This document shows, one piece after another, positions 1-64,000 of a stretch of DNA of 64,000 nt. The notes under the pieces were generated by a model. That model ran no database searches. It worked only from the letters and a program-made list of their open reading frames with translations, and was not told the DNA's origin. The DNA is from Acidobacteriota bacterium (GTDB lineage: Bacteria > Acidobacteriota > Thermoanaerobaculia > Multivoradales > JAHEKO01), in assembly GCA_030597375.1 (NCBI GenBank), contig JAUVRX010000001.1, positions 54,818 to 118,817 on the forward strand. The letters are read 5' to 3'. Positions within the stretch are counted from its first letter, which is position 1; each line of letters opens with the position of its first letter. A program made the translations under genes and the position numbers.

Positions 1-1189
1 TCCACCCGCAGCAGCTCGTTCTCCGACAACTGCGATAGCAACTCCGGCGGCATGAACTCCAGGTCGGCCGCCTGTCCAATCGCCGCCAGGACCCGGTCTG
101 CCTCCACCCTGAACTCACTGCCCGGAATCTGGATGGGTCTACGACGGCCAGAGGAGTCGGGTTCGCCCAGGCCTACCCGTACGCACTCCAGGGCCCCGAG
201 AGCCCCGCCCTCGACGATGAGACCGGTCGGGGCCACCAGAAACCTGAACGCGATGCCCTCCGACTCAGCGGCCCGAATCTCTTCTTCATCCGCCAACAGC
301 TCTTCGCGATAGCGTCGATAGAGGATGTCCACCGAGTCGGCTCCGAGACGCAGCGCCGAACGAGCCGCCTCGACCGCTGTCGCGCCACCGCCGATAACGA
401 CAACTCGACCCCTGACCGGCGACCGGTCGCCTTCGTTCACTCGACGCAAGAAGGCCAGGGCGTCCTCGATTCCCGCACAGGCCTCCGCGCCTGGGATCCT
501 CAGGGGGCGCCCGCGCTGAGCCCCGACGGCCAGCAACGTGGCAACGTACCCCTGCTCGAGCATCTCTTCGAATTGCAGATCCCGGCCGACACGACAGCCC
601 GTCTCGAACTCCAGTCCGACACCTGCGAGGTATTTGATCTCCGAATCCAGAACATCCCTGGGCAAGCGATACTCGGTAATGCCATAGCGCAACATTCCCC
701 CCGCCTCCGGCTCCGCTTCGAAGATCGTCACCGGATACCCGGCCCGACGCAGGTCGTAGGCGGCAGTCAGGCCGGCAGGGCCAGAACCTACGATTGCCAC
801 CCTGGCCTCCTTGTCGACCAGGGGCCAGGGTGCTGGTGGGGCCTCATCAATCGCCAGATCGGCCACGAACCGCTTCAAAGAGCGGATGGAGATGGGCTCG
901 TCGACCGTTCCTCGGCGGCAGACCGCTTCACAGGGGTGATGACAGATCCGGCCGCAGACACCGGGCAAGGGACAGTGCTGTCGAACGACTTGCAGGGCCT
1001 CGGCAAAACGACTCTCCGCAATCAGCGAGACATAGGCCTTGACGTTGATCCCTGCCGGGCAGGCCTGGGTACAGGGTGCCGGCTCGACCGGCAGAATCGG
1101 TAGCGGCTCAGCCTGCACGTCCGGAATCAACAGACTGCAACCCGCGATCTCCGGTGCACCGCCTCCGATCTCGCAGACAGGGGCGCTCA
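1..1189 (-). CDS. GltD/NfnB-like NAD(P)H-dependent Fe-S flavoprotein oxidoreductase (glutamate-synthase-small-subunit family); 5' partial in window, start codon at 1189
   Basis: Reverse-strand translation from ATG at 1187-1189 gives MSAPVCEIGGG...CTQACPAGINVKAYV...CPLPGVCGRICHHPCEAVCRRG (two Cys clusters), then VAIVGSGPAGLTAAYDL (FAD Rossmann) and VVVIGGGATAVEAA (NAD(P) Rossmann). The RBS gaggtgag sits upstream and the gene is translationally coupled downstream of korC. The frame is open to the window edge, so the C-terminus lies outside. The six-frame track does not list it as one ORF. Confidence 0.7.
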
Positions 1190-1780
1190 TGGGCTCACCT
1201 CCTCCAGAATCGGCCTGGCGACACCCACGGCTGGCTGACTCACTGACTTTCGGGCGTACTCCAGACCCTTGTCGAAGGCCTCGAGATTCAGGTCCTCCGT
1301 TCCGGCCGGCACCGACCCCCTGACCGCGGCGCGCATGGCCTCGTCCGGAACCAATTGTGTGACGCCGGTGAAGAAACCCACCATGACGATGTTCTGGACA
1401 ATTGTCTTTCCCAGGGATTCCGCGAGGCGGGTCGAAGGCACACCGAAGGCTCTCTGTCCCTCCACCGTGGTGGGGTGCACCAGATCCTGTTCGAAGACCA
1501 GGGTTCCATCCTTCTTGAGCTCCTGCCCGTACTTCTCGTAGCCCTCACCAGACATGACGACAAAGATGTCGGGACGCCGAAGGTAGGGGTAGAGGACCTC
1601 GCTTTCGGAGATCACGAGGGTGGCGCTGCAAGCCGAGCCCCTGGCTTCCGGACCAAAACTCTGGATCATGGTGGCGTGGCGCCCGGCATGGATGGCGCAG
1701 GCACAGCCGATGATATGCCCGGCGAGCACGACTCCCTGTCCACCGAAGCCGGTGATCCGGATCTCGACCTTACTGCTCAT
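1187..1780 (-). CDS. korC: 2-oxoacid:ferredoxin oxidoreductase gamma subunit
   Basis: ORF 1187..1813 trimmed to the internal Met of MSSKVEIRITGFGGQGVVLAG, preceded by the RBS gagggggg. The pyruvate/ketoisovalerate oxidoreductase gamma-domain signature GFGGQG is present. It overlaps the korB stop by 11 nt. Confidence 0.8.
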   Translation of the reverse strand: MSSKVEIRITGFGGQGVVLAGHIIGCACAIHAGRHATMIQSFGPEARGSACSATLVISESEVLYPYLRRPDIFVVMSGEGYEKYGQELKKDGTLVFEQDLVHPTTVEGQRAFGVPSTRLAESLGKTIVQNIVMVGFFTGVTQLVPDEAMRAAVRGSVPAGTEDLNLEAFDKGLEYARKSVSQPAVGVARPILEEVSP

Positions 1781-2672
1781 GGAGCATTCCCCCCTCTGGT
1801 GGCGTCGGAACATAACGGTCGCCCAGCTGGTCGCTGTAGTGGTTGTGCATCAGATCGAGGAACGTGGGCCGCTCCTCGTCCACGAACTTGCCGCATGTGA
1901 TCTCGCTCTGGAAGGAGATGTCCAGCTCACGGGTGTCGGCATCGTTCCGTATCACGGCCGTGTCGTGGTAGAAGCGCATGGCATCGAGCCCGGTCCCCAA
2001 CTTGTTCAGGCGGGCGTAGAGAGTCGGACAGGGCGCGATGACCTCGATGAACCGGAAGCCCCTCTTGTGAATGGCCTCCTCGATCGACCAGGTGAGGCGG
2101 CGAATGTGAAGGCAGGTCCAACGGGCCACATAGGAGGCACCACTCGAAGCGGCCAGATGGGGCAGGCTGAAGGGCGTTTCGAAATTTCCGTAGGGCATCG
2201 TCGACGACCGTGCTTGTTGAGGCGTTGTCGGAGCGTTCTGTCCCCCGGTCATGCCGTAGATGAAGTTGTTGATCAGGATGACCAGGAGGTCGATATTACG
2301 GCGTGCCGCGTGAATGAAGTGATTGCCGCCGATGCCCACCAGATCGCCATCGCCCGAGATCACCGTCACCAACAGCTCGGGCCGACCCAGTTTGAGTCCT
2401 GTGGCAAAGGGAAGAGCTCTCCCATGGGTGGTATGGAAGCCGTCCAGCTTGAGATAACCGGCTACCCGACCGGAGCAGCCGATGCCCGACACCACCGACA
2501 CCTTGTCGAGATCCACGCCGCTGCGCTCGAGGGCCGTGGCATAGCACTTGACCACCGTGCCGATTCCGCAGCTCGGACACCAGACGTGGGGAATGCGCTC
2601 CATTCGCAGGAGCGGAGCACTGGGATGCTCCAGTTCCTGGCTGGCTGTAGTCGATTTCGTTGCCACAGTCAT
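1770..2672 (-). CDS. korB: 2-oxoglutarate/2-oxoacid:ferredoxin oxidoreductase beta subunit (TPP-binding)
   Basis: 300 aa with WCPSCGIGT...GIGCSGR...GDGDLVGIGGNH (TPP-binding GDG) motifs typical of KorB/PorB. It sits between the alpha and gamma genes with overlapping stop/start codons. Confidence 0.9.
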   Translation of the reverse strand: MTVATKSTTASQELEHPSAPLLRMERIPHVWCPSCGIGTVVKCYATALERSGVDLDKVSVVSGIGCSGRVAGYLKLDGFHTTHGRALPFATGLKLGRPELLVTVISGDGDLVGIGGNHFIHAARRNIDLLVILINNFIYGMTGGQNAPTTPQQARSSTMPYGNFETPFSLPHLAASSGASYVARWTCLHIRRLTWSIEEAIHKRGFRFIEVIAPCPTLYARLNKLGTGLDAMRFYHDTAVIRNDADTRELDISFQSEITCGKFVDEERPTFLDLMHNHYSDQLGDRYVPTPPEGGMLHEQ

Positions 2673-3826
2673 GACGCCGCCTTGACGATGATTTCGGTGA
2701 TCGCGTCGGGGTCATGCACGGCTCCACCAGCGTGGTTTACCGGCCACGTCACGGCCTGTCCTGCCGCGACGCGCTCGACCTCCAGGGCGATCTGTCCAAG
2801 GTTGATCTCGGGCACCACGAAGGCTGCGACGGAACCGGCGAGCTCTCGGATGCGCTTCTCTGGAAACGGCCAGATCACCACCAGGCGTAGAAAGCCGACC
2901 CTGATGCCCCGCGAACGCGCCTCCTCGACAGCCAACCTCGCCACCCTGGCCGTAATGCCAAAGGACACCACGACGACCTCCGCATCGTCCATCCCCTCCT
3001 CTTCGAAGCGGACGATGCTATCGGCGTTATCCCGGATCTTCCCGACCAGACGGCGTACACTCGCATCGTGGCATTCGGCGTTCATCACCGGATAGCCGCG
3101 CTCGTCGTGGGTCAAGCCGGTGGTATGGAACCGGTAGCCGTCCCCGGCTCGGGCAAACTCCGGTATCTGGCCACCGTTGATCTGATAGGGACCGAACTCC
3201 TCTGGGCTCTTGTCGGTCAGTCGTCGGGGCTCGACCTCGATGGCGTCGGCCTCGGGTATCACCACCTTCTCGGTCATGTGACCGACGCACTCGTCCATCA
3301 GGAACATGACGGGGAGCCGATAGATCTCGGCCAGGTTGAAGGCGTCGATGGTGAGATCGAAGGCTTCTTGGGGCGATTGGGGGCACAAGGCGATGACCTC
3401 GTAGTCCCCATGAGAGCCCCAACGGGCCTGCATCACATCCCCCTGGCCCACCATCGTCGGCAGTCCGGTGGAGGGCCCACCCCTCTGCACGTTGACGACG
3501 ACACAGGGGGTCTCCATCATGGCGGCCAGGCCGATGTTCTCCATCATGAGGCTGAAGCCCGGACCGCTGGTCACGGTCATGGTCTTGGTGCCGGTCCAGG
3601 CTGCTCCGACCACGGCTGCCATGCTGGCCAGCTCGTCCTCCATCTGGATGAAGGTGCCACCCAAGGTTGGAAATCGCCTGGCGATGCGCTCCACGACCTC
3701 GGTGGATGGAGTGATGGGATAGCCGGCGACAAAGCGGCACCCCGCCGCCATGGCCCCTTCACCACAGGCGACGTCGCCGTCGAGATAGTGAGAGCCCGTG
3801 AGGACGCCTGCCGGATCGGCCTTCAT
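2669..3826 (-). CDS. korA: 2-oxoglutarate/2-oxoacid:ferredoxin oxidoreductase alpha subunit
   Basis: ORF 2669..4069 trimmed to MKADPAGVLTGSHYLDGDVACGEGAMAAGCRFVAGYPITPSTE (start 3826, RBS gggaggggg). The GYPITPSTE motif of the KorA/PorA N-terminal domain is present. The start overlaps the korD stop in an ATGA. Confidence 0.9.
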   Translation of the reverse strand: MKADPAGVLTGSHYLDGDVACGEGAMAAGCRFVAGYPITPSTEVVERIARRFPTLGGTFIQMEDELASMAAVVGAAWTGTKTMTVTSGPGFSLMMENIGLAAMMETPCVVVNVQRGGPSTGLPTMVGQGDVMQARWGSHGDYEVIALCPQSPQEAFDLTIDAFNLAEIYRLPVMFLMDECVGHMTEKVVIPEADAIEVEPRRLTDKSPEEFGPYQINGGQIPEFARAGDGYRFHTTGLTHDERGYPVMNAECHDASVRRLVGKIRDNADSIVRFEEEGMDDAEVVVVSFGITARVARLAVEEARSRGIRVGFLRLVVIWPFPEKRIRELAGSVAAFVVPEINLGQIALEVERVAAGQAVTWPVNHAGGAVHDPDAITEIIVKAAS

Positions 3827-4146
3827 GGCGCCCCCTCCCCGGCCCCAGTATTCGCCGGGGCTGAGACGGTGGCCAGATTGCCCGCGCGGTCGGCTGGATC
3901 GACGCAGAAGATCGCGAACTCGGGACAGATCATCTCGCACAGCCCGCAGTTCACGCAGGCTTGCGCGTCGACAATTTCTGGTGGGTGATAACCCTTGCGA
4001 TTGAATTCCCGGGACATCTCGAGGACCTGCCTGGGACAGTACTCGACGCAGAACGCACACCCCTTGCATCGGTCCGCGAGGATGTGCACATCTCCCCTGG
4101 GGGCTTCAACCTGACCCGCATCCAGGGGTTCTCGCCAATACCTCAT
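3823..4146 (-). CDS. korD: 2-oxoacid:ferredoxin oxidoreductase delta subunit (2x[4Fe-4S] ferredoxin)
   Basis: ORF 3823..4185 trimmed to MRYWREPLD (RBS gggagggcgg). Two CxxCxxCxxxCP ferredoxin motifs are present: CKGCAFCVEYCP and CVNCGLCEMICP. Confidence 0.8.
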   Translation of the reverse strand: MRYWREPLDAGQVEAPRGDVHILADRCKGCAFCVEYCPRQVLEMSREFNRKGYHPPEIVDAQACVNCGLCEMICPEFAIFCVDPADRAGNLATVSAPANTGAGEGAP

Positions 4147-4236
4147 GCCGCCCTCCCGCAGTTTCAAGATACCTCTCGCCATCAAAGCGACGCAGTCACG
4201 ATGACATCCTTGTCAGCTGTGCCATCACCCGGAGAA

Positions 4237-4872
4237 TCAACCCTCCCTTTCGCTGATCGCAGCTCCGCCATGGTCCTTCACCCTCTTGTAGGGACAGCCA
4301 TCTCTGAGATGGGGAACTGCACAGTGGTCATCGTAGTAGGCCGAGCAACGCAGACAAATCTGGGACATGGGCTCCTGGGTATTGATGAGCCGCAGCGAGA
4401 AGCGTTCCAGCAGACCTGTCAGTTGCTTCAGTTCCTCGGCAGAGAAACCGTCGAGCACCGGTGCCAAGCGGGCTTCCTTCAAGGCTTCATAGCGGCTCAC
4501 CAACCGGCGACCTCGTCGACTGGCCGCCAACAGCGTCGCCCGTCGATCGTCGGTAGAAGGTGTGCGACTGACCAGTCCAAGACGTTCCATCTTGTCGATG
4601 TTCTTGGTCGCCGCCGGGGGGCTGATTCCCAGGAACTCCGCCACTTGTCCCATCTGGTGCTCGCCATCCAGCGTGATCAGTTTCAGGAGGTGAAACTGCG
4701 AGAGCGACAGATCCTCATCGCTCACCTCGTGCAGAAGCTGCAACTCCAGGTATTCCCGGATGACGGAGGCGAAGATGTGCGAGAAACGCAGAAGACGGAA
4801 GACATCATCGTGTCCGTTGCCATCCGAGGCACGTTTGCGACTTCGCGTGGATGCCAGACCTGACCGGGCCAT
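4237..4872 (-). CDS. MarR-family transcriptional regulator with C-terminal 4-Cys extension
   Basis: 211 aa with a winged-helix MarR core (LSLSQFHLLKLITLDGEHQMGQVAEFLGISPPAATKNIDKMERLGLV...DRRATLL). The unusual C-terminal tail is CLRCSAYYDDHCAVPHLRDGC, with C-x2-C-x7-C-x8-C spacing. It is divergent from gltA. Confidence 0.8.
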   Translation of the reverse strand: MARSGLASTRSRKRASDGNGHDDVFRLLRFSHIFASVIREYLELQLLHEVSDEDLSLSQFHLLKLITLDGEHQMGQVAEFLGISPPAATKNIDKMERLGLVSRTPSTDDRRATLLAASRRGRRLVSRYEALKEARLAPVLDGFSAEELKQLTGLLERFSLRLINTQEPMSQICLRCSAYYDDHCAVPHLRDGCPYKRVKDHGGAAISEREG

Positions 4873-4888
4873 TTACTTAACCAAGGAA

Positions 4889-4909
4889 CTATTTAACTAC
4901 ATTAAATAG
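4889..4909. promoter_or_regulatory. AT-rich perfect inverted repeat (CTATTTA-N7-TAAATAG) in the marR/gltA divergent promoter region; candidate MarR operator
   Basis: A 21-bp palindrome ctatttaactacattaaatag sits in a ~50-bp stretch of about 25% GC within a 64% GC genome. It lies immediately upstream of the marR start (4872) and about 200 bp upstream of gltA. Confidence 0.4.
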
Positions 4910-5108
4910 TATATTCCAAGAAGGGATATCCCGCAAGAGATCTTCTTTCGCCCCACACAAACCATCAAATGCATGACGCAATGACTGCCCCGGAGGGTGG
5001 TCACAGACTCCCATCGCGGGAGGATAATTAATGGAGGCGTCGTCAGCTCACAATGAGGGGGAGCATTTTCACACGACGTTCAATCGACAACCTGGGAAGG
5101 AGTACGAG

Positions 5109-6431
5109 ATGAACAAAGCAAGACTCTCATTGGACGGCAAGGACTTCGAATTTCCGATCCTGGTGGGCTCGGAAGACGAGGTGGGTGTCGACTTCACGAC
5201 CCTACGCAACACCACTGGAGCCATCAGTCTCGATCCGGGTTACGGCAACACGGGCTCCTGCACCAGCACCATCACCTTCATCGACGGAGAGAAGGGAATC
5301 CTCCAGTATCGGGGTTATCCCATCGAGGAGATTGCTGCCTCGGCCAGCTTCGAGGAGGTCTGCTACCTGCTGGTGTACGGCCATCTGCCGACGGTCGATG
5401 AGCTCCGTGACTTCCACGACACGTTGACCCACCACAGCATGATTCACGAGGCGATGAAGGACTTCTTCCAGGGCTTCCCGCCCTCCGCACACCCCATGAT
5501 GGTGCTCTCCGCCATGGTGGCCTCTTTGTCCGCCTACTACACGAGGGGCGCAGTCGACGAAGACGTTGACCTCAACATCATTCGGCTTCTCGCCAAGGTC
5601 AAGACCATCGCGGCCTTCTCCTACAAGAAATCGATCGGCCAGCCCTTCATCTATCCACGCAACGATCTCTCTTTCACCAAAGACTTTCTGAACATGATGT
5701 TCGCCGTCCCGACGGAACCCTACGCGGTGCCCGACGTCATGGACCGTGCTCTCAACCTTCTGTTGATCCTGCATGCGGATCATGAGCAGAATTGCAGCAC
5801 CTCTACGGTGCGGATGGTCGGCAGCAGCCAGGCCAATCTTTTCGCCTCCATATCCTCTGGCATCTCTGCGCTCTGGGGACCGCTGCATGGCGGTGCCAAC
5901 CAGAAAGTCATCGAGATGCTGGAACACATTCAGGCCGACGGTGGCGACTACCAGAAGTACGTCGACATGGCCAAGGACCCCGACTCTTCCTTCCGCCTGA
6001 TGGGTGTCGGTCACCGGGTCTACAAGAACTTCGACCCCCGTGCCACCATTCTCAAGGAGTCCGCTGCCGACGTCCTGCGTGAGCTGGGTACCTCCGATCC
6101 TCTGCTCGATATCGCCAAGAACCTCGAGCGAATCGCCTTGGAGGACTCCTACTTCGTGGACCGCAAGCTCTATCCCAATGTCGACTTCTACAGTGGCATC
6201 CTGTACCGGGCCATGGGCATTCCGACCGAGATGTTCACGGTCATGTTTGCCCTCGGTCGCCTGCCTGGCTGGATCGCCCAGTGGAAGGAGGGGAGAGAGG
6301 ATCCGAAGGCCAAGATCAGCCGGCCCCGACAGATCTATCTCGGTGCAACGAAACGCCCGTTCGTGCCACTCGAGGACCGCGTGGCCGAAGAGACCGTCCC
6401 GGTTGAAGAGCCCGAACTGGTACCAGCCTGA
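5109..6431 (+). CDS. gltA: citrate synthase family (type II GltA; possibly PrpC-like 2-methylcitrate synthase)
   Basis: ORF 5031..6431 trimmed to MNKARLSLDGKDFEFPIL (RBS ggaagga). The central catalytic-His region (GPLHGGAN) is followed by MGVGHRVYKNFDPRA and DFYSGI, all citrate synthase hallmarks. Confidence 0.85.
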   Translation: MNKARLSLDGKDFEFPILVGSEDEVGVDFTTLRNTTGAISLDPGYGNTGSCTSTITFIDGEKGILQYRGYPIEEIAASASFEEVCYLLVYGHLPTVDELRDFHDTLTHHSMIHEAMKDFFQGFPPSAHPMMVLSAMVASLSAYYTRGAVDEDVDLNIIRLLAKVKTIAAFSYKKSIGQPFIYPRNDLSFTKDFLNMMFAVPTEPYAVPDVMDRALNLLLILHADHEQNCSTSTVRMVGSSQANLFASISSGISALWGPLHGGANQKVIEMLEHIQADGGDYQKYVDMAKDPDSSFRLMGVGHRVYKNFDPRATILKESAADVLRELGTSDPLLDIAKNLERIALEDSYFVDRKLYPNVDFYSGILYRAMGIPTEMFTVMFALGRLPGWIAQWKEGREDPKAKISRPRQIYLGATKRPFVPLEDRVAEETVPVEEPELVPA

Positions 6432-6455
6432 GGTCTTGAAATCCAGGATAACTAT

Positions 6456-6490
6456 GAGGGGGGCACGGATGTGCCCCCCTCTTTCTTTTC
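6456..6490. terminator. Rho-independent terminator (GC hairpin plus T-tract) shared by convergent gltA and citF
   Basis: The sequence gaggggggcac-ggat-gtgcccccctc is followed by tttcttttc. It lies between the gltA stop (6431) and the citF stop (6535). Confidence 0.5.
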
Positions 6491-6534
6491 AACTCACGAG
6501 GTCGGTCGGCACAGTAGGCCGCTCCATCCGGGCT

Positions 6535-8100
6535 CTACTGAGCTACCTGAAACACAGTATCGATGAGGGTGCCGTCGACCCATTTGATGACCGCGACCGG
6601 CTTGTCGGTCACCTGTGCCTTCTTCGGCTTACCACCACAGAACCTCTCCACTTCGGCCTTGATTTCCTCGATCGGGCGCAGCGGTAGATCCGAGCCTTTG
6701 AGCGCCTCCAGGAGGTCCTGCCGGGCAGGATTCACAGCGATCCCGCGCTCGGTGGCGACGACGTCGATGAGCTGCCCTGGGCCGGTCACCGTGGTGACCT
6801 CATCGACGATCACCGGAATCCGATCTCGGAATGAGGGCACCGCGAGGATGGTGCACCCTGCCGCCAGACAGTTCTGCCAGCCGCCGATACCGTGCAGAAG
6901 GCGACCATCGGAGTGGGTGTTGACGTTGGCGTTGAAGTTGACGTCGACCTCGGTCGCACCCAGGACCGCGACATCCACCATCGAGGCGAAGTTGCCTTTG
7001 CCATGAAAGTTGTAGGAGGTGAACGGCGAGGTGGGCACATGGCGCGGGTCCGTAGCAATCGAGTGAACCGCATCGAGGTCGAAGGTCTGGCCGTCCAGGA
7101 TGTACCCCGTCAGCCCCTCCTGGAGCATCTCCACGAGGTACTTTGTCGATCCCCCGCGCACGAAACTGGCTTTGACCCCGGCCTGACGCATCATCCGGCT
7201 GAGATAGGTGACGAATGCGAGCGCGATGCCTCCGGCACCGGCCTGGAAGGAGAAACCGAGACGCATGATTCCGCTGTCCCGCACGAAGCGCGCCACGAGC
7301 TCTGCGATTCGCTGTCGATCCGGGCTACGGGTAATGACGGTGGTACCTGAGACGATCTTCGAGGGATCGCCGATGGAGTCCACCTCGACGACGAAATCGA
7401 CGTTGTTGCCCTGGATCTGCCAGGGAATGCACGGGAAGTCCACCAGATTGTCCGTCACGACGATCACCCGGTCGGCATAGATCGAGTCCGCCAGGCCGAA
7501 ACCCAGAGAGCCGCAGGCCGTTGGACCGTGTGACCCATTGCAGTTCCCGAAGGCATCCGCTGAGGGCGCGGCGATCACAGCGATGTCGATCTCGACCTCT
7601 CCATCCTGAATCGCCTGCCATCGTCCGCCGTGAGATCGCAGCACTCCCATGCCTTGCATCCGGCCCTGGGAGCAGTAGTCCCCCAGTGGACCGTTCATGC
7701 TGCCTTCGATGTGGTGGACGACCCCTGCCTCCATCAGGTCGATGACCGGCTCCTGACAGGGAAACGAAGCGCTGGGGAACCACATCAGGTCCCTGACTCC
7801 CATCTTGCCCGCCGTCTGCAGCGCCTCGAGAGCTACCCGATCCCCGTTCCTCAGATGGTGATGGTTCGAGATCACCATGCCGTCCCGCAAACCGCATCGT
7901 TCGAGGGCTTCTTGCAGACTGCCTACCCTCTTGTCACCACTCGGCGGGTAGTCTTTGCAGCTCCTTACCGGCGGCGCCTGTTTGTGCCCGGTGGGGTCGG
8001 TCTGGGCCACACCCTTGTAGGGAGCCTGTTCCTGGCCGTTGACGACCGTTGGAACGGGCCTGCCAATCGCATTGGTTACGAGCTTTGCTCTCTCATTCAT
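6535..8100 (-). CDS. citF: citrate lyase alpha subunit (citrate CoA-transferase)
   Basis: 521 aa, the usual CitF length, with CitF-like blocks (GMVISNHHHLRNGD, RDLMWFPSASFPCQEP). The start overlaps the upstream CitD-CitE stop in an ATGA. Confidence 0.85.
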   Translation of the reverse strand: MNERAKLVTNAIGRPVPTVVNGQEQAPYKGVAQTDPTGHKQAPPVRSCKDYPPSGDKRVGSLQEALERCGLRDGMVISNHHHLRNGDRVALEALQTAGKMGVRDLMWFPSASFPCQEPVIDLMEAGVVHHIEGSMNGPLGDYCSQGRMQGMGVLRSHGGRWQAIQDGEVEIDIAVIAAPSADAFGNCNGSHGPTACGSLGFGLADSIYADRVIVVTDNLVDFPCIPWQIQGNNVDFVVEVDSIGDPSKIVSGTTVITRSPDRQRIAELVARFVRDSGIMRLGFSFQAGAGGIALAFVTYLSRMMRQAGVKASFVRGGSTKYLVEMLQEGLTGYILDGQTFDLDAVHSIATDPRHVPTSPFTSYNFHGKGNFASMVDVAVLGATEVDVNFNANVNTHSDGRLLHGIGGWQNCLAAGCTILAVPSFRDRIPVIVDEVTTVTGPGQLIDVVATERGIAVNPARQDLLEALKGSDLPLRPIEEIKAEVERFCGGKPKKAQVTDKPVAVIKWVDGTLIDTVFQVAQ

Positions 8101-9335
8101 GATTCGCCCCCCGTCGCTTCCCCGTCGGCCATCAAACCGAGTTGGTTGGCCTGTTTGACGAGACGCAGGGCCTGTTTGACCACGGGTGGGTCGATCATCT
8201 TCGACCCCAGGCTGACCACGCTCAAGCCCTTCGCCTCCGCCTCCTCGAAGGCGGCAACGATTCTCAGAGCCTTGTCGATCTCCGCACGGGTAGGCCGATA
8301 GGCCTCATGGATCACGGCGATCTGCCTCGGATGCAGGCAGCCCATCCCCTGGAAACCTAGTGCCCGGGAGCTCATACCCCAACGACTCAGCCCTTCCATG
8401 TCATCGACGTTGCCGAAAACCGAGTCGATGGCCTGCAAGCCCGATGCACGAGCCGCGTTGACGACCCGGGTTCGGGCATAGAAGGATTCCTCGCCCTCGG
8501 CCGATTTCGGCACTCCGAGATCAGCAGCGTAGTCCTCCAGACCCAGGGTCAGGGCCACAATCCTGGGACTCGCCCTGCCGATCTCGAAGGCGTTCTCGAT
8601 TCCCAGAGCGGATTCCAGGATTGGCATCAGCCACAGATCCCGTTCTATTTCCGACTCTGCCAGCGCCCTGGAGATCGCCTCGTCGACCTCGCGAACCTGC
8701 TCCGGCGTCTCCACCTTCGGAATGAGAATCAGGTCGGGCGCCTGGGGGACGATCTCCTCGAGGTCCTCGAGGCCCAGGGGGAGTTGGTTGATCCGGACCA
8801 TGCGTTCCGCACCCGCGAAATCGACGGCCCTCAGGGCATTGCGGACCACCAATCGCGCCGCATCCTTGTGGTCTGGCGACACCGAGTCCTCGAGATCCAG
8901 GATGATGGCATCGGGCCGATGCAGACCGGCGTTGATGAAGAACTTCGGTTCGTTCCCTGGCAGGTAGAGACGGGAACGCCGCAAGCGGCCCGCCGAGGTC
9001 GCACGTGGAGGCACGTCGATCGCCTCCGGCAACCACCGATTTTTCGGCGCCCATCCCGCCCGACGCACGGCCGCCTCCAGTCTCGCACCGATCACGAAAG
9101 GCAGAGCGCCTGCATCCTCGATGGTGACGATGGCACCGCGAACGCCCAGCTCGCTCAGTACCTCCTTGACCTGCTGCCGAATCGCGTCGCCGAAGTAGGC
9201 CTCCACCCGTGAGCTCAGCTTCACCTCGATCTGCTCTGCATCCAACCCTTCGATGGCAACAAACAGATCTGAGCGGACATCCTGACCCCGTCGACCTGCG
9301 ACACCCCTCCGATCTCTGTTCACGGCACCGCTCAT
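8097..9335 (-). CDS. citE: citrate lyase gamma (acyl-carrier) and beta (citryl-CoA lyase) fusion protein, CitD-CitE
   Basis: ORF 8097..9398 trimmed to MSGAVNRDRRGVAG (RBS gagggag). About the first 100 aa align with CitD (GVAG..RSDLFVAIEGLD...ALPFVIGARLEAAVRRAG). The remaining ~300 aa are CitE/HpcH-aldolase family (RSRLYLPGNEPKFF...LDLEDSV...). The start is less certain; Met13 and Met1 are alternatives. Confidence 0.8.
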   Translation of the reverse strand: MSGAVNRDRRGVAGRRGQDVRSDLFVAIEGLDAEQIEVKLSSRVEAYFGDAIRQQVKEVLSELGVRGAIVTIEDAGALPFVIGARLEAAVRRAGWAPKNRWLPEAIDVPPRATSAGRLRRSRLYLPGNEPKFFINAGLHRPDAIILDLEDSVSPDHKDAARLVVRNALRAVDFAGAERMVRINQLPLGLEDLEEIVPQAPDLILIPKVETPEQVREVDEAISRALAESEIERDLWLMPILESALGIENAFEIGRASPRIVALTLGLEDYAADLGVPKSAEGEESFYARTRVVNAARASGLQAIDSVFGNVDDMEGLSRWGMSSRALGFQGMGCLHPRQIAVIHEAYRPTRAEIDKALRIVAAFEEAEAKGLSVVSLGSKMIDPPVVKQALRLVKQANQLGLMADGEATGGES

Positions 9336-9430
9336 TCCGAACTCCCTCACCGCCCGATTCATACCCGGGGCAGCAGTCAATCGTTGCGTCGAAACCAATC
9401 CGCCTGGCCTTCTCCGGTCTTCGCCCCGAA

Positions 9431-10615
9431 TCAGAGAGTGGCGATCACCGCGTCGGTCAGTTGAATCGTCGAGGCGGCTCCCTTCGAGATTACGTCGGCG
9501 CCGCCCGGTAGCATCCTCATGTCGTAGGCCCGAACCTTCCCGGCCTTGACGACTGCGGCAACGGCATCGCGGATCTGTCCCGCCTTCGCCGTCTCTCCGA
9601 TGTGGTCCAGCAACATTGCCGACGCCAAGAACATGGCGGTCGGGTTGACGATGGGTGGGTCGAGCTCGAAGTACTTGGGGGCCGAGCCGTGCGTCGGCTC
9701 GAACACCGCCACTTCTTCACCGATGTTGCCGGAGGCCGCGAAGCCGAGACCGCCGACCAGTCCGGCGAAGCCGTCGGAGACGATGTCGCCGAACAGATTG
9801 CCGGCGACGATGACACCGTAGTTCTCCGGATTCTTGGTGAGCCACATCATCTGGGCATCGATGTTGGTCGACCAGAGCTCGATGTCGGGGTAGTCGGCAT
9901 GGATCTTCTTGGCCTCCTCCTCCATCATCCCCGAGGTCTCGCGCAGCACATTGGGCTTCTCACAGACCGTCACCGACTTGTAACCGTGCTTGCGGGCATA
10001 TTCGAATCCGGCCGTGATTATCCGGCGGCAGGCCCCGCGGGTGAAAATCCGAGTGCTGATCGCCAGGTCCCCGGGAGGCGTATCGGCGAAAGCCTTGAAC
10101 TTGGAATGCTGGTTCAGGGCCTGGAGGACCTGCTCAGGAGGGTCGGTCCACTCGACACCGGCGTACATGCCCTCGGTATTCTGGCGAAAAATGACCGCGT
10201 CGACGGTCGGTTCCATGAACCCTCCATCTGCGGTTCGTCGAATGAAGTTGAGCGGATTGCCCGGAAACGAACGGCACGGCCGAATACAGATGTCGAGTCC
10301 GAAACGCTGTCGCATGGAGACGATGGGGCTGAAATACACGTAGCCCTTGTCCTGCAGCTCCGGCTTCAACTCAGCTGCGGCTTGCGGCTTTGGCTTCGAG
10401 GTAATCGCTCCGAACAGACCCAGCTTGTGCTGTTCCAGCAGCTCAACCGTCCTGTCCGGCAGGGCGTTGCCCTCGTTGATCCAGAACTCCCATCCGATTT
10501 CCCCCTGCACATAGTCGGCATCGAATCCGACAGCATCCAGGACGCGCAGCGCCTCCGGTAGAACGATCTTTCCGATGCCGTCACCCGGCATCACAACCAC
10601 GGTTGGTTTGGCCAT
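9431..10615 (-). CDS. isocitrate/isopropylmalate dehydrogenase family beta-decarboxylating dehydrogenase (Icd/LeuB/HICDH-like)
   Basis: 394 aa. The N-terminal VVVMPGDGIGKIV and the motif NLFGDIVSDGFAGLVGGLGFAASGNIG are both diagnostic of this family. Substrate cannot be assigned from sequence alone. Confidence 0.8.
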   Translation of the reverse strand: MAKPTVVVMPGDGIGKIVLPEALRVLDAVGFDADYVQGEIGWEFWINEGNALPDRTVELLEQHKLGLFGAITSKPKPQAAAELKPELQDKGYVYFSPIVSMRQRFGLDICIRPCRSFPGNPLNFIRRTADGGFMEPTVDAVIFRQNTEGMYAGVEWTDPPEQVLQALNQHSKFKAFADTPPGDLAISTRIFTRGACRRIITAGFEYARKHGYKSVTVCEKPNVLRETSGMMEEEAKKIHADYPDIELWSTNIDAQMMWLTKNPENYGVIVAGNLFGDIVSDGFAGLVGGLGFAASGNIGEEVAVFEPTHGSAPKYFELDPPIVNPTAMFLASAMLLDHIGETAKAGQIRDAVAAVVKAGKVRAYDMRMLPGGADVISKGAASTIQLTDAVIATL

Positions 10616-10635
10616 GTTCTTCCTCCGCTGACTTC

Positions 10636-10679
10636 CTATTCGGTTAGCGATGTCGTTCTATTCGGTTAGCGATGTCGTT
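10636..10679. repeat. perfect tandem direct repeat 2 x 22 bp (ctattcggttagcgatgtcgtt) in the acn-like/icd intergenic leader
   Basis: Read directly from the sequence. Two identical adjacent 22-mers lie about 20 nt upstream of the icd-like RBS (ggaggaag) on the transcribed strand. Confidence 0.6.
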
Positions 10680-10715
10680 GCATCGGTACCAGCTTGCCGG
10701 CTATCCAGGCCAGAC

Positions 10716-12665
10716 TCATCCGATGCCCAGCCGCTGGCGGACCTGATTCTCTACCCCACCCGCCACGACCAGAGCCTGTGGCACGGACCCGAGGGCCGGA
10801 AAACGAAAACTCTCTCCACCGAGACGGATCGCGCCGGAAGAGAAATCGACCTCGAGATCCTGTCCCGGAATGATGGTCTTGGCCTCGCTGTCCACATCTT
10901 CCGCCGTCAGCAGGCGTACACTCTGGACCAGCTCGGGGCACTGGATGCAGGTGAAGCCGTTGTTGAACGCGTTGCGCAGGTAGGTTTGCGAATAGCTGGC
11001 CGCGATGACCATGGCGATCCCCTTGGCCTGCAGAGACGTGACGGCCTGTTCGCGACTCGATCCGGTACCGAAGTTCCAACTCCCTACCAGAATGTCGCCG
11101 GCTTGCGCGACTCCAGCGAACTCGGGATCGTAGTTCTCGAAAACGACCTCCGCCATCATTGCGGGCGTCATGTCATCTCGGTAGGTGTAATCCTTGCCAT
11201 AGATTCCATCGGTATTCAGGTTGTCCTGCGGCAGGAAGACCAGCCGTCCACGAATCCGCTCCGGAAAACCTGGCAGGATCTCGACCTTCTCCTCCGGTTC
11301 AACTGTCGAGGGAAGGGATCGCAGATCGCTCGCCAGCCGTCGATCCGCGACGTCCCCAGGCCCGCAAATGTAGCCCGCTACCGCAGAAGCGGCGACGACC
11401 GCCGGACTCGCCAGGTAGCACTCGGCTTCGCGTGAGCCCATGCGGCCCTTGAAGTTGCGGTTGGTGGCGGAGATTCCGACCTCCCCCGCCTCGAGCAGAC
11501 CCGTACCCAGCCCGATGCAGGGACCACAGCCTGGCGGCAGAGGTATGGCGCCGGCATCCAGGAGCGTCCTCCAGGAGCCGTTGTCCTCACAGTCGCGCTG
11601 CACCTCCTTGCTGGCCGCGGCGACATACAACTCGACGCCATCGGCAACGCGTCTGCCCTTCAAGACAGCCGCCGCCTTGGCGATGTCCTCGGAGCGGGAG
11701 TTGACGCACGACACCAGATAGGCTTTCTGGACCTCGATCCTCTTGCTTTCGATCTCCCCCAGCGCCGTCGCCACCTGGACCGTGTCGGGACCGGAAACGT
11801 GGGGTGAGACCGAGCTCAGATCCAGATCTATGCGGGCGGCATAGGCCGCGTCCTCATCGCCCCACAACGGGTCCTCTTTCCACCCGGCCAGGTCCTCCTC
11901 GGTAACCCGCTCGACACCGCGAGCCAACAGGATCTCCCGGCGGCGTCGCAGGAACTCCAGGGTCGTTTCATCGACAGGGAACCAGCCTACCAGCGCTCCC
12001 CATTCGGTCGTCATGTTGGAGATCGCCAACCGCTCATCCATGCTGAGAGTGGCGACACCAGGGCCGATGAACTCCACCGCGGCGTTCAATACCTCGCCCT
12101 GGTTGTAGAGACCGCAGAGGGCCAGGATCACGTCCTTGCCCGACGCCCCTTCCGGCAGCTCACCCGTCAGCACGACCTGCACGCTACGGGGGATCTGCCA
12201 CCAGAACGTACCTGTTGCCCAGATGGCTGCCGCATCCGTGCGCACCACCGGCGTACCCACCGCTCCGACCCCACCGTACATGTTGGAGTGGGAGTCGGAA
12301 GCCACGACAAAGGACCCAGGCACCACATATTGCTGCTCGACCATGACCTGGTGACCGATGCCCGTACCGGCAGGATAGAACTCCACACCCTGCTGGCTGG
12401 CGAACTCCTCGATCGAGCGATACTTGGTCAGGTTGGCCTCCGAGGTGTTCTGGATGTCGTGATCCAGGATGAAGACCGGCTGTTTCGGATCGAGGACCTT
12501 GGGAGCGCCGATGGCCTGGAACTTCTGCATCACCGGCGAGGTGTTGTCGTGGGTCATCACATGGTGGGGGCGAATCGAAAGGAAATCCCCGGCGCGCAAG
12601 GGTCTTCCGGACGGACCCTCGGCCATGTGGCTCTGGGCGATTTTCTCGACGACGGTTTGTCCCAT
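10716..12665 (-). CDS. aconitase-family hydro-lyase, fused large (LeuC-like) and small (LeuD-like) subunit
   Basis: ORF 10716..12752 trimmed to MGQTVVEKIAQSHM (RBS aggaga). The N-terminal ~420 aa has large-subunit motifs (HDNTSP, ASDSHSNMYGGVGAVG, SCVNSRSEDI, three Fe-S ligand-cysteine regions). The C-terminal ~200 aa is a swivel small subunit (GDILVGSWNFGTGSSREQA). This domain order is LeuCD-, homoaconitase- or AcnX-type rather than AcnA/B. Confidence 0.8.
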   Translation of the reverse strand: MGQTVVEKIAQSHMAEGPSGRPLRAGDFLSIRPHHVMTHDNTSPVMQKFQAIGAPKVLDPKQPVFILDHDIQNTSEANLTKYRSIEEFASQQGVEFYPAGTGIGHQVMVEQQYVVPGSFVVASDSHSNMYGGVGAVGTPVVRTDAAAIWATGTFWWQIPRSVQVVLTGELPEGASGKDVILALCGLYNQGEVLNAAVEFIGPGVATLSMDERLAISNMTTEWGALVGWFPVDETTLEFLRRRREILLARGVERVTEEDLAGWKEDPLWGDEDAAYAARIDLDLSSVSPHVSGPDTVQVATALGEIESKRIEVQKAYLVSCVNSRSEDIAKAAAVLKGRRVADGVELYVAAASKEVQRDCEDNGSWRTLLDAGAIPLPPGCGPCIGLGTGLLEAGEVGISATNRNFKGRMGSREAECYLASPAVVAASAVAGYICGPGDVADRRLASDLRSLPSTVEPEEKVEILPGFPERIRGRLVFLPQDNLNTDGIYGKDYTYRDDMTPAMMAEVVFENYDPEFAGVAQAGDILVGSWNFGTGSSREQAVTSLQAKGIAMVIAASYSQTYLRNAFNNGFTCIQCPELVQSVRLLTAEDVDSEAKTIIPGQDLEVDFSSGAIRLGGESFRFPALGSVPQALVVAGGVENQVRQRLGIG

Positions 12666-12688
12666 GGGAGGATCTCCTGTGCTTACCT

Positions 12689-14065
12689 CTAGCCTCGAGC
12701 CTGCAACAGCAGCATCAATTCGGTGATCGACTCGAGACTCTCGAGATTCCATACGGTCTCTTTGACACGTTTGCCCATTTCTAGAGTCAATACACCCTCC
12801 GCCAGGGCATCGAACTTCTCTTCGATCTCCCGATCGGTGAGCGGATTCCTCGGATCGCCCTTGGGATAGTCGATCTGCTTGGTGAACTCTCGACCATCCG
12901 TTGTCACCACGGTCACGATGACTCTCTGCAGCTCCGGAAACAGCGCCTCGATCTCGGGGTCGGCCACCACTTCGACCTTGTTCAGCTGAGCCCGAATGGT
13001 GGGATCCATGATCTTCTCGTCGGTGAACTGCAACGGGGTGACCTGACGCTCAGCGACAGCCGCCGCGATCACATAGGGCAGGCTGTGATCCGCAGTCTCC
13101 TTGGACCGGGGATCGTACTTCGAGGGGTCGGCCAGAATGTCGGCCGCCCGCGCCAGGGACCGGATGCGGACCTTCTCCACCTGCTCGGGCGCCAGATCGT
13201 TCTCCTTGATCAGGTCCAACGTGCAGGAGATGGGAGCGTGAGTCAACGCTTCGGTGGGAAAAGCCTTCATCCCACACTGCGTGATGCGAAATCCGTCTCC
13301 AAGACCTTCTTCGAGCAGCTCCAGCTTCCACTCCGGACCCATACAGTGCACCAGGCCCTCCTTGCCGTCGATGACGTGCTCCGGCCCGGTGTAACCACGC
13401 TCGGCCAGCAGGGCAGCCAGCACGCCACTCTGGGTGGCCATCGGATCCACGGTGTTCTTCATCATGGTCAGCTTGCCAGCGGTGACCGCACCGAAGGTCC
13501 CCATCCGCGAGCCCGAGATGCCGATGGCGTGCTGCATCTGCTCCCAGTCGAGATCGAGCAGTCTGGCAGCCACGATCGGGGCGACGAACGCCGTCAGGGT
13601 CGCGTGATGCCAGCCCCGTTCACGGATGCCCGGGAAAGCGGCCTCGCAGAGCCGCATCTCGAATTCGTGCCCGAGCACGATGCCCAGGATCAGGTCCCGA
13701 CCACCCTTGCCGCTCCTCTCACCGCAAGCCATGGCGGCCGGGATGATGTCTGACGGATGGGAGGGGTCCTGCTTCCAGTAGATGTCGTTGTAGTCCATCA
13801 CGCGCACCATCAGGGCGTTGAGCAGCGATGCCGAAACCGCATCCATCTGCCTACCGGTACCGATGACGGTGGCGGGTCCCGAACCACCGTTCTCTTCCAG
13901 GACCTCGATAGCGATTTTGACGTCGTATTGCTGATATCCCCCCAGAGCACACCCGAGGGAATCGAGCAGGTAGCGTTTCGCTTCACGAATCGCATCGTCG
14001 GTCAATTGGTCGTACTGCAACTCGGTGGCCCAACGTGAGATTCGGGCAGTTATCGTCTCAGTCAC
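12689..14065 (-). CDS. MmgE/PrpD-family protein (2-methylcitrate dehydratase / cis-aconitate decarboxylase family)
   Basis: ORF 12689..14134 trimmed to the GTG start VTETITARISRW (RBS aggagga). The full-length PrpD family fold has N- and C-terminal domains (LLDSLGCALGG; MACGERSGKGGRD). Confidence 0.8.
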   Translation of the reverse strand: MTETITARISRWATELQYDQLTDDAIREAKRYLLDSLGCALGGYQQYDVKIAIEVLEENGGSGPATVIGTGRQMDAVSASLLNALMVRVMDYNDIYWKQDPSHPSDIIPAAMACGERSGKGGRDLILGIVLGHEFEMRLCEAAFPGIRERGWHHATLTAFVAPIVAARLLDLDWEQMQHAIGISGSRMGTFGAVTAGKLTMMKNTVDPMATQSGVLAALLAERGYTGPEHVIDGKEGLVHCMGPEWKLELLEEGLGDGFRITQCGMKAFPTEALTHAPISCTLDLIKENDLAPEQVEKVRIRSLARAADILADPSKYDPRSKETADHSLPYVIAAAVAERQVTPLQFTDEKIMDPTIRAQLNKVEVVADPEIEALFPELQRVIVTVVTTDGREFTKQIDYPKGDPRNPLTDREIEEKFDALAEGVLTLEMGKRVKETVWNLESLESITELMLLLQARG

Positions 14066-14168
14066 TTTCAAGTCCTCCGTCCTGGATTCGAGGAGATCGT
14101 TCCCTCGTGGTCGTCCTGGGCTCGGCTCAGACACCCGATCATAGGCGAGGGGCAGCCGAGGTCCCTTT

Positions 14169-14708
14169 TCATTTGAGGTTCTTGAAGGGCTCGTAGCTCA
14201 TGAAGTCGGCGTGGTGAACGATGTAGGCCTCGGTGCTGCGCTTCACCAGATCGCCCTCGGCCGCATGGGTGGCGATGATGTGACAGACGGAGTCCGGCAC
14301 TCCGCACTCCATGGCCACGTGCACCCCGGTGAAGGGGTGACGGAGCTTCTTGCCTCGGTCGCTCTGCACCGCTTTGCCATCGACCACCTCGTACTCGAGG
14401 AGCTTGCCGACGTCGGCCAGGATGGCACCGGCGATCACCACATCCGTATCGATGGGAAGAGCTCGACCCAGAAACTCGTCCATCGCCTCCGCCGATCTCC
14501 GAGCGATGTGCACTACGCACCGCTTGTGCTCCATGAAGGTCGCGGGGCAGTCTGGGATCAGAAGAGTGAACGGGATCTCTTCGAGGTCGCCGGGCTCCAG
14601 CGGGCTGTTCTCCAAAGCGCGGACCCAGGTCTCACGAACACTTGCGCGCAGTTCCTCGTCACCGATCCAAGCCAGCTCCGGCCACAACTTGTCTACCGCC
14701 TCACTCAT
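14169..14708 (-). CDS. HD-domain metal-dependent phosphohydrolase
   Basis: 179 aa with His-Asp motifs (HIARRS...H..D; IIATHAAEGD). It is divergent from the Lon-like gene. Confidence 0.7.
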   Translation of the reverse strand: MSEAVDKLWPELAWIGDEELRASVRETWVRALENSPLEPGDLEEIPFTLLIPDCPATFMEHKRCVVHIARRSAEAMDEFLGRALPIDTDVVIAGAILADVGKLLEYEVVDGKAVQSDRGKKLRHPFTGVHVAMECGVPDSVCHIIATHAAEGDLVKRSTEAYIVHHADFMSYEPFKNLK

Positions 14709-14967
14709 GCGATTATCCTCGATTCCGGTGGATTAGAAAGCCATGACTCTGTGACCACACGGGTAACAATATTGACCCTCCTGCCCGATGTCCAGTCCTC
14801 TTTCAAAAATCCTCGACATCTCCTCTCAGACCTGTCGTCACATCCGACGTAGGGTGCCCATTGAATGCCTGTCCAGCGCGCTGCGCGTTGCGTATACTGG
14901 AGTCGAAGCGATAGATTCTTCGCGGCACGCGGAGCGCTCGAGCGGCAACAGACGAGGGGGATGGATC

Positions 14968-17394
14968 GTGGCCACAGTCAAAGGGCTGGACGCCCAGGAG
15001 CTATACCGCCATTGCGACTTCGGCGATCTCCGTTTCGACACCACCGATGATCTCGGTGACCTACAAGGCCTTCTCGGTCAGCCCCGCGCTGAAGCGGCGA
15101 TCGAATTCGGCATCGGCATCGAGCATGAGGGCTACAACATCTTCGCCTTCGGGCCAACCGGTACCGGCAAACATACAGCGGTCAAGCAGTATCTCGAGGG
15201 AAAAGCTGCCACTGCGGAGATACCACCCGATCTCTGCTATGTGAACAACTTCGCAGAGCCTCACAAACCCAACATTCTTCAGCTTCCAGCCGGCCGTGGG
15301 AGCGAGCTCAAGAAAGCCATGCGCGGGCTTCTGGAAGAGGTCCGCACGGTTCTCGAGACGGCTCTGGAAAGCGAGGACTACCAGGCGCGCAAGCAGGTCC
15401 TCGAACAGCAGTTCGAGGAGCGGCAAGGCAAGACCCTGTCGGATCTCGGCGACAAGGCCGGCAAGAGGGGCCTGGCCCTGGTCCGTACGCCTGTCGGCAT
15501 CGTCTTCGCGCCGATGGGCGAAGAGGAGGTTCTCTCGCCCGAGGAGTACCAGAAGCTTCCAGACAAGAAGCGGGAGCGACTCGAGAAGGAGATCGAACGG
15601 CTCAAGGAGGAGCTTCAGAAGGTTCTTCGCCAGTTTCCGCGGTGGCAACGGCAGGCCAGCGAGGCGTTTCGCAAGCTCAACCTCGAAGTGAGTCGGTTCG
15701 CCGTCAATCCCCTCTTCGACGAGCTGCGCGAACAGTTCGAAGGGCTGGACCAGGTGCAGGCCTTCCTGGACGCGGCGGAGAGCGACATCGTGGAGAAGGC
15801 CGGTCGCCTCGGTTCCCGTGGTGAGAAAGCAGCTTCCATGGCCATGGACGAGATCTCGGGAGGGGACGACACCGAGAAACCGAGCCTGCGTCGGTATCGG
15901 GTCCATCTCATCGTGGATCATCGAGAGACCACCGGCGCTCCGGTGGTCTACGAAGACAATCCCACCTACCAGAACCTCTTCGGACGTGTCGAGCACATAC
16001 CGCAGATGGGCGCCGTGGTGACGGACTTCAATCTAATCAAGGCCGGGGCCTTGCACCGAGCCAACGGTGGGTACCTGCTGGTAGACGCTCTGAAGGTCCT
16101 GCAACAGCCCTATACCTATGAGGGTCTCAAGAGGGCCCTGCAATCGAGGAAGATCAAGATCGAGTCCCTGGGCGAGGCGATGAGCTTGATCAGCACCTAC
16201 TCGCTCGAGCCGGAGCCAGTCGACCTGGCGGTCAAGGTCGTTCTGCTGGGCAGCCCGATGGTCTACTACCTGCTGCCCAATCTGGATCCGGAGTTCGGTG
16301 AGCTGTTCAAGGTCGGCGCCGACTTCGCCGGAGTCATCGAGTGGAACGACGAAAACCAGGAGCTCTATGCCCGGCTCATCGCCAAGCTGGTGCGGGAGGA
16401 GGGTCTCCGTCCCTTCGATCGGGCAGCGGTAGCACGGGTCATCGAGCACAGCGCCCGCTCGGTCGGTGACGCCCAGAGGATGTCACTCCTCATGAGCCGC
16501 ATACTGGACCTCATGCGAGAGGCGGACCACTGGGCCGGGAATGGCGACAGACCCTCAGCGACCAGCGAAGATGTCCAGCGCGCCATCGACAATCGGGTCT
16601 TCCGAAGCGATCGCCTGCGCCAAAGAACCCAGGAGGAGATCGAGCGCCGCACCGTACTGTTGGACACCGAAGGTGAGCAGATCGGCCAGGTGAACGGGCT
16701 GTCGGTCATCCAGATGGGTGACTTCGCGTTCGGCAGGCCCAGCCGCATCACGGCCCGTGTTCGACTCGGCAAGGGCGAGGTGGTGGACATCGAGCGTGAG
16801 GTCGAGCTCTCCGGGCCGCTCCACTCCAAGGGTGTGCTGATCCTGACCGGGTTCCTGGGAGCGCGGTATGCGCCCCGCCGGCCCCTCTCTCTCTCCGCCA
16901 GCCTTGTATTCGAGCAATCCTACGGCGGTATCGACGGCGACAGCGCTTCTTCGGCCGAGCTCTACGCCCTGCTCTCCGCCATCGCCGGGGTGCCCATCCG
17001 CCAGTCTCTGGCCGTCACCGGCTCGGTCAACCAACTGGGGCAGATTCAAGCCATCGGCGGCGTCAACGAGAAGATCGAAGGCTTCTTCGACGTCTGCTCC
17101 CGCCGCCGCCTGACCGGTGACCAGGGAGTGCTGATCCCGGCTTCCAATACCCAACACCTCATGCTGCGCCAGGACGTGGTAGAGGCCGTCAGGGAGGGCA
17201 AGTTCCACATCTTTCCAGTGGAGACCGTGGACCAGGGAATCGCGTTGTTGACCGGCTGGAGCGCCGGTGAACCCGGAGAAGATGGAGGCTATCCCGAAGG
17301 CAGCCTGAACCAACGAGTCGTCGAGCGTCTCGAGCAGCTGGCGGCCGACGCGAAAGCCTTCTCCACCCCCCCGTTCATGAACAATGCGGGCTAA
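14968..17394 (+). CDS. Lon-like AAA+/S16 protease with large helical insertion (LonC-type / Lon-related ATP-dependent protease)
   Basis: ORF 14788..17394 trimmed to an in-frame GTG start (VATVKGLDAQELY; RBS agggggatgg). The first ~60 aa of the listed ORF look non-coding. Walker A (GPTGTGKHT) is followed by a ~180-aa charged coiled-coil insertion, then NGGYLLVD (Walker B region) and a C-terminal Lon S16 domain (GPLHSKGVLILTGFLGARYA...ASLVFEQSYGGIDGDSASSAELYALLSAIAGVPIRQSLAVTGSVNQLGQIQAIGGVNEKIEG). Confidence 0.8.
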   Translation: MATVKGLDAQELYRHCDFGDLRFDTTDDLGDLQGLLGQPRAEAAIEFGIGIEHEGYNIFAFGPTGTGKHTAVKQYLEGKAATAEIPPDLCYVNNFAEPHKPNILQLPAGRGSELKKAMRGLLEEVRTVLETALESEDYQARKQVLEQQFEERQGKTLSDLGDKAGKRGLALVRTPVGIVFAPMGEEEVLSPEEYQKLPDKKRERLEKEIERLKEELQKVLRQFPRWQRQASEAFRKLNLEVSRFAVNPLFDELREQFEGLDQVQAFLDAAESDIVEKAGRLGSRGEKAASMAMDEISGGDDTEKPSLRRYRVHLIVDHRETTGAPVVYEDNPTYQNLFGRVEHIPQMGAVVTDFNLIKAGALHRANGGYLLVDALKVLQQPYTYEGLKRALQSRKIKIESLGEAMSLISTYSLEPEPVDLAVKVVLLGSPMVYYLLPNLDPEFGELFKVGADFAGVIEWNDENQELYARLIAKLVREEGLRPFDRAAVARVIEHSARSVGDAQRMSLLMSRILDLMREADHWAGNGDRPSATSEDVQRAIDNRVFRSDRLRQRTQEEIERRTVLLDTEGEQIGQVNGLSVIQMGDFAFGRPSRITARVRLGKGEVVDIEREVELSGPLHSKGVLILTGFLGARYAPRRPLSLSASLVFEQSYGGIDGDSASSAELYALLSAIAGVPIRQSLAVTGSVNQLGQIQAIGGVNEKIEGFFDVCSRRRLTGDQGVLIPASNTQHLMLRQDVVEAVREGKFHIFPVETVDQGIALLTGWSAGEPGEDGGYPEGSLNQRVVERLEQLAADAKAFSTPPFMNNAG

Positions 17395-17425
17395 GGGCTC
17401 GAGGGCGTAGGGGCGTAATCGGTGC
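17380..17425. repeat. mosaic short repeat (family B core tcatgaacaatgcgggcta + agggcgtagggg module) overlapping the Lon-like stop codon
   Basis: ttcatgaacaatgcgggctaagggctcgagggcgtaggggcg; compare 29404, 40630 and 49864 for the core, and 40651 and 61046 for the gggcgtagggg module. Confidence 0.35.
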
Positions 17426-17456
17426 CGGGGCGGCGAAGGGGTCGGCAGCTGAAGAG

Positions 17457-19154
17457 TCAGAACCCGGCCGCCTGGCCGTCCTTGCGGGACTCGGAGGCGC
17501 CGTAATAGACGCCCTGGTCGGCATCGAAGAGGATGGCCTGGTAACCCCCGTAAGGCCCGACGTCCCAACCCACGGAGTGACCTCGCTCCACCAACTCACG
17601 GATCGTCGCATAGGGAAAACCGGACTCCAGAGTCACCGTCCCCCCGTCGATCATCTTCTCTCCGGTCGGCTGAGAGGAGCCCTGATGCAGAATCCTCGGG
17701 GCGTCGCCCGCCTCCTGCAGGTTCATCCCGAAATCGACCATGTTGATGACGATCTGGGCATGGGCCTGGGGCTGCGTCGCACCTCCCATCACGCCGAAGC
17801 TCATATAGGGCTCCCCATTCCTGGTGACGAAGGCCGGAATGATGGTGTGGAAAGGGCGCTTGTGGGGCTCATAGGTGTTGAACTGCCCCTCCTCGAGGGT
17901 GAAGAGCTCCCCACGATCCTGGAGGATGAAACCCAGGCCGTCCGGTGACAGTCCGGTACCCATTCCGCGGTAGTTGGACTGGATCAGGGAGACCATGTTG
18001 CGGTCCTTGTCGGCCACGGTCAGGTAGATCGTGTCTCCCTCTTGAAGCGCCGGGTTGCCCGCTTCGAAGCTCTCCGCCGCGCGCTCCGGATCGATGAGTC
18101 GACGCCGCCGAGCCGCATACTCCTTGGAGATGAGCTCTTGAACCGGAATGTCATTGAAATCGGGGTCGGCGTACCAGCGGGCCCGATCCTCGAAGACCAG
18201 CTTCTTGGCCTCCACGAAGTAGTGGACGTAGTCGGCGCTGCCGAATCCCATGGCCGACAGATCGTAGGACTCGAGGATGTTCAGGATCTGCAGCGCCGCG
18301 ATGCCCTGGCCATTGGGGGGCAGCTCCCAGACCTCATAGCCGCGGTAGTCGGTAGAAACCGGCTCCACCCATTCGGAGGTGTGCTCCGCCAGATCTCGAT
18401 AGGAAAGGAAACCGCCCTCACGCTTCATGAACGCATCGATGGCGAGAGCGACGTCTCCCTTGTAGAAGACATCCCTGCCGCCCTCGGCGATCTGCTGGAG
18501 CGTCTTCGCCAGAGCCGGATTGCGGAAGATCTCTCCCTTCCGAGGCGCCCTTCCACCCGGCATGAACACCTCCCGGAAACCGGCCCAGACCTCGAGGGTC
18601 GGGACGCTTCGCTGCCAGTAGTAGGCAATCAATTCACTGACCGGAAAGCCCTCTTGCGCATATCGGATCGCCGGCGCCAGGACCTGCTTCATGGGCAGCT
18701 TGCCGAAGCGCTCGTGCAGCTCGAACCAACCGTCCACCGCACCCGGCACGGTAACCGGCAAGGGGCCATGGCTGGGGATCGACTCCAGACCCTGTTCCTG
18801 GAGCCACGCCAAGGTGAGCGAATAAGGCGAACGCCCACTGGCATTGAGCCCGTACAGCTTCCGGCTTTCGGCATCCCAGACGATGGCGAACAAGTCGCCA
18901 CCGATGCCGTTCCCGGTGGGCTCCACAAGGCCCAACATGGCGTTGGCTGCGATCGCTGCATCGACCGCACTGCCGCCCTGCTTCAGGATGTCGAGGGCCA
19001 CCTGCGTAGCCAGCGGCTGGCTGGTAGCCGCCATGGCATGCGGGGCGATCACCTCCGATCGCGTCGCAAAGGCCTTGCCGGTGATGCGGTCGGCGGCGCT
19101 CAGACTGACGGCCACAAGGGCGACACTTCCGATCAGTAGCAGGACTCGCTTCAT
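17457..19154 (-). CDS. ggt: gamma-glutamyltranspeptidase (secreted)
   Basis: ORF 17457..19673 trimmed to MKRVLLLIGSVALVAVSLSA (signal peptide; RBS gagggtga). GGT motifs are present: TGNGIGGDLFAIVWD and TIYLTVADKDRNMVSLIQSNY with the autoprocessing Thr region, then GGATQPQAHAQ. Confidence 0.9.
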   Translation of the reverse strand: MKRVLLLIGSVALVAVSLSAADRITGKAFATRSEVIAPHAMAATSQPLATQVALDILKQGGSAVDAAIAANAMLGLVEPTGNGIGGDLFAIVWDAESRKLYGLNASGRSPYSLTLAWLQEQGLESIPSHGPLPVTVPGAVDGWFELHERFGKLPMKQVLAPAIRYAQEGFPVSELIAYYWQRSVPTLEVWAGFREVFMPGGRAPRKGEIFRNPALAKTLQQIAEGGRDVFYKGDVALAIDAFMKREGGFLSYRDLAEHTSEWVEPVSTDYRGYEVWELPPNGQGIAALQILNILESYDLSAMGFGSADYVHYFVEAKKLVFEDRARWYADPDFNDIPVQELISKEYAARRRRLIDPERAAESFEAGNPALQEGDTIYLTVADKDRNMVSLIQSNYRGMGTGLSPDGLGFILQDRGELFTLEEGQFNTYEPHKRPFHTIIPAFVTRNGEPYMSFGVMGGATQPQAHAQIVINMVDFGMNLQEAGDAPRILHQGSSQPTGEKMIDGGTVTLESGFPYATIRELVERGHSVGWDVGPYGGYQAILFDADQGVYYGASESRKDGQAAGF

Positions 19155-19332
19155 GACATTCACCCTCGCGTTTTCGTTCAGGCCTCTCAGCCGGGTCTCT
19201 TCAAGTCTCTTCAAGGCGTCGAGGCTCTGGCCGCAAGCCTGCCTTCTGCCTGCACCTGATCCAGGACAAGCGAGGCTTCGCAGCCGTAGACTGCAGCCAG
19301 CGCAAGACCTCAGCGCGCAGCGGCACGGACTC

Positions 19333-19584
19333 CTAGCCGACGGTTCTGTCCAGCACTTCGCGTGGGATCTTCCATCCCACGGGCTCGCCGTCGCAGAAGA
19401 CGTTTCCGTCGCTGTCGGCTTCGAACTCGACGACGTCGTCGGACTCCCAGTCCTCAGGAGATCGCAGAGCGTATCCAGACTCCGTTCCGCAAACCAGGAA
19501 CTCTCGTCCATCCGGCGCTTTCCAGGCGATGGCCTGGGTTTCTCGATCGAACGCGTCTCGGTACCGCACGTTGGAACCACCCAT
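19333..19584 (-). CDS. small acidic hypothetical protein (83 aa)
   Basis: Internal Met of ORF 19333..19809, MGGSNVRYRDAFDRETQAIAWKAPDGREFLVCGTESG..., preceded by a strong RBS aaggagg at the correct spacing. No family recognised. Confidence 0.45.
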   Translation of the reverse strand: MGGSNVRYRDAFDRETQAIAWKAPDGREFLVCGTESGYALRSPEDWESDDVVEFEADSDGNVFCDGEPVGWKIPREVLDRTVG

Positions 19585-19715
19585 CGACGCCTCCTTTCGT
19601 TGCGGACCGGCCGGGGCCGCTGCCAGACAGCCGGCCTCTGCTTCAACCATAGGGGAACCCCAGGATACAGCAAACATACAAACAGGTAGAACCCACACTA
19701 CCCCCCGGGGTAGCT

Positions 19716-20948
19716 TCAGGAGCCGGACCCCAGACCACCGAAGACGAAGATCAGCTGAGCCAGGCCGGCAAGCAGACCGAGCACCCCTCCCAGCAGGATG
19801 AGCTTCCACTCGTCTTCCTGAAAGCAGGGACGCAACAGGTCCTGAAACTCATCAGGCGGCAGCTGCACCATCCTCTCTCGCAGCAGCTCCTCGAGGACAC
19901 CGGCCCGATCTTCGGTGAAACCCCAGTGCTTGAACGGCTCGATCGAGACCTCGACCGCCTTGTCCCCCACCGACTCCCGAATGTCCTCGAGGCGCGAGCC
20001 GACCGTGAGCTCCGCAGCCGGCAAGAACCCTCCCAGAGCCTCGTCCGCTATGGGCTCGATGTGCCGTTTGATCAGGGCTTCGACCGTTTCGGACCTGGGG
20101 CCGGTCAGCATGGCTTCGATGATCTGTCGCAGGGTTACGACCTCTCTGGTGACGAGATGGGTCCAGATGGTCGCTACCTCCTCCTGGCGCTTCAGGAAGA
20201 GCCCCTGAACCGTCCACGGACCGATCTTTTTGGGATGCAGAGGCCGGAAGATCAGGTTGATGGCAATCCAGTTCGTCGCATAGCCAACCAGGGCGCCAAA
20301 GAAGGGCAGCACCCACCACCCCTGGTAAAAGACCCAAACGATCAATTGTACGAGGCCGAAGATGCCCCCGAAGTAGAGCCCCGACCGGATAATGAACTTG
20401 AACTCCTCTTCACCCGATTCGATGAAGAGTCGGTTCAACAGCGCCTTGTCCCCTTCGAGCTCAGTCACCAGCATGTGCTTGAAGTCCACCAGTTCCTCGA
20501 TCTGCTCGCCGATGTCCTGCATCAGATCGTGCACCAGGGCGGGCATCTCCTGGCGCACACGAGAGTGGATCCGGCCCTTCACCAGCGAGGGGAGCGAACG
20601 CCAGAGGGCGCCGTGGCCGCCATAGAACATGACCTCGTCCGTGTACCCATCGAGGCGCGGCTCGATCACTTCGGTGATGTGATCGGCCATCGCCTCGGGA
20701 TCCATCTGTTGAAAGATCTCACCCAGTGTTCCGAGGCGGAACATCGTGGTCTCCGCAAAAAGCCCTGCCATCTTGCCGGCCTTGGACGGAATGATCCCCT
20801 GCCAGCCCAGATATGGACGAATGCCCCGAAACTCCAACGGCAGGAAGGTCATCTTGATGGCCACCCAATTGGTGGCCCAGCCGACCAGGCCCGCCACGAA
20901 TGGGATCGAGACGTGCTTCCAGAATTCGAGGTCGCGCAGGAGGTCCAT
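19716..20948 (-). CDS. DUF445-family membrane protein
   Basis: 410 aa with the two characteristic repeats GWATNWVAIKMTF and GYATNWIAINLIFRP, each followed by a TM segment. Confidence 0.7.
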   Translation of the reverse strand: MDLLRDLEFWKHVSIPFVAGLVGWATNWVAIKMTFLPLEFRGIRPYLGWQGIIPSKAGKMAGLFAETTMFRLGTLGEIFQQMDPEAMADHITEVIEPRLDGYTDEVMFYGGHGALWRSLPSLVKGRIHSRVRQEMPALVHDLMQDIGEQIEELVDFKHMLVTELEGDKALLNRLFIESGEEEFKFIIRSGLYFGGIFGLVQLIVWVFYQGWWVLPFFGALVGYATNWIAINLIFRPLHPKKIGPWTVQGLFLKRQEEVATIWTHLVTREVVTLRQIIEAMLTGPRSETVEALIKRHIEPIADEALGGFLPAAELTVGSRLEDIRESVGDKAVEVSIEPFKHWGFTEDRAGVLEELLRERMVQLPPDEFQDLLRPCFQEDEWKLILLGGVLGLLAGLAQLIFVFGGLGSGS

Positions 20949-20978
20949 AGGGTTCAGCCGAAAGAAGAAACGCTCCGG

Positions 20979-22382
20979 TCAGTGCTCATCAGCCAGATCC
21001 AGCATGGCCGAGAACTCCTCGTGGAGTCCGGTCACGATGGCCTCGGGGTCGGCCACCAGCCCCTCGTCGGTAGCAATACCGATTCGGACCTGACCGGCGT
21101 AGCTACCGATGGCGATACCCATGCCCAACCTGCCAGACTGCGGCACCCATAAGACGAAGCTGCGGATCGGCTTACCCGTCAGGTAGAGGGGTTCTTCGGG
21201 ACCGGGCACATTGGTGAGAACTGCGGTTCCCTTGGTACCGAAGATCTTCACCACGAGCTCCTGGATCTTCTTCGGCGACGCCCCCAATGCCCCCAGCACC
21301 TGCAAGACCACCACCGGCTCGAAGGAGTGCTTCAGTCGACCCATACGACGCTGGAGCTCCGCCAGGCGCTGCCGGGGATCCTCGATGCCGACCGGCAGCG
21401 AGAGGAAGACGAGGCCGAACCGATTGCCGAGCTGCGCCATCTCCTCCAGCGGCCTCAGGCTCACCGGGACGAGGGCTCGGAAGCTGAGCGTCTGCTTCAC
21501 CTCCCCCTTGCCGGCGAGATAGCGTCTCAGGCCCCCTGCGACGGCATTGGTCAGCACGTCGTTCAGCGTCCCGCCAAGTGCCTCGCGTACTCTTCGCACG
21601 TCCTCCAGAGAGATCGGGTCCGACCAGGCCGCTCTCTTTGGCACGCCCAGGCGACCCTTGAATAGCGTCCGTGTGTCCGGGAGGCGCACCGCCATCCGAC
21701 CAAAAGTAGGGACGAAGACCCCGCTCTTGATCCACTTGCTGACGGACGCGAGCTGCTCGGCCGGACCGGTCAGAAGCCGCACCGCGGCCGGCATCACCTG
21801 CTCGAGATGGCGTCGGGCCTCCTCCTTGCCGGGTGGATCTTCGCCGAACAGGAACCTCAATGGGTTGACGGATCCCTGCGCTTCCTCGGCTCCCGAATCA
21901 TGAGTCGGCTCCAACTCCGTTATCGAAAGCAGCACCAGCATGAGCACCAGCCCGTCTCCCATGCAGTGATGGATCCGCCAGAGCATCGCAGTGCCACCTT
22001 TGTAGTCGTGAACCAGGTGGCACATCCAAAGCGGCCTCGAGCGGTCCAAAGGCGAGCTCATCCAGCGACTCACCAGATCCTGCAGCGCTGCATCGTCTCC
22101 CGGTGAAGGCAACGCCTCCTCGACCAGATGGGCGTCGATGTCGAAGCTCGGATCGAGCTGCCACGAGAACCTCTGTCGCCGTCCCGACTGAACCACCCGC
22201 TGCCGAAAGCGTGGAATCACGAGTAGTCGCTCTTCCAGAACCTGCTTTACTTCCTCCAGAACCAGCGGCTGATCGAAGAACAGGACACCGTTGATCATCA
22301 TCAGGTTGTCCGGTTCGTCCATGCGCAGCCATGCGTGGTCCACCCGCTTCATCTTCTCTGGAGACACCTGGACTGGACTCAT
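20979..22382 (-). CDS. wax ester synthase / diacylglycerol O-acyltransferase (WS/DGAT) family
   Basis: 467 aa with the active-site motif HHCMGDG (HHxxxDG) near residue 130 and a C-terminal DUF1298-like region. Confidence 0.8.
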   Translation of the reverse strand: MSPVQVSPEKMKRVDHAWLRMDEPDNLMMINGVLFFDQPLVLEEVKQVLEERLLVIPRFRQRVVQSGRRQRFSWQLDPSFDIDAHLVEEALPSPGDDAALQDLVSRWMSSPLDRSRPLWMCHLVHDYKGGTAMLWRIHHCMGDGLVLMLVLLSITELEPTHDSGAEEAQGSVNPLRFLFGEDPPGKEEARRHLEQVMPAAVRLLTGPAEQLASVSKWIKSGVFVPTFGRMAVRLPDTRTLFKGRLGVPKRAAWSDPISLEDVRRVREALGGTLNDVLTNAVAGGLRRYLAGKGEVKQTLSFRALVPVSLRPLEEMAQLGNRFGLVFLSLPVGIEDPRQRLAELQRRMGRLKHSFEPVVVLQVLGALGASPKKIQELVVKIFGTKGTAVLTNVPGPEEPLYLTGKPIRSFVLWVPQSGRLGMGIAIGSYAGQVRIGIATDEGLVADPEAIVTGLHEEFSAMLDLADEH

Positions 22383-22557
22383 GACCCCACCTCCACCTGG
22401 ACTGGACTACCGACTCGAATCTAGTTTAACGAAAAGACTCCCCTGGACGGCGCAGGGATCTCCGGCCTCCGGTGTTCCATGAATAGGAGCCAGAGTGAAA
22501 CGCAAGTTCGGAAACAAGAAACTCGACTCAGAATCATCAAGAAAAGGAGCCATCGAA

Positions 22558-23070
22558 ATGCGTCACAGAATTCTCGCAACCGCTGCCATAGGTCTGATGG
22601 TCCTGCCGATGGCCGTTTATTCTCAGCCTCATGGAGGGAAAGGCTTTTTTCAACCCGAAGGGGAGCACTTTCCGGGTGGCGACCGTCGCCTCGAAGCTGC
22701 GGCCGAGTACCTGGAGCTGACCGACGGACAGCAAGTTGAATGGGAAGGGATTCTCGAACGCCATAGGGAGACTGTGCGCCTGGAGTGGCAGGGTCTGGCC
22801 GAGCTCCGGCAGCAGTTTCGGGACCTGGCGGAGACCGAGAACCCCGATCTCGCCGAGCTTGGAGGCATCGCACTGGCGATGCACCGAGGTACCGAAGCCA
22901 GGCGCGACATGCGGTCGGACTTCCACGCAGAGCTGCAATCGATCCTGACTCCTGAACAGGCGGAGAAGTTCGAAGCTCTCCAGGCTGCGAGAGAGACTGT
23001 TCGGCCTCGAGGCGAGCGGCGACGCCCACATCACGGGGCAAGATCCGGCTCGGGTGGCTGGGCCGACTGA
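22558..23070 (+). CDS. periplasmic Spy/CpxP-like (LTXXQ motif) protein
   Basis: ORF 22495..23070 trimmed to MRHRILATAAIGLMVLPMAVYS (signal peptide; RBS aaaggag). It contains LTDGQQ and LTPEQ motifs. Confidence 0.65.
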   Translation: MRHRILATAAIGLMVLPMAVYSQPHGGKGFFQPEGEHFPGGDRRLEAAAEYLELTDGQQVEWEGILERHRETVRLEWQGLAELRQQFRDLAETENPDLAELGGIALAMHRGTEARRDMRSDFHAELQSILTPEQAEKFEALQAARETVRPRGERRRPHHGARSGSGGWAD

Positions 23071-23255
23071 GGCAAAGCCATGGCGGGGCCCTCCCCCTCT
23101 GGAGGGCTCCGCCTGTCCCGGAGCGAGCTCATTCGCCGGTCGCCGCCTCGACCCTCCTTGCCCTTGCGGCATTGCAGAGCCCCTCCCCAGCCGTTACTAT
23201 TTCAAAGGAGACGGATTTCCCCCGGGAAGTCTGCCAACGGGACCCCGGAGTTGCC

Positions 23256-24179
23256 ATGGCTGGTTCCGACCCTTCACCGTCCGAAGCGGGGACGGTCGTC
23301 GCTGCTACCGATCTCTCTGAGACCGCGAATGCTGGAGTTCGCTGGGCCGTTCAGGTCGCCAGACAGAGAGGCTCCGCGCTCCACCTGATCCACGGTCTCA
23401 ATCTGGCCGGCTGGACCCTGGACTACAGCGAGCTCCAGGCCAAGATCCCGGTGCAGTTGGAGGATGCCGCCAGAGAGCATCTCGATCGAATCGCCCGAGA
23501 GACGAGGCAACAGGGGGTAGCCGCCACCTGGGAAGTGAGAATCGGCCAACCCTCCGAGATCATCGTCGGGGAGGCCCAGCGGTTGAACGCCGAGTTGCTG
23601 GTTCTCGGCGCCAGAGGGCATCGACCCCTCGATCATGTCCTTCTCGGGAGCACGGCCGAGCGGGTCGTACAGAGGGCGACCTGCGCCGTGCTCACGGTTC
23701 ATCTTGAAGATCCCCCGCCTACGGGCAGGGTCCGCCGTATCCTCTCGGCGACGGATTTCTCGGAGGAAGCGGAGTGGGCTCTCCGGGCTTCGCTCGAGCT
23801 CTTCACTGAAGCCGACTCGGTTCCTCCAACGGTCGTGCTGCTGCACGCCTACCACGTGCCCTACGAGCTCAGCATGGATAGTATCTACGGCCCAGCAGCA
23901 CCCGACGCATCGGTCTGGAAGGCTGTCGCCAGGGAGGTGGAGAGTCGCCTGGAAGGACGTGTACAGGCCCTCGAGGCCGACCTGGGAATCGACATCGTGC
24001 CGTTGAGCCGAAGCGGATTCCCACCTCAAGTGATTGTCCAGCAGGCCGTCGAGTCGGCCGTCGATCTGATCGTTTTGGGAACTCACGGTCGTACCGGCCT
24101 GGCCCACGTACTGCTGGGAAGCACCGCGGAGCGAGTCATACAGATGGCTCAGTGCCCCGTGCTCACGGTCCGTAGATAG
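23256..24179 (+). CDS. tandem universal stress protein (2 x UspA domain)
   Basis: ORF 23172..24179 trimmed to MAGSDPS. Both halves end in the UspA signature (VLGARGHRPLDHVLLGSTAERVVQRATCAVLTV and VLGTHGRTGLAHVLLGSTAERVIQMAQCPVLTV). Confidence 0.8.
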   Translation: MAGSDPSPSEAGTVVAATDLSETANAGVRWAVQVARQRGSALHLIHGLNLAGWTLDYSELQAKIPVQLEDAAREHLDRIARETRQQGVAATWEVRIGQPSEIIVGEAQRLNAELLVLGARGHRPLDHVLLGSTAERVVQRATCAVLTVHLEDPPPTGRVRRILSATDFSEEAEWALRASLELFTEADSVPPTVVLLHAYHVPYELSMDSIYGPAAPDASVWKAVAREVESRLEGRVQALEADLGIDIVPLSRSGFPPQVIVQQAVESAVDLIVLGTHGRTGLAHVLLGSTAERVIQMAQCPVLTVRR

Positions 24180-24220
24180 ATGGACGAATCGAAGCGTTTC
24201 GACCTCGGAAGGAGAGAATC

Positions 24221-24691
24221 ATGCCGCTACAGAAGCTGCGAGAGTTTCTCGACCAGAACAGTGTCAAGTACGTCAGTGTCAGCCATTCACCCGCCTACAC
24301 CGCCCAGGAGATCGCTGCCTCGGCCCACATACCGGGTCAGGAGCTGGCCAAGACGGTCATGGTGAAGCTCGACGGCGAGATGGCCATGGCCGTGCTGCCT
24401 GCCTCCTTCAAGGTGGATCTCGAGCAGCTCCGCTCTGCCGCCGGCGCGACCGAAGTCGCTCTGGCCACGGAAGATGAGTTCAGGGGTCTTTTCCCCGGCT
24501 GCGAGCCTGGAGCGATGCCACCTTTCGGCAATCTCTGGAACATGTCGGTCTTCGCTTGCGAGACCCTGGCGGAGGACGAGGAGATCGCCTTCAACGCCGG
24601 GTCCCACACGGAGCTGGTGAAACTCGCGTTCGTCGACTTCGCCAGGCTGGTGAACCCCAAGGTGACTCGCTTCTCCACCACGGAATCCTAG
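24221..24691 (+). CDS. YbaK/EbsC (ProX)-type aminoacyl-tRNA deacylase domain protein
   Basis: 156 aa with RBS ggaaggagag. The fold is YbaK-like (KTVMVKLDGEMAMAVLP...). Its stop codon lies inside the left arm of the repeat element. Confidence 0.65.
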   Translation: MPLQKLREFLDQNSVKYVSVSHSPAYTAQEIAASAHIPGQELAKTVMVKLDGEMAMAVLPASFKVDLEQLRSAAGATEVALATEDEFRGLFPGCEPGAMPPFGNLWNMSVFACETLAEDEEIAFNAGSHTELVKLAFVDFARLVNPKVTRFSTTES

Positions 24692-24855
24692 GAGTCTGCG
24701 CGGCAGAAAGCTACCCTACTGTGAAAGCGGTGTCGGCGGCCCAGATTCGACCGGGTCCTCGTTACGTAGCACCACTACGCGCCTCGGATCCGGTCGAATC
24801 TGGACTCACCGCTCCACTTTCTCGCGACGGGCGTTTCTACCGCGCAGACTCCTAG
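24688..24855. repeat. 168-bp palindromic MITE/REP-like element (family A full copy): 67-bp arm + 35-bp loop + diverged inverted arm, with terminal IR ctaggagtctgcgcgg
   Basis: Read directly. The outer 15-bp inverted repeat is taggagtctgcgcgg / ccgcgcagactccta. The inner inverted repeat is cccagattcgaccgg / ccggtcgaatctgg. The left arm matches the 48352..48418 copy 67/67 (reverse complement) and the 49882..49948 copy 66/67. Confidence 0.6.
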
Positions 24856-24977
24856 CCCGCATAGCTTGACATCGTCATGTACGAGTCAAGCTCCGTGGGG
24901 CGGTGCCGACACCCCTCGCGACGGTTCCCCAGAGACCTGGCGTCAGCGGACCGGTGGCCGGCTAGAATAGCCGTCCG

Positions 24978-25565
24978 ATGACCAGAGATCCCGATCCCCT
25001 GGCCGAGGTCCGCCGCCTGCTGTCCCGGGCACAGATTGAAGAGAGTCACGACGCGACGGTAGCCACCCTGGCCACTGCAGACGCCGCCGGTCGGCCCTCG
25101 GCTCGAATCGTCCTCGTCAAGAACATCGACGCGGCTGGAATCACGTTCTACACGAATCTGGAGAGCCGCAAGGCACTCGATCTGAAGGTCAACCCCCAGG
25201 CCGCGTTGTGCATCTACTGGCCGACCCTCCACAAACAGGTACGGATCGAGGGGAAGGTTCAGGCGGTCACCGAAACGGAAGCCGAAGCGTACTTCGCTTC
25301 GCGACCCCGCGGCAGTCAGATCGGTGCCTGGGCATCCAAGCAGAGTGAGCCTCTGGCTTCACGCCGGGAACTGGTCGCACGATACCTGAAGATCCAGGCC
25401 CGCTTCGCCGGCCAGCCGGTGCACCGACCGCCCTTCTGGGGTGGTTATCGACTCATCGCCGACCGCATCGAAATCTGGCACAACCAGCTGTACCGACTTC
25501 ACGACCGATTCTTGTACGAGCGTAAGGCAGAGCGCGGCTGGACGGCACAGCGACTGTACCCGTGA
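24978..25565 (+). CDS. pdxH: pyridoxamine 5'-phosphate oxidase
   Basis: 195 aa with the PNPOx fold and the C-terminal signature IEIWHNQLYRLHDRFLY (cf. IEFWQ...RLHDR). Confidence 0.85.
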   Translation: MTRDPDPLAEVRRLLSRAQIEESHDATVATLATADAAGRPSARIVLVKNIDAAGITFYTNLESRKALDLKVNPQAALCIYWPTLHKQVRIEGKVQAVTETEAEAYFASRPRGSQIGAWASKQSEPLASRRELVARYLKIQARFAGQPVHRPPFWGGYRLIADRIEIWHNQLYRLHDRFLYERKAERGWTAQRLYP

Positions 25566-25587
25566 TCACATCCCCGCACGAATACCG

Positions 25588-27822
25588 TCACCTCTCGACT
25601 CGGGAGTGGCTGCAGTAGAGCTCCAGGAGTCGGATCGCCCGATCGGCAGAGCGAAAGACCGGGATCCCTCCTTCCTGGAGCACCCTCGCCATGGTGTCGT
25701 AGGCACAACCAGCATCGACCACCGCCACCCAGGGCTTGCAGGTCTGGCGCCATACCTGCGCCAACCTGGACGCGATGGAGCTCGGGCTCTCCACATTCTC
25801 ATCATGTTCACTCGACGCAGGAAGGGTGTTCAGGGCGCCGGTAAACGGAACACAACCAACCACCCCGACATCGACCCCCGGATCCTGAAGTACGAGTCGA
25901 ACCGCTGCCTCATACTGGGCATCCTGGACAATTGGAGTCAGATCCAGGGGGTTTCGGACGTCCACGACCTGGTGAATCCGGCTCGCCTGGAAGATCTCCG
26001 AAAGCGCCTTACGGGTCTCAGGCGAGAACGCAGCCGGTTGCAGGCCTCTCAGGCCGTCCCAGATGGCAACACACTCGTAGCCGGCGTTGGAGACCGCCCC
26101 GACCCGATTACCCTTTGCAGATCTGCCCTCGAATCTCGAGAACAGCAGGAGCAGGTCCTCGAAGTCCTCCAGAGTCTCCGCCACCAGGATTCCCGCTCCA
26201 CGGGCGAGAGCCCGGGTAATTCGATAACTGCCGGCCATGGCCGCGGTGTGACTCGCCGCAGCGTCGACGCCTGATCGGCTGCGACCGGCACGGTAGAGGA
26301 TTACCGTTCGTCCGCTGGCCGTGATTCGACGAGCTGCCTCGAGAAATCTCCAACCATCGAGATCCCTGAACCCTTCAACGTACACCGCGAACAGAGAGAC
26401 CCCCTCGTCCGCCTGCAGATAGGTCAGATAATCGCCCAGGGTCAGGTCGATCTGGTTGCCGATGGAGATCGCGTACCGAATGGGAAGCTTTGGGAGCTTG
26501 CTCGTCTTGGAGGCGAGGAAGGCTCCGCTCTGGGCCAGAAGCGCCACGTTGCCCTCGTCGCACCCGACCGGCGGCATCTTGTACTGCCGCAGAAAGAAGG
26601 TGTCGTATCGCCCCGGCTGGGAGCGAATTCCGAGGCAATTCCCTCCGTTCACAAGGGGTCCTCCCCATTCAGACGACCGCGTTTCAGAAAGAGACCGGCG
26701 AATCTCGTCGCTGATGTGCGCGGAGCCTGGTTTTTCATCGAGTCCGCCTGGGATCAGGATGATCGTCTCCGCCTTGCGATGATCGATCGTCGCTTGAATG
26801 ACCTCGGGAACCCGATCGGCGGCGACGCTGACAATCAGGAGATCCACCGACCCCGGCAGCGAGGCAATGTCCGCGTAGCAGCGACACCCTTCGATGGACT
26901 CGAGCCTCGGCTTGACCACCGACACGTTCTCAGGGTCGAAGCCTCCTCTCAGCAGGTTCTTGAGAATGAGCCGGCCCGGATTCAGCCGCTCCGCCACCCC
27001 AATGAGGGCCACGGACCTGGGTCGCAAGAGTCGATCGAGTTTCTCGATAGGCCGGACTGGTGACAGCCGCGGCCGGGAAGCCGCGCGCCTGGCCAAGACA
27101 TCCAGCGCAACTAATGAGCCACTGTGGACGACGAGAGGATTGATCTCGACTTCATCCAGGAGCTCCGGCAAGAGCAGGGGGGCGGCCGCAACGAATCGGC
27201 GAAGCACTTCCACGATCTGCTGTATGGCAAGACGGGCAGGCTTCCCCCGCTGAGTCTGCGCCATGAGATCGGTCACCAGGAGACCCGAGATCTCCTGTTC
27301 GATCGAATCGCGCCCTTCCCGCTCGGGTACCAAGATGGCCAGGGCCGCCTCTTCGTGCAAGGCCGCTGTCACTTTCTCAGCCTGGACTCCGCCGATGCCA
27401 AAGGTAATGACGGCACCAAACTCCCTGTCCCAGCGCATGCTCAGCAGCGCCTCGCTACCTGGAGAAGGGTCGTATTCGACGAACTCCTGAACCATCAGGC
27501 CACGGAGATCGAGATCGCTCATGGACCGTGCCATTTCCTGCGCAGCGATCCTTGCCTGCTGTCGGGTCTTCGGGACGATGCGCACCCCCCCGACCTCGCT
27601 CTTGTGCAGCAGATCGCTGGCGATGGCCTTCAGCACCACCCTTTCTCCTGGCAGGCTGGCCAGAAACTCCTCGCTGATCTCGTCTGGGCTGGCGATCACC
27701 TCGAAGCGAGGAACCGAAATCCCCATGGCCCGCAGGAGCTCGAAGCCCTCCGGCTCGAGCAGCTGATGCCGCCCCTCCTCGATGGCGTGTTTCAGATGCG
27801 ACTCGAAATCGTCGATTCTCAT
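25588..27822 (-). CDS. ADP-forming acyl-CoA synthetase (NDP-forming acetate--CoA ligase family), fused beta-alpha arrangement
   Basis: 744 aa. An N-terminal ATP-grasp domain (RVVLKAIASDLLHKSEVGGVRIV) is followed by a CoA-binding Rossmann (SVALIGVAERLNPGRLILKNL) and a ligase-CoA/flavodoxin-like domain. There is no GNAT domain, so it is not Pat. Confidence 0.8.
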   Translation of the reverse strand: MRIDDFESHLKHAIEEGRHQLLEPEGFELLRAMGISVPRFEVIASPDEISEEFLASLPGERVVLKAIASDLLHKSEVGGVRIVPKTRQQARIAAQEMARSMSDLDLRGLMVQEFVEYDPSPGSEALLSMRWDREFGAVITFGIGGVQAEKVTAALHEEAALAILVPEREGRDSIEQEISGLLVTDLMAQTQRGKPARLAIQQIVEVLRRFVAAAPLLLPELLDEVEINPLVVHSGSLVALDVLARRAASRPRLSPVRPIEKLDRLLRPRSVALIGVAERLNPGRLILKNLLRGGFDPENVSVVKPRLESIEGCRCYADIASLPGSVDLLIVSVAADRVPEVIQATIDHRKAETIILIPGGLDEKPGSAHISDEIRRSLSETRSSEWGGPLVNGGNCLGIRSQPGRYDTFFLRQYKMPPVGCDEGNVALLAQSGAFLASKTSKLPKLPIRYAISIGNQIDLTLGDYLTYLQADEGVSLFAVYVEGFRDLDGWRFLEAARRITASGRTVILYRAGRSRSGVDAAASHTAAMAGSYRITRALARGAGILVAETLEDFEDLLLLFSRFEGRSAKGNRVGAVSNAGYECVAIWDGLRGLQPAAFSPETRKALSEIFQASRIHQVVDVRNPLDLTPIVQDAQYEAAVRLVLQDPGVDVGVVGCVPFTGALNTLPASSEHDENVESPSSIASRLAQVWRQTCKPWVAVVDAGCAYDTMARVLQEGGIPVFRSADRAIRLLELYCSHSRVER

Positions 27823-28154
27823 CGGCTGTCCCTGAATGTCTACTTATCGACTGCGGCAGGTCGCCCCGGCAATCCGCGGACAAGGACCCCGAGAGCCGTT
27901 CCAGAACAGACTACCAGAGCAACGCCGGCCCTCTTCAGATCGCTCCCCATCACACCTGGAGAGAAGTTCGACTGGGAGCTCCCGGCTGCTATCCTCCGCC
28001 AGCGGCATCGTGCCACTCTGGCCGGCGTACAGTCCTGGCACCCACCACCGAGGCCCACACCCAACCCCATGCAGTCTTCGTTTTCCAGAAGGCTCAGGCC
28101 GACATCGGACCGAGCGTAGTTTGTCGCCTCGGTGGAAGGGATCTCGAGGCCGAC

Positions 28155-29261
28155 ATGACACCGATTCCGATCGCCTTCTTCGTCTCCTCACACGGATTCG
28201 GACATGCCGCACGCAGCGCCGCCGTCATGGAAGCGCTCCACGATCAGAGCCCGGAGGTCAGCTTCTCGATCTTCACTGGCGTCCCCAGGTGGTTCTTCGA
28301 GGATTCGATGAACGCACCCTTCGAGTACCTGAGATGCCGCACCGATGTCGGGCTCGTCCAGACGACCCCCATGGAGGAAGACCTCGCAGCGACGATCGAT
28401 GAGCTCTCGAGCTTTCTTCCCCTTTGTCGTCAGCTGATCACGGGTGCGGCAGACGAGGTTCGAAGCAGAAAATGCCGCCTCATCGTCAGCGATATCTCTC
28501 CCCTCGGCATTGCCGTGGCGGCCGAGCTCGGTCTGCCATGCGCCCTGGTCGAGAACTTCACCTGGGACTGGATCTATCGTGCCTATCTCGAAGTCGAACC
28601 GCGGTTCGATTCCTTCATCGCCGAGATGCGTCGCCTCTACTCGGCGGTACACCTGAGAATTCAGGCCGAGCCCTTCTGCGCAGCGGTGCCGGGTTCGGCC
28701 CAGGTTGCACCGATCAGTCGATCGGTTCGGGAGCCGCCAACCGTGATTCGTCAGCGCTTGCAGCTGGCTGGCGACTCACCGTTCGTGCTGGTAACCATGG
28801 GAGGTTTCCCGGCCACCTACCGTTTCCTCGAGCGCCTTCATCGGTATCCCGAGATCACCTTCGTGATCCCGGGCGCCAGTGACGCCATGCACCGGGATCA
28901 GAATCTGATCCTGTTACCCCATCGCACGACGTTTCAGCACGCCGACCTGGTGGCCGCTGCCGACATGGTGGTTGGCAAGCTCGGCTACAGCACCCTGGCG
29001 GAAGTTTTCCAGGCCGCGACACCCTACCTGTTTTTGCAGCGGCGCCGTTTCCCCGAATCGCCGGCCCTCGCCCGATTCGCCGAGCAGCGCCTGGTGAGTG
29101 GAGAGATCACCGAGACCGAGCTCGAAGCGGCCGACTGGCCGAGCCGACTCCCAGCCATGGAGACCGATCGCCGATCGCCCGCCACAGAGCCGTCCGGCTC
29201 GCTTCAAACGGCCGATCTTCTGCTGGATCTGCTTCAGGGTCGCTGCCCGCATTATTCATGA
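28155..29261 (+). CDS. glycosyltransferase (GT1/GT28-like UDP-glycosyltransferase fold)
   Basis: 368 aa. The N-terminal SSHGFGHAAR motif is typical of MGT/GtfA-like glycosyltransferases. The C-terminal half is a nucleotide-sugar binding Rossmann domain. Confidence 0.65.
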   Translation: MTPIPIAFFVSSHGFGHAARSAAVMEALHDQSPEVSFSIFTGVPRWFFEDSMNAPFEYLRCRTDVGLVQTTPMEEDLAATIDELSSFLPLCRQLITGAADEVRSRKCRLIVSDISPLGIAVAAELGLPCALVENFTWDWIYRAYLEVEPRFDSFIAEMRRLYSAVHLRIQAEPFCAAVPGSAQVAPISRSVREPPTVIRQRLQLAGDSPFVLVTMGGFPATYRFLERLHRYPEITFVIPGASDAMHRDQNLILLPHRTTFQHADLVAAADMVVGKLGYSTLAEVFQAATPYLFLQRRRFPESPALARFAEQRLVSGEITETELEAADWPSRLPAMETDRRSPATEPSGSLQTADLLLDLLQGRCPHYS

Positions 29262-29428
29262 CCCCGCGTGCAAATTGTGGAAAGCGTCCGTCAGATCTGG
29301 TCACCCGCAGGAAGGAGCACTGGAGGCAACCTTGCGGGTTGTTGAGGAGCGACGAGCGAGGTCGGCCTGAGGTGGCGGGCGATCTCGACCAGATGCCGTG
29401 GGGCTCATGAATAATGGGGGCTAGGAGG
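29244..29428. repeat. inverted pair of family B core motifs flanking the GT / repeat-protein convergent intergenic region
   Basis: gcccgcattattcatga at 29244..29262 supplies the GT stop codon. tcatgaataatgggggctagg at 29404..29424 is its near reverse complement about 140 bp away, and is preceded by ggcgggcgatctcgaccagatgccgtgggg. Confidence 0.4.
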
Positions 29429-29432
29429 CCTG

Positions 29433-31664
29433 CTATCCCCCGCCACGCAGGCCGCTGCCGACGAGCTCCACGGTGCTTTCGCCGGCAAAGGCATTGCTCC
29501 TCACCTCCAAGGTTGCCCGTCTCTGACCTGCCGCCGAGGGCACGAAGCGAACACCGATGGTGCAGTCGCTGCCAGCCAGGATCTTCGGAACAGCCTGGCA
29601 GGTGGCGGGCACGATACGGAAGTCGTCCCGCGCCGGTCCTGTGAGATCGAAACTACCGAACTCCAGCCCTCCGGTTCCTACGTTTCTGATGGTCACCGTC
29701 AAGATCGCCGTTCGCCGGCCCACCGGCTGGGGACCGAATTCCAGGAGCCGGGGGCTGACTCTTATCTGCGGCGTCGGTGGAGGCAGCCCGGTTCCCCCCA
29801 GAGGTACGCGCCGTGGTCCCGTCAGGCCGTCATGCTCGAGCTCGAGAGTGCCGGTCAAGCGACCCTCGGTACCGGGCGAAAAGCGTAGACTCAGAGTGCA
29901 AGTCTCCCCCGGCGCAACGACCGATTCCGGCAGGCAGGATCCTCCCAGGAGCCGGAAATCGCTCGCCACCTCGGTCACCACCCTGGCACCGCGGATCTCG
30001 AGGTCGGCATTGCCCCGATTCGAGGCCGTCAGGTGAATGTCCTGAGAGGTGTTTCGGCGGACGTTGCCGAACTCCACCATCTCGAGATTCAGCGTCAGGC
30101 GCGGAGCTGCGCCCGACCCCAGGAGCCCCACCCGGGCAGCGTCGCGCAACTCCGAGGCGCCGAACACCACCTCCGCCTGGTGCCCTCCCACCCGCTGGGG
30201 CCGGAATTCGATCTCCACCGCGCATCGATCTCCAGGCCGCAGGGCCTTCTTCGAACAGCCGTCACCCCGTTTGCTGAAGGCTGCAGCGTCCTGCCCCTCG
30301 ATGACGACCCCGCGGAGATTGGCCACAGCGGTTCCCTCGTTGGAGACAACGATCCTCTGACGGCTGACCTCCGCACCGACGAGTGCGGAGCCGAACTCCA
30401 ACCTCTCTTTGTCCAGGAACAGTCGGGGGGCCACTCCCCGGCCCGTGAGCTCCACCTGCAGAGTCCCCGCCTCGTGCCCGATAGCCAGGATCGAGGCGGA
30501 AGGACCCTCTCGGGTAACCTCGAACTTCACCTCGATCCTGCAGGCCTCACCAGGCGCGATCGATCGACCGCTGCAGGTCTGCCTGATGATGGCGAACGGT
30601 CCCGCGCCCTCGAGCAACCTGACCGACAACCCGGAGACCGCGGCAGCGTGACGATTCGTCACCTCGACCGAGAGACTCGTGGCCTCGCTCCCCACCAGTT
30701 GATTGCCGAAATCCAGGGAGTCGCGGCTCAAAGCCAGGGTCGGTCCGCTCCATTTCCCCTTGCCCTCCAGACGAACGGCTGGTGCGGCTGCGAGAGAATC
30801 GCTCGTGAACGACACCTCCGCCGAGCGCCGTCCAGCCGCTCGCGGTGAGAACACCATTTGAAAGCTGCACTCCTCACCAGCCTGGAGCGAAACCGACGTG
30901 CACCGATCCCGTTGACGGCGAAAATCGCCTCTCGAGGCGCCCCTCAGCTCGACAGCCTCGATCGCCAGAGGTGCTGTGCCTCCGTTGGTCACCGTGATGG
31001 TGGAAGCGCGACTCGCCGAACCGACATCTCGGCTGCCGAAATCAATCTCTTCCGGGCTCACCTGCAACATCGGAGCGATGCCAGTGCCGTCCAGCTCCAC
31101 ACGGACGGGCGCCTGGCGAAAGTCCCCGTTCAGCTCGACCACCGCCTCCCTCGAACCGACGGCAGCCGGAGTCAGCCTGAGCTCGATCTTGCAGCTCTCG
31201 AGCGAGGCCAGTTGACGCGCACTGCAGTTCTCCGAGACCAACTCGAACTCCCCAGCTGCCGGCCCCCTGAGGATCAAACCCGACACCGGCATGGGGCGCT
31301 CACCTTCGTTGGTGACCGAGAGAATCTGGATTTCGCCAGGGGATCCGACCCTCTGCTGCCCCATGCTCATGGGGGCGGGATGGTAGACCGCCTTCGGTGG
31401 CGAGGGCCAGAAAAGAAGATAGGCGAGCGCCGCGAGCAGAAGCACGACAGCCAGAGCCGCACCGGCCCTGCGTCGGAGCACTTCGCGATCTCGCGCGGAC
31501 CTGCGGCGACGAGGCGGCGGCTGAGCGGTCGGTGGCGCCACGCGATCCACATCATCCAGCCTCAGCCCAGGGGTCGGGCGCCCTTCGCCCCGAAGGGGAA
31601 GATCCCACATCTCCCGGGGTTCGCGGCGGCCGGAGCCCTTGCCAGGTGGATCTCTGTCGGTCAT
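29433..31664 (-). CDS. membrane-anchored repeat protein: 7 tandem ~95-aa beta-sandwich repeats (choice-of-anchor D / ASH-like)
   Basis: 743 aa. An N-terminal Arg/Pro-rich cytoplasmic segment precedes a TM helix (ALAVVLLLAALAYLLFW) and seven repeats of the pattern L.FG...VG......V.N.G.A.L.I........F......C....L.PG..C...V.F.P...G....... Confidence 0.7.
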   Translation of the reverse strand: MTDRDPPGKGSGRREPREMWDLPLRGEGRPTPGLRLDDVDRVAPPTAQPPPRRRRSARDREVLRRRAGAALAVVLLLAALAYLLFWPSPPKAVYHPAPMSMGQQRVGSPGEIQILSVTNEGERPMPVSGLILRGPAAGEFELVSENCSARQLASLESCKIELRLTPAAVGSREAVVELNGDFRQAPVRVELDGTGIAPMLQVSPEEIDFGSRDVGSASRASTITVTNGGTAPLAIEAVELRGASRGDFRRQRDRCTSVSLQAGEECSFQMVFSPRAAGRRSAEVSFTSDSLAAAPAVRLEGKGKWSGPTLALSRDSLDFGNQLVGSEATSLSVEVTNRHAAAVSGLSVRLLEGAGPFAIIRQTCSGRSIAPGEACRIEVKFEVTREGPSASILAIGHEAGTLQVELTGRGVAPRLFLDKERLEFGSALVGAEVSRQRIVVSNEGTAVANLRGVVIEGQDAAAFSKRGDGCSKKALRPGDRCAVEIEFRPQRVGGHQAEVVFGASELRDAARVGLLGSGAAPRLTLNLEMVEFGNVRRNTSQDIHLTASNRGNADLEIRGARVVTEVASDFRLLGGSCLPESVVAPGETCTLSLRFSPGTEGRLTGTLELEHDGLTGPRRVPLGGTGLPPPTPQIRVSPRLLEFGPQPVGRRTAILTVTIRNVGTGGLEFGSFDLTGPARDDFRIVPATCQAVPKILAGSDCTIGVRFVPSAAGQRRATLEVRSNAFAGESTVELVGSGLRGGG

Positions 31665-31710
31665 GAAAATGCGTGCCCTATCCTGCTCAGGATTCTACCG
31701 ACTTTGGTGA

Positions 31711-33150
31711 CTAGCGAATCAGGTGCCACCGGGTCTGACGACCAGCCAGATAGTAAACCTTGTGACCGTCGAACAACGCACTCTGCTCTAGCTTGATCTG
31801 CACCCACTGATCGTCCCACTCGGAGAGTCGAACTTTGTTGTTGCCCTCGATCGCATAGGCCGTATCAGCATACAGCTTCCAGTCACCTCTAACGGGGGTC
31901 GGGCCCTGGTTGTCCCACATGCCGATAGTGGGACCCGGCGCGTGGCCAAAGAAACCGATCGGGTGACTGTAGATACTGACCACGATACCGGCATGGTCGG
32001 CCTCGGCCAGGGCGGCAGCTACGATCTCGTTCCCCGTCCTACCTTCCTGAAACTGCCCGGTCAACAGATCCTGCCAGCGGTTGCCCTCCTGCATCGCTCG
32101 CTGGAGCTCGGCGGGCACCTTCTCCTCGCCATGGCGCAGTACGTACCCCATCTCCTGCGTGTCGGTGCAGAGCCGGAGATAGCAGACGCCTACATCTGTG
32201 TGCAGGAGGTCACCCGGCTGGATGACCACTTCGGTCTCACCGCAGAATGGCGAGTCCTTCTCGCAGTCGGTCCCCCGACGCTGGATGTCGACGTCGGGCA
32301 TGAACCAGGCCTCGAGGTTCAGGTCGGCGAAGCGTTGTCGGATGAACCAGGCGACGTCGTCCGCCGTTGTCGCCCCTGGTGTGATGACGCGGTTCGAGAA
32401 GGCCTCCGCGATCACACCCCGCGCCAGGGCCACGATGTGGGGATAGCTTTCCTGTTCGAGAGGGGAACGGGTCTCGAGCCAGCGAACCGCCAACTCCTCA
32501 GCGCTCACCAGTCTCTTCGAGAGCTCAGGTCCCAAAGACTCTTCGAGTCGGTCCTGAAGAGAGGCTGTCAAACCGTCGGCCACCGGCCAGTGACGGCTGA
32601 CGTTGATACCGATCCGCTGCGGATCCCGCTCTTCGATGACCTCGGCCAGGCGCTCCCACTGCTCGTCGAGATCGCCGCCTTGCCAGACCGCCTCATAAAG
32701 CCCCCCAAGCGGGTAGCGACTGACCGTCAGGCGCTCGACCTCCTCATCGTCACCGGGGTCGTGAAACACCAGCATGGTCGTGCGACGCGCCGCAAATACC
32801 GGCTCTGGTACGAGAGTGAGGTAGACGGGATCTTCAGCGTACTCCCGATTGATCACCAGCCACATATCCAGCCCGACCTCTCCCATGAGACGAGGCAAGA
32901 GCTCTGTCAGGCGCTCCTCGAGAGCCCGGTTGACGGGTTCGATCCGCTGTCGCTCGCTCAGTACCGCACCGGGCGCATCGATCCACCTGCCCTGTTGTAC
33001 CTCCTCGGCCGCTTCCGAATCCGGCTTCGGCGAGGCGTACAGCCCCCCGCCCATCCACACCGGACCGATCAGGGGCACCGCCATCAGGAAGAAGGCCAGC
33101 TTCGAGAATCGGGCTCCTTCACGGCTCTCCGACGCGTTCCATGACGACAC
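31711..33150 (-). CDS. M24-family metallopeptidase (Xaa-Pro aminopeptidase/creatinase-like), secreted
   Basis: 479 aa with an N-terminal signal/TM segment. Pita-bread fold motifs with metal ligands are present (HTDVGVCY...D.; HPIGFFGHAPGP). Confidence 0.7.
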   Translation of the reverse strand: MSSWNASESREGARFSKLAFFLMAVPLIGPVWMGGGLYASPKPDSEAAEEVQQGRWIDAPGAVLSERQRIEPVNRALEERLTELLPRLMGEVGLDMWLVINREYAEDPVYLTLVPEPVFAARRTTMLVFHDPGDDEEVERLTVSRYPLGGLYEAVWQGGDLDEQWERLAEVIEERDPQRIGINVSRHWPVADGLTASLQDRLEESLGPELSKRLVSAEELAVRWLETRSPLEQESYPHIVALARGVIAEAFSNRVITPGATTADDVAWFIRQRFADLNLEAWFMPDVDIQRRGTDCEKDSPFCGETEVVIQPGDLLHTDVGVCYLRLCTDTQEMGYVLRHGEEKVPAELQRAMQEGNRWQDLLTGQFQEGRTGNEIVAAALAEADHAGIVVSIYSHPIGFFGHAPGPTIGMWDNQGPTPVRGDWKLYADTAYAIEGNNKVRLSEWDDQWVQIKLEQSALFDGHKVYYLAGRQTRWHLIR

Positions 33151-33251
33151 GATTGATCCTCTCCTTCCTGGGACACCTGGCCCCGAGATCGGCAGCGTAG
33201 CACGCCATCGGCGAGTGCTAGACTACTTGGACGCACTGAGGATCTCCTCCT

Positions 33252-34073
33252 TTGGGATACGGTATGTACGAGCAGTTCTACGGGTTCTACGAGTCGCCGT
33301 TCAACATCACTCCCGATCCACGCTTCCTCTTCTTGAGCTCGAAGCATCGTGAGGCTCTGGACCATCTACTGTTCGGCATTCAGCAACGCAAGGGCTTCAT
33401 CCAGCTCACCGGCGAGGTGGGCACCGGCAAGACGACCCTCTGTAGGGCACTGCTGGAGGAGCTGGGGCCGACGTATAAGACGGCTCTCATCCTGAATCCG
33501 TGCATGACCGCTCCCCAGATGCTGCGCACGATTCTCACCGAGCTGCATCAGAAGCTACCCCGCAACGACCGCGTCGCCTGGCTCGAGGCCCTCAATCGGT
33601 ATCTTCTGGACCAGGTTCACGAGGGCAATGATGTCGTTCTGGTGATCGATGAGGCCCAGGACCTCGATCCGAAACTCATGGAGCAGGTGCGGCTTCTCTC
33701 GAATCTCGAGACCGATCAACAGAAGCTCCTGCAGATCGTCTTGATCGGCCAGCCGGAGCTGCGTGAAATGTTGGACGCCCGCGCTTTGCGTCAGCTGCGC
33801 CAACGCATCACGGTTCGCTACCACCTCAAACCACTCTCCCTCGACGAGACCAACGAGTACATTCAGCATCGGCTCAACGTAGTGGGCAGCAACGGCAAGC
33901 CGACCTTCACGACGTGGGCCCTGCGCAGAATCTACGGTTACTCCAAGGGCGTGCCGCGCCTGATCAACGCCATCTGCGACAAGACCCTGCTTTGCGGTTA
34001 TGTCCTGGGAGTGGACCACTTGACAGGCAGACACGTGGGTCGTGCCATCCGGGAGCTGGAGGGGCGTACCTGA
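33252..34073 (+). CDS. ExeA/GspA-like AAA+ ATPase (type II secretion / secretin-assembly associated)
   Basis: 273 aa. Walker A is GEVGTGKTT and Walker B is VVLVIDEAQDL. It shows the ExeA-family N-terminal region FYGFYESPFNITPDPRFLF. A start at Met5 (33264) is possible. Confidence 0.8.
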   Translation: MGYGMYEQFYGFYESPFNITPDPRFLFLSSKHREALDHLLFGIQQRKGFIQLTGEVGTGKTTLCRALLEELGPTYKTALILNPCMTAPQMLRTILTELHQKLPRNDRVAWLEALNRYLLDQVHEGNDVVLVIDEAQDLDPKLMEQVRLLSNLETDQQKLLQIVLIGQPELREMLDARALRQLRQRITVRYHLKPLSLDETNEYIQHRLNVVGSNGKPTFTTWALRRIYGYSKGVPRLINAICDKTLLCGYVLGVDHLTGRHVGRAIRELEGRT

Positions 34074-34795
34074 TGAGTCTCATCAACGAGGCGCTGCAAC
34101 GAGCCCGTCAGGAGTCGCGCCGTCGACAGGCGCTCGCCAAGGGGCTGCCCCTGACGCCGCCTCCCCGCTCGGTTCCGCATCGCTCCTGGTTGACAGCGGC
34201 TGTGGTAGCGCTGGCCTTGGCATTGCTCGTGAGTCTGGTCGCCATCGCTCGCCTGGCCAGGAACGAGCCCGAGGCATCGGCACACGTTGCCACGAGCGCC
34301 GAGAGGATCGACGTTCCCCAAGGCGAAGGACAGGCGGCAGAACCGATTGCGACCCAGGCCCCTCCCGAGCCGACAGTCGCTCGAATCCCGGTGTCCGAGC
34401 CTCGAGAAGACCGGGCCAAGCCCCAATCCGAGACCGATGAGGTCGTTCAACCGGAGCCTCGGCCGGCTGCCCCTGTTCCAAGACCAACCGGTGCCGCCAG
34501 TCCACCCACTGAAGGTGTACGATTGACACCGAGTCCGCGCATATCCACCGCCGACAACTCGCAAACAGACTCCTCGCCGGCGCCACGGATCTTCATCGGT
34601 ACCGCGACCCTGGCCAGCGGCGACACGCTGGAGCTGGGCGGCATTGCGTGGTCCGAGACGGGTCCCTACGCACTCCTGGACCAGCGAGTCGTGGGCCTTG
34701 GTGAAAGAGTCATGGGTTACCTGGTGACCCGAATCGCACCGCATGAGGTAGAGCTCGAAGGCGACGACGGAGCGATCCTCATTCGCCTCGAATAG
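34073..34795 (+). CDS. GspB-like partner protein: N-terminal helix, TM segment, Pro/Ala-rich linker, conserved C-terminal domain
   Basis: MSLINEALQRARQE... starts at the ATG overlapping the ExeA stop (TGATG). It is the in-frame internal start of ORF 33914..34795. The TM segment is WLTAAVVALALALLVSLVAI and a ~120-aa low-complexity Pro-rich linker follows. Confidence 0.55.
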   Translation: MSLINEALQRARQESRRRQALAKGLPLTPPPRSVPHRSWLTAAVVALALALLVSLVAIARLARNEPEASAHVATSAERIDVPQGEGQAAEPIATQAPPEPTVARIPVSEPREDRAKPQSETDEVVQPEPRPAAPVPRPTGAASPPTEGVRLTPSPRISTADNSQTDSSPAPRIFIGTATLASGDTLELGGIAWSETGPYALLDQRVVGLGERVMGYLVTRIAPHEVELEGDDGAILIRLE

Positions 34796-34835
34796 GACCG
34801 ACACCGATGAACGATCACCGCTGGAGAACGAGGCC

Positions 34836-36332
34836 ATGAGAACCACGACCCTTGCCTGCTGCACGATGGTTGCAATAACGCTGATCATGACCGTCGGCTG
34901 CTCGAAGACGTCCGACAAGTCGCTTCCTGCCCTCGCCGGCGACGGGCCGCTCTCCGTATTCGATTCCGGAGAATCGCAAATTCCAGAGGTGCTTCGAAAG
35001 TCGCAAGAGCCGTGGAAGGGCGACCTCGATGGAATGGCGGATCGGCGCTATATCCGGGCACTGGTGAACCCCAACCGCACCCAGTACTTTCTCGACGGAG
35101 CCGAGCAGAAAGGGACGGCCTACGAGCTGCTGAAGCAGTTCGAAGACGAGCTCAACAAGGAACTGGGCACCAAGACGCTCCGGATTCATGTACTGATCAT
35201 TCCCACAGCGCGAGATCGCCTCCTCTCCGACCTGGCGGAAGGCCGCGGCGACATCGCAGCCACCAACCTCACCATCACTCCCGAGAGGCAGGAACTGGTG
35301 GACTTCGCTGATCCGCTGATAACAGTGGACGAGATCATCGTCACAGGACCTGCCGTGCAAGAACTGACTTCTCTGGAAGACCTCGCAGGGTCGAAGATAT
35401 ACATCCGCCGGTCGAGCAGCTATTGGGAGAGCCTCGAAGCCCTCAACGGGCGGTTGGCCGAGCAGGGCCTCGAGAAGGTTCGCCTCGAGCCGGCCAACGA
35501 GCTCCTGGAAACCGAGGACATCCTGGAAATGGTCAATGCGGGCGTCATCGACATCACCGTCGCCGACTCCTATCTGGCCTCATTCTGGTCCGAGATCTAC
35601 GAGAATCTGGCCGTCTACCCCGACCTCGCGGTACGTACCGGGGGGCAGATCGCCTGGGCGTTTCGCAAGGACAGCCCGAAGCTCGAGGCAGCTCTCAACA
35701 GGTTCATGAAAGATCGCAAGAAGGGCACCCTGTTGGGCAACATGCTCTTCAAACGATATTTCGAGAATACGGACTGGCTCCGAAATCCTTCCAGTCAGGA
35801 GGAGATGGAACGGTTCGACGAGGCCGTCCAATTTTTTCAGAAGTACGGTGACGAGTACGACTTCGAGTATCTGATGATCGCCGCTCAGGCCTATCAGGAA
35901 TCTCGGATCGACCAGAACCAGCGGAGCAAGGCAGGAGCCATCGGTGTCATGCAGCTCCTCAAGAGCACGGCGAACGACCCCAATGTGGGCATCTCGGAAA
36001 TCGAAGAACTGGAGAGCAACATCCACGCAGGCGTGAAGTACCTCCGCTTTCTGACCGACCGATATTTCGATGACGAGGGGATCGACATGGCCAATCGAGG
36101 CCTCTTCGCCGTTGCCGCCTACAATGCCGGCCCCAGTCGCGTCGCTGGCCTGCGAAAGAAAGCTGCCGAGAAGGGTCTCGACCCCAATCTCTGGTTCAAC
36201 AACGTCGAGGTGGTGGCGGCGCATGAAATCGGCCGCGAAACGGTGCAGTACGTGAGCAACATCTACAAGTACTACCTGGCCTACTCGCTGATCGTCGATC
36301 AGGAGCAACGCAAGGCGAAGGCCCGCGGCTGA
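34836..36332 (+). CDS. mltF: membrane-bound lytic murein transglycosylase F-like lipoprotein (periplasmic solute-binding domain + SLT domain)
   Basis: 498 aa with a lipobox LIMTVGCS. An N-terminal type 3 periplasmic-binding-protein domain is followed by a C-terminal SLT domain with the catalytic-Glu block (AQAYQESRIDQNQRSKAGAIGVMQL). Confidence 0.85.
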   Translation: MRTTTLACCTMVAITLIMTVGCSKTSDKSLPALAGDGPLSVFDSGESQIPEVLRKSQEPWKGDLDGMADRRYIRALVNPNRTQYFLDGAEQKGTAYELLKQFEDELNKELGTKTLRIHVLIIPTARDRLLSDLAEGRGDIAATNLTITPERQELVDFADPLITVDEIIVTGPAVQELTSLEDLAGSKIYIRRSSSYWESLEALNGRLAEQGLEKVRLEPANELLETEDILEMVNAGVIDITVADSYLASFWSEIYENLAVYPDLAVRTGGQIAWAFRKDSPKLEAALNRFMKDRKKGTLLGNMLFKRYFENTDWLRNPSSQEEMERFDEAVQFFQKYGDEYDFEYLMIAAQAYQESRIDQNQRSKAGAIGVMQLLKSTANDPNVGISEIEELESNIHAGVKYLRFLTDRYFDDEGIDMANRGLFAVAAYNAGPSRVAGLRKKAAEKGLDPNLWFNNVEVVAAHEIGRETVQYVSNIYKYYLAYSLIVDQEQRKAKARG

Positions 36333-36361
36333 GGAGCGGCCTGCACCAGACCCGAGCCAGA

Positions 36362-36850
36362 ATGAACGACATACCAGCCTTCGAACCCATCAGCGAGTTC
36401 CGCACCACCAGGCGGATCGAGTTCGCCGACACCGACATGGGTGGAATCGTCCACTTCGCCCGCTATCTGGTGTTCATGGAGACTGCCGAACATGAGTTTC
36501 TTCGAACCCTGGGAACCACTGCAATCGCCACGACCGAAGGAAGAACCATCGGCTGGCCGCGGGTGGAGGCCTCCTGCCAGTACCTGAGTCCTGCTCACTA
36601 CGGGGACGAGTTGGACATTCACCTGCGAGTCGCGAGAAAGGGCATGAGCTCGCTGACCTACGCCATCACTTTCTCCTGCGATGGCCGGCTCGTCGCCCGG
36701 GGACGCATGTCGTCCGTCTGCTGCATCCTGCGCGACGAAGAGGGTCTCGAATCGATCCCCATGCCTGAGGCCCTCGCCCAGCGGTTGGCTGTGTCCCCTA
36801 CCGAGGGAGATCACGAATCTGGAGAACGCGGCTCAGCGGGATCCGACTGA
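36362..36850 (+). CDS. 4HBT/YbgC-type acyl-CoA thioesterase (hotdog fold)
   Basis: 162 aa; the block TTRRIEFADTDMGGIVHFARYLVFMETAEHEFL is typical of the YbgC/4HBT family. Confidence 0.7.
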   Translation: MNDIPAFEPISEFRTTRRIEFADTDMGGIVHFARYLVFMETAEHEFLRTLGTTAIATTEGRTIGWPRVEASCQYLSPAHYGDELDIHLRVARKGMSSLTYAITFSCDGRLVARGRMSSVCCILRDEEGLESIPMPEALAQRLAVSPTEGDHESGERGSAGSD

Positions 36851-36862
36851 GATCGTCGCCCC

Positions 36863-37501
36863 ATGATCATCAGTGAGCCCATGACCCTGTTCACCGATTA
36901 TCTGGTGGCCGCTCTGGCCGCCAGTCTCGGAACTCACCTGGTCATCGAAGGGCGGGCCCGCAGCACACAATCCGAAGTTCTCTGGGGCTGGGCGCTCCTG
37001 GCCACGGCCCTGGGGGCACTGGCGGGAGGAACCTCACACGGTTTCGTTCAACAGCTGGGAGAAGGGGGCTGGCAGGTCCTGTGGAAGATCACCGTCTATG
37101 CCATCGGCGCGGCCAGCTTCCTTCTGCTGGCTGGTGCCCTCGTGGCGTCTCTGGCCGGTCCCTGGAGAAGGCTGACGCTCGTCGTCGCCGGCCTGAAGCT
37201 CGGAGGCCATCTCTGGTGGATGGCCTCTCACGACGACTTTCGCTTTGTCATCAACGACTACGGAACCACCATGGTCGTGATTCTTCTGCTCCAAATCTGG
37301 CAATGGCGGGCTCGACGAGCCGCCAGCGCCCCCTGGGTGGTGGCCGGGATCCTCGTTTCTTTCGCCGCCTCGGTCATCCAGCAGAGCGGTTTCACGCTGC
37401 ATCCCCACTTCAACCACAACGACCTGTTCCATGTGATCCAGATGCTCGCCCTGTGGTTGCTCTACCGCGGCGGCAGGCTGCTGGACGACGCCGGCGTCTG
37501 A
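36863..37501 (+). CDS. hypothetical integral membrane protein (about 6 TM segments)
   Basis: 212 aa, hydrophobic, in an operon-like position directly after the thioesterase. No family recognised. Confidence 0.5.
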   Translation: MIISEPMTLFTDYLVAALAASLGTHLVIEGRARSTQSEVLWGWALLATALGALAGGTSHGFVQQLGEGGWQVLWKITVYAIGAASFLLLAGALVASLAGPWRRLTLVVAGLKLGGHLWWMASHDDFRFVINDYGTTMVVILLLQIWQWRARRAASAPWVVAGILVSFAASVIQQSGFTLHPHFNHNDLFHVIQMLALWLLYRGGRLLDDAGV

Positions 37502-37515
37502 CAGATCTCGACGGG

Positions 37516-37995
37516 CTACCAGCGGTAGTGGGCTGGGTGACCTGGCTCGACTGCGACGAAGTGGCCGACACAGGTGGCGGTGATTCGCCCACCTCCGGAG
37601 AGTGTGGCCTCCACCCTGACGCGCGGCCCATCCGAGGAGACCACTCGAGCCGAGAGGCGCACCGCCCCACCGGTCGGAGTCGGGCGCTTCATGGTCACAT
37701 GGAAGTCTGCGGTCACCATCGGCGGGGCCGTCTCCAGACCATCCCGGTTGATCATGTGCCAGATCGCAGTCCAATTGCTGTGGCAATCCATCAGGGTGCC
37801 GATGATGCCGCCGTTGAGCACATTGTGGAAGGCCTCGTGATGGGTCTCGGGAGTCCACTCGGCCACGACCTCCGAGTCCGGGGAGCTACCGGTCGGAAAG
37901 CTGCGGATGCGAAGACCCCTTTCGTTGGCTGGGCCACATCCGAAGCAAGCATTGCGGGGAGCGAAGCGCTCCTGCAGGCTGAGCTCTGTCTCCAT
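37516..37995 (-). CDS. PaaI/YiiD-type thioesterase-superfamily protein (hotdog fold)
   Basis: 159 aa; the block NVLNGGIIGTLMDCHSNW is typical of the PaaI family. Confidence 0.6.
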   Translation of the reverse strand: METELSLQERFAPRNACFGCGPANERGLRIRSFPTGSSPDSEVVAEWTPETHHEAFHNVLNGGIIGTLMDCHSNWTAIWHMINRDGLETAPPMVTADFHVTMKRPTPTGGAVRLSARVVSSDGPRVRVEATLSGGGRITATCVGHFVAVEPGHPAHYRW

Positions 37996-38009
37996 GCTCC
38001 GACCTCCTC

Positions 38010-40475
38010 TCAGTTGGCCACGATGTTGACCAGCCGCCCCGGCACCACGATGACCTTGCGTACCGTCTTGTCCTCGGTGAAGCGCCGAGCCCCTTCGCAG
38101 GCCAGAGCCATCTCGCGGGCCGTCTCGTCGTCGATATCGACCGGCACGACCAGTCGGTCTCTCACCTTGCCGTTGACCTGAACGACCAGCGTTACCTCAT
38201 CGTCCGCCGCCGCTTCCTCATCCACCTCGGGCCAGGACTGAGTGTGGATCGAGTAGCTCTTGCCCAGACGCTCCCAGAGCTCTTCCGCAATGTGGGGTGC
38301 TATGGGAGCCAGCATGCGCAGATAGATGTCACAGGCCTCGTCCCAGGCTTCGGTTCCGACCGCTCCTTCGGCGCGGGCCTGCTGCATCTCGTTCATGAGC
38401 TCCATGAGAGCGGCAACGATGGTGTTGAACTCATAGCTCTCGAAATCGCCGCTCACCTGTCGCAGGGCCTGATGGACCTTGCGGCGCAAACGGCGCTCGA
38501 CTCCGGGCTCGGCGACGGCCTCCTCGGAGGACTCCAACAGCAGAGACCAGAGCCTCTTGAGCCACCGCCATGTACCTTCGATGCCTCGACTGTTCCATGG
38601 ACCCCCCTGCTCCCAGCGGGCGAAGAACATCAGATAACTACGCACTGCATCCGCGCCGTAGCGATCGACGAGATCATCGGGGGCGACGACGTTCCCACGG
38701 CTCTTGGACATCTTCTCGAAATCCTCGCCCAGGACGGTGCCCTGATTCCGCAGCTGAAGCATCGGCTCGTTTCCAGCGACGATGCCCATGTCGTGGCAGG
38801 CCTTATGGAAGAACCGGGTGTAGATGAGATGCATCGTGGCGTGCTCGATGCCCCCGGTGTAGCTGTCGACCGGCATCCAGTAGGCATACTCCTGTGGGTC
38901 GAAAGGACCCGAATCGTAGTGCGGGCTCAGATACCGCAGGTGGTACCAGGAGGAGCACATGAAGGTGTCCAGGGTGTCGGTCTCACGCTCGGCCTCCGAG
39001 CCGCACTCGGGACAGGTAGTAAATCGCCACGTCGGATGGAGCTTCAGCGGGCTCTCCCCGGTCGGCGTCCACTCGACGTCCTCGGGGAGCGTCACCGGGA
39101 GCTCGGAGTCCGGAACCGGGACGACCCCACAACGCTCGCAGTAGACCACCGGGATAGGCGCACCCCAGTAGCGTTGGCGTGAGATCAGCCAGTCGTGGAG
39201 GCGATATCGGACCGCACCGCGGCCGGTACTCTTCTCCTCGAGAAATTCGATCGCCGCCGACACCGATTCGTCCGCAGGGGTACCGGTGAGCGGTCCGGAG
39301 TTGACCATGGTGCCCTGGTGGGTCGTGGCCACCGCCATCGCTTCACCCGACGGCACATCCTCCCCGGGAGCCTGGATGACGGGCCGCACTTCGAGATCGA
39401 ACTGCCGTGCGAATTCGAAGTCGCGCTGGTCGTGAGCCGGTACAGCCATGATGGCACCGGTACCGTAGGTCATGAGGACATAGTCGGCGATCCAGATCGG
39501 AATTCTCTCGTCGGTCACCGGATTGATGGCGTAGGCCCCGGTGAACACGCCGGTCTTTTGCCGATCGGCCGCCTCGCGCTGAATGTCGGTCTGGCGCTGA
39601 GCCTGGGCTATGTATTCCTCCACCGCTTGCCGCTGCTCTTCGGTCGTCAGCTCGGCCACGAGAGGGTGCTCTGGCGCCAGGACCATGAAGGTGGCGCCCC
39701 AGAGCGTGTCGGGCCGCGTCGTGAAGACCTGCAAGGGTTCCCCAGTCTCGGTCTGAAAGACGACGTCGGCGCCCTCCGAACGGCCGATCCAGTTTCTCTC
39801 GAGGACCTGCACCCGTTCCGGCCAGTCGATCTGGGAGAAGTCGAGCAGCTCTTCCGCATAGCGGGTGGTGCGAAAGAACCACTGCTCCAGCTCCTTCCGC
39901 ACGACGGGCGTCTTGCAGCGCTCGCAGCGCCGGTCATCGCCCCACACCTGCTCCCGCGCCAGCGTCGTGTTGCAGCTCGGGCACCAGTCGACGGCCGCCC
40001 TGTTCCGATAGGCCAGGTCGGCCTCGAGAAGCTGGAGAAAGAACCACTGGGTCCACCGGTAGTACTCAGAGTCGGCGGAAGCGGTCTGCCGACGCCAGTC
40101 GATCATGGTGCCCATCCGCCTCAGCTGGCGACGCATCCGTTCGATATTCGTGTAGGTCCACTCTCGCGGATGGACCTTTCGCTGGATGGCGGCGTTTTCC
40201 GCTGGCAGTCCGAAGGCGTCGAAACCCATGGGGAAGAGCACGTTGAAACCTCGGAGACGCATGTATCGAGCCCTGGCGTCGGGCGGAGCCATCGCATACC
40301 AGTGGCCGATGTGGAGATCTCCCGACGGGTACGGCAGCATGGTCAGGGCGTAGTGCTTGGGGCGCTCCGGGTCGACATCGGACTCGTAGAGACCATCGGC
40401 CTCCCACCGTTTCTGCCACCGGGACTCGACCTCGGTTGGGTCGTAGGGGACGACTTCTCGCTCAGCGCTGCTCAT
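38010..40475 (-). CDS. leuS: leucyl-tRNA synthetase
   Basis: 821 aa with a HIGH motif (PYPSGDLHIGHWYAM) and KMSKS (EKMSKSRGN). The overall length and domain order match bacterial LeuS. Confidence 0.95.
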   Translation of the reverse strand: MSSAEREVVPYDPTEVESRWQKRWEADGLYESDVDPERPKHYALTMLPYPSGDLHIGHWYAMAPPDARARYMRLRGFNVLFPMGFDAFGLPAENAAIQRKVHPREWTYTNIERMRRQLRRMGTMIDWRRQTASADSEYYRWTQWFFLQLLEADLAYRNRAAVDWCPSCNTTLAREQVWGDDRRCERCKTPVVRKELEQWFFRTTRYAEELLDFSQIDWPERVQVLERNWIGRSEGADVVFQTETGEPLQVFTTRPDTLWGATFMVLAPEHPLVAELTTEEQRQAVEEYIAQAQRQTDIQREAADRQKTGVFTGAYAINPVTDERIPIWIADYVLMTYGTGAIMAVPAHDQRDFEFARQFDLEVRPVIQAPGEDVPSGEAMAVATTHQGTMVNSGPLTGTPADESVSAAIEFLEEKSTGRGAVRYRLHDWLISRQRYWGAPIPVVYCERCGVVPVPDSELPVTLPEDVEWTPTGESPLKLHPTWRFTTCPECGSEAERETDTLDTFMCSSWYHLRYLSPHYDSGPFDPQEYAYWMPVDSYTGGIEHATMHLIYTRFFHKACHDMGIVAGNEPMLQLRNQGTVLGEDFEKMSKSRGNVVAPDDLVDRYGADAVRSYLMFFARWEQGGPWNSRGIEGTWRWLKRLWSLLLESSEEAVAEPGVERRLRRKVHQALRQVSGDFESYEFNTIVAALMELMNEMQQARAEGAVGTEAWDEACDIYLRMLAPIAPHIAEELWERLGKSYSIHTQSWPEVDEEAAADDEVTLVVQVNGKVRDRLVVPVDIDDETAREMALACEGARRFTEDKTVRKVIVVPGRLVNIVAN

Positions 40476-40628
40476 CTCTCACCTGTTGCCTCTGGCAGGG
40501 GTAACCGTGCCGGATTCTTCGAATCGGGCCGACCTTCGCTCGATCGCCAGCCAACGAATCACGCGATCTTATCGTGAAACCACACGGGAGGGCGGAGGCT
40601 GCGGCAGATGATCGAAGACCGGTCCTGG

Positions 40629-40700
40629 CCCGCATTATTCATGCGGGCCAAGGGCGTAGGGGTGGACGCGACCGGGCGTTCCTTCGGCCGGTCTTTGGGG
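40629..40700. repeat. mosaic short repeat copy in the rnd/leuS intergenic region (hairpin cccgcat-tattc-atgcggg + agggcgtagggg + ccttcggccggtctttgggg)
   Basis: Read directly; the modules recur at 17380, 61046 and 61061. Confidence 0.4.
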
Positions 40701-40773
40701 CTCGAGGTTGAGACGAAGCTCTGCTGGGAGCCCGTCGATACTCGAGGTGCTGCAGGAAAACACCGAGCGAAAC

Positions 40774-41901
40774 TCAGGGCCGACACAGCTCTTCGAGCTC
40801 TGAGCCGTAGCGAGCGATGCGTTTCGGCCCCAGCTGCGGAACCGATTGGAGGTCCTGGGTGCCGTAGCGCTGCAGATGACGCACGGCTGCGACCGGCAGC
40901 ACGACCAGCAAGGGTACGCCTCGGCGGGACGCCTCTTGCCGACGCCAGGCCTTCAGTCGGTCCCCTCGGCGCTGCGCCTCGGGGTCGGACCTCTCGCGTC
41001 TGGCCCCCTCGATGACGGGAGCCGGTTGGCGACGGGCCTCCGCGATCTTCTCCAGGAGCTCGGCCGAATACCGGGAGCGGATCCGCGACGGCAGGCCCAG
41101 CCGATTCAGGTCCTGGAGGGTCGCTGGCGCATTTCGACTCAGAGCCACGAGACTCGAGTTGTTGAGCACCCTGCCGGGCGGCAGATCCAGATCGCGCGCG
41201 ATCGAGTCACGCCAGAAATAGAGAGAGCGGAGAATCGACCGACTCTCTGCCGGTAATTGGCGGGCTCCCTTGAGGCTCCAGATTCCGTTCACCTGAAAGC
41301 CGCCGTTCCAAGTGGCCTCCTCCACCACGCGATTGGCGATCTCCACTTCCTCTACGAGGTCTGCCTCCTCTACCATCTGGCAGAGCCTCTGTCCGACCGT
41401 CGGTAGGTAGTGCACGTCATCGAGGGCGTAACGCAACGGAGCCGGATCCAGGGGTCTCGTCCCCCAGTCGTATCTTGCGAAACCCTTCGGCAGGCTGACC
41501 CCACAGACCTTCTCGACGACCGCTCCGTAGCCGGTCTTTTCCCAGCCCAGGAAGGTCGCGGCCTGCTGGGTGTCCCAGACCCCTTGCAGAGCCATTCCGT
41601 AGTCTCGCTTCAGACAACCGACGTCGAACTCGCCGCCGTGGAGAAAAACTCTCATGGACGGGCTCTCGAGTGGCAGGCGAAGGGGATCCAGAGCCTGCCT
41701 ACCTCCCGGCAAGGCCGTCAGATCCACCACCCACAGCTGTTCGGCAACGTTGAGCTGCAATAGGCAGAGGCGCTCCTCATAGACGAAGCCGGAATTGGAC
41801 TCGCTGTCTACCGCAATCCATTCACAAGAACGGACCTGTTCGGCAAGAGCGCGCAAGCCGTGCTCGTCCTCGACCCGTTGATGTGGTGGTAGCTCGACCA
41901 T
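40774..41901 (-). CDS. rnd: ribonuclease D (3'-5' exonuclease + HRDC domain)
   Basis: 375 aa. DEDDy exonuclease motifs are present (IAVDSESNSGFVYEERLCLLQL; HYL...D). A C-terminal HRDC region is present. Confidence 0.8.
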   Translation of the reverse strand: MVELPPHQRVEDEHGLRALAEQVRSCEWIAVDSESNSGFVYEERLCLLQLNVAEQLWVVDLTALPGGRQALDPLRLPLESPSMRVFLHGGEFDVGCLKRDYGMALQGVWDTQQAATFLGWEKTGYGAVVEKVCGVSLPKGFARYDWGTRPLDPAPLRYALDDVHYLPTVGQRLCQMVEEADLVEEVEIANRVVEEATWNGGFQVNGIWSLKGARQLPAESRSILRSLYFWRDSIARDLDLPPGRVLNNSSLVALSRNAPATLQDLNRLGLPSRIRSRYSAELLEKIAEARRQPAPVIEGARRERSDPEAQRRGDRLKAWRRQEASRRGVPLLVVLPVAAVRHLQRYGTQDLQSVPQLGPKRIARYGSELEELCRP

Positions 41902-42197
41902 CGCGGTCTCCTCCCGACCGAAAGGCGGAGCTCATGTTACCAAGCCGAGTCGGGAGCGGGAGCAGATCGAGACCAAACTCGACAGGCTCCGCGCCTTGTA
42001 ATCTCAGGAATCTGCTAGACTTACGCCGATCTTGCGGTGGGGAGCCAAGCAGACGACCCACCCATTTTTCATCTCGACAACCGTAATCACCGCCGGCCGG
42101 CGCAGCTCGCGTTGCCCCAATTGCATTCAATCTGCAGTGACACCGACTGAGACGGTCAGCGGCTTCAGTAACTGATAGAAAAACCAACGGAGACAGT

Positions 42198-44060
42198 GTG
42201 ACACGCAGAATGTTGATCAACGCGCGAGTTCCTGAGGAGCTGCGCATCGCAATCATGGACGGCGACGTCCTCGAGAACTATCAGGTCGAGGTCTCCGATC
42301 GCGACCTCACCCGCGGAAACATCTACCGCGGCACCATCAATTCGATTCAGCCCAGCCTGAATGCCGCTTTCATCGACTATGGCGCCGAGAGACATGGCTT
42401 CCTGCCCGTCCAGGATGTCGTGCCGGCGGCCTACTACCGCAATCCCGAAAAGTCGGGCCGACCTCGCATCGAAGAGGTCCTGGAAAAGGGCAAGCCCATC
42501 GTCGTGCAGGTGACTCGGGAGCCGGAGGGCAACAAAGGTGCCGCTCTGACCACCAACCTCAGCCTCGCCGGACGCTATCTAGTCCTCACTCCATTCGACG
42601 ACACCCACGGAGTGTCGAGAAAGGTCGAGGACGAGGAGACTCGGAAGCAGCTCAAGGAACAGGTCGCCAAACTGAATCGACCGTCGGGGTCCGGGATCAT
42701 CGTTCGAACCAACGCCCTGGACCAGAACAAGGCCGCTCTGACCCGGGACATGAATGCGCTGCATCGCCTCTGGAAGAGCGTCGGTACCGAGGCCAGACGG
42801 GGTAAGGGCATTCAGCTGCTCTACAGCGATCAAGACATCATCCTGCGGACTCTCAGGGACTATCTGGACAACTCGATGCAGGAGGTCCTGATCGACAACG
42901 ATGCCGCCTACGAAAAGACCCGGCTGTACATGCGGGCCTTCATGCCGAGGAGCAAGACCCGGTTGGTGCGCTACTCGGAGAGGACGCCGCTTTTTGCACG
43001 CTTCGAGCTCGAGCCCCAGATCGAGAGAATCTACGACCGGCAGGTCGGGTTGCCCAGTGGTGGTTCCATCGTCATCGATGCCACAGAGGCACTGGTCGCC
43101 ATCGACGTCAACTCGGGTAGATCGACACGCGCCTCGAGCCAGGAAGCGACAGCTCTCAACACCAATCTCGAAGCTGCCGCTGAGGTCGCGAGACAGCTGC
43201 GGTTGCGCGATATCGGCGGCCTGATCGTCGTCGATTTCATCGATATGCAGGCCTGGAAGAATCGCAAGTCGGTCGAGAAGGCCCTGCGCGACGCGATGAA
43301 GAGTGACAAGGCTCGCTTCACTGTCGGTCGAATCAGTCCCAACGGCCTCCTTGAAGTCAATCGTCAACGGATTCAGCAGGCACTCCACTTGCGCACCCAT
43401 CGCGCTTGCCCTACCTGCACGGGAACCGGTCGCATCGCCAGCCCGGAAATGGTCGGCCTCAAGGTACTGAGAAAGATCGAGGCCAGGGCTGCCTCCGGCT
43501 TCACCGGCACCGTCCGGATCTCCCTTCACCCCGAGTTGGCCGACTCGATTCAGAACAAGCGGCGCCACGACATCGCCAACCTGGAAGAGGAGTTCGGTCT
43601 GCGGGTCGAGATCATCGCCTCGAATCGCCTGCATCGATCGGAACAGGAGATCGACTGGATCGAGTCTTCGAACGGCGACCTGCGGGTTCCCAAGACTCCC
43701 CGCGCAGGCACCGACCCGAAGCGCACCTCGCTGAGCATCGAAGACGCCGCCTCGGTTTCGGAATCGAGCTCAGACCCCAAGAAGAGCAGTTCGAGGAGGC
43801 GCCGCAGACGCCCATCGAAAGGGAGCAGGAAGCCGGCCGAGGGTCAGCAGACCCCTTCCACCGACCAGCAGGCAGCTCCAACACCTGTCGCCACGAGCCC
43901 ATCGTCTTCCGGTTCTGATGCCGGTTCTGACCCGAGTGGCTCCGACCAGGGCGCCTCGAAAACGAGTGCCTCCACCGGAAAGCGCCGGAGTGGAAGAAGT
44001 CGCTCTCGAAGAGGCGGCCGACGGCGCAAGCCCGCCGAGGCCTCCAACAAGCCGGATTGA
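42198..44060 (+). CDS. ribonuclease E/G family endoribonuclease with Arg/Ser-rich C-terminal tail
   Basis: 620 aa. An S1 domain (GNIYRGTINSIQPSLNAAFIDYG) is followed by DNase-I-like catalytic blocks (GGSIVIDATEALVAIDVNSG) and a Zn-link CPTCTGTGR. The last ~130 aa are low-complexity basic sequence (SSRRRRRRPSKGS...RSRSRRGGRRRK). Confidence 0.85.
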   Translation: MTRRMLINARVPEELRIAIMDGDVLENYQVEVSDRDLTRGNIYRGTINSIQPSLNAAFIDYGAERHGFLPVQDVVPAAYYRNPEKSGRPRIEEVLEKGKPIVVQVTREPEGNKGAALTTNLSLAGRYLVLTPFDDTHGVSRKVEDEETRKQLKEQVAKLNRPSGSGIIVRTNALDQNKAALTRDMNALHRLWKSVGTEARRGKGIQLLYSDQDIILRTLRDYLDNSMQEVLIDNDAAYEKTRLYMRAFMPRSKTRLVRYSERTPLFARFELEPQIERIYDRQVGLPSGGSIVIDATEALVAIDVNSGRSTRASSQEATALNTNLEAAAEVARQLRLRDIGGLIVVDFIDMQAWKNRKSVEKALRDAMKSDKARFTVGRISPNGLLEVNRQRIQQALHLRTHRACPTCTGTGRIASPEMVGLKVLRKIEARAASGFTGTVRISLHPELADSIQNKRRHDIANLEEEFGLRVEIIASNRLHRSEQEIDWIESSNGDLRVPKTPRAGTDPKRTSLSIEDAASVSESSSDPKKSSSRRRRRRPSKGSRKPAEGQQTPSTDQQAAPTPVATSPSSSGSDAGSDPSGSDQGASKTSASTGKRRSGRSRSRRGGRRRKPAEASNKPD

Positions 44061-44108
44061 GCTTCACCGCCATGGTGAGGCGGCGTCCATGGCCGTAGGA
44101 GCAGAGCC

Positions 44109-45155
44109 ATGCAGGCACTGACCTTTCAGGGCGTCGAGCAGGTTCGATTCCAGTCGATTCCAGATCCGCTGGTTACCGACGGCGGCGACGTCATCGTTCG
44201 AACCCGGATGGCCGCAATCTGCGGGTCCGATCTTCACGTTTATCACGGCAGGGAGACGGGCCTCGACCACGGGACGGTCCTGGGTCACGAGTTCATGGGT
44301 GAGATCGTCGAGATCGGCTCCCGGGTGGAGCGGTTCCGAGTCGGAGATCAGGTCATCAGCCCTTTCTCCACGAACTGTGGAGACTGCTTCTACTGCCGCT
44401 CGGGTCTGACGGCTCGTTGCGAGAAAGGACAGTTGTTCGGCTGGCGCCAGAGCGGCCAGGGTCTGCATGGCGCCCAGGCCGAGTATGTTCGGGTTCCACT
44501 CGCGGATTCCACCTTGGTGTCGGCGCCCGAAGATCTACCACCGGAGGAGGTGCTTCTAGCCGGCGATGTTCTCTCGACAGGCCTCTTCTCGGCCGAGTCG
44601 GCCGGCGTCGGAGATGGCAGTCTGGTCAGCGTGGTCGGCTGTGGCCCAGTCGGCCTGATGGCCATAGCCGCTGCCCGCTCCCTCGGAGCCCGGGTCGTCT
44701 TCGCCGTCGACTGTGTCCACGAGCGCCTCGATCTGGCAGCCGATTTCGGAGCGGTTCCGGTCAACTTCCACGAGGTGGAGCCAGCACCCTTGGTCCATGA
44801 GGCGACGGAAGGTCGGGGGGTGGATGCGGTCCTGGAGGCGGCCGGAAACCTTGCGGCTGGCCACCTCGCCATGAGCCTGGTGCGCCCTGGCGGCACGATC
44901 ATGGCGGTGGGCGTACACACAGAGCGTGAGTTCCCCTTCACCCCTACAGAGGCCTACGACAGGAATCTCACCTTCAAGACCGGCCGTTGTTCAGCCCGCC
45001 ACTACCTCGAGCGCTCTCTAGAACTGGTGAGGTCCGCACGCCTTCCCCTCGGCAGCATCATCTCCCACCGCCTGCCTCTGGAGGATGGCCCGGAGGCCTA
45101 CCGGATCTTCGCCGAAAAGCTCGACGGCTGTACCAAGGTGATTCTCATCCCCTGA
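44109..45155 (+). CDS. zinc-dependent medium-chain alcohol dehydrogenase (threonine/sorbitol dehydrogenase-like)
   Basis: 348 aa. It has a catalytic Zn motif (GHEFMGEIVEIG), a structural Zn Cys cluster (CGDCFYCRSGLTARC) and NAD Rossmann (VVGCGPVGL). Confidence 0.85.
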   Translation: MQALTFQGVEQVRFQSIPDPLVTDGGDVIVRTRMAAICGSDLHVYHGRETGLDHGTVLGHEFMGEIVEIGSRVERFRVGDQVISPFSTNCGDCFYCRSGLTARCEKGQLFGWRQSGQGLHGAQAEYVRVPLADSTLVSAPEDLPPEEVLLAGDVLSTGLFSAESAGVGDGSLVSVVGCGPVGLMAIAAARSLGARVVFAVDCVHERLDLAADFGAVPVNFHEVEPAPLVHEATEGRGVDAVLEAAGNLAAGHLAMSLVRPGGTIMAVGVHTEREFPFTPTEAYDRNLTFKTGRCSARHYLERSLELVRSARLPLGSIISHRLPLEDGPEAYRIFAEKLDGCTKVILIP

Positions 45156-45161
45156 TCAGGG

Positions 45162-46124
45162 TCAGGAAGTGCCACGGCGCCGGTAGCCATGCACCGATTG
45201 GAAGACGATCGACTCCGCGCCCAGCAGGCAGATCCGAAGCACCCATCGCAGCAGAAGATAGAGTTGACCGATCATCAGTGCCAGGGCGATGGCCCCGGAG
45301 CCCGAGTTCGCGACCGAGGGTGCCGCCAAGTAGTAGACCGCCGTCAGCAGCAGCCCCAGAAGCCCCATGACGAAGTAGACGCCCAACGTTCGAATCGGAT
45401 GAGTAGCCACGGTCTGCAGCCCTCGCATTGCGGCCCGCACCATGCTGCGCTGTTCTTCGACGACAGTGGAGATCTTGGCGTAATCGACGGTGATCTTGAC
45501 GAGGACGAGCAGCAGCACCACGAAGGCTGCTGCGAAGAGGTTGTAGGTCAGGACGATTCTCTCCATCGTCACATCTCGGGTCTCTTGCTCGATCCAGGGG
45601 AACAGCCACGTGCTGAACCGGTAGATGAGGAAGTAAGCCAGACCCGCCGCAACAACCAGTCGTAGAAATCGGAAGAAGTAACGGCTGCTGGCTGCCAGGA
45701 ACGTCGCCAGGTCCCGGCCATCCTCGGCACCGGTCACATGAGCCAGAACACCACCACTCATCAGAGTCCAGAAAAGGGCGAAGAGCACTCCGAGGGCTGC
45801 AACGCCCTTGTCCTCCTTGAACAGATCACCCGAGAACCAGAGCTCGAGATTGTCGAGTGCTCCGGCAGGACTCAGCCTGGATGGAGTGAGCAGGGAGCTC
45901 ATCCCTCCGACATCGTCCTTGAACTCCTGCAGCCAGGTCAGATCCATCGGGCCGCGAAGGGTCTCGTGCGCCAGGCTCGAGCCGATGAACTCGTGGATCG
46001 CCTCCTCCATGAAGACAGCAGCAGGAAGGGCAAACAGCAGCCCCATCAGCCAGAGCCGCAGGGCGAGCCTCCAAGAGCTCAATCCCGTTGCGAGTCCGCC
46101 ACCGATGGTTTTGAACAGGGTCAT
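45162..46124 (-). CDS. hypothetical polytopic membrane protein, translationally coupled downstream of the M1 peptidase
   Basis: ORF 45162..46415 trimmed to MTLFKTIGGGLATGL, 13 nt after the peptidase stop. The upstream part of the listed ORF overlaps the peptidase and looks non-coding. About 7 TM segments. Confidence 0.5.
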   Translation of the reverse strand: MTLFKTIGGGLATGLSSWRLALRLWLMGLLFALPAAVFMEEAIHEFIGSSLAHETLRGPMDLTWLQEFKDDVGGMSSLLTPSRLSPAGALDNLELWFSGDLFKEDKGVAALGVLFALFWTLMSGGVLAHVTGAEDGRDLATFLAASSRYFFRFLRLVVAAGLAYFLIYRFSTWLFPWIEQETRDVTMERIVLTYNLFAAAFVVLLLVLVKITVDYAKISTVVEEQRSMVRAAMRGLQTVATHPIRTLGVYFVMGLLGLLLTAVYYLAAPSVANSGSGAIALALMIGQLYLLLRWVLRICLLGAESIVFQSVHGYRRRGTS

Positions 46125-46137
46125 GGCTCGACGCTTC

Positions 46138-48273
46138 TTATCCGAAGAAGGCGAAGGTGGTGAGCACATCCTGAAGCCACACCAGCCAACGCGACGCCCA
46201 CTTGATGGCCGGAGCCCGGTCCGGTGGCTCCAGAGCTCGGCTGTTGTTGGAAGGTCGGACATCCAGCAGGAGCACCCTGTCGGGGTCGACGACCGCGTAT
46301 GCCAACTTCGAGGTCTGCTCCACCACGATCCGCTTCCACCGGTCCCGTCCGTCCCATCGATAGCGGACTTCTTCTCCATCCTCGAACGCCATGAGGACCT
46401 CGACCGGGAAGACACCGCCGCCGAATCGGCGCACTACGACCTCCGATCGGTACAGGGTGTCGGAGTCCTCCCCTTCAGCAGAGGATCCGTCTTCGTCCTC
46501 TTCCTCCGAGGCCCCGGCAACCAGGGTCAGCTCACCTTCGGCCGACACCCAGCCCTCGACCGCCGCAGGCTCGCTGGAAACGGAGAGCACCGCGTAGTCG
46601 AACACCTCAGAGCTGTGGTAGACCTGCTCGAAGAACCAGGAAAGATCCTGGCCCGCCACCTCGCTGAGAGTGTCGAAGAAGTCGTCCGGCTGCGGATGTC
46701 GGTATTTCCAGTCATGGAAGAACCGCGACATGGCAGGCTGCAAGACCTCCCAGCCGAGGTACCGTTCCAGGGTAGCCAGCCAGAGGGCCGTCTTGCCATA
46801 GCTGAGAGCACCGCCGGCGCCTGGAAAGTAGAGATAGGAGGGAGTACTCTGCCGATCGATGGTCCCCAGCTCACGATAACCACGAAGTCGATCATCGAAG
46901 AGGCTTCCGGGATAGCCGAACCCATCCAGCAGCAGTGGGAAGAAGCCCCGTCCTTCGGTTCCTGGTGGCTTGAAATACCGACGCACAACCTTCTTCGGGG
47001 GGTAGGCCTGATCGTAGGTGCGAATCGTCGAGAAGGTGTTCAGTCCCTCGTCCAGCCAGGCATCCTCGAACTCGTTGTTCCCCACCAGTGCGTACCAGAA
47101 CTGGTGGCCTGCTTCGTGAATCGTCACTCCCTCCGGTGAGCCACCTCCGTACGGATTGAACAGACGAGTGCCGGCCGTGAAGAGGGTCGGATACTCCATG
47201 CCTCCGGCGCCACTCCCGTAGGCCGGATCCACGATCGTGACGTGGCCATAAGGGTAGGGACCGTACCAGGTGCCGTAGTACTGGAGAGCGGCCTTGGTGG
47301 CGTGAAAATGGCGCTCTGCCTGACCGAGGTGTTCGGGTTGGATCAGCAGGCGAAGATTCACCGGCGGCAAGCCCTCGTGCTCGAACCGGTCGGTCAGAAC
47401 CAGATAGTCCGGGCTGGCGGTCCAGGTGAAGGAATGGACATCCTCCTGGATGTGTCGATGGGTGACGGTACCGTCGGCGTTCTCGACCGACTCCACCAGG
47501 AGCCCGGTCGCGCCCAGGACGTATTCGCCCGGCAGGGTGATGGCGACGTCGTAGATACCGTAGTCGGAGAAATACTCGGTGCTCGAGTGGTACTGGTGGC
47601 AATTCCAGCCATCACCTTCGAACACACCCAGCTTCGGGAACCAATGGGCGATGAAGAAGTAATGGCCTCGAAAGCCGGTTCGGGCGAACGTCCGGGGGAT
47701 CTTCGCTCTCCATGAGAGCTCCACGGTGACGGACTGACCCGGTTCTACCGGGGTCGGCAGCGTCATCACCATGACGGTTCGATCGTCGGGATTGCCGTCG
47801 TCGGGAGAGGCGAATCTCGTCATCGGTTCGAGGTCCGCCCCTTCGATCCCTTCGGTGGGCGACAACCGGACGGAATCCACTTCCAGGTAGCTCCAGTCCT
47901 CCTCCATGACTTCGGCGCCGAGGCTGCTTCTCTCGCGGATCTGATCCTCCTGCATCCAGGTACTGCGGCTGTTGCGCCAGCCATTCCAATACAGATGGAA
48001 CCAGAGCTCATCGGTGGCCGCATCCTGGATGTTGCGCCAGACTACGGTCTGTCGGCCCTCGAGCGTTTTCGCGACCGGATCGAGTCGCACCTCGATGGTG
48101 TAGTTCGCATTACGGGGAGAGTCGGCCGACGGCGAACCGCCCCGGCCCGTGGTTTCAACCTGCTGGCCTGAAACCTGGCCCGACAGCGCCAGCAGCCAGA
48201 CAGAGCACACCCCGATCGCCCGTCGAATCGTCGACCGAAGATGACCAGTGGTGGTTTGAGAAAGGACTCTCAT
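46138..48273 (-). CDS. M1-family zinc metallopeptidase (aminopeptidase N-like), secreted
   Basis: ORF 46138..48294 trimmed to MRVLSQ...AIGVCSVWLLALSGQVSGQ (signal peptide). It contains HEAGHQFWY ... NEFEDAWLDEGLNTF (HExxH + E gluzincin) and a GAMEN-like GGMEYPTL. Confidence 0.85.
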   Translation of the reverse strand: MRVLSQTTTGHLRSTIRRAIGVCSVWLLALSGQVSGQQVETTGRGGSPSADSPRNANYTIEVRLDPVAKTLEGRQTVVWRNIQDAATDELWFHLYWNGWRNSRSTWMQEDQIRERSSLGAEVMEEDWSYLEVDSVRLSPTEGIEGADLEPMTRFASPDDGNPDDRTVMVMTLPTPVEPGQSVTVELSWRAKIPRTFARTGFRGHYFFIAHWFPKLGVFEGDGWNCHQYHSSTEYFSDYGIYDVAITLPGEYVLGATGLLVESVENADGTVTHRHIQEDVHSFTWTASPDYLVLTDRFEHEGLPPVNLRLLIQPEHLGQAERHFHATKAALQYYGTWYGPYPYGHVTIVDPAYGSGAGGMEYPTLFTAGTRLFNPYGGGSPEGVTIHEAGHQFWYALVGNNEFEDAWLDEGLNTFSTIRTYDQAYPPKKVVRRYFKPPGTEGRGFFPLLLDGFGYPGSLFDDRLRGYRELGTIDRQSTPSYLYFPGAGGALSYGKTALWLATLERYLGWEVLQPAMSRFFHDWKYRHPQPDDFFDTLSEVAGQDLSWFFEQVYHSSEVFDYAVLSVSSEPAAVEGWVSAEGELTLVAGASEEEDEDGSSAEGEDSDTLYRSEVVVRRFGGGVFPVEVLMAFEDGEEVRYRWDGRDRWKRIVVEQTSKLAYAVVDPDRVLLLDVRPSNNSRALEPPDRAPAIKWASRWLVWLQDVLTTFAFFG

Positions 48274-48351
48274 GTCGGCAAGGGCCCCCCGCATTGAATG
48301 CCCCCTGCAGTGTAGGCCATTGTATGGGCAGGCACTCCAAGCGGCAAACCC

Positions 48352-48418
48352 CCGGTCGAATCTGGGCCGCCGACACCGCTTTCACAGTAGGGTAGCTTTC
48401 TGCCGCGCAGACTCCTAG
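48352..48418. repeat. family A repeat, 67-bp arm copy, reverse orientation, upstream of agcS
   Basis: Exact reverse complement (67/67) of the left arm of the 24688..24855 element. Confidence 0.55.
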
Positions 48419-48455
48419 CCCGGATAAGATCCTGGCGCGTCGAAACGAGCCAACC

Positions 48456-49805
48456 ATGAGTCAGTGGATCCAGAGCGCCAGCGATTTCCTGTGGGGCTTG
48501 CCGATGCTGGGCCTCGTCCTCGGAGTGGGGATCTACCTCATGGTCCGCCTCCGTGCCGTGCAGATTCGGCAGTTCGGCCAGGCCCTCCGCGACCTTTTTC
48601 AACCTCCAATCACAGACGCCTCCTCGGGTGACATCTCGCCCTTCGGTGCCCTGATGACTGCCGTGGGCGGCATCGTGGGAAACGGCAACATCGCTGGTGT
48701 TGCCACCGCCATCACCTCGGGCGGGCCTGGGGCTCTCTTCTGGATGTGGGTCAGCGGCCTGGTGGGCATGGGAACCATGTTTGCCGAGTCGGTCCTGGGG
48801 ATCGTCTACCGGCGGAAAGGCGATGACGGTCTCTTCCTGGGTGGTCCCATGTACTACCTCGAGAGTGCCCTCGGCTGGCCCGCGATCGCGTCCTTCTTCG
48901 CCATCGGCATGGCCTTGAAGACGCTGCTGGCGACGACCACCGTGCAGAGTAACTCCATGTCCCTGGTGGCGGCCAGTGAGCTGGGCTGGAGCCCGATGTT
49001 CACCTGCTCTCTGGCGGCTTTGGTGACGGGTGCCGCTGTGGTCGGTGGAGTTCGCTCCATCGCTCGGGTCTCCAAGATCCTCTCCCCGCTCATGGGCCTC
49101 CTCTATCTGGCTGGAGCTGCGGGCGTGCTATGGGCATTCCGCTCGGCACTGGCGGCCTCGTTGGCTCTGGTGATGGAGCATGCCTTCACGCCGATGGCTG
49201 CCGGCGGTGGATTCCTCGGTGCCAGCGTCCGCCAGGCGTTTCGATTCGGTCTCGCCCGCGGCGTCTACTCCAACGAGGCCGGTACCGGCTCGGTACCGAT
49301 CGCACACGCCTCGGCCCGAACCGACGATCCGGTCGCCCAGGGGAGGATCGCCATGCTCGGGGTGTTTCTCGACACCATGGTGGTCTCGAGCGCTACCGGC
49401 CTCGTTCTGCTGGTCACCGGAGCCTGGCGCTCCGGGTTGGAATCGACGACCCTCACGGCGCAGGCATTCTCCGAGGGACTGGGACCCATGGGTGGCACCG
49501 TTGTCCTGGCAGCCTCACTGCTGTTCGGCCTGTCGACACTCATCACCTGGGCCTTCTACGGCGAGCAATGTGCGGTCTATCTCTTCGGCCCCAAGGCCAG
49601 GGGACCCTATCGTCTGCTCTACTGTGTCGCTATCCTGGGCGGCTCCCTGGCAGGCGCCCAGGCTATCTGGGCCTGGGCTGACCTGCTCAACGGCATCATG
49701 GCCATCCCGAATCTCGTCGCATTGGCTCTGCTCGCCGGCCCGGTAGCACGGCGACTGGCCGGGGCCTCGGGAGACAGCCAGCTCGATTCCGCCACCTCTG
49801 CCTGA
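48456..49805 (+). CDS. agcS: sodium:alanine (amino acid) symporter family (AGCS) transporter
   Basis: 449 aa and polytopic. AGCS-family blocks are present: GPGALFWMWVSGLVGMGTMFAE and YSNEAGTGSVPIAHASA. Confidence 0.85.
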   Translation: MSQWIQSASDFLWGLPMLGLVLGVGIYLMVRLRAVQIRQFGQALRDLFQPPITDASSGDISPFGALMTAVGGIVGNGNIAGVATAITSGGPGALFWMWVSGLVGMGTMFAESVLGIVYRRKGDDGLFLGGPMYYLESALGWPAIASFFAIGMALKTLLATTTVQSNSMSLVAASELGWSPMFTCSLAALVTGAAVVGGVRSIARVSKILSPLMGLLYLAGAAGVLWAFRSALAASLALVMEHAFTPMAAGGGFLGASVRQAFRFGLARGVYSNEAGTGSVPIAHASARTDDPVAQGRIAMLGVFLDTMVVSSATGLVLLVTGAWRSGLESTTLTAQAFSEGLGPMGGTVVLAASLLFGLSTLITWAFYGEQCAVYLFGPKARGPYRLLYCVAILGGSLAGAQAIWAWADLLNGIMAIPNLVALALLAGPVARRLAGASGDSQLDSATSA

Positions 49806-49960
49806 GGCGGCGGGCGATCTCCACAGTGGACTGTGGGCATGACAGTCCACTAGATGCCGTGAGGATCATGAACGATGCGGGCTAGGAGTCTGCGCGGCAG
49901 AAAGCTCCCCTACTGTGAAAGCGGTGTCGGCGGCCCAGATTCGACCGTGCAGACTCCTAG
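49803..49960. repeat. composite repeat downstream of agcS: family B motif (ggcgggcgatctc...agatgccgtgaggatcatgaacgatgcgggctagg) interrupted by a 27-nt perfect hairpin, then a family A short copy (49882..49960) with 12-bp terminal IR
   Basis: Read directly. The segment 49803..49880 matches 29381..29425 except for an inserted palindrome agtggactgt-gggcatg-acagtccact (49825..49851). The segment 49882..49948 matches the family A arm 66/67 and is closed by gcagactcctag. Confidence 0.55.
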
Positions 49961-49998
49961 AGTATCCTTGGGTCCGATCAGAAGGGAGTAGAAGAACC

Positions 49999-51081
49999 AT
50001 GCGAGCCGACAGCCAGCTGTTCCTGCAGGAGTTCCTCCAACTTTTTGGGGACAACCCTTATGTTCACGCCGCGGTACTCGTGGTCGTCTCTCTGGTGGCC
50101 GCCAAGATGGTGGACTGGGTCGTGATTCGGTTCGTGGCGCGTTGGGCGAAGAAGAGCCGCACCGACATCGATGATCGTCTGGTCGCCAATCTTCACAAGC
50201 CCCTCTTTCTGACCCTCCTACTTTTCGGCCTCTGGCTCGCTCTGGCCCAGCTCGAGCTGCCCGAAGGCGTCGCCCTCTTCTCGACGAGATCCCTGAAGAC
50301 CATCGTCCTGCTTCTCTGGGGGGGCTTCGCGCTCAGGAGCTGCTCCATTCTTCTCGGCCTGCTCAGCCACATGGAACGGCGCTTCGCCGTCGTTCAACCC
50401 AGAACCGTCCCCCTGTTCGACAATGTTACGAAGATCCTGGTGGTGGGCGGTGCAATCTACTTCCTGTTCCTGATCTGGGGCGTCGACGTGGGAGCCTGGC
50501 TGGCGGGGGCCGGCATCGTCGGCATCGCCGTCGGCTTCGCGGCGAAGGACAGCCTGGCCAATCTTTTCGCGGGCCTCTTCATCGTTGCCGACGCCCCCTA
50601 CAAGATCGGTGACTTCATCGTTCTCGATACCGGCGAACGGGGGCGCGTCTCACAGATAGGCCTGCGCAGCACCCGCCTGCTGACACGGGACGACATCGAG
50701 ATCACGGTGCCCAACGCTGTGATCGCCAACGCCAAGATCACAAATGAGAGCGGCGGTCCATCCGAAAAGGAGCGAGTACGGGTTCCGGTGGGAGTCGCCT
50801 ATGGCAGCGATATCGATCGGGTCCGAGAGGTACTCCTGGAGGTAGCTCACTCCAACGACTCGATCGACACCAATCCAGAGGCACGAGTGCGCTTCCGATC
50901 GTTTGGCGATGCGGGTCGCAAGTTCGAGCTCCTGGGCTGGATCCACGAGCCGGTTCTCAGGGGCCAAGTGATCGACGCCCTGAACACCGAGATCTATAAG
51001 CGCTTCGCGGCAGAGGGCATCGAGATTCCCTATCCAAAGAGGGATGTCTACCTGCACCAGGCACCGGATTCGGATCGCTGA
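49999..51081 (+). CDS. mechanosensitive ion channel (MscS family)
   Basis: ORF 49915..51081 trimmed to MRADSQLFLQ (RBS aagggag). The first 28 codons of the listed ORF translate the repeat element. Three TM segments are followed by the MscS pore and beta-domain (ANLFAGLFIVADAPYKIGDFIVL...GRVSQIGLRSTRLLTRDD). Confidence 0.8.
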   Translation: MRADSQLFLQEFLQLFGDNPYVHAAVLVVVSLVAAKMVDWVVIRFVARWAKKSRTDIDDRLVANLHKPLFLTLLLFGLWLALAQLELPEGVALFSTRSLKTIVLLLWGGFALRSCSILLGLLSHMERRFAVVQPRTVPLFDNVTKILVVGGAIYFLFLIWGVDVGAWLAGAGIVGIAVGFAAKDSLANLFAGLFIVADAPYKIGDFIVLDTGERGRVSQIGLRSTRLLTRDDIEITVPNAVIANAKITNESGGPSEKERVRVPVGVAYGSDIDRVREVLLEVAHSNDSIDTNPEARVRFRSFGDAGRKFELLGWIHEPVLRGQVIDALNTEIYKRFAAEGIEIPYPKRDVYLHQAPDSDR

Positions 51082-51159
51082 GCCTGGACCGAAGCGATCC
51101 TGCAGCCTGTCGTTTTCGAAGAAGGATTCCAGAGCACCGACTTCCGAGGGAATCTTGCC

Positions 51160-51840
51160 ATGACACTACGGCTCGAGCCGCTGAGTGAGTATCGCCAGTA
51201 CCCAATCGACAAGATGCGTCAGAGAACGACCGATTTCCTGGCTGAGATGCGTCGGAGGCGGTCCGTCCGTCACTTCTCTTCGCGACCGGTACCACGCGAT
51301 ATCGTCGAGGATTGCATCCGCGTCGCCATGACGGCGCCGAGCGGCGCCAATCGTCAGCCCTGGCACTTTACGCTGGTTGGGGATCCAGAGGTCAAGCACC
51401 GGATTCGGGTCGCCGCCGAAGAGGAGGAGCGCGGCTTCTACGACGGCCGGGCCCCGGAGGAGTGGCTCGAGGCCCTGGCTCCACTGGGCACCGATGCGCA
51501 CAAGCCCTTCCTCGAGACCGCTCCCTATCTCGTCGTCATCTTCGCCCAGCTCCACGGAGAGGAGACCGATGGGGCCAAGATGAAGCACTACTATGTGAAC
51601 GAGTCGGTGGGAATCGCCACCGGAATGTTGATCACGGCCCTGCACCACGTCGGCCCTGCGAGCCTGACGCACACCCCCGCACCCATGCGCTTCCTGAGCG
51701 AGATTCTGGGGCGTCCGGCCCACGAGAAGCCATACCTGATTCTCGTCGTCGGATACCCCGAGAGCGATACCAAGGTGCCGGTTCTTTCCAAGAAGAGCTT
51801 CGAGCAATCCTGCGAGATCATCGACCTCGACATCGGGTGA
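51160..51840 (+). CDS. nitroreductase-family flavoprotein (iodotyrosine deiodinase / NADH oxidase-like)
   Basis: 226 aa; the motif [38 protein letters not shown] is the canonical nitroreductase N-terminal motif. Confidence 0.8.
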
Positions 51841-52124
51841 CCAGCAGGAGTCCAGCAAATCCTTGAGTTTTTCGCCGTGGATCGTGTTAGAATCTCGCCA
51901 TCTCGAAGGATCAGGGGTACGCCCGACGAGGACTTTCGATTCACTCAACGGCAGTACGCCAACTCGAGGGTCGATTGGCCCTCCTGAACCAAAGAGGTCG
52001 ATGGACCAAGAAAAGCAGTCACTCATACGCCGTCGACAGGAAGCTGTCGGCAAATCGTTGACCTGGGGGGAGAACAGGGTCCGATAGTGACCCCTTCCCG
52101 ATCAAGAAACCTTGAGGAGTGGAA

Positions 52125-52418
52125 ATGAACAAGACGGAAATGGCTGAGAAGCTCGCCAAGAACAGTGACCTGTCGCAGGCGAAGGCTCTGGAGATTGTCT
52201 CCATGATCTTCGACACCAAGCCTGGAACTGGCATCATCGCCATCGAGCTGGATGCCGGTGGCAAGGTCCAGATCCCCGGCTTCGGCACCTTTGGCTCGAA
52301 GAGTCGCGCCGCCCGGCAGGGCCGCAACCCCGCCACCGGCCAGACCATCATGATCGCCGCCAAGAAGTACCCGTTCTTCAAGCCCGGTAAGGGCCTCAAG
52401 GACCGGGTCGCCGACTGA
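52125..52418 (+). CDS. hup: HU/IHF-family nucleoid-associated DNA-binding protein
   Basis: 97 aa starting MNKTEMAEKLAK (RBS gaggag, 5-nt spacer). The beta-arm signature is GFGTFGSKSRAARQGRNPATGQTI. Confidence 0.9.
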   Translation: MNKTEMAEKLAKNSDLSQAKALEIVSMIFDTKPGTGIIAIELDAGGKVQIPGFGTFGSKSRAARQGRNPATGQTIMIAAKKYPFFKPGKGLKDRVAD

Positions 52419-52463
52419 CGGGTCCAGGCTCTCAACGGCATTTTTCAGAAGCAAATCATGAGG

Positions 52464-52500
52464 CCCCGTCGCGGACTTCTCCGCGGCGGGGTTTGTTCTG
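52464..52500 (+). terminator. Rho-independent terminator after hup
   Basis: The hairpin ccccgtcgcgg-acttct-ccgcggcgggg is followed by tttgttctg. Confidence 0.6.
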
Positions 52501-52578
52501 TCCGATGCCGGAACCTTGTAGCCAAGTTCACTCCAAGGAAAGTTGTTACACTCCCTCAGCCAACAGGCGATCCTGAAG

Positions 52579-54570
52579 ATGAGTGAAGTCGGCAAGACCA
52601 TCCTGCACTACCGCATTTTGAAGAAGCTGGGCGAAGGCGGTATGGGGACCGTCTATCTCGCCGAGGACACCAAGCTCAACCGCAAGGTCGCCGTCAAGTT
52701 CCTACCCGTGGAGATGGCTTCCGACCCCACTCGCTTGAAACGATTCGAACGGGAAGCGAAAACGGTCGCCAGCCTCAACCACCCCAACATCGTCACCCTG
52801 TTTGCCGTCGAGGAACACGACGGAGTCCCATTCCTGGTCATGGAATTGGTAGAGGGCGAGCCTCTCGGTGAGGTCATTGCCGAAGGGGGAATGGAAGTCC
52901 AGCGGTTCTTCCAGATCGCCATCCCCATGACCGATGCCCTGGCCGCCGCTCATGCCAGCGGCATCACCCACCGTGACCTAAAGCCCGGCAACATCATGCT
53001 GACGGCCGATGGCCGGGTCAAAATCCTCGACTTCGGACTGGCGAAGCTCCTCGAGGAGCCCGAACAGGATGCTACCGCCACTCTGTCCACCCAGGCATTG
53101 ACGCGAGAAGGCAGCGTCCTGGGCACCGTCCCCTACATGGCTCCCGAGCAGCTCAAGGGAACCGGACCCGATCCTCGATCGGACATCTTCTCCCTGGGAA
53201 TCGTTCTCTACCAGATGATCAGTGGGAGGCGACCCTTCAAGGGCGCCACCTCCGCCGAGGTCATCAGCTCGATCCTGCGGGACAGTCCACCGCCGGTGAC
53301 CGATCTCAAGATGGATCTACCTCCCCACCTCGGGAGAATCGTCAAACGCTGCCTCGAGAAGGACGTCTCACGACGTTATCAGTCGTCTGCCGACCTTCGA
53401 AATGAGCTCGAGGAGCTCAAGCGGGAGATCGAGACCGGCCAGATGTTCGAGACCAAGGCACGGCCGGCAGTCCTGCCCGAGCCGAGGTCACCCAGGTCCA
53501 GAACGAAGCCACTGCTGGCCATCCTGGCTGTCGTCGTCATCGTAGCCGCGGCCGCCCTTTTCCTTCTACGAGCCCAACACCCAGCCTCGACTCCAGAACC
53601 TCAGAGTGCGGCTCCTCCCCCTGCCGTCACGGAGACCGTCGCTGTGCTCCCTTTCAAGAGCCTGGGGGGAGAGGGTGGTGACGATCTGACGAACGGTCTG
53701 GCCGAGGAAATCACCAGCAAACTCACCGATCTCGAAGATCTCCAGGTGGTCTCCACTGCGACTGCGGCGCGCCATGCCCGCGCCGAGACCGGTACCCAGT
53801 TGATTGGTGAGCGGCTCGGAGCAACCTACCTAGTCCTGGGTACCGTCCAGTGGGACGACAGCGACACGCGCAATCCGCAGGTCCGGGTGACGCCCCAACT
53901 CGTTCGGGTCGCCGACGATATCCAGATCTGGTCCGAGAGTTTCGACCGGTCAGCGGCCCAGCCTCTCGAGGTCCAGTCCGAGATTGCCGGAATCGTCGTG
54001 CGGCAGGTGGGGGTGTCGCTTCTGGGTTGGGAGGGAGAGGAGGTGTTGCAGGCCCTCCTGGAGGACCAGGAGGTCGACCTCCCGATTCCAGAATCAGAGC
54101 CGACAAGATCCGCCAGCGCAACAGGTGGCGTCGGCGCTGCAAGCTCTCAGCCACCAGCAGGCTCGGAAGCCGGCGATGCCTCCAGTCGACAACAGGTCAT
54201 CGTCACCGAGACCGAACTGCAGAGTCAGCCATCTGCCGGGGATCCGGCTGTCGGACCGGTAACTCTGCACATTCAATTCGCCAGCCGAATGCCCGAAGGC
54301 GTACTGACCCTTTATGCCGACGAGAAGCAGATTCTCAAGGAGCAGTTCCGCTACCAGAAGAAGTCCCGCCTCCTGAGGCCAAAGCGCTCTCTGGGCGGCT
54401 TCGACACCACCCGTGAGATCTCGTCATCCACCCGCACCCTGAGGATCTACCTCCTGGTGGAAGGAGAATCCAAGCTCACTACCGTCACAACCGACCTTCT
54501 GGCGGCAGAAGAGCGGACGCTGACCATCGAACTGTTTCGCAAGGGGACGATCGAGGCCAGCCTCGAATAG
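52579..54570 (+). CDS. transmembrane Ser/Thr protein kinase with extracytoplasmic TolB-N-like sensor region
   Basis: ORF 52543..54570 trimmed to ATG (MSEVGKTILHYRI). Hanks kinase motifs are present: GEGGMGTVY, VAVK, HRDLKPGNIM, DFGLA, APE. A TM segment (LLAILAVVVIVAAAALFLL) precedes a C-terminal ~300-aa extracellular domain. Confidence 0.85.
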   Translation: MSEVGKTILHYRILKKLGEGGMGTVYLAEDTKLNRKVAVKFLPVEMASDPTRLKRFEREAKTVASLNHPNIVTLFAVEEHDGVPFLVMELVEGEPLGEVIAEGGMEVQRFFQIAIPMTDALAAAHASGITHRDLKPGNIMLTADGRVKILDFGLAKLLEEPEQDATATLSTQALTREGSVLGTVPYMAPEQLKGTGPDPRSDIFSLGIVLYQMISGRRPFKGATSAEVISSILRDSPPPVTDLKMDLPPHLGRIVKRCLEKDVSRRYQSSADLRNELEELKREIETGQMFETKARPAVLPEPRSPRSRTKPLLAILAVVVIVAAAALFLLRAQHPASTPEPQSAAPPPAVTETVAVLPFKSLGGEGGDDLTNGLAEEITSKLTDLEDLQVVSTATAARHARAETGTQLIGERLGATYLVLGTVQWDDSDTRNPQVRVTPQLVRVADDIQIWSESFDRSAAQPLEVQSEIAGIVVRQVGVSLLGWEGEEVLQALLEDQEVDLPIPESEPTRSASATGGVGAASSQPPAGSEAGDASSRQQVIVTETELQSQPSAGDPAVGPVTLHIQFASRMPEGVLTLYADEKQILKEQFRYQKKSRLLRPKRSLGGFDTTREISSSTRTLRIYLLVEGESKLTTVTTDLLAAEERTLTIELFRKGTIEASLE

Positions 54571-54625
54571 CAGGTCGGCCCTGGTTCTCGGCCCCGCGAA
54601 AGACCCACTCTTCGCCTCGCACCGC

Positions 54626-55144
54626 GTGCCGTACGCCTACTACCACCGCCTCAGCGCAGGAAAGAGGCGAATCTACCGCCGTAGCGACTCCATCGATTCG
54701 GTAGATCTCCCGGGACCCGAGGATCTGCCGTCTCTGACCAGGAACCTGAGAAGGGCTCTCCAGTCGGAAAGCCGCAGCGCTGTGACAGCGGCCTGCCAAA
54801 GTCTGGCCGACGGGTTGACTCGGTCGCTACGAGTACCACCACTCGAGGTTGTGGTACACCTCGTCCGACCCCGAGGGTCTCGCAGCGAGCTCCACGGCCT
54901 CTATGAGCCTGGTGCATTCCGCCGCGATGCCCGAGTCTCTTTGTGGATGCGCACAGCCCAACGTCGGCAGGTCGTGGCCTTTCGGACTTTCTTGCGCACC
55001 TTTCTCCACGAAGTCTGCCACCACCTCGACTACGAGCTGTTCGGACTGCGCGAGAGCTACCACACTCAGGGCTTCTTCAAGCGAGAATCCAGCCTCTACC
55101 GCCAACTCGTAGGTTCCGAGACTGGAGTGCAACCAGGCCCATGA
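54626..55144 (+). CDS. hypothetical protein with HExxH-type motif (putative small zinc hydrolase)
   Basis: 172 aa from a GTG start; contains LHEVCHHLDYE. Family not recognised and start uncertain. Confidence 0.4.
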   Translation: MPYAYYHRLSAGKRRIYRRSDSIDSVDLPGPEDLPSLTRNLRRALQSESRSAVTAACQSLADGLTRSLRVPPLEVVVHLVRPRGSRSELHGLYEPGAFRRDARVSLWMRTAQRRQVVAFRTFLRTFLHEVCHHLDYELFGLRESYHTQGFFKRESSLYRQLVGSETGVQPGP

Positions 55145-55201
55145 AGAAACCCGACCCGCAAGTGCGGGCCGGGCAATCGAGTCGGCGATCTTGAACGGAT
55201 C

Positions 55202-55654
55202 CTAGATCCAGCGTGCCAGCCGCTTGGCGTTGCGCTCGACCGCGCGAGTGGGAACCGCAACGCGAATCCTGACGTCGTCCTGGTCCACCTCGACCTTCAA
55301 CACTCCGTGCTCCTTGTATACCTTGACATGCTCCGAGCCATCCTGGACCTCGACCAACGTGACATCGGGACAGTCATCCAGAGCCTCGACCAGACTTCGC
55401 AGCATGGGCTCCCACTGCCCCAGGTCAACGTCGAGCTCGAGCAGTCGCTCGTCAGGCAGCATCAGTCCGCCGGTGATCAACGCAGCATCAACCACGGCTA
55501 TCGGCAACGGAAGATAGAGATTCACTCCCTCGTCGCGGTCCTGAACCTGCACGGTCATGACACCGCCCCAGGCGTAGACAGCACCGATCAGCACGACCCA
55601 ACTCAGGATCAGAACTGCGAATCCGGCGGCAACAAATGTCAGGATTTTCTTCAT
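55202..55654 (-). CDS. secreted/anchored hypothetical protein, paralog 1 of tandem pair
   Basis: ORF 55202..55708 trimmed to MKKILTFVAAGFAVLILSWVVLIGAVYA (strong RBS ggagggagg). It shares blocks with the adjacent gene. Confidence 0.55.
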   Translation of the reverse strand: MKKILTFVAAGFAVLILSWVVLIGAVYAWGGVMTVQVQDRDEGVNLYLPLPIAVVDAALITGGLMLPDERLLELDVDLGQWEPMLRSLVEALDDCPDVTLVEVQDGSEHVKVYKEHGVLKVEVDQDDVRIRVAVPTRAVERNAKRLARWI

Positions 55655-55673
55655 GGTCGAACCTCCCTCCGCG

Positions 55674-56240
55674 TCAGTCGGCCTCTGCAACCCGATCCAC
55701 CCACACACGGACCTTTTCGTCGTTTCCGCTGACGGTCACCAGCTCACCTTCGCCCTCTTCGACCAGGGCCTCGATGGCGGCCGTGATATTCAACTCGTTG
55801 TCATCGCCCGACAGCAGCGCATCGACAACCGCCAGAGGAAGACTGACATCGACATTGTCGCCACCCGCCTCCTCGTTCGCGCCTTCCCGAACACTGACTT
55901 TCAGGTAGCCCGACTCCTTCCAGACCCTCACAGACTCGTCGTCCTCCTGCACGGTGACGAAGGTCATGTCCGGGCTGTTCTTGAGCTCTGCCCAGAGCTC
56001 GCGGAGATCGGCAGTGCTCGTGTGCCACTCATCGATCTCGATCCGCCCGTCTCGGAAGTGCTCTTCGGGAATCATGCTGACCGCCTTCTCCAGCATGGTC
56101 ACCGGCAGGTTTACCTTCACCGTGGCGCCGTCTTTCTCCTCGACTCGGACGTGAAGCCATAGGTCAGCAGCCATGGCGCTGCCGGCACCCAGGATCAAAA
56201 CTGATGCCAGGCCTGCGATACGGAGTGTTCTCTGTCGCAT
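55674..56240 (-). CDS. secreted hypothetical protein, paralog 2 of tandem pair
   Basis: ORF 55674..56285 trimmed to MRQRTLRIAGLASVLILGAGSAMA (RBS aaggagag). Blocks VNLPV.., TFVTVQEDDESVRVWKE.G.LKV.V and DV...LP.AVVDA align with paralog 1 (VNLYLP.., VTLVEVQDGSEHVKVYKEHGVLKVEV). Confidence 0.55.
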   Translation of the reverse strand: MRQRTLRIAGLASVLILGAGSAMAADLWLHVRVEEKDGATVKVNLPVTMLEKAVSMIPEEHFRDGRIEIDEWHTSTADLRELWAELKNSPDMTFVTVQEDDESVRVWKESGYLKVSVREGANEEAGGDNVDVSLPLAVVDALLSGDDNELNITAAIEALVEEGEGELVTVSGNDEKVRVWVDRVAEAD

Positions 56241-56430
56241 TTCGATCTCTCCTTCGGTTCTTGCTACAGCCTTCGAACTCGTCAACTACTCCCTATGACG
56301 GCTGACGACGCAGAAAGTTTCACCCATCTTCTTGGCGCCCAGCTCCGGATATAGTAGGCCTTCGTCTTCTAGGAGCCCCTGGGAAGAGTACGGGGGCCGC
56401 TGACAACAACTCGATTTCGAGGGCAACGAC

Positions 56431-59298
56431 GTGCGAACGACAAGATCACTCCTTCTGCTCATCATCGGACTTCTGGCAACCGTAGGAGCCTCGGCGCAGG
56501 ACCCGGCCCCGGCGTCAGAACCTGGGTTCGACCTCTCGGCCAAGCTACCCATTGACTCCGATGTGCTGAAAGGTCAGCTGGACAACGGGCTCACCTACCT
56601 CATTCGGGCCAACCAGAAGCCTGAGAATCGCGCCGAGCTGTGGCTGGTCGTCAACGCCGGATCCATCCAGGAGGACGATGACCAGCAGGGACTCGCCCAC
56701 TTCGTCGAGCACATGGCTTTCAACGGCACCCGCAACTTCGAAAAACAGGAACTGGTGGACTATCTCGAGCGCATCGGCATGACATTCGGGCCCGACATCA
56801 ACGCCTTCACCAGCTTCGACGAGACGGTCTACAACCTGACGATTCCGACCGATGACGACGAGACTGTGGCGACAGCGTTCCAGATTCTCGAGGACTGGGC
56901 GCACGGTCTGGCCTTCGAGGATGAGGAGATCGACAAGGAGAGGGGGGTTGTCATCGAAGAGTGGCGCCTCGGCCGGGGAGCTCAGGCCCGGGTCCGGGAC
57001 AAGCAATTTCCGGTGCTGTTCAAGGGCTCGAGATATGCCGAACGCCTACCGATCGGCAAGAAGGAGATCCTCGAATCGGCGCCCCACGATGTGCTGCGTA
57101 GGTTCTATCGCGACTGGTACCGGCCCGATCTCATGGCGGTGATCGCTGTTGGAGATTTCGAGCCTGAGGTCATGCAGAAACTCATCCGCAAGCACTTTGC
57201 GAACCTCGAGATGCCCGACGAACCTCGCAAACGCGAGACCTATCCAGTACCGGACCAGGACGAAGATCTGTTCGCCATTACCACCGATCCCGAGGTTACG
57301 ATGACTTCGGTGGGCGTCTACTACAAGTTACCCAAGCGCCCACAGGGCACGGCCGGCGACTACAGGCGTCAGGTCGTCGAACAGCTCTATCACGCCATGA
57401 TCAACTCCCGACTCGGCGAGCTGACCCAGAAAGCCGACCCTCCCTTCCTCTATGCGGTCTCGGCCTCTGCCGGCATCGTTCGATCGCGCGACTTCTTCCT
57501 GCAGGTCGCAGGTGTGCGTGAGGGACAGGTGATCCGCGGTCTGGAGGCCCTTCTGACCGAAGCAGAGCGGGCCGATCGCTTTGGTTTCACCGAGACGGAG
57601 CTGAACCGGCAAAAGGCCGACCTGTTGCGCGCCTACCAGCAGGCCTACGCCGAAAGAGACAAGCGCGAATCAGCTTCCCTGGCTTCGGAGTACATGCGCC
57701 ATTTTCTCGACGACGAGCCCATTCCAGGGATCGAGATGGAGCTCGAGATCGTCGAGGAGTTCCTGCCGACCATCACCCTCGAAGAGCTCAACGAGTTGGC
57801 CGACAAAGCGATCACGCAAACCAATCGGGTAGTGCTGTTGAGTGGCCCCGAGAAGGCTGATCAACCGCTGCCGGACGAGAAGGCCCTGACCGCCGCGTTC
57901 GGCAACGTAGCCGACTCCGAGATCGTGGCCTATGTCGATCGAGTCAGGGACAAGCCGCTTCTCGAGCACGAGCCCACTGCCTCGGCCGTAGTCGAGGAAC
58001 GTTTCATCGAAGAGATCGACGTCACCGAGTGGCGTCTCGAGAACGGCATTCGAGTCGTCTTGAAGCCGACTGACTTCAAGAACGACCAGGTCCTCCTGAC
58101 CGGCTTCAGCCCGGGCGGACACTCCCTGGTGCCCGACGCGAAGTACAGCTCGGCTGTCTTTGCCGACACCATCATGTCCGAGGGCGGCGTTGGCGAGTTC
58201 GACGCCATCGAGCTCCAGAAGGCCATGGCCGGCAAACTGGTCAGCCTCGGTCCCTTCATCGGCGAGCTCGAGGAAGGGATTACCGCCAGCGCCTCGCCGC
58301 AGGATCTGGAGACCATGTTTCAGCTGCTCTACCTATCCATGACGGCGCCAAGGGCCGATCCCGAGGCCTACCAGGCTTTCATGACCAAGATGGAGTCCTT
58401 CCTCGAGAACCGCCAGTCTCGGCCAGAGCTCGCCTTCAGTGACGAGGTGCAGAGCGTCACCTACGGGGGACATTTCCGAAGACGTCCCATCTCCACTGAG
58501 ATCCTCCAGGAGATCGACCTGGAAACGGCCCTGGAAGTCTTCCAGGACCGGTTCGCCGACGCCGGCGACTTCACGTTTCTCATCGTCGGCAACTTCGAGC
58601 TCGACGGCATTCGCCCCCTTGTCGAACGCTACCTTGGAGGACTGCCCACGACCGGTCGCGAAGAGACCTGGAGGGATATCGGTGCCGATCCGGTCGAGGG
58701 AAGGCTCGAGGTTACGATGCATCGCGGCCTGGAGCCCAAGAGTCGGGTGCAAATGCTCGTCCGAGGACCTGCCGAATGGAGCCGAGAGAGCCTGCATGAC
58801 ATCCAATCCCTGGCCGCCGCGCTGCGAATTCGCCTTCGAGAGGTTCTGCGGGAGGACATGGGTGCCACCTACGGCGTCGGGGTGAACGGGCTTCTCGTGG
58901 ATCGGCCCAAGGAACGGTACCTCTTCGCCATCGGCTTCGGCTGCGCCCCAGAGAACGTCGAAGAGATGATCGCAGCCGTCAGGACGGAGATTCAATTCGT
59001 ACAGGAGAAGGGTCTCGACGAGACCTACGCCGAGAAGGTGCGCGAAGCTCAGCGGCGTCGCCGCGAGGTCAGTCTGAAGGAGAACGATTTCTGGGTTGCA
59101 GCCCTCAGGACCTACTACACGCGGCAGATGGACCCTCGGTTGATCCTGGACTACGAGGCCCTCGTGGAGCGGGTGACCCCCGAGAACCTCAAGGCCTCCG
59201 CTCGGAAGTATCTGAGCAGCGAGAATTCCCTCGAAGCCATTCTCTATCCGGAAGAACCGGCAGAAACCGGCGTTGAGACAACCGGAGGCGAGCAGTAG
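56431..59298 (+). CDS. M16-family zinc metallopeptidase (pitrilysin/insulinase-like), secreted, two M16 halves
   Basis: 955 aa with a signal peptide MRTTRSLLLLIIGLLATVGASAQ. The inverted zinc motif is HFVEH...E (HxxEH), followed by a duplicated inactive C-terminal half. Confidence 0.85.
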   Translation: MRTTRSLLLLIIGLLATVGASAQDPAPASEPGFDLSAKLPIDSDVLKGQLDNGLTYLIRANQKPENRAELWLVVNAGSIQEDDDQQGLAHFVEHMAFNGTRNFEKQELVDYLERIGMTFGPDINAFTSFDETVYNLTIPTDDDETVATAFQILEDWAHGLAFEDEEIDKERGVVIEEWRLGRGAQARVRDKQFPVLFKGSRYAERLPIGKKEILESAPHDVLRRFYRDWYRPDLMAVIAVGDFEPEVMQKLIRKHFANLEMPDEPRKRETYPVPDQDEDLFAITTDPEVTMTSVGVYYKLPKRPQGTAGDYRRQVVEQLYHAMINSRLGELTQKADPPFLYAVSASAGIVRSRDFFLQVAGVREGQVIRGLEALLTEAERADRFGFTETELNRQKADLLRAYQQAYAERDKRESASLASEYMRHFLDDEPIPGIEMELEIVEEFLPTITLEELNELADKAITQTNRVVLLSGPEKADQPLPDEKALTAAFGNVADSEIVAYVDRVRDKPLLEHEPTASAVVEERFIEEIDVTEWRLENGIRVVLKPTDFKNDQVLLTGFSPGGHSLVPDAKYSSAVFADTIMSEGGVGEFDAIELQKAMAGKLVSLGPFIGELEEGITASASPQDLETMFQLLYLSMTAPRADPEAYQAFMTKMESFLENRQSRPELAFSDEVQSVTYGGHFRRRPISTEILQEIDLETALEVFQDRFADAGDFTFLIVGNFELDGIRPLVERYLGGLPTTGREETWRDIGADPVEGRLEVTMHRGLEPKSRVQMLVRGPAEWSRESLHDIQSLAAALRIRLREVLREDMGATYGVGVNGLLVDRPKERYLFAIGFGCAPENVEEMIAAVRTEIQFVQEKGLDETYAEKVREAQRRRREVSLKENDFWVAALRTYYTRQMDPRLILDYEALVERVTPENLKASARKYLSSENSLEAILYPEEPAETGVETTGGEQ

Positions 59299-59684
59299 AA
59301 ACGTCTAGCCCTCGAAGGCAGAAGGCAGAGCGCAGTTCTAAGGTAACGTCGGTATCTGCTCCGGCGGAGCCAGCAGGAGCATCGGGTCGATCCTGGCTCC
59401 GCACCGTTCGACCTCGTCCCCAGGCCAGCGTTCGATGCCACCCGGCGCCACAGAGAGGGTCCCGGCCGTCGCCGGCATCGCCAGGCTAGCGATCAGCAGC
59501 AGGAAGCGAACCGGTGACAACTTCGATCTCACCGACACCCCGAATCTCCTCTCCAAGGATCCGAGAGCCAGTCCCGAAGGCACATTGATCGTCGCAGAGG
59601 ACTTCCGAGACACGTCCTGGAGTAGCATGAGACCATCACGAAGACCGTCGGATCCTGTCGGTGTTGGAGAGAGGACAAGAATCC

Positions 59685-60059
59685 ATGTGGCGCACCAAAG
59701 CCGTGATCTCGATGCTGGTGGAAGATGTGGCCGAGCTCCGAATCTTGGAGTCACCAGACGAAACATCCGCCGAGAAAGGGGAAAGCGAGAGGGATGAGCG
59801 TCCCGAGATGGAAGCCCTGGTCAAGGCCCGCCGAAAGGCCATCCTGGTCTGCATCGTCGACTGGATCGCCATCGTCGTCCTATTGACCTTCCACTCCGGG
59901 TCGGGATCTTTTCTACCTCTCGAGCCCTCCATCGACACTGTGTTCACACTGGGGGTGCTGGTTGTCGCCATGCATTCCGGCTTTCGCCTGGGCCAGGGCC
60001 GAACCTACCAAGCGGTGGCCCGCGTCTGCCAGGAGCTTTGGGAGCGCGAGAGCGGCTGA
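59685..60059 (+). CDS. small hypothetical membrane protein
   Basis: Internal Met of ORF 59661..60059 (RBS ggagagagga). It has two predicted TM segments and no recognised family. Confidence 0.35.
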   Translation: MWRTKAVISMLVEDVAELRILESPDETSAEKGESERDERPEMEALVKARRKAILVCIVDWIAIVVLLTFHSGSGSFLPLEPSIDTVFTLGVLVVAMHSGFRLGQGRTYQAVARVCQELWERESG

Positions 60060-60108
60060 CATCTCGGCCGGCGGCGCCCCTGCAGCGCAAATCCTGCCCC
60101 CCCGGCCT

Positions 60109-60927
60109 TCAGTTCAGGTCCAAACCAGCCAGGGCTGAAATCTCCCTCGCCTTCGACTGCAGCTGACGCAGGTTCTGGGGCCCGAAGCGAACGAAGTTCT
60201 TGGAGGCGGAAGGGAGCTTCTCGAGCTCCGGATCCGCGAACTCGTACGAAGAGACCTTCGGGTTGACCTCGACCTCCCCGCTGACCACAGGCGCCGCCAG
60301 CAGCCGACCGACTGCCTGCTCCATGGTGTCGTCGAAGCTCTGGCTCGGGTAGCCAAGATCGCGGTAAGCCTCACGAAAGAGCGGTAGAAGAGCCCTGTAG
60401 AGTTGGGCTGCTCCTTCGCTGTCGATCGAGCTCACGACCTGCACGACCGTATCGTAGCGCTCGTAGCTTGTCGGATCGATGAAGGTCCGGCCGTTCCTCT
60501 CCTCCACCTGGAACCGCTCGTCGGGCCACATGAACGGCAGGTGACTCCTTGGGCTCGTGCCCTCGGCCAGATTGTCCACGGCAGCTACGAAACGCCGGAT
60601 CATCTCGTCGGTGACGAGCCATTCCGCCAGCTCCGGATGGGCTGAAAGCTGTCCCACCAGCCCACGCAACCAGCCATCGCTGTCGTCCAGCTGAGGCAGG
60701 TCACCGATTTCCAGAGGTGCTTTCTCGAGGGGTGCCGGTGCCTGCTCGGCGACGGGAGGCGCTGTCGTCGGCTCTTCCGACACCTCGGAAGGCCGGTTTC
60801 TGAGCATCACGACCGCTACGATTACGGCCACCAGCAATAACGCTCCCACCCAATACGGCCAACGGGGGAGAGCCGATGACTCACTCTCCAGAGTCGGCTC
60901 CTTCTCGAAGTCCTCGAGCTCACTCAT
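60109..60927 (-). CDS. membrane-anchored hypothetical protein (N-terminal TM, Pro/Ala-rich linker, conserved C-terminal domain; DUF3014-like)
   Basis: ORF 60109..61038 (TTG-initiated as listed) trimmed to MSELEDFEKEP by codon count. It has a TM segment WVGALLLVAVIVAVVML. Start and family assignment are tentative. Confidence 0.5.
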   Translation of the reverse strand: MSELEDFEKEPTLESESSALPRWPYWVGALLLVAVIVAVVMLRNRPSEVSEEPTTAPPVAEQAPAPLEKAPLEIGDLPQLDDSDGWLRGLVGQLSAHPELAEWLVTDEMIRRFVAAVDNLAEGTSPRSHLPFMWPDERFQVEERNGRTFIDPTSYERYDTVVQVVSSIDSEGAAQLYRALLPLFREAYRDLGYPSQSFDDTMEQAVGRLLAAPVVSGEVEVNPKVSSYEFADPELEKLPSASKNFVRFGPQNLRQLQSKAREISALAGLDLN

Positions 60928-61186
60928 CGTTCCGTCACTCCTTGTCTGGCGCGCCTCCCGCATTGGAGCTCCGCACCCTTCACCCTTCATTCTATTCCGA
61001 TCCACCCTCACCCGCCCCGGCCGCTTCCATATCCCCAAACCCCTACGCCCTTACGCCCCCAAAGATCGGCCGGAAGGTATGCCCGGCCGCCTCAACCCCC
61101 AAGGCCTCAGGGCCTCGTGCCATTCCCCATCCGTTAGGATCCCAATCGAGGGCCGACCAGGCCCGAGAGTCCAAGGGAGCCGACGA

Positions 61187-62149
61187 GTGGAGACTGTCCG
61201 TTTGGGAAGAACCGAAGCTCGAGTGCCGCGGGTCGCACTCGGGACCTGGGGCCACGGTGGCCCGAAGACCGTCGGCAAGCATCCGGTAGGCTGGTCTGGA
61301 TACGACCCCGAAGCCGCCCGAACCGCTCTTCTGCTGGCCTTCGACAGGGGCCTCACCCACTGGGACACGGCTGACGTCTATGGCGATGGACAGGCCGAAC
61401 GCTCCATCGGAACCCTCTGGGAGATCCGGCCGCGAGATCAGGGGTTTCTCGCCAGCAAGGTGGGATGGGACCCAGGAGCCTACAGCCACTTCTACCATCC
61501 CGATCAGATTCGCCAGCAACTGGAACGATCCCTCGACAATTTGCAGACCGACCACCTCGATCTGTACTACCTGCATCATTGCGACTTCGGGCCAGACGAC
61601 GAGTACCTCGATGACGCGGTGGCGCTGCTGCGCCGATTTCGGGAGGAAGGCAAGATTCGATTCATCGGTCTTTCCGACTGGAAGGCGGCGAAAGTGGTCC
61701 GCTACGCCGACACGGTCGACCCCGACGTCGTGCAGCCCTACCGCAATGTCGTCGACGACTCCTGGGAGTCCAGTGGTCTCAAAGAATGGGCCGACAACAA
61801 CGACGCCGGAGTCGCCTTCTTCTCACCTCTCAAGCATGGCCTCCTTCTCGGCCGCTACGATGAGCCGCCAACGTTCGGTCCCGGAGATCACAGGAGCCGC
61901 ATCCCGGGGTTCAGCGACCCCGAGCAACTGGCACACTTTCGCCGATGCCGCGAAGCGCTGGAACACCGTTGGCCGTCACTTCCCCATCCGGTCCTGGATG
62001 CCCTGATAGGGGTACTGCTGACCGATGCCAAGTCGAGCTGTGTGCTCGTAGGCCTCCGGCAGCCCCATCATGTGGAGGCGGCCGTCCAGACAGGTCACCC
62101 TCTTTCGCCAGAGGACACAGCCTGGGTTCGGAGCCTCTATCGAGGATGA
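61187..62149 (+). CDS. aldo/keto reductase
   Basis: ORF 61079..62149 trimmed to the GTG start VETVRLGRTEARVPRVALGTWGHGG (RBS aagggag). The block GLTHWDTADVYGDGQAERSIG is the AKR catalytic D/Y/K region. Confidence 0.75.
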   Translation: METVRLGRTEARVPRVALGTWGHGGPKTVGKHPVGWSGYDPEAARTALLLAFDRGLTHWDTADVYGDGQAERSIGTLWEIRPRDQGFLASKVGWDPGAYSHFYHPDQIRQQLERSLDNLQTDHLDLYYLHHCDFGPDDEYLDDAVALLRRFREEGKIRFIGLSDWKAAKVVRYADTVDPDVVQPYRNVVDDSWESSGLKEWADNNDAGVAFFSPLKHGLLLGRYDEPPTFGPGDHRSRIPGFSDPEQLAHFRRCREALEHRWPSLPHPVLDALIGVLLTDAKSSCVLVGLRQPHHVEAAVQTGHPLSPEDTAWVRSLYRG

Positions 62150-63048
62150 AGACCAGGAGCCGGGTCGGGAAGACCCCAGTCCGGTAGGTGCAGGGCCTCT
62201 GAGTCCTGCCAGGCTGTAAGGATAAGACTGGCAGAAAAGAGAACAGCGGCTCGGAAGCGCTCGCGAGTGAACGACCGCAATTCGGACGACGGCTCACCGC
62301 CGGCCTCCAGGGCCACGAGGTCTTCCTCCAGCCCATACAGCCTTTCCACCTGGGAGTGGCTGCGCTCCAGTTCCTCGATGACAGCGGCAAAGAGTGGCTC
62401 CAATTCACGTGGCTCGAGCCCCTCGAAGCTGACTTCCTCTTGCGGCTCCAGGCGGCCGATCAATCTGTCGACCTGTTGATGAATTCCACTGTGCGGAGAG
62501 GACCGGCCCTCGATGGCGCGCCCATCGTAATGGATCGTGGTGTGGAGAGGCTGGCAAAGATCCTCGGCATAGTGGGCCAGATGCGCGGCGTAGATGATCG
62601 CCTTCGCCTGCAGGTGCCGACTGGAGGGCTGCTGCCGGTAGAGCGCGAATGCAAGGGTCAGTCTCTGGGTCGCTTCGACGACGGCAAAAGGCAGTGCGCC
62701 CACCTGCTCGACTCCCTTGTCGGGCCCCGACCTGTCGATAGATCTGAGGAGCTCGGCTCGCGTCTCGGGGAACTCTCCGCCCGGCAGCAGCTCGACGTTC
62801 AGGTAATGATCAGGAGCCTCTCGATCCCGCAGATGGGGTAGCGCGTCGTTCCGCATCAAGTCGGGTTCGATTGAATCCCAGGCCAGCTGGTTCCGATCCT
62901 CCTGAAGAAACTCGGGCAACTCACCAGCCAGCAGCTCGACCGCCTCCAGGGTCACCACCTGGTGCCCATGGGAGTCCCAGGCCCGCAGAAGGGAGGTCGA
63001 GCTCAGGGCGACGATGCCCAGAACCAACCCCACTCGAGGGGTCTTCAT
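62137..63048 (-). CDS. S1/P1 nuclease / zinc-dependent phospholipase C superfamily protein, secreted
   Basis: 303 aa. A signal peptide is followed by AWDSHGHQVV (the mature N-terminal W..GH of S1/P1 nucleases) and His-rich zinc ligands (AAHLAHYAEDLCQPLHTT). Confidence 0.7.
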   Translation of the reverse strand: MKTPRVGLVLGIVALSSTSLLRAWDSHGHQVVTLEAVELLAGELPEFLQEDRNQLAWDSIEPDLMRNDALPHLRDREAPDHYLNVELLPGGEFPETRAELLRSIDRSGPDKGVEQVGALPFAVVEATQRLTLAFALYRQQPSSRHLQAKAIIYAAHLAHYAEDLCQPLHTTIHYDGRAIEGRSSPHSGIHQQVDRLIGRLEPQEEVSFEGLEPRELEPLFAAVIEELERSHSQVERLYGLEEDLVALEAGGEPSSELRSFTRERFRAAVLFSASLILTAWQDSEALHLPDWGLPDPAPGLHPR

Positions 63049-63404
63049 GATTGATTCGAATCACCCCGAGGCGGTTGCGGCGTGTAGATCGAGCTCGGGA
63101 ACTCCGAGACGTTGCCCTCGCCTTCCTGGCGAGTGATGCGTGCAACACCTTCCTTTTCCACCTCGTCGATGCGCACGATGGAGTGCATCGGCACGAAGAT
63201 TCGCCTGACTCCTCGAAACTCACTCTTCATCCGTTCCTCGGAAGGGTCCACGACTACCTGTGAGCGCTCACCGAAGAGGATCTCCTCGACTTCCACGAAG
63301 CCGAAGAGGTGGCCCTGATCGACGCTCTTGGCGTAGATCTCGAATACTTCTCCCTGATTGTGGAAGATGATCTTGTAGATGCGCTTCGTTTCGCTCTTGG
63401 GCAT
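63045..63404 (-). CDS. DUF1820-like small protein
   Basis: ORF 63045..63773 trimmed to MPKSETKRIYKIIFHNQGEVFEIYAKSV...VVDPSEERMKSEFRGVRRIFVPMHSIVRIDEV. The upstream part of the listed ORF is low-complexity and looks non-coding. Its stop overlaps the S1/P1 nuclease start. Confidence 0.55.
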   Translation of the reverse strand: MPKSETKRIYKIIFHNQGEVFEIYAKSVDQGHLFGFVEVEEILFGERSQVVVDPSEERMKSEFRGVRRIFVPMHSIVRIDEVEKEGVARITRQEGEGNVSEFPSSIYTPQPPRGDSNQS

Positions 63405-63696
63405 GCGATCGAGTTCCCGAGCCAGCTTCCAGATTTCAGAATAGCACAGCGGCTGCCGCGTCCTGCCTCGATCCACCCGACCTTCGGGTCCTGTCGCGAA
63501 GGTCAGCGAAACTCCCTTGCAGGTGTCGCGTAGTAGGAGGTGACGGGAGAAGGAGGCAAGCTGGCCAAGAGGTACACATCGGAGTAAACCTCTCGCCTGC
63601 AGTTGCCATCCAAGTACAAGAGGCCGAGAGCATCCGGTTCGATATGCCCTAGCAGAATGCGCTGATTTTGCAGACAACACGAGGAGGACTGAGCGG

Positions 63697-64000
63697 ATGA
63701 ACCCGAAGACACGATCACAATTCATCTGGGCCCTGGCTGTGGGTCTCCTGGCGGCAGGAGCCGCCAGTGCCACGACACTCGAGGAGACCTTCGACCAGAC
63801 CTATGCCTTCGCCTCCGGTGACCTTCTGGAGCTCGACAACACGAACGGTAATGTCTACATCGAGACCTGGGACCGTCAGGAGATCCACATCCAGGCCACC
63901 AAGAAGGTCAAGGCCAGCGGTAGCGAGAAAGCCGCGGCCGCCATGCGGGATCTGAAGATCGAGGTGGAACCCTCCCCTGGACGCATTCGAATCGAGACGA
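63697..64000 (+). CDS. secreted DUF4097-like (putative adhesin/beta-rich) protein, 3' truncated at window end
   Basis: MNPKTRSQFIWALAVGLLAAGAASA (signal peptide; RBS aggagga), then GNVYIETWDRQEIHIQATKK, a repeat style typical of DUF4097. The ORF is open to the window end and is not in the track because it is incomplete. Confidence 0.5.
   Translation, partial: MNPKTRSQFIWALAVGLLAAGAASATTLEETFDQTYAFASGDLLELDNTNGNVYIETWDRQEIHIQATKKVKASGSEKAAAAMRDLKIEVEPSPGRIRIET

Follow-up and report, generated by a model that had tools for sequence, protein, structure and literature searches.

A conserved six-gene bacterial operon that appears to encode an undescribed pathway for a citrate-like acid, most likely homocitrate

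Described systems closest to the locus

The upper alpha-aminoadipate pathway of fungi and Thermus comprises homocitrate synthase, an aconitase together with the homoaconitase Lys4/LysTU, and the homoisocitrate dehydrogenase Lys12. The fungal and Thermus homoaconitases interconvert only homoaconitate and homoisocitrate and a second enzyme is needed for the homocitrate step, a division that the same work likens to that between PrpD and aconitase (PMC3556520). The operon considered here lies in a window of 64,000 nucleotides (the whole stretch of DNA analysed) from an Acidobacteriota bacterium. It likewise appears to divide an isomerisation between two enzymes, and has a Lys4-type hydratase, AcnF, which passes TIGR00139, and a dehydrogenase, Idh, with the SPIV motif. 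Unlike that pathway, it has a CitD-CitE/CitF lyase in place of a LeuA-type homocitrate synthase, its candidate for the first half-reaction is a PrpD-family protein and not an aconitase, it adds an NADP-type dehydrogenase motif and an HD-domain protein, it has no linked downstream lysine genes and it likely runs in the opposite direction.

As in the methylcitrate cycle, a dehydratase of the MmgE/PrpD family has as its partner a hydratase of the aconitase family, whose role would be only to re-hydrate the cis-alkene. Unlike that cycle, the operon lacks PrpC and PrpB, its PrpD-like protein scores 58-92 bits against the NCBIfam PrpD equivalogs (cutoffs 458-950), and it includes a beta-decarboxylating dehydrogenase, which would be unable to use the tertiary alcohol 2-methylisocitrate. 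With the CitDEF-type citrate and citramalate lyases it shares an alpha transferase, a beta lyase and a gamma acyl carrier with a conserved serine, and CitE and CitF are translationally coupled as in citrate fermenters. Unlike the lyases of the fermenters, this one has CitD and CitE in a single protein, falls below the citE and citF equivalog cutoffs and is embedded among dehydratase and dehydrogenase genes. The companions whose absence the initial annotation had remarked upon, citC, citX, citG (citX and citG being required for loading the conserved serine of CitD) and a transporter, were indeed found neither in the operon nor within 10 kb, and the same is true of oxaloacetate decarboxylase. 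The methanogen elongation enzymes AksA, AksD/E and AksF are also close, since the best NCBIfam matches of Idh are AksF proteins and the large domain of AcnF is nearest to M. jannaschii HACN. They differ in that the operon misses the equivalog cutoffs, has the loop YTYR where the methanogen enzyme has YLRT, and lacks an AksA-type synthase.

A six-gene operon kept across four phyla

The five minus-strand ORFs of the initial annotation were all recovered at their coordinates (Table 1), and Pfam and NCBIfam profiles agreed with the family given for each protein. The spacing downstream of the PrpD-like gene was measured at the same values (23, 100 and 95 bp, then a 4-nt overlap by which the CitF start runs into the CitD-CitE stop), and the proteins from starts 14065, 12665 and 9335 are residue-for-residue identical to public calls on a 120,096-bp NCBI contig. 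One conserved operon had been proposed and this stands, extended by a sixth gene, HDl. The hairpin beyond CitF is likely a terminator common to both convergent genes and the 3' boundary of the operon; we infer rather than observe termination of the minus-strand genes there, since a T-run follows on the plus strand only. The sigma-70-like site is a weak candidate for the operon promoter and is taken as a lead only, because shuffled sequence is expected to yield at least as many such sites as the region contains.

Table 1. Features of the operon and its ends (window coordinates)
Feature	Coordinates	Strand	Remarks
HDl, HDIG/HD-domain protein, 179 aa	14169..14708	-	TIGR00277; first operon gene
PrpD/MmgE-family protein, 458 aa	12689..14065 (alternative GTG start 14134)	-	Pfam MmgE_PrpD_N, MmgE_PrpD_C
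AcnF, fused LeuC+LeuD-type Fe-S hydro-lyase, 649 aa	10716..12665	-	TIGR00139
Idh, beta-decarboxylating dehydrogenase, 394 aa	9431..10615	-	Pfam Iso_dh
CitD-CitE fusion, 412 aa	8097..9335	-	Pfam ACP, HpcH_HpaI
CitF-type acyl-ACP:carboxylate transferase, 521 aa	6535..8100	-	Pfam CitF 428 bits
GC-rich hairpin, 11 bp stem	6456..6481		between convergent stops: CitF 6535, citrate synthase 6431
Sigma-70-like site TGGACA-17-TATTGT	14766..14794	-	58 bp upstream of HDl start codon

All six genes keep a colinear arrangement in 60 of 80 species-representative genomes (Acidobacteriota, Gemmatimonadota, Latescibacterota and Eisenbacteria), a further 14 of the loci are interrupted by contig ends, and about 35 metagenome contigs have the same gene order. 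The operon proteins show median identities of 63-77% across the species genomes. Conservation this high resembles that of central metabolism more than that of a niche catabolic route, which speaks against the cleavage pathway proposed below. Flanking genes vary from locus to locus, and since the six-gene order is kept among such differing flanks the operon is a real unit, an arrangement far beyond chance that is spread across hundreds of soil and sediment bacterial species. The initial annotation had allowed for a fortuitous juxtaposition of ordinary leucine/lysine biosynthesis and citrate-lyase genes, which has nothing in its favour except the individual family names. It is refuted by the synteny and we give it practically no weight: the order persists in at least 60 species genomes of four phyla with unrelated flanks, AcnF and Idh are fused in frame at one locus (L030), and the LeuB, LeuC, PrpD and Icd equivalog models are all missed. 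The gene set, as had been noted, matches no textbook route, and we found no published description of the pathway in the literature searched.

Protein families and the proposed steps

Our tentative preference, held with somewhat less than even confidence, is for the series 2-oxoadipate + CO2 + NADPH <-> homoisocitrate <-> homoaconitate <-> homocitrate <-> 2-oxoglutarate + acetate. The module would be self-contained and CoA-independent: through a citrate homologue it would interconvert a 2-oxo-dicarboxylate and acetate plus the homologous acid one carbon shorter. Idh would form homoisocitrate by carboxylating 2-oxoadipate with NADPH; AcnF, a Lys4-type enzyme working in the 'isocitrate mode' only, would interconvert homoisocitrate and cis-homoaconitate; and the PrpD-like protein, taking the place that an aconitase or a second LeuCD-like enzyme has in other systems, would interconvert cis-homoaconitate and homocitrate. 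CitF would then exchange the acyl group onto the CitD domain and CitE would cleave the C-C bond, releasing 2-oxoglutarate and acetate. Net flux is probably toward cleavage, as a 'reverse upper alpha-aminoadipate pathway'. We infer the substrate, the assignment of half-reactions and the direction from sequence. Two readings had been put forward initially, a citrate-cycle segment and a pathway for a citrate analogue; the analogue is favoured, and homocitrate specifically, by the AcnF score and by the Ile/SPIV motif of Idh described below, and the citrate cycle is less so.

AcnF passes the NCBI fungal homoaconitase model TIGR00139 (742.8 bits, cutoff 529.9) and falls below both aconitate hydratase cutoffs (NF005558, 356 vs 612; TIGR01342, 273 vs 719). 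At least 90% of 78 orthologues keep its three Cys ligands of the cluster and the loop NTDGIYGKDYTYR. The loop is unlike those of M. jannaschii HACN (YLRT) and IPMI (YLVY), and its invariant Arg (YTYR) suggests that the substrate bears a distal carboxylate and not an alkyl group. The large domain is nearest in the PDB to M. jannaschii HACN (240 bits); the small domain scores 65 bits against the IPMI/citramalate isomerase small subunit and 48 bits against that of HACN. We propose that AcnF is a hydratase of the Lys4 type (fungal homoaconitase) converting cis-homoaconitate to homoisocitrate. The split isomerase suggested earlier fits, as an enzyme of this type performs the second half-reaction only (PMC3556520), and related clusters carry a second LeuCD-like pair in place of the PrpD-like gene.

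The nearest PDB entries to the PrpD-like protein are IDS-epimerase (137 bits), bsIRG1 (122), CAD (94) and PrpD (61), and the family's catalytic His/Lys align with those of CAD. The family is tight, with 72-87% identity across phyla, and the clusters next to it are at most 50% identical and not syntenic. Such distance from true PrpD points to the homocitrate series over citrate, and we propose that the protein is a dehydratase/hydratase acting between a tertiary alcohol (homocitrate) and the cis-alkene.

Idh matches AksF homoisocitrate dehydrogenases best in NCBIfam (about 250 bits), missing every equivalog cutoff, and scores roughly equally, about 176 bits each, against IDH and HICDH structures overall. 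At least 90% of 70 orthologues keep the Idh motif YFSPIVSMRQ. In the alignment with EcIDH it falls opposite S113-L-N115-V-A-L-R119-Q, which puts Ile where all isocitrate dehydrogenases compared have Asn115. The same S-P-I-V is found at the gamma-substituent site of S. pombe HICDH 3ty3 (YSSPIVALRK). Idh also has the NADP-type APKY, where NAD enzymes have APDI, which is compatible with reductive carboxylation. We propose that it is a homoisocitrate dehydrogenase or 2-oxoadipate reductive carboxylase, the latter an activity for which we know of no precedent. The specificity-motif argument depends on few residues.

CitD-CitE reaches 277.7 bits against TIGR01588 citE (cutoff 443.4) and 62.3 against citD (63.5), with malyl-CoA lyase (157 bits), CLYBL (151) and Y. 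pestis CitE (107) nearest in the PDB. The prosthetic-group Ser (RSD) and the Mg/substrate motifs DLEDSV, ESALG and GLEDY are kept in at least 90% of 65 orthologues, and we assign it as a putative acyl-carrier domain plus acyl-ACP C-C lyase of the HpcH/CitE TIM-barrel type. CitF scores 476.3 against TIGR01584 (cutoff 501.45) and matches the S. mutans and Salmonella CitF structures at 384 and 360 bits. The same architecture might serve another citrate analogue, either the (S)-citramalate/citraconate/3-methylmalate series, with CitDEF as a citramalate lyase and 2-oxobutyrate <-> pyruvate + acetate overall, or longer (homo)n-citrates. To our knowledge citramalate lyase is the only other CitDEF-type enzyme, the CitE part reaches 159 bits against the RipC citramalyl-CoA lyase model, the Idh pocket positions are hydrophobic (Ile, Val), the AcnF small domain leans towards IPMI/citramalate isomerase, and AksF takes homo-, dihomo- and trihomoisocitrate. 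We nevertheless consider these substrates quite unlikely, given the homoaconitase equivalog passed by AcnF, its invariant Arg and the fungal HICDH motif of Idh.

Related clusters and the direction of flux

Relatives in Aminicenantes and other lineages retain the HD protein, the Lys4-like hydratase and the dehydrogenase, and swap CitDEF for citryl-CoA synthetase/lyase or for CitF plus citryl-CoA lyase, and the PrpD-like protein for a second LeuCD-like pair. The Aminicenantes-type locus L101 combines CcsAB-like genes and a citryl-CoA lyase with HD, LeuCD, Idh and a second LeuCD-like pair, its LeuCD loop being KYTY as in AcnF and its Idh having YFSPIV; L121 has a GntR/FCD regulator, HD, two LeuCD pairs, Idh and CitD/E/F. 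These modular swaps make the PrpD-like protein the counterpart of the second dehydratase, and CitDEF that of CCS/CCL. Some relatives (L109, L146), however, have HD with CitF and CCL, or with CitDE and CitF alone, and no Acn or Idh gene nearby, which counts against the preferred series.

The CcsAB-like and Ccl-like genes of the Aminicenantes-type sisters, which adjoin the same HD, LeuCD and Idh set, recall reductive TCA citrate cleavage in Hydrogenobacter and Leptospirillum. Unlike the Leptospirillum cluster, which has AcnA (PMC2607301), the sisters have two LeuCD-like pairs, an Idh without Asn115 and the HD protein, and their hosts are described as fermentative heterotrophs (PMC5459899). The substrate could be citrate itself in a branch resembling the reductive TCA cycle, 2-oxoglutarate + CO2 + NADPH -> isocitrate -> cis-aconitate -> citrate -> oxaloacetate + acetate, with AcnF and the PrpD-like protein as a split aconitase, an ATP-independent citrate lyase, and exchange with a 2-oxoacid:ferredoxin oxidoreductase. 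Citrate stays a candidate because CitF and CitE are nearest to citrate-lyase models and the L101 lyase passes the citryl-CoA lyase model. The motifs ICIRPCR, AGVEW and APKY, moreover, are common to Idh and E. coli-type NADP-IDH. OFOR genes are found no more than 10 kb away both in the window and at three Gemmatimonadota loci, and citrate synthase (window, L003) or SdhAB (L086) is an occasional neighbour. Such TCA-gene neighbours, however, occur in only two or three lineages, at about chance level. The functional link drawn initially to the adjacent citrate synthase and KOR is not supported, these neighbours having been seen only in the window's own lineage, and the KOR, annotated as five-subunit, has four subunits (delta-alpha-beta-gamma, 4185..1187). 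The gamma-carboxylate ligand Asn115 is replaced in the sister clusters too, AcnF fails the aconitate hydratase models, the fermentative, heterotrophic life described for Aminicenantes does not favour a reductive cycle, and a two-enzyme isomerase is left without explanation where one ordinary aconitase would be enough. We therefore regard citrate as rather unlikely, if a serious contender.

Homocitrate remaining our preferred substrate, the module could also run forward as a biosynthetic elongation, 2-oxoglutarate + acetate -> 2-oxoadipate + CO2, yielding 2-aminoadipate, lysine or another product, with CitDEF in place of homocitrate synthase and acetate activation spared. LeuB/HICDH-type enzymes usually run oxidatively, the PrpD-Acn-Idh gene order is that of the forward steps, and the neighbours are housekeeping-like, with no transporter or regulator conserved beside the operon (type A) at the loci compared. 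The overall reaction would also be near equilibrium, judging from IDH and aconitase delta-G values (PMC13147460). Catabolic genes for lysine or 2-aminoadipate are likewise not conserved next to the operon, which counts against the cleavage route. The equilibrium constant of a citrate-lyase-type condensation, however, is about 1 per molar, implying very low intermediate concentrations, and every role of CitDEF and CCS/CCL known to us is cleavage. The operon has no linked downstream AAA genes, and the GntR/FCD regulator of L121 and a solute-binding protein in the cluster of L094 are typical of catabolic operons. The forward direction thus seems to us very unlikely. Lysine biosynthesis as the purpose is unlikely because the DAP route is indicated in Acidobacteria, one species having DAP-pathway genes under lysine riboswitch control (PMC5584792), and because lysW/X-type genes and a lysine riboswitch were found at none of the operon loci. 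A DAP epimerase domain occurs near one locus (L059).

HDl scores 31.9 bits against TIGR00277 HDIG (cutoff 27.6), with its canonical H-D motif changed to A-D, and its AF2 model (pLDDT 87.6) matches only remote HD folds in Foldseek. At 78 of the 80 genome loci HDl, at 68-86% identity, precedes the PrpD-like gene, and homologues of 38-49% identity sit with other citrate-lyase-like, aconitase-like and Idh-like clusters.

The six-gene operon and its conservation

The five minus-strand genes described in the initial annotation are borne out in coordinates, spacing and family by the open reading frames and by Pfam and NCBIfam. From the PrpD-like gene to citDE the intervals are 23, 100 and 95 bp, and citF overlaps the end of citDE by 4 nt. 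A sixth member of the operon, encoding an HD-domain protein (HDl) upstream on the same strand, had been overlooked. With the starts at 14065, 12665 and 9335 the proteins are identical residue for residue to public gene calls, and the proteins that share their 90% clusters carry the name Thermoanaerobaculia. A weak candidate promoter-like site precedes HDl, a strong hairpin sits where citF and citrate synthase converge, between their stop codons, and GC content is even throughout the region.

Genes of the operon in the window, in 5' to 3' order
Gene product	Coordinates	Strand	Basis or position
HDl, 179-aa HD-domain protein	14708..14169	-	directly upstream of the other five genes
PrpD/MmgE-like protein	14134 (or GTG 14065)..12689	-	Pfam, NCBIfam
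AcnF, fused aconitase-family protein	12665..10716	-	Pfam, NCBIfam
Idh (Iso_dh)	10615..9431	-	Pfam, NCBIfam
CitD-CitE fusion (CitDE)	9335..8097	-	Pfam, NCBIfam
CitF	8100..6535	-	Pfam, NCBIfam

When the PrpD-like alignment was used to scan one genome per species, at least 579 places matched, and the best 80 were studied. These 80 loci, with a PrpD-like identity of 72-87%, are all MAGs of Acidobacteriota (Terriglobia, Thermoanaerobaculia), Gemmatimonadota, Latescibacterota and Eisenbacteria. The six genes are colinear in 60 of the 80, and a further 14 loci are truncated by contig ends. Two loci (L059, L077) have only the genes for HDl, the PrpD-like protein and AcnF, one (L032) is rearranged, one (L046) is without HDl, and one (L030) has AcnF and Idh fused in frame and no lyase. 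The only insertion into the operon is a DinB-like gene, found in 15 Acidobacteriaceae loci. The flanking genes vary, and clustering of the flank ORFs (10 kb on either side, 80-82 loci) gave no further conserved family and no citC, citX, citG, transporter or regulator. Searches with the PrpD-like and HD proteins each returned at least 8000 metagenome protein clusters. The gene neighbourhood, whose conservation had been proposed as a check, is thus a conserved unit between differing flanks, and the operon is real and widespread. It turns up in the genomes of several hundred species and in metagenome protein clusters by the thousand, and ranks with the best-conserved gene clusters in Acidobacteriota and Gemmatimonadota, phyla that are themselves among the most abundant in soil.

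Some of these loci have features of their own. The DinB-like protein (155 aa; 11555-12022 in L028) is encoded between the PrpD-like gene and AcnF in one subclade comprising L022, L026, L028 and 12 others. In L030 an 18-residue linker joins AcnF to Idh in one 1082-aa ORF (11531-14779), and the 6.6 kb downstream of it contain neither CitDE nor CitF; the case is isolated and may be an assembly error. The window's PrpD-like protein shares 85-86% identity with its counterparts in Gemmatimonadota MAGs (L004-L007) but only 74-76% with those in Thermoanaerobaculaceae/-ales MAGs (L059, L072, L077), a pattern of identities that suggests either inter-phylum horizontal transfer of the operon or mis-binned contigs.

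Enzyme families encoded by the operon

AcnF carries the Aconitase and Aconitase_C domains in a single 649-aa chain (Pfam) and passes the fungal homoaconitase equivalog TIGR00139 (742.8 bits, cutoff 529.9), while it falls below all aconitase and LeuC model cutoffs (NF005558, 356.5 vs 612; TIGR01342, 273.4 vs 719; AcnA models, at most 156 with cutoffs of at least 686; AcnB, 63-106 with cutoffs of at least 782). The Fe-S cysteines of SCVNSR and CGPCIG are conserved, and the loop NTDGIYGKDYTYR is invariant and unlike both the YLRT of the Methanocaldococcus jannaschii homoaconitase and the YLVY of that organism's isopropylmalate isomerase. On score, architecture and Fe-S ligands, AcnF is predicted to be a homoaconitase of the fungal type.

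Idh is below every equivalog cutoff, its top matches being the AksF homoisocitrate dehydrogenases (AksF2, 250.7 vs 540; AksF, 248.9 vs 500; iso_homocit_dh, 116 vs 680). The profile comparison proposed for these two proteins (LeuCD or HACN; Icd, LeuB or HICDH) therefore placed AcnF with the homoaconitase model and Idh with no equivalog. Alignment of Idh to E. coli IDH and its N115L mutant set the register, in which S-P-I-V-S-M-R-Q of YFSPIVSMRQ aligns to S113-L-N115-V-A-L-R119-Q of RSLNVALRQ, so that Ser113 is kept and Asn115 is replaced by Ile. The Ser113/Asn115 pair binds the gamma-carboxylate, and the Ile is conserved in Idh orthologues. The homoisocitrate dehydrogenase (HICDH) of Schizosaccharomyces pombe (3ty3) reads YSSPIVALRK at the same position and thus shares with Idh the S-P-I-V ahead of the conserved Arg, whereas IDHs have S-x-N-V and the Thermus thermophilus HICDH has GAIRYLRR. 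Idh cannot be a normal IDH. Its cofactor motif is APKY, where the NAD-dependent enzymes compared have APDI; Lys344/Tyr345 of E. coli IDH mark NADP use. No paralogue of the operon's own AcnF or Idh was found in its flanks.

By Pfam the PrpD-like protein is a member of the MmgE/PrpD superfamily only. As for the clade, which had been left to be checked, it stands well apart from true PrpD: it lies far below the PrpD equivalogs (NF042438, 92.4 vs 950; NF006943, 81.9 vs 575; TIGR02330, 58.5 vs 458), and among PDB sequences the IDS-epimerase and IRG1/CAD are closer than PrpD. The catalytic His and Lys of the family are retained. The family is tight, the nearest other clusters being at most 50% identical and non-syntenic; sister clusters at 47-50% identity are solitary genes, and one at 40% adjoins TctB and UbiD, neither context giving a functional clue.

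CitF falls just short of TIGR01584 (476.3 bits, cutoff 501.45), with a clear Pfam domain (428 bits) and 384 bits against Streptococcus mutans CitF in the PDB. The ACP (CitD) domain fused to CitE passes NF009726 (74.1 bits, cutoff 65). The suggested comparison of CitE with malyl- and citramalyl-CoA lyases put the CitE domain at a greater distance from genuine CitE: it is below the TIGR01588 cutoff (277.7 bits vs 443.4) and malyl-CoA lyase and CLYBL score above Yersinia pestis CitE in the PDB. At least 90% of 65 orthologues retain the carrier Ser of the RSD motif, Ser22 of the 412-aa CitD-CitE protein, and the metal and substrate motifs. The operon thus has the carrier Ser in common with citrate lyase CitDEF (EC 4.1.3.6) but differs from it in the CitF and CitE scores and in the accessory genes, Pfam scans of the window having found no citC, citX, citG or citrate carrier at the locus.

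The HD protein and the sister clusters

HDl passes the HDIG domain model, although its H-D motif reads A-D; it has no Pfam match at E 0.01, and YedJ (E 0.02) was its sole match in a profile search against PDB sequences. Its AF2 model is confident (pLDDT 87.6), and Foldseek returned only generic HD folds (TM 0.4-0.58). The protein belongs to a small HD-domain family (38-86% identity; window 14169-14708, L094 7442-8032, L101 9989-10522, L121 9923-10537, L109 9983-10498 and L146 5325-5837) that is common to several cluster types, which pair a citrate-lyase-like system (CitDEF, CitF with citryl-CoA lyase, or citryl-CoA synthetase and lyase, CCS/CCL) with aconitase-family and Idh-family genes. The His of the motif is Ala in the Acidobacteria/Gemmatimonadota branch.

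In a more distant locus, L094 (GC 38%), a PrpD-like relative at 43% identity has beside it an HD protein that shares 43% identity with HDl and has the canonical HDIGK. The other genes there include a solute-binding protein, another PrpD-like gene and a LeuCD-like pair in split form, and the cluster probably serves the catabolism of some acid. The region 628-5592 of this locus holds the two divergent PrpD-like genes (43% and 28%), the LeuCD-like pair with loop YLKN, the solute-binding protein and a gene resembling OYE/2,4-dienoyl-CoA reductase.

With the L094 HD protein as seed, a metagenome scan recovered the window type and several other arrangements. L101 has, in order, CcsA-like, CcsB-like, citryl-CoA lyase (271 bits against NF004866, cutoff 245), HD, a LeuCD pair, Idh and a second LeuCD-like pair. 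The small subunit of its first pair has the KYTY loop as in AcnF and the second pair another loop, and its Idh is 54% identical to that of the window with YFSPIV and APKY. Homologues of its CcsA-like protein are named Aminicenantales, which GTDB presumably ranks as a class of Acidobacteriota. In L121 a GntR/FCD regulator accompanies HD, two LeuCD pairs and Idh, with CitD, CitE and CitF as separate genes, while L109 has HD, CitF and a citryl-CoA-lyase-like gene and L146 has CitDE, CitF and HD. From a comparison of these four loci with the window type, a common architecture emerges: C-C cleavage by CCS/CCL, CitF with CCL, or CitDEF; a first dehydratase that is either a second LeuCD-like pair or a PrpD-like protein; and a Lys4-like hydratase with a SPIV-type Idh and the HD protein. 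The classical CCS/CCL cluster of Leptospirillum, in contrast, employs AcnA (PMC2607301) where the present family has the Lys4-like hydratase and another dehydratase.

Clusters of the Aminicenantes type (L101 6658-15287; L102, L107, L108, L111) resemble rTCA citrate cleavage, with partners that are non-canonical, among them two LeuCD-like pairs and an Idh lacking Asn115, and hosts that are regarded as fermenters. HD, CitF-like and short citrate-synthase-like (citryl-CoA lyase) genes stand together with no ACP gene in L109 (9983-12766) and L131 (5986-8673), which may represent a CoA-dependent, carrier-less form of citrate lyase. Another order variant, on the low-GC (36%) contigs L141 (1-2102) and L156 (3-3777), has Idh (68-71%), HD (54-55%) and then AcnF (58-60%); the HD-AcnF gap of about 530 bp in L141 would not fit a PrpD gene.

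Candidate substrates and direction

Fungal and Thermus homoaconitases interconvert only homoaconitate and homoisocitrate, the step from homocitrate to homoaconitate being carried out by aconitase, a division that its authors liken to that between methylcitrate dehydratase and aconitase (PMC3556520). The operon, too, has two enzymes, and so fits the split isomerase of PrpD-like dehydratase and LeuCD-like hydratase suggested in the initial annotation, with the PrpD-like protein for the tertiary-alcohol half and AcnF for the isocitrate-mode half. We infer substrate, allocation of the half-reactions and direction as follows. Homoisocitrate would form reversibly from 2-oxoadipate, CO2 and NADPH, AcnF would interconvert it with cis-homoaconitate, the PrpD-like protein (in the sister clusters, the second LeuCD-like pair) would interconvert cis-homoaconitate with homocitrate, and homocitrate would be cleaved to 2-oxoglutarate and acetate. 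Since CitDEF, CitF with CCL, and CCS/CCL work in the cleavage direction in their known roles, and since the steps of IDH and aconitase lie close to equilibrium (+11.7 and -6.8 kJ/mol at 1 mM; PMC13147460), we propose the overall direction 2-oxoadipate to 2-oxoglutarate plus acetate. Homocitrate as substrate together with cleavage is a tentative proposal, of somewhat less than even confidence. No citX or citG for loading of the CitD serine lies nearby, and the supposedly catabolic module is strongly conserved and, in the window type, without regulator or transporter. A forward, biosynthetic direction is less likely, as is another analogue such as citramalate.

Of the citrate analogues first considered, homocitrate is thus the one favoured. 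The methylcitrate route is rejected because 2-methylisocitrate, a tertiary alcohol, is no possible dehydrogenase substrate, and the itaconate route, with the PrpD-like protein as cis-aconitate decarboxylase, because it would leave Idh and the lyase without explanation.

That citrate itself is the substrate, in an rTCA-like branch, we consider rather unlikely. The lyase parts are closest to citrate enzymes, OFOR (2-oxoacid:ferredoxin oxidoreductase) genes lie nearby in two lineages, and Idh has motifs in common with E. coli-type IDH; against this, genes for citrate cleavage, aconitase and IDH show no conserved rTCA-type association with those for OGOR, fumarate reductase and the like. The tie to the adjacent citrate synthase and KOR that had been drawn earlier does not hold, as these genes adjoin the operon only in the window's own lineage. 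Three Gemmatimonadota loci have OFOR genes near it and a single locus has Sdh, and a TCA linkage through such neighbours was rejected because the lineages are too few to count.

Lysine biosynthesis is an unlikely role for the operon. No downstream AAA genes were linked to it, and Rfam families including the lysine riboswitch had no match in the operon or six related loci; in one Acidobacteria species, DAP genes are under a lysine riboswitch (PMC5584792).

A reductive, carbon-conserving "reverse homocitrate" reading we regard, taken as a whole, as improbable. It would run from 2-oxoadipate, CO2 and NADPH to 2-oxoglutarate and acetate or acetyl-CoA and, with an OFOR making 2-oxoadipate from glutaryl-CoA and CO2, would belong to a counterpart of the reductive TCA cycle whose intermediates are longer by one carbon. 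The PrpD-family protein would then be the first (de)hydratase dedicated to homocitrate, and the HD-domain protein a new obligatory component.

Our literature search found no description of the six-gene cluster and no published pathway to explain it; work on Sulfotelmatobacter, archaeal fusions, rTCA surveys and the Mushroom Spring mat had nothing on it. The operon is a new variation on the theme of synthase or lyase, isomerase and beta-decarboxylating dehydrogenase; it combines an enzyme of the citrate-lyase type with one of the PrpD family, a Lys4-type hydratase, a HICDH-like dehydrogenase and an HD protein. If the homocitrate proposal is true, a thioester-recycling C-C enzyme of the citrate lyase type acts on a citrate homologue, a PrpD-family enzyme covers the homocitrate/homoaconitate step that is aconitase's job in fungi and Thermus, and the whole forms a CO2-fixing route of 2-oxoacid chain shortening that bypasses glutaryl-CoA, with a new role for the divergent HD-domain protein found alongside every pathway variant. 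The annotations '2-methylcitrate dehydratase', 'citrate lyase' and 'succinyl-CoA synthetase' on these genes would then need correcting; the present automatic annotations can mislead metabolic reconstruction of these phyla.

In the closest relative, L003 (a Thermoanaerobaculia MAG), citrate synthase is beside HDl and Lon beside CitF, the opposite of the arrangement in the window (5031-17394), so that between unchanged flanks the operon as a whole is turned round. The adjoining KOR (4185..1187, minus strand) had been read as five subunits and has four, delta-alpha-beta-gamma: delta with 2x[4Fe-4S] (within ORF 3823-4185), alpha (from about 3826), beta (2672-1770) and gamma (1813-1187). Alpha passes the generic 2-oxoacid:acceptor model and fails the 2-oxoglutarate synthase model, and a MarR gene (4237-4872) lies between the KOR and citrate synthase. 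In the three Gemmatimonadota loci, L011, L027 (1413-4257) and L035, a two-gene OFOR (fused delta-alpha, fused beta-gamma) lies 5-9 kb upstream of the operon; L027 also has a pyridine-nucleotide disulphide oxidoreductase beside the OFOR and a thiolase-like pair downstream of the operon. In the window, 11 kb from the operon, an ADP-forming acyl-CoA synthetase of 744 aa (25588-27822, minus strand; ATP-grasp, CoA-binding and Succ_CoA_lig domains) could interconvert acetate and acetyl-CoA.

Follow-up and report, generated by a model that had tools for sequence, protein, structure and literature searches.

A CitD-CitE fusion and CitF predicted to close a six-gene tricarboxylate operon without linked citC, citX, or citG

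In the window, that is, the whole 64-kb stretch of DNA analyzed here, one gene encodes a CitD-like acyl carrier fused to a CitE-type lyase domain, and citF is the very next gene. The evidence leans, if modestly, toward the fusion representing the gamma and beta subunits of a CitDEF-type, ATP-independent, carrier-dependent lyase that ends a six-gene tricarboxylate operon and is primed without linked CitX, CitG, or CitC. What appears to be new is that CitDE-CitF closes a conserved six-gene operon and that the priming and ligase genes are absent from all 80 related loci compared. The CitD-CitE fusion itself is neither rare nor new, having been described in 2012 for Ignavibacterium album; a search with the fusion protein returned the same architecture in at least 8,000 sequence clusters. 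No experimental work on any member of the fusion family was found in the literature. The features of the gene pair and its 3′ end were as follows.

8097..9335, minus strand: CitD-CitE (gamma-beta) fusion gene, 412 aa; ORF with a ribosome-binding site, PF06857 and PF03328
9060..9308, minus strand: carrier (CitD-like) domain, residues about 10 to 92; PF06857, PRK13253
9270..9272, minus strand: Ser22 codon TCA, candidate cofactor attachment site; the serine of VRSDLF, in a conserved loop
8985..9059, minus strand: linker, residues about 93 to 117, modeled without secondary structure
8136..8984, minus strand: CitE-type C-C lyase domain (TIM barrel), residues about 118 to 400; PF03328, TIGR01588, Foldseek
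6535..8100, minus strand: citF, predicted alpha subunit (acyl-carrier:tricarboxylate transferase); PF04223, TIGR01584
6456..6481, no strand assigned: GC-rich hairpin, likely operon end, between the convergent citrate synthase and citF genes

The ATG of the fusion gene at 9335 is preceded by a GAGGGAG ribosome-binding site, and the resulting length of 412 aa agrees with that of homologs. Pfam residue positions are those of the 433-aa, TTG-started ORF, from which 21 is subtracted to obtain 412-aa numbering. Modeled by AlphaFold2 as a single chain, the fusion reached a mean pLDDT of 92.7 and a pTM of 0.90, and E. coli CitD, CitE, and CitF shared 38 to 41% identity with the window proteins (CitE alone, 38%). 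The earlier note had proposed a CitD-CitE fusion, and the ORF indeed combines an N-terminal PF06857 domain with a full-length PF03328 domain. Similarity of the N-terminus to CitD profiles, a check set in that note, was recovered with PF06857 (CitD/MdcC carrier; E 1e-19, 71 bits versus a cut-off of 25.1, residues 43 to 114 in 433-aa numbering) and with PRK13253, the NCBIfam citrate lyase gamma model (74.1 versus a cut-off of 65), while TIGR01608 scored just under its cut-off (62.3 versus 63.5). The modeled carrier fold comprises four strands and two helices. Mean column conservation of the carrier domain across 186 homologs was 0.64, and the domain was under purifying selection in the homolog set; the linker, with a pLDDT of about 88 to 92, had the lowest conservation of any segment (0.50).

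The loop bearing the candidate attachment serine reads A13-G14-R-R-G17-x-x-V-R21-S22-D23, and the family motif, G-x-x-[V/I]-R-S-D, is distinctive. Ser22 was kept in 184 of the 186 homologs, Arg21, Asp23, and Gly14 in all 186, and Gly17 in 183, with position 15 being mostly Arg, His, or Lys. The earlier note equated this serine with the prosthetic-group site. Its conservation agrees with this; in the alignment, however, Arg21 occupies the column of E. coli and K. pneumoniae Ser14, and Ser22 lies one column later, opposite Gly15 or Ser15. Some standalone CitD-like proteins carry their sole serine at the same -1 position, e.g., AGTDDDSD.

In agreement with the earlier call of a complete CitE/HpcH-family domain, PF03328 (HpcH/HpaI, CitE) was matched over its whole model length (E 6e-53, residues 141 to 357 in 433-aa numbering), and Foldseek confirmed the CitE fold, with matches to malyl-CoA lyase, CLYBL, and M. 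tuberculosis CitE (E 1e-27 to 1e-21). The DLED motif and other residues of this domain were invariant. Against NCBIfam, citE (TIGR01588) scored 277.7 bits (E 9e-83), under the equivalog cut-off of 443.4, compared with 159 bits for RipC and 69 bits for malyl-CoA lyase. The stop codon of the fusion gene overlaps the start of citF (ATGA), so that citF is translationally coupled to it, and citF adjoined the fusion in 73 of the 80 loci. While PF04223 matched citF with an E value of 6e-128, TIGR01584 scored 476.3 bits, again under its equivalog cut-off (501.45); hence, the pair is not a close ortholog of characterized citrate lyases. The hairpin beyond citF consists of an 11-bp stem (9 G-C pairs) with a T-run after it on the plus strand. 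A citrate synthase gene is the convergent neighbor of citF here and in two close relatives.

The genes upstream of the fusion, a promoter match, and a possible associate farther away were located as follows.

14766..14794, minus strand: sigma-70-like promoter match 5′ of the HD-domain gene, 9 of 12 consensus positions
14169..14708, minus strand: 179-aa HD-domain metalloprotein, opening the operon; homologs with PF01966 or named as HDIG-domain proteins
12689..14134, minus strand: MmgE/PrpD-family protein; PF03972 and PF19305
10716..12752, minus strand: fused large-plus-small-domain (homo)aconitase, Lys4 type; TIGR00139
9431..10615, minus strand: beta-decarboxylating dehydrogenase, isocitrate/homoisocitrate type; PF00180, E 6e-72
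25588..27822, minus strand: ADP-forming acyl-CoA synthetase, possible associate; ATP-grasp_5, CoA_binding_2, and Succ_CoA_lig domains

The operon thus runs from the HD-domain gene through those for the MmgE/PrpD-family protein, the Lys4-type (homo)aconitase, and the isocitrate/homoisocitrate-type dehydrogenase to CitDE and CitF. The earlier note had left out the four genes preceding the fusion. We compared 80 related loci with 10-kb flanks, 1.28 Mb in total, from Acidobacteriota, Gemmatimonadota, Ignavibacteriota, Planctomycetota, and other phyla common in soils and sediments. Of the 34 loci with complete flanks, 25 had all six genes, and across the 80 loci the fusion was linked to the aconitase-family gene in 60, the dehydrogenase gene in 59, the PrpD-family gene in 54, and the HD-domain gene in 47, with no further gene family found to recur. 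At some loci citF or the HD-domain gene was missing from the 10 kb on either side of the fusion; the latter gene was absent near CitDE-CitF at L024, L026, and L049. Two loci from Ignavibacterium album MAGs (52 to 53% identity) contained all six genes, although Ignavibacteria arrange the genes differently, with a CstA-like transporter among them. According to passages of the genome paper, I. album lacks branched-chain and DAP-lysine biosynthesis and needs yeast extract (PMC3362086); that it nevertheless has the cluster speaks for a catabolic or central role rather than for amino-acid biosynthesis.

Given this operon context, citrate as the substrate is uncertain. TIGR00139 (homoaconitase) scored 742.8 bits on the aconitase-family protein, a model score only, versus a cut-off of 529.9, and the best PDB match was the large subunit of M. 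jannaschii homoaconitase; the ORF of this gene runs into its upstream neighbor, which leaves the start codon uncertain. For the dehydrogenase, the best NCBIfam matches were AksF-type homoisocitrate dehydrogenases at about 250 bits versus cut-offs of 500 to 540, with isocitrate and isopropylmalate dehydrogenase models scoring nearly as high and all below cut-off, and its best PDB matches were a tie between NAD-dependent isocitrate dehydrogenase and Thermus homoisocitrate dehydrogenase. PrpD itself matched the PrpD-family protein less well (E 1e-16) than did IDS epimerase and IRG1/cis-aconitate decarboxylases (E 7e-39 to 1e-25). A search with the HD-domain protein returned at least 8,000 sequence clusters, the best 120 homologs being 79 to 92% identical, and its AlphaFold2 model (pLDDT 87) matched the HD folds of YhaM, Ddi2, and PgpH in Foldseek. 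The promoter match upstream of its gene is weak evidence because such matches were no commoner than in shuffled controls. Orthologs of the acyl-CoA synthetase (47 to 49% identity) lay directly after citF in L026, L033, and L042, weakly supporting this enzyme as a functional associate of the operon.

Consistent with the earlier claim that the 64 kb hold no citC, citX, or citG, neither tblastn (E ≤ 0.01; E. coli, Enterococcus faecium, and Bradyrhizobium queries) nor Pfam scans of all large ORFs detected CitC, CitX, CitG, MdcB, or MdcG in the window. The Pfam scans of window ORFs also returned no PF08218 match and no phosphopantetheinyl transferase. No match to CitC, CitX, CitG, MdcB, or MdcG occurred within 10 kb at the 80 related loci, and the sensitivity of the search was such that the same CitG query reached distant MdcB genes. 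Reference operons keep all of these genes together, as citCDEFXG in E. coli and E. faecium and as mdcACDEGB in Bradyrhizobium, and the canonical citrate lyase mechanism requires CitC, CitX, and CitG (PMC10798043). The suggestion of a variant architecture is partly supported, in that linked accessory genes are lacking family-wide within the 10-kb flanks; the fusion itself is common and was described in 2012.

CitDE is predicted to be co-translated with CitF, and, by analogy with citrate lyase, a thiol cofactor on the N-terminal domain would carry an acetyl thioester. CitF would replace this acetyl group with the acyl moiety of a 2-hydroxy-tricarboxylate, releasing acetate, and the CitE domain would split the bound acyl group into a 2-oxoacid and the regenerated acetyl thioester. 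The PrpD-family, Lys4-type, and dehydrogenase enzymes would interconvert the same tricarboxylate, its iso-form, and a 2-oxoacid plus CO2. The module may thus link 2-oxoglutarate to citrate, which would yield oxaloacetate and acetate, or 2-oxoadipate to homocitrate, which would yield 2-oxoglutarate and acetate. Judged from the sequences, citrate and homocitrate are about equally likely substrates, and cleavage seems the likelier physiological direction.

The module spreads across phyla as a complete unit, from which we infer that priming is provided from within it or by a universal function, candidates being the HD-domain protein, a housekeeping phosphopantetheinyl transferase, and direct use of CoA or acetyl-CoA. 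That the carrier bears a different cofactor (phosphopantetheine, or a CoA-derived group attached via the HD-domain protein), or that its loop holds CoA or acetyl-CoA noncovalently and no CitC is needed, is a serious contender, although we stop short of calling it probable. Besides the lack of linked accessory genes at any locus and the self-sufficiency of the module, it is favored by the loop, whose invariant G14, G17, R21, S22, and D23 and basic position 15 are unlike the canonical AGTLES(S/G)D, by the high conservation of an HD-domain protein that has no obvious role in tricarboxylate chemistry, and by the nearest solved structures, which are CitE-fold enzymes acting on free CoA thioesters. 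Dimroth and Eggerer (1970s) reportedly found that acetyl-CoA and citryl-CoA can serve isolated alpha and beta subunits of citrate lyase as substrates, and a carrier-protein phosphodiester is the target of AcpH, an HD-family enzyme of E. coli; both point the same way. However, the alternative cofactor is a proposal made from sequence, the HD-domain protein has no profile similarity to AcpH, its gene is missing near three CitDE-CitF loci, the window contains no phosphopantetheinyl transferase, and an invariant serine is what covalent attachment leads one to expect. Alternatively, this would be an ordinary citrate lyase carrying the standard 2'-(5''-phosphoribosyl)-3'-dephospho-CoA on Ser22, with CitX, CitG, and CitC encoded elsewhere in the chromosome and the fusion being trivial. 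In its favor, the serine is invariant, the carrier scores above the cut-offs of PF06857 and PRK13253, some standalone CitD-like proteins likewise have no serine other than the one at -1, the accessory-gene search covered the window and 10-kb flanks, and unlinking is possible, as citG and citX lie away from any lyase genes in Geobacter sulfurreducens (PMC2996986). Yet none of 80 loci from several phyla had accessory genes within 10 kb, reference systems carry them all in one operon, and an operon spreading without three essential genes would be inactive in recipients lacking them, so an ordinary lyase is rather unlikely.

As for the substrate, a homocitrate lyase acting with a PrpD-family dehydratase, a Lys4-type hydratase, and homoisocitrate dehydrogenase would interconvert 2-oxoadipate with 2-oxoglutarate and acetate, a reading that we regard as tentative. 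In the catabolic direction it could run the front half of the aminoadipate pathway backward; otherwise it could supply 2-oxoadipate independently of acetyl-CoA. It accords with an aconitase-family protein that exceeds the TIGR00139 cut-off and has a homoaconitase as its best solved relative, with AksF as the best NCBIfam match of the dehydrogenase and a Thermus enzyme tying for its best PDB match, and with citE and citF scores under the citrate lyase equivalog cut-offs. So far as is known, fungal Lys4 and Thermus homoaconitase catalyze the hydration half-reaction only and need a separate dehydratase; with a PrpD-family partner, the work would be divided as it is between PrpD and aconitase in the methylcitrate cycle. 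If the enzymes acted on ordinary TCA-cycle intermediates, moreover, a dedicated isomerase and dehydrogenase would be superfluous. Nevertheless, the dehydrogenase is equally near NAD-dependent isocitrate dehydrogenase with every match below cut-off, neither aminoadipate-pathway genes nor homocitrate synthase were linked in window Pfam scans or among recurring families at the loci, a citrate synthase gene lies convergent here and in two close relatives, and we know of no described homocitrate lyase. Citrate cleavage could alternatively serve an unconventional reductive TCA cycle or reductive 2-oxoglutarate branch, whereby 2-oxoglutarate and CO2 would give isocitrate, citrate, and then oxaloacetate and acetate, the latter activated by an ADP-forming synthetase. 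Passages of the I. album paper propose such a route (PMC3362086), and a similar idea was put forward for Geobacter bemidjiensis (PMC2996986). The window contains a 2-oxoacid:ferredoxin oxidoreductase set and citrate synthase, and the synthetase follows citF in three loci. We nonetheless consider this route unlikely, as the oxidoreductase and citrate synthase were each linked in only 2 of 80 loci, carriers of the operon are mostly heterotrophic soil and sediment lineages, and the hydratase resembles homoaconitase, not aconitase. The boldest reading, and a long way from probable, is an undescribed, self-sufficient central-carbon module in which a homocitrate (or citrate) lyase would work without CitC, CitX, and CitG, be primed by the HD-domain metalloprotein or by CoA or acetyl-CoA in the G-x-x-V-R-S-D loop, and interconvert 2-oxoadipate or 2-oxoglutarate with the next shorter 2-oxoacid and acetate without acetyl-CoA or ATP.

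The CitDE-CitF pair appears in genome annotations as "citrate lyase", and metabolic reconstructions invoke it in support of citrate fermentation or of an unconventional reductive TCA cycle. Were the lyase to work without CitG, CitX, and CitC, it would represent a new way to equip or bypass a CoA-type carrier; were homocitrate the substrate, C6, C5, and C4 2-oxoacids and acetate would be connected by a new route. Each of these, if true, would alter inferred carbon flow in abundant, poorly cultured groups, whereas accessory genes encoded elsewhere would reduce the finding to a common gene fusion.

Compared with known systems, the lyase we favor shares with citrate lyase CitDEF of Klebsiella pneumoniae, E. 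coli, and lactic acid bacteria (EC 4.1.3.6) the carrier, the CitE lyase, the CitF transferase, the D-E-F gene order, and a carrier-loop serine directly before a conserved Asp. Unlike citrate lyase, gamma and beta form one polypeptide, the loop reads G-x-x-[V/I]-R-S-D rather than AGTLES(S/G)D with the serine one residue later, citE and citF score under equivalog cut-offs, and the operon contains PrpD-family, aconitase-family, dehydrogenase, and HD-domain genes in the absence of linked citC, citX, or citG, a citrate transporter, or oxaloacetate decarboxylase. Family and architecture are the same in I. album, where passages of Liu et al. 2012 describe IALB_1147 as a CitE-CitD fusion adjoining CitF (IALB_1146) and treat the pair as a plain ATP-independent citrate lyase; the passages on these two genes mention neither missing priming genes nor linked PrpD-family, aconitase-family, dehydrogenase, or HD-domain genes (PMC3362086). 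The malonate decarboxylase carrier MdcC has PF06857 in common with the fusion, but TIGR03130 matched here much more weakly (E 1e-3), MdcB and MdcG are co-operonic with MdcC, and the partner enzymes differ. CitE-like lyases of free acyl-CoAs (malyl-CoA lyase, CLYBL, M. tuberculosis CitE, RipC/Ccl) share the TIM barrel and metal-site motifs but have neither the carrier domain nor the CitF partner that accompany the fusion. To our knowledge, the only other three-part carrier-dependent lyase is citramalate lyase of glutamate-fermenting clostridia (EC 4.1.3.22), which converts citramalate to acetate and pyruvate with separate subunits and the same prosthetic group. Downstream lysine biosynthesis genes were not linked to the operon in window Pfam scans or among recurring families at the loci. 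With the front half of the alpha-aminoadipate pathway (homocitrate synthase, Lys4/LysTU, and homoisocitrate dehydrogenase) the operon shares a Lys4-type hydratase and a related dehydrogenase, whereas the place of homocitrate synthase is taken here by a carrier-dependent lyase and a PrpD-family protein.

The reading of 8097-9335 as a citrate lyase acyl carrier (CitD) fused to a citryl-CoA lyase subunit (CitE), made in the earlier note from the nucleotide sequence, is correct and statistically secure. The minus-strand reading frame that closes at 8097 could also begin at a TTG at 9398, but a ribosome-binding site, GAGGGAG, sits 7 nt before the ATG at 9335, and starting there gives a product of 412 aa, the size of nearly all homologs; the proposed coordinates are therefore right. 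Pfam and NCBIfam residue numbers refer to the 433-aa, TTG-started ORF and convert to 412-aa numbering by subtracting 21. Both the CitD-like N terminus and the complete CitE domain were recovered by Pfam, with PF06857 (CitD/MdcC carrier) at residues 43-114 (E 1e-19) and a full-length HpcH/HpaI domain at residues 141-357 (E 6e-53) of that ORF. Similarity of the N terminus to CitD families was significant; the fusion passed the citrate lyase gamma model PRK13253 (74.1 vs. 65) and fell one bit short of the citD equivalog TIGR01608. The citE equivalog model returned E 9e-83, yet 278 bits against the 443 required. An AlphaFold2 model built from 44 homologs predicted a single confident body (pLDDT 92.7, pTM 0.90), with a carrier domain of four strands and two helices at approximately residues 10-92, then 25 linker residues devoid of secondary structure, and finally a TIM barrel whose nearest solved structures were malyl-CoA lyase, CLYBL, and Mycobacterium tuberculosis CitE.

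The fusion (CitDE) is the fifth gene of a six-gene minus-strand operon, laid out as follows:

14708-14169, minus strand: HD-domain protein, gene 1
14134-12689, minus strand: MmgE/PrpD-family protein, gene 2
12752-10716, minus strand: fused aconitase-family protein, gene 3
10615-9431, minus strand: Iso_dh-family dehydrogenase, gene 4
9335-8097, minus strand: CitDE, gene 5
8100-6535, minus strand: CitF, gene 6
6456-6481: strong hairpin, after citF and before the convergent citrate synthase gene

The adjoining citF was absent from the earlier note. It is full length (PF04223, E 6e-128; TIGR01584, 476 bits vs. a cut-off of 501), and its start overlaps the fusion stop codon (ATGA); hence, the carrier, lyase, and transferase parts of a citrate-lyase-type enzyme are all encoded here, in translationally coupled genes. 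Identity to the E. coli proteins was 41% for CitD, 38% for CitE, and 38% for CitF. Neither Rfam at gathering thresholds nor a tRNA scan detected RNA elements across the whole window, which therefore provides no riboswitch clue to the substrate.

Other genes in the window were annotated as follows:

3-4069, minus strand: 2-oxoacid:ferredoxin oxidoreductase set, separated from the citrate synthase gene by about 1 kb (alpha, 2669-4069; TPP-binding beta, 1770-2672; gamma, 1187-1813)
14788-17394, plus strand: LonB/LonC-like AAA protease, divergent from the operon with about 80 bp between them
20979-22382, minus strand: wax-ester synthase/diacylglycerol acyltransferase (WS/DGAT), adjoining a DUF445 membrane protein
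25588-27822, minus strand: ADP-forming acyl-CoA synthetase with ATP-grasp and CoA-binding domains
29433-31664, minus strand: 743-aa protein with repeated HYDIN/ASH/Cep192-type Ig-like domains and an N-terminal membrane segment

The oxidoreductase set includes a GltD-like Fer4_20/Pyr_redox_2 protein truncated by the window start. Orthologs of the acyl-CoA synthetase (47 to 49% identity) immediately follow citF in the three Gemmatimonadota loci L026, L033, and L042 (L-numbers denote individual loci among the relatives described below), and this enzyme might serve to activate acetate or as a substitute for CitC.

The fusion itself is already known and common. The 2012 Ignavibacterium album genome paper describes IALB_1147 as a CitE and CitD fusion adjoining the CitF IALB_1146, and its authors suggested either citrate fermentation or an unconventional form of the reductive TCA cycle (PMC3362086). 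Our literature search found this description and no paper that reports the six-gene operon or a citrate lyase free of accessory proteins. At least 8,000 matches to the fusion were found in 5.8 billion proteins; among the 120 matches listed, all carried PF06857 and PF03328 and nearly all were approximately 400 to 420 aa. The carrier domain alone, searched against representatives at 50% identity, gave 499 matches, most with the same loop motif. Scanning one genome per GTDB species, we recovered 225 relatives, for 80 of which the locus with 10-kb flanks was fetched (1.28 Mb). These loci included Acidobacteriota (Thermoanaerobaculia, Sulfotelmatobacter, Polarisedimenticolia, and Thermoanaerobaculum aquaticum), many Gemmatimonadota, Ignavibacteriota (I. 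album and Melioribacteraceae), Planctomycetota/Phycisphaerae, Eisenbacteria, Krumholzibacteriia, and MAGs labeled Bacteroidota. The window belongs to the Thermoanaerobaculia, as its LeuRS shares 87% identity with that of several MAGs in this class.

Using tblastn, CitF was detected in 73 of the 80 loci, the aconitase-family protein in 60, the dehydrogenase in 59, the PrpD-family protein in 54, and the HD-domain protein in 47, with many of the misses lying at contig ends. Where full 10-kb flanks were available, the six-gene set was complete in 25 of 34 loci. Median identity of the operon proteins to those of the window was 59 to 75%. When the ORFs of the 80 loci were clustered all against all, no seventh conserved family emerged, the next-commonest families being lineage specific and confined to 11 loci or fewer. 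Ignavibacteria loci carried an additional CstA-like transporter and hybrid sensor kinase. Their gene order differed (e.g., in L064, L065, L073, and L081), being dehydrogenase, CstA-like transporter, HD-domain protein, hydratase, PrpD-family protein, CitDE, and CitF, and a hybrid sensor histidine kinase was found upstream in 11 loci. This arrangement suggests that a carboxylate or peptide is imported and used inducibly. Six Gemmatimonadota loci (L009, L018, L022, L036, L037, and L069) carried, close to the operon, a gene pair identified by sequence as encoding a thiolase and an HMG-CoA synthase-like protein of archaeal type; in L018 and L022 the pair was downstream of citF. CitDE stood alone in L029, L051, L058, and L066, from some Planctomycetota and unclassified MAGs, with citF and the other operon genes all absent from the flanking 10 kb.

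The three remaining enzymes of the operon bear on the substrate. The aconitase-family protein scored 742.8 bits on TIGR00139, a homoaconitase model of the fungal Lys4 type whose equivalog cut-off is 529.9; the bacterial proteins that match this fungal model so strongly therefore lie in this operon. Among solved structures, the large subunit of Methanocaldococcus jannaschii homoaconitase was the best match to the aconitase-family protein, and isopropylmalate isomerase and mitochondrial aconitase ranked lower. NAD-dependent isocitrate dehydrogenase and Thermus homoisocitrate dehydrogenase were equally close to the dehydrogenase, whose top NCBIfam scores, all far under cut-off, were to methanogen homoisocitrate dehydrogenases. 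For the PrpD-family protein, IDS epimerase and the IRG1/cis-aconitate decarboxylases were nearer relatives than PrpD. Together, the PrpD-family and Lys4-type enzymes would interconvert a 2-hydroxy-tricarboxylate and its iso-form, the dehydrogenase would link the iso-form to a 2-oxoacid and CO2, and CitF with CitDE would cleave the tricarboxylate to acetate and a shorter 2-oxoacid. The methylcitrate cycle likewise divides the work between a dehydratase of PrpD type and a hydratase of aconitase type, and such a division would fit Lys4-type homoaconitases, which are reportedly unable to dehydrate homocitrate. Judged from these sequence relationships, homocitrate is as plausible a substrate as citrate, the one assumed in the I. 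album reading.

Three other chemistries were rejected. Leucine/isopropylmalate chemistry was discarded because I. album has no biosynthesis of branched-chain amino acids and because the hydratase specificity loop, YTYR, is polar when read by the methanogen YLRT/YLVM rule. The methylcitrate cycle was dismissed since 2-methylisocitrate is a tertiary alcohol and hence no substrate for a beta-decarboxylating dehydrogenase. For itaconate degradation, the RipC model scored far below citE and no itaconyl-CoA hydratase was linked. Cleavage is the more likely direction, because we estimate that, with substrates at most millimolar, a lyase releasing free acetate lies far toward cleavage when its 2-oxoacid is oxaloacetate, which is scarce, and because I. 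album retains the operon despite auxotrophies for many amino acids. Where 2-oxoglutarate is abundant, oxidative decarboxylation may pull the synthetic direction.

Conservation was determined across 186 aligned fusion-family members. Mean column conservation was 0.64 in the carrier domain, 0.76 in the lyase domain, and 0.50 in the linker; the carrier domain is therefore under selection and no relic. Near-fixed positions were A13 (178 of 186), G14 (186), G17 (183), R21 (186), S22 (184), and D23 (186), and 174 members had Arg, His, or Lys at position 15. The attachment serine claimed in the earlier note, Ser22 (codon 9270-9272), is thus conserved, but lies one column after E. coli Ser14, whose column is occupied by R21; G17 aligns with the Gly of the canonical AGTLES(S/G)D motif. 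In the Ser22 column, E. coli has Gly15, whereas Enterococcus faecium and others have Ser15. Among short standalone CitD-like proteins, some carry a serine solely at this -1 position (AGTDDDSD), and a few lack one. Given these patterns and the offset of Ser22, the position of the functional serine seems variable within the family, and Ser22 is a credible putative attachment site, yet no strict homolog of Ser14.

Canonical citrate lyase requires CitG, CitX, and CitC (PMC10798043). The reported lack of their genes from the window was upheld: CitC, CitX, and CitG from E. coli and E. faecium and MdcG and MdcB from Bradyrhizobium found nothing there by tblastn at E≤0.01, and Pfam detected no CitG, CitX, CitC, MdcG, or phosphopantetheinyl transferase domain in approximately 49 large window ORFs. 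No CitC, CitX, CitG, MdcB, or MdcG homolog was found in the 80 loci. The CitG query reached Bradyrhizobium MdcB genes and homologs on Streptomyces plasmids and was therefore sensitive enough. The inference of a variant architecture is thus partly supported: no priming genes are linked in any fetched locus, but the fusion is neither new nor rare. Neither the lack of linked priming genes throughout the family nor the conserved setting of six genes seems to have been described before.

These genes may instead be encoded elsewhere in the genome, as citG and citX are unlinked in Geobacter sulfurreducens (PMC2996986), although we consider this somewhat less likely. We tentatively favor the reading that the fusion family dispenses with CitC, CitX, and CitG, since the module is kept as a self-contained unit across phyla, is never accompanied by priming genes, and has a divergent carrier loop. 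The HD-domain protein is the obvious candidate for a function connected with the carrier. Its predicted fold is an HD domain, with generic HD-domain neighbors only in a fold search, and it had no Pfam match of its own and no PDB sequence match. The best 120 of at least 8,000 clusters were 79 to 92% identical to it; its HD dyad is Ala-Asp instead of His-Asp, while many other His, Cys, and Asp residues are invariant. Weighing against the accessory-free reading, profile comparison detected no similarity to E. coli AcpH, an HD-family carrier-protein phosphodiesterase, and the HD-domain gene is missing near some CitDE-CitF loci. The accessory-free reading nevertheless accords with two differences from known systems. 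The carrier loop of the fusion family differs systematically from the AGTLES(S/G)D loop of canonical CitD. Unlike the fusion operon, to which no accessory genes are linked, all three reference systems fetched, E. coli citCDEFXG, E. faecium citCDEFXG, and Bradyrhizobium mdcA-C-D-E-G-B, hold them in the carrier's own operon.

Follow-up and report, generated by a model that had tools for sequence, protein, structure and literature searches.

A palindromic repeat of 168 bp stands directly behind the stop codon of a YbaK-like gene in the stretch of DNA examined here (the window, i.e. the whole 64-kb stretch that was analysed), and this locus raises the question of whether the repeat represents a mobile element, a structured RNA, an extragenic palindrome or terminator serving the gene, or the product of a local duplication. 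The palindrome occupies positions 24688-24855, as described in an earlier reading of the letters alone (the sequence-only reading), and forms a long imperfect hairpin that reads CTAGGAGTCTGCGCGGCAGAAA ... TTTCTACCGCGCAGACTCCTAG. These two strings constitute a terminal inverted repeat of 22 nt (95%), perfect over its outer 16 nt, within which lies the 15-mer previously noted as a perfect terminal repeat. The inner inverted repeat (CCAGATTCGACCGG / CCGGTCGAATCTGG) is likewise perfect over the 14 bp that had been claimed, although the string originally given for it has 13 letters. Positions 24723-24769 and 24775-24821, which include the inner repeat CCAGATTCGACCGG, are 70% complementary. The predicted RNA fold of the element is one long hairpin of -101.6 kcal/mol, compared with -62.9 +/- 4.3 for shuffled sequences (z = -8.9), which agrees with the expectation that a highly structured RNA would be made upon transcription.

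The 162-bp element within this palindrome (Table 1) is very probably a MITE that lacks a gene of its own and carries the ~20-nt termini of the ISKpn6 group of the IS1182 family. According to the mechanism that we propose, a DDE transposase supplied by a full-length relative elsewhere in the genome would bind the two termini and move the element in trans, and integration would take place at the rare tetranucleotide CTAG, most probably with duplication of its central TA. At this locus the insertion occupies the CTAG that the last sense codon of the YbaK-like gene makes together with its TAG stop.

Table 1. Coordinates of the element, its host gene and its derivatives within the window
Feature	Position	Strand	Basis and remarks
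YbaK-like aminoacyl-tRNA deacylase gene	24221..24691	+	tRNA_edit PF04073, E = 4e-26; TAG at 24689-24691
Left TA copy (favoured duplication)	24689..24690	.	within regenerated CTAG 24688-24691; supplies the TA of the YbaK-like TAG stop, completed by the initial G of the element
MITE proper, 162 bp	24691..24852	+	runs from GGAGTCTGCGCGG to CCGCGCAGACTCC; filled site 164 bp longer than empty site (L121/L122)
Left terminal inverted repeat GGAGTCTGCGCGGCAGAAA	24691..24709	+	(near-)identical to the ends of full-length IS1182-family elements and ISKpn6; columns of alignment A1 invariant
Interior, long imperfect hairpin	24710..24833	+	asymmetric motifs kept in the family: left CCTACTGTGAAAGCGG, right CCACTTTCTCGCGACGG, apex CTCGTTACGTAGCACCACTACGCGCCTCGG
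Right terminal inverted repeat, reverse complement GGAGTCTGCGCGGTAGAAA	24834..24852	-	repeat analysis, comparison with IS ends, alignment
Right TA copy (favoured duplication)	24853..24854	.	within regenerated CTAG 24852-24855
Copy 2, solo 67-nt left arm	48352..48418	-	67/67 to copy 1; between divergent peptidase M1 and Na:Ala symporter genes
Copy 3, 79-bp internally deleted mini-element	49882..49960	+	arm plus last 12 nt of right terminus; CTAG on both sides; covariance model R1, 41.5 bits

Insertion at the ybaK locus and the presumed partner insertion sequences

The ybaK and symporter loci were compared with those of related strains through close homologues of the window proteins. The nearest YbaK homologues, 98% and 96% identical, are located on syntenic contigs with the order usp - ybaK - pdxH - acyl-CoA synthetase, and the spacer between ybaK and pdxH in these relatives measures 122 or 114 bp, compared with 286 bp in the window. 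The empty site reads GGAATCCTAGCCCGCAT in the relatives (L121-L124), while the filled site of the window reads GGAATC[CTAGGAGTC...GACTC]CTAGCCCGCAT; when aligned, the relative shows ...ACGGAATCCTAGCCCGCATAGCT... and the window ...ACGGAATC[CTAGGAGTC ... GACTC]CTAGCCCGCATAGCT.... The window site contains exactly 164 extra bp, with CTAG present once in the empty and twice in the filled site. The TAG stop of the YbaK-like gene is thus native and, after insertion, is rebuilt from the presumably duplicated TA and the first base of the element, a G. The coding sequence is unaltered by the insertion, and homologues of the same 156-aa length are present in strains that lack the element, the consequence at the locus being that a very stable hairpin now lies within the 286-bp spacer preceding pdxH.

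The flank CTAGCCCGCAT, shared between copies, raised the possibility that the element extends beyond 168 bp, which was rejected, as CCCGCAT at copy 1 is native and present at the empty site. At copy 3 and at a metagenome copy (L132), part of this flank belongs to another repeat, being the terminus of a second family that is unrelated to the present one (family A) and beside which the latter has inserted. A separate native hairpin, AGCTTGAC-N14-GTCAAGCT, is located at 24856-24899, just 3' of the insertion; it has no T-run and is also found at the empty sites of the relatives, and therefore lies outside the element.

The ~20-nt termini (GGAGTCTGCGCGGYAGAAA) match those of IS1182-family insertion sequences (IS) of 1.53-1.6 kb, including ISKpn6 of Tn4401/blaKPC plasmids, the IS located downstream of blaKPC in Tn4401. 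An exact scan for the terminal 21-mer TAGGAGTCTGCGCGGYAGAAA, with one genome per species, identified at least 120 loci across many genomes, often at contig ends, which is the signature of a multi-copy repeat. Among the matches listed, the hosts include Acidobacteriota (Thermoanaerobaculia, Vicinamibacteria and others), Betaproteobacteria (Massilia, Janthinobacterium, Rubrivivax) and Gammaproteobacteria (Granulosicoccaceae, Marinobacter, Tamilnaduibacter). When mismatches were tolerated, two inverted termini were found ~165 bp apart at most loci and 1531-1597 bp apart at nine (L001, L023, L034, L068, L087, L091, L092, L093, L101). The long versions, of ~1.5 kb, each hold one ORF of 441-445 aa, and these ORFs match NF033551, the NCBIfam equivalog for the IS1182 family transposase (381.8 and 345.9 bits; cutoff 270), as well as DUF772 (PF05598), DDE_Tnp_1 (PF01609) and PF13751. 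Elements of the IS1182 family, as catalogued in ISfinder, are about 1.3-1.95 kb in size; the full-length partner thus corresponds to this family in its single DDE transposase scoring above the cutoff, its size and its inverted repeats. Compared with plasmid proteins, the Janthinobacterium transposase is 64% identical to that of ISKpn6, and the ISKpn6 copy beside blaKPC-3 on pKPC_Kp02 is bounded by ggC-CTAGGAGCCTGCGCGGCAGAAG... on one side and ...CTGCCGCGCAGACTCCTAG-cc on the other, the distance between GGAG and CTCC being 1540 bp.

The MITE and the full-length IS have the first ~20 nt in common, while their interiors are unrelated, and the left terminus of the window element is predicted from this match to be a transposase-binding end. 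Across the loci L001, L023, L034, L068, L087, L091-L093, L101 and L129, the transposases share only 50-64% identity with one another (50-58% among the full-length versions in the retrieved loci), yet their termini hardly vary, which represents an unusually strong conservation of IS ends across phyla. The 64-kb window contains no homologue of the cognate transposase (tblastn, best E-value 3.8), in agreement with the sequence-only reading, and the partner would therefore have to lie elsewhere in the genome; the nearest full-length element with these termini was seen in another Thermoanaerobaculia MAG (L001). The closest named homologues, 88-90% identical, carry a Thermoanaerobaculia annotation, and the source organism probably belongs to this group. 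The non-autonomous MITE, one of the classes that had been proposed, is borne out both by these termini, which are those of an autonomous IS family, and by the clean empty site in a near-identical strain. Other non-autonomous elements with the same termini and different interiors have lengths of 154 bp, ~277 bp (GC ~0.68-0.69), 295 bp and 319-323 bp, and occur in Acidobacteriota MAGs (L009, L018, L021, L029, L041, L047, L055, L083, L096, L106, L108) and in Massilia (L008). The differing interiors and lengths under the same termini suggest that several MITE lineages use the same transposase ends.

Target preference and position at stop codons

The target preference was derived from 209 distinct termini anchored on internal bases. 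The flanking positions are C at -3 (88%), T at -2 (94%) and A at -1 (96%), whereas the element itself starts with G, G, A, G at +1 to +4 in 98-99% of the termini (98% for the first G); beyond CTAG, the flanks show a weak G-rich preference. A palindromic target cannot in itself decide between duplication of TA and of CTAG. However, a 4-bp CTAG duplication predicts that positions -3 and +1 are equally conserved, and the observed inequality (88% and 98%), together with single cases such as L010 and L004, in which one end is flanked by CTA and the opposite end by ATA while GGAG is intact on both sides, makes the duplication of TA most likely. The favoured reading of these alignments is therefore a target N-TA-N with a strong preference for C-TA-G, of which the TA would be duplicated. 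Since G is the first and C the last base of the element, insertion restores CTAG on either side.

CTAG is rare in the window, where it occurs 26 times compared with 220 occurrences expected from base composition (an approximately eightfold under-representation) and 84 by Markov estimation. The junctions of the three copies account for five of these 26, which implies that ~3 of 23 original sites are occupied. Among other tetranucleotides of the window, TTAA (5) and TATA (11) are also rare, and GATC (574) and TCGA (744) are over-represented.

Of 40 family members, whose gene context was taken from a crude gene call, 13 abut the TAG stop of an ORF, four with their left and nine with their right end. 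At the same loci, 370 unoccupied CTAG sites are distributed among gene interiors (44%), intergenic positions (42%) and stops (14%). Occupied sites avoid gene interiors, and when only the non-genic free sites are considered, 51 of 206 (25%) lie at stops, about alike to the 33% of occupied sites (13/40). The position directly behind a stop codon, correctly noted in the sequence-only reading, is consequently explained by target choice, since CTAG contains the TAG stop, in combination with selection against gene disruption; it provides no evidence for a terminator role.

Two elements were also observed head to head on a single CTAG (...GCAGACTCCTAGGAGTCTGC...) at L036:7338-7377, L114:7801-7840 and L117:617-656, and in two of these cases (L036 and L117) the MITE lies beside a full-length IS, as indicated by the transposase N-terminus in tblastn. 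Each insertion regenerates CTAG on its two sides, so that older copies provide targets for new ones.

The conserved interior and the possibility of a functional RNA or terminator

The retrieved loci contain 52 elements of 150-215 bp, with a mode of 165 bp, and the window element (24691..24852) aligns end to end with the ~165-bp elements of other genomes at 70-80%. The interior, as well as the termini, is conserved between Acidobacteriota and Beta- and Gammaproteobacteria. In an alignment of 16 diverse members the termini are invariant and the interior holds fixed asymmetric motifs, namely CTACTGCGAAAG on the left, CTTTCTCGCTACG on the right and TTTTCGTTACGTAG-N5-CTATGCGCCTCAAA at the apex. The RNAalifold consensus is one hairpin of 55 pairs, 31 of which show compensatory changes; paired cells amount to 91.6%, compared with 35-46% in partner-slid controls, and the covariation score of 0.364 exceeds both the slid controls (<=0.095) and all 500 shuffles, none of which reached it. 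With a covariance model, members reach 125-169 bits when read in one direction and 65-101 when read in the opposite one (162.4 bits on the + strand and 85.9 on the - strand for model R1 on the window element), an advantage which indicates that the element has polarity. Its + orientation was defined by the conserved interior motifs, with the CTACTGYGAAAG arm coming first.

This interior, although conserved across phyla, has no counterpart in any full-length IS examined. The most probable reason for the retention of the compensated hairpin is a DNA-level role in the transposition or upkeep of the element itself. In the variable helices, G-U cells show no excess over A-C cells (34 versus 29, or 19 versus 29 when one fixed column is left out), and no orientation bias relative to the neighbouring genes was found among the 40 family members; these two observations imply that pairing is kept alike on both strands, a pattern for which a requirement at the level of DNA, or homogenisation of the two arms, is a better explanation than a strand-specific RNA. 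Moreover, the subterminal motifs GCGAAAG / GCGAGAAAG resemble the inner terminus GCGGCAGAAAG and could, judging from this resemblance, be candidate secondary transposase-binding sites. It is conceivable, although rather unlikely, that the ~165-bp element has a function of its own and is not just a passive deletion derivative, the candidates being recruitment or titration of ISKpn6-type transposases by a structured RNA or DNA hairpin, or a 3'-end module placed at stops by the CTAG rule and exploited by the host.

A related proposal is that the family originated as a MITE but has been co-opted as a functional RNA whose hairpin would be transcribed together with, or beside, host genes and could, for instance, stabilise 3' ends, block RNases, act as an sRNA or regulate the transposase. 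Such a role would explain why the interior has been conserved from Acidobacteriota to Gammaproteobacteria. The 31 compensated pairs of 55 and the covariation above the slid controls are in line with this proposal, as are the polarity conferred by the asymmetric loops (125-169 versus 65-101 bits), the very stable predicted fold and the location directly behind a stop codon, which makes read-through transcription likely. Nevertheless, related sequences can surpass shuffle controls without structural selection, the elements that abut stops do so with either end (four left, nine right) and show no preference for the direction of the neighbouring genes, and G-U cells that do not outnumber A-C cells are what is expected of DNA. 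Moreover, no match to Rfam 15 was obtained at gathering thresholds in the whole window, and a permissive E-value search of 24600-24950 gave only far-sub-threshold eukaryotic and viral miRNA hairpin models, i.e. generic hairpin matches. Similarly, no promoter-like or terminator-like site was predicted in 24150-25050, and no T-tract follows the stem. Nothing that was found points to a host regulatory RNA role, and we regard such co-option as improbable.

The sequence-only reading had offered a REP/BIME-like regulatory or terminator element as the other likely class, and the palindromic, intergenic and repeated nature of the sequence, as well as its position immediately behind a stop codon, would be compatible with an extragenic palindrome or intrinsic terminator that serves the YbaK-like gene and is not a transposon. 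This assignment could not be upheld and is very improbable. REP/BIME sequences consist of clustered units of ~20-40 nt associated with RAYT (Y1/HUH) proteins, whereas the window element has 162 bp, far above the length of a REP unit, occurs as single, unclustered copies and has the ends of a DDE insertion sequence; strains with 96-98% identical YbaK lack it, with precise junctions. An intrinsic terminator would comprise a GC-rich stem followed by a T-run and oriented with the upstream gene, but neither a T-tract after the stem nor an orientation bias is seen.

Dispersed copies and relation to known systems

A MITE would be expected in dispersed, polymorphic copies, and the 67-nt arm of the element recurs twice within the window, a match obtained with none of 100 shuffles. 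The arm of copy 2 is identical over all 67 positions, as had been claimed for 48352, but is located on the minus strand, while that of copy 3 (49882-49948) matches at 65 of 67 positions and not at the 66 reported. Compared with relatives (L125/L126/L128), copy 2 lacks the other half of the element and ~40 bp of the ancestral spacer; since spacer has been replaced beside it, the site does not represent a simple insertion, and one deletion appears to have taken half the element together with some flank. For copy 3, an orthologous metagenome contig (L130; 99% identical over 3958 bp to window 49038-52995) carries the same mini-element with the junction GACCGCGCAG, where TTCGACCG is joined to CGCAGACTCC by a deletion at a microhomology, ACCG being present both where the arm ends and within the right terminus, and window copy 3 differs from this junction by one further C-to-T change. 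Copies 2 and 3 go back to separate insertions, each followed by a deletion that removed part of the palindrome. A clean empty site was not found for either in the relatives compared, of which the 97% relative (L125) differs in sequence at both places and the 88% relatives contain spacers that are short and unrelated; the two copies therefore provide no evidence on the junctions. Mini-derivatives of 35-79 bp are also frequent in other genomes, as expected of unstable long palindromes. A composite transposon around the symporter gene was considered and rejected, as the termini of copies 2 and 3 face the gene and not away from it.

The dispersal extends beyond the window, as a metagenome scan with a subfamily-specific 24-mer recovered four contigs from one project (PVMS01), of which L130 is one, and full-length copies 98.8-98.9% identical to copy 1 are present at three unrelated loci (L131, L132, L133) with CTAG on both sides. 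The near-identical subfamily thus occupies at least six insertion loci, three in the window and three in the metagenome, and its near-identical dispersed copies, together with the presence/absence polymorphism, indicate recent activity. The recent mobility suggested by the sequence-only reading is accordingly substantiated by ~99% identical copies at other loci, by the empty site in a near-identical strain and by the occurrence of the family at at least 120 loci, and the arm is not confined to the three window loci, a confinement which that reading had regarded as an argument against a dispersed mobile element. A blastn search of the element against the plasmid collection gave no match. The features of a MITE that can be read from sequence are hence found together: small size with no transposase, terminal repeats matching those of an IS, a target-site duplication with single-target empty sites, and dispersed polymorphic copies. 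Local segmental duplication, in place of transposition, is hardly credible as the origin of the three window copies, for although copies 2 and 3 lie 1.5 kb apart at sites with no clean empty counterparts, the flanks of the three copies are unrelated save for the neighbouring second repeat family, near-identical copies exist at three other loci, every copy is bounded by CTAG and copy 1 has an exact empty site.

The second repeat family (family B) is an unrelated, MITE-like repeat of ~175 bp with the terminal inverted repeat CCCGCATTATTCATGA / TCATGAATAATGGGGG. It is represented in the window by a complete copy at 29246-29420 and by solo or partial termini at 17375-17390(-), 40629-40644(+) and 49797-49881; a relative has a complete copy 3' of the symporter gene (L125:1553-1727), where the window keeps the right ~60 nt. 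Both family-A copy 3 and the metagenome copy L132 are located in a CTAG directly beside a family-B terminus. The family-B remnant 3' of the symporter gene additionally contains a 27-nt hairpin with a perfect 10-bp stem (AGTGGACTGT gggcatg ACAGTCCACT) at 49825-49851, for which neither L125 nor the equivalent part of family B at 29362-29420 has a counterpart.

The locus is a well-explained mobile element and not a new kind of system, a conspicuous genomic repeat being accounted for, without anything new, by a MITE moved by a well-known IS family. The clinically familiar termini of ISKpn6 are common, almost unchanged, to elements of environmental Acidobacteriota, Beta- and Gammaproteobacteria, and these elements are accompanied by a MITE whose structured interior is conserved. 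The regeneration of a rare CTAG target, combined with selection against genic insertions, places many copies exactly at TAG stops while leaving the protein unaltered. For annotation, it is relevant that such elements break assemblies and can pass for ncRNAs or terminators.

In the literature searched, no description was found of a MITE with ISKpn6-type ends or of the size of the ISKpn6 duplication, and the terminus string GGAGTCTGCGCGG returned an unrelated match only. Among known systems, ISKpn6 and related IS1182 elements have the same terminal repeat, GGAG(T/C)CTGCGCGGCAGA, as the window element, with CTAG at both junctions in both; the window element differs in its 162-bp length, the lack of a transposase, an unrelated interior and a presumed dependence on transposase supplied in trans. 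The IS630 elements, which are of the Tc1-mariner type, insert at CTAG and duplicate TA, and the window family resembles them in its CTAG preference and apparent TA duplication, whereas the transposase of its partner belongs to IS1182 (IS5-related DDE_Tnp_1). The Correia elements of Neisseria and the ERIC/IRU elements of enterobacteria are imperfect palindromes of ~100-170 bp, often located just 3' of genes and co-transcribed with them, with a TA duplication in the case of Correia, sequence conservation over many copies of Correia and ERIC, and effects on RNA processing or promoters that have been demonstrated experimentally. They are similar to the window family in size and palindromic structure, but have no sequence relationship to it and are confined to one genus or family, while the window family, known here from sequence, spans several phyla. 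Another member of the IS1182 family, ISPsy36, has been reported to target the 4-bp palindrome GGCC (PMC8027508). Previously catalogued MITEs of this family include the ISMac2-derived elements of 160 and 169 bp in the archaeon Methanosarcina acetivorans (PMC3852290), for which no cross-phylum conserved interior has been described and which differ from the window element in host domain, termini and direct repeats (4 and 0 bp), yet are like it in IS family, size class, multi-copy state and the possession of terminal inverted repeats.
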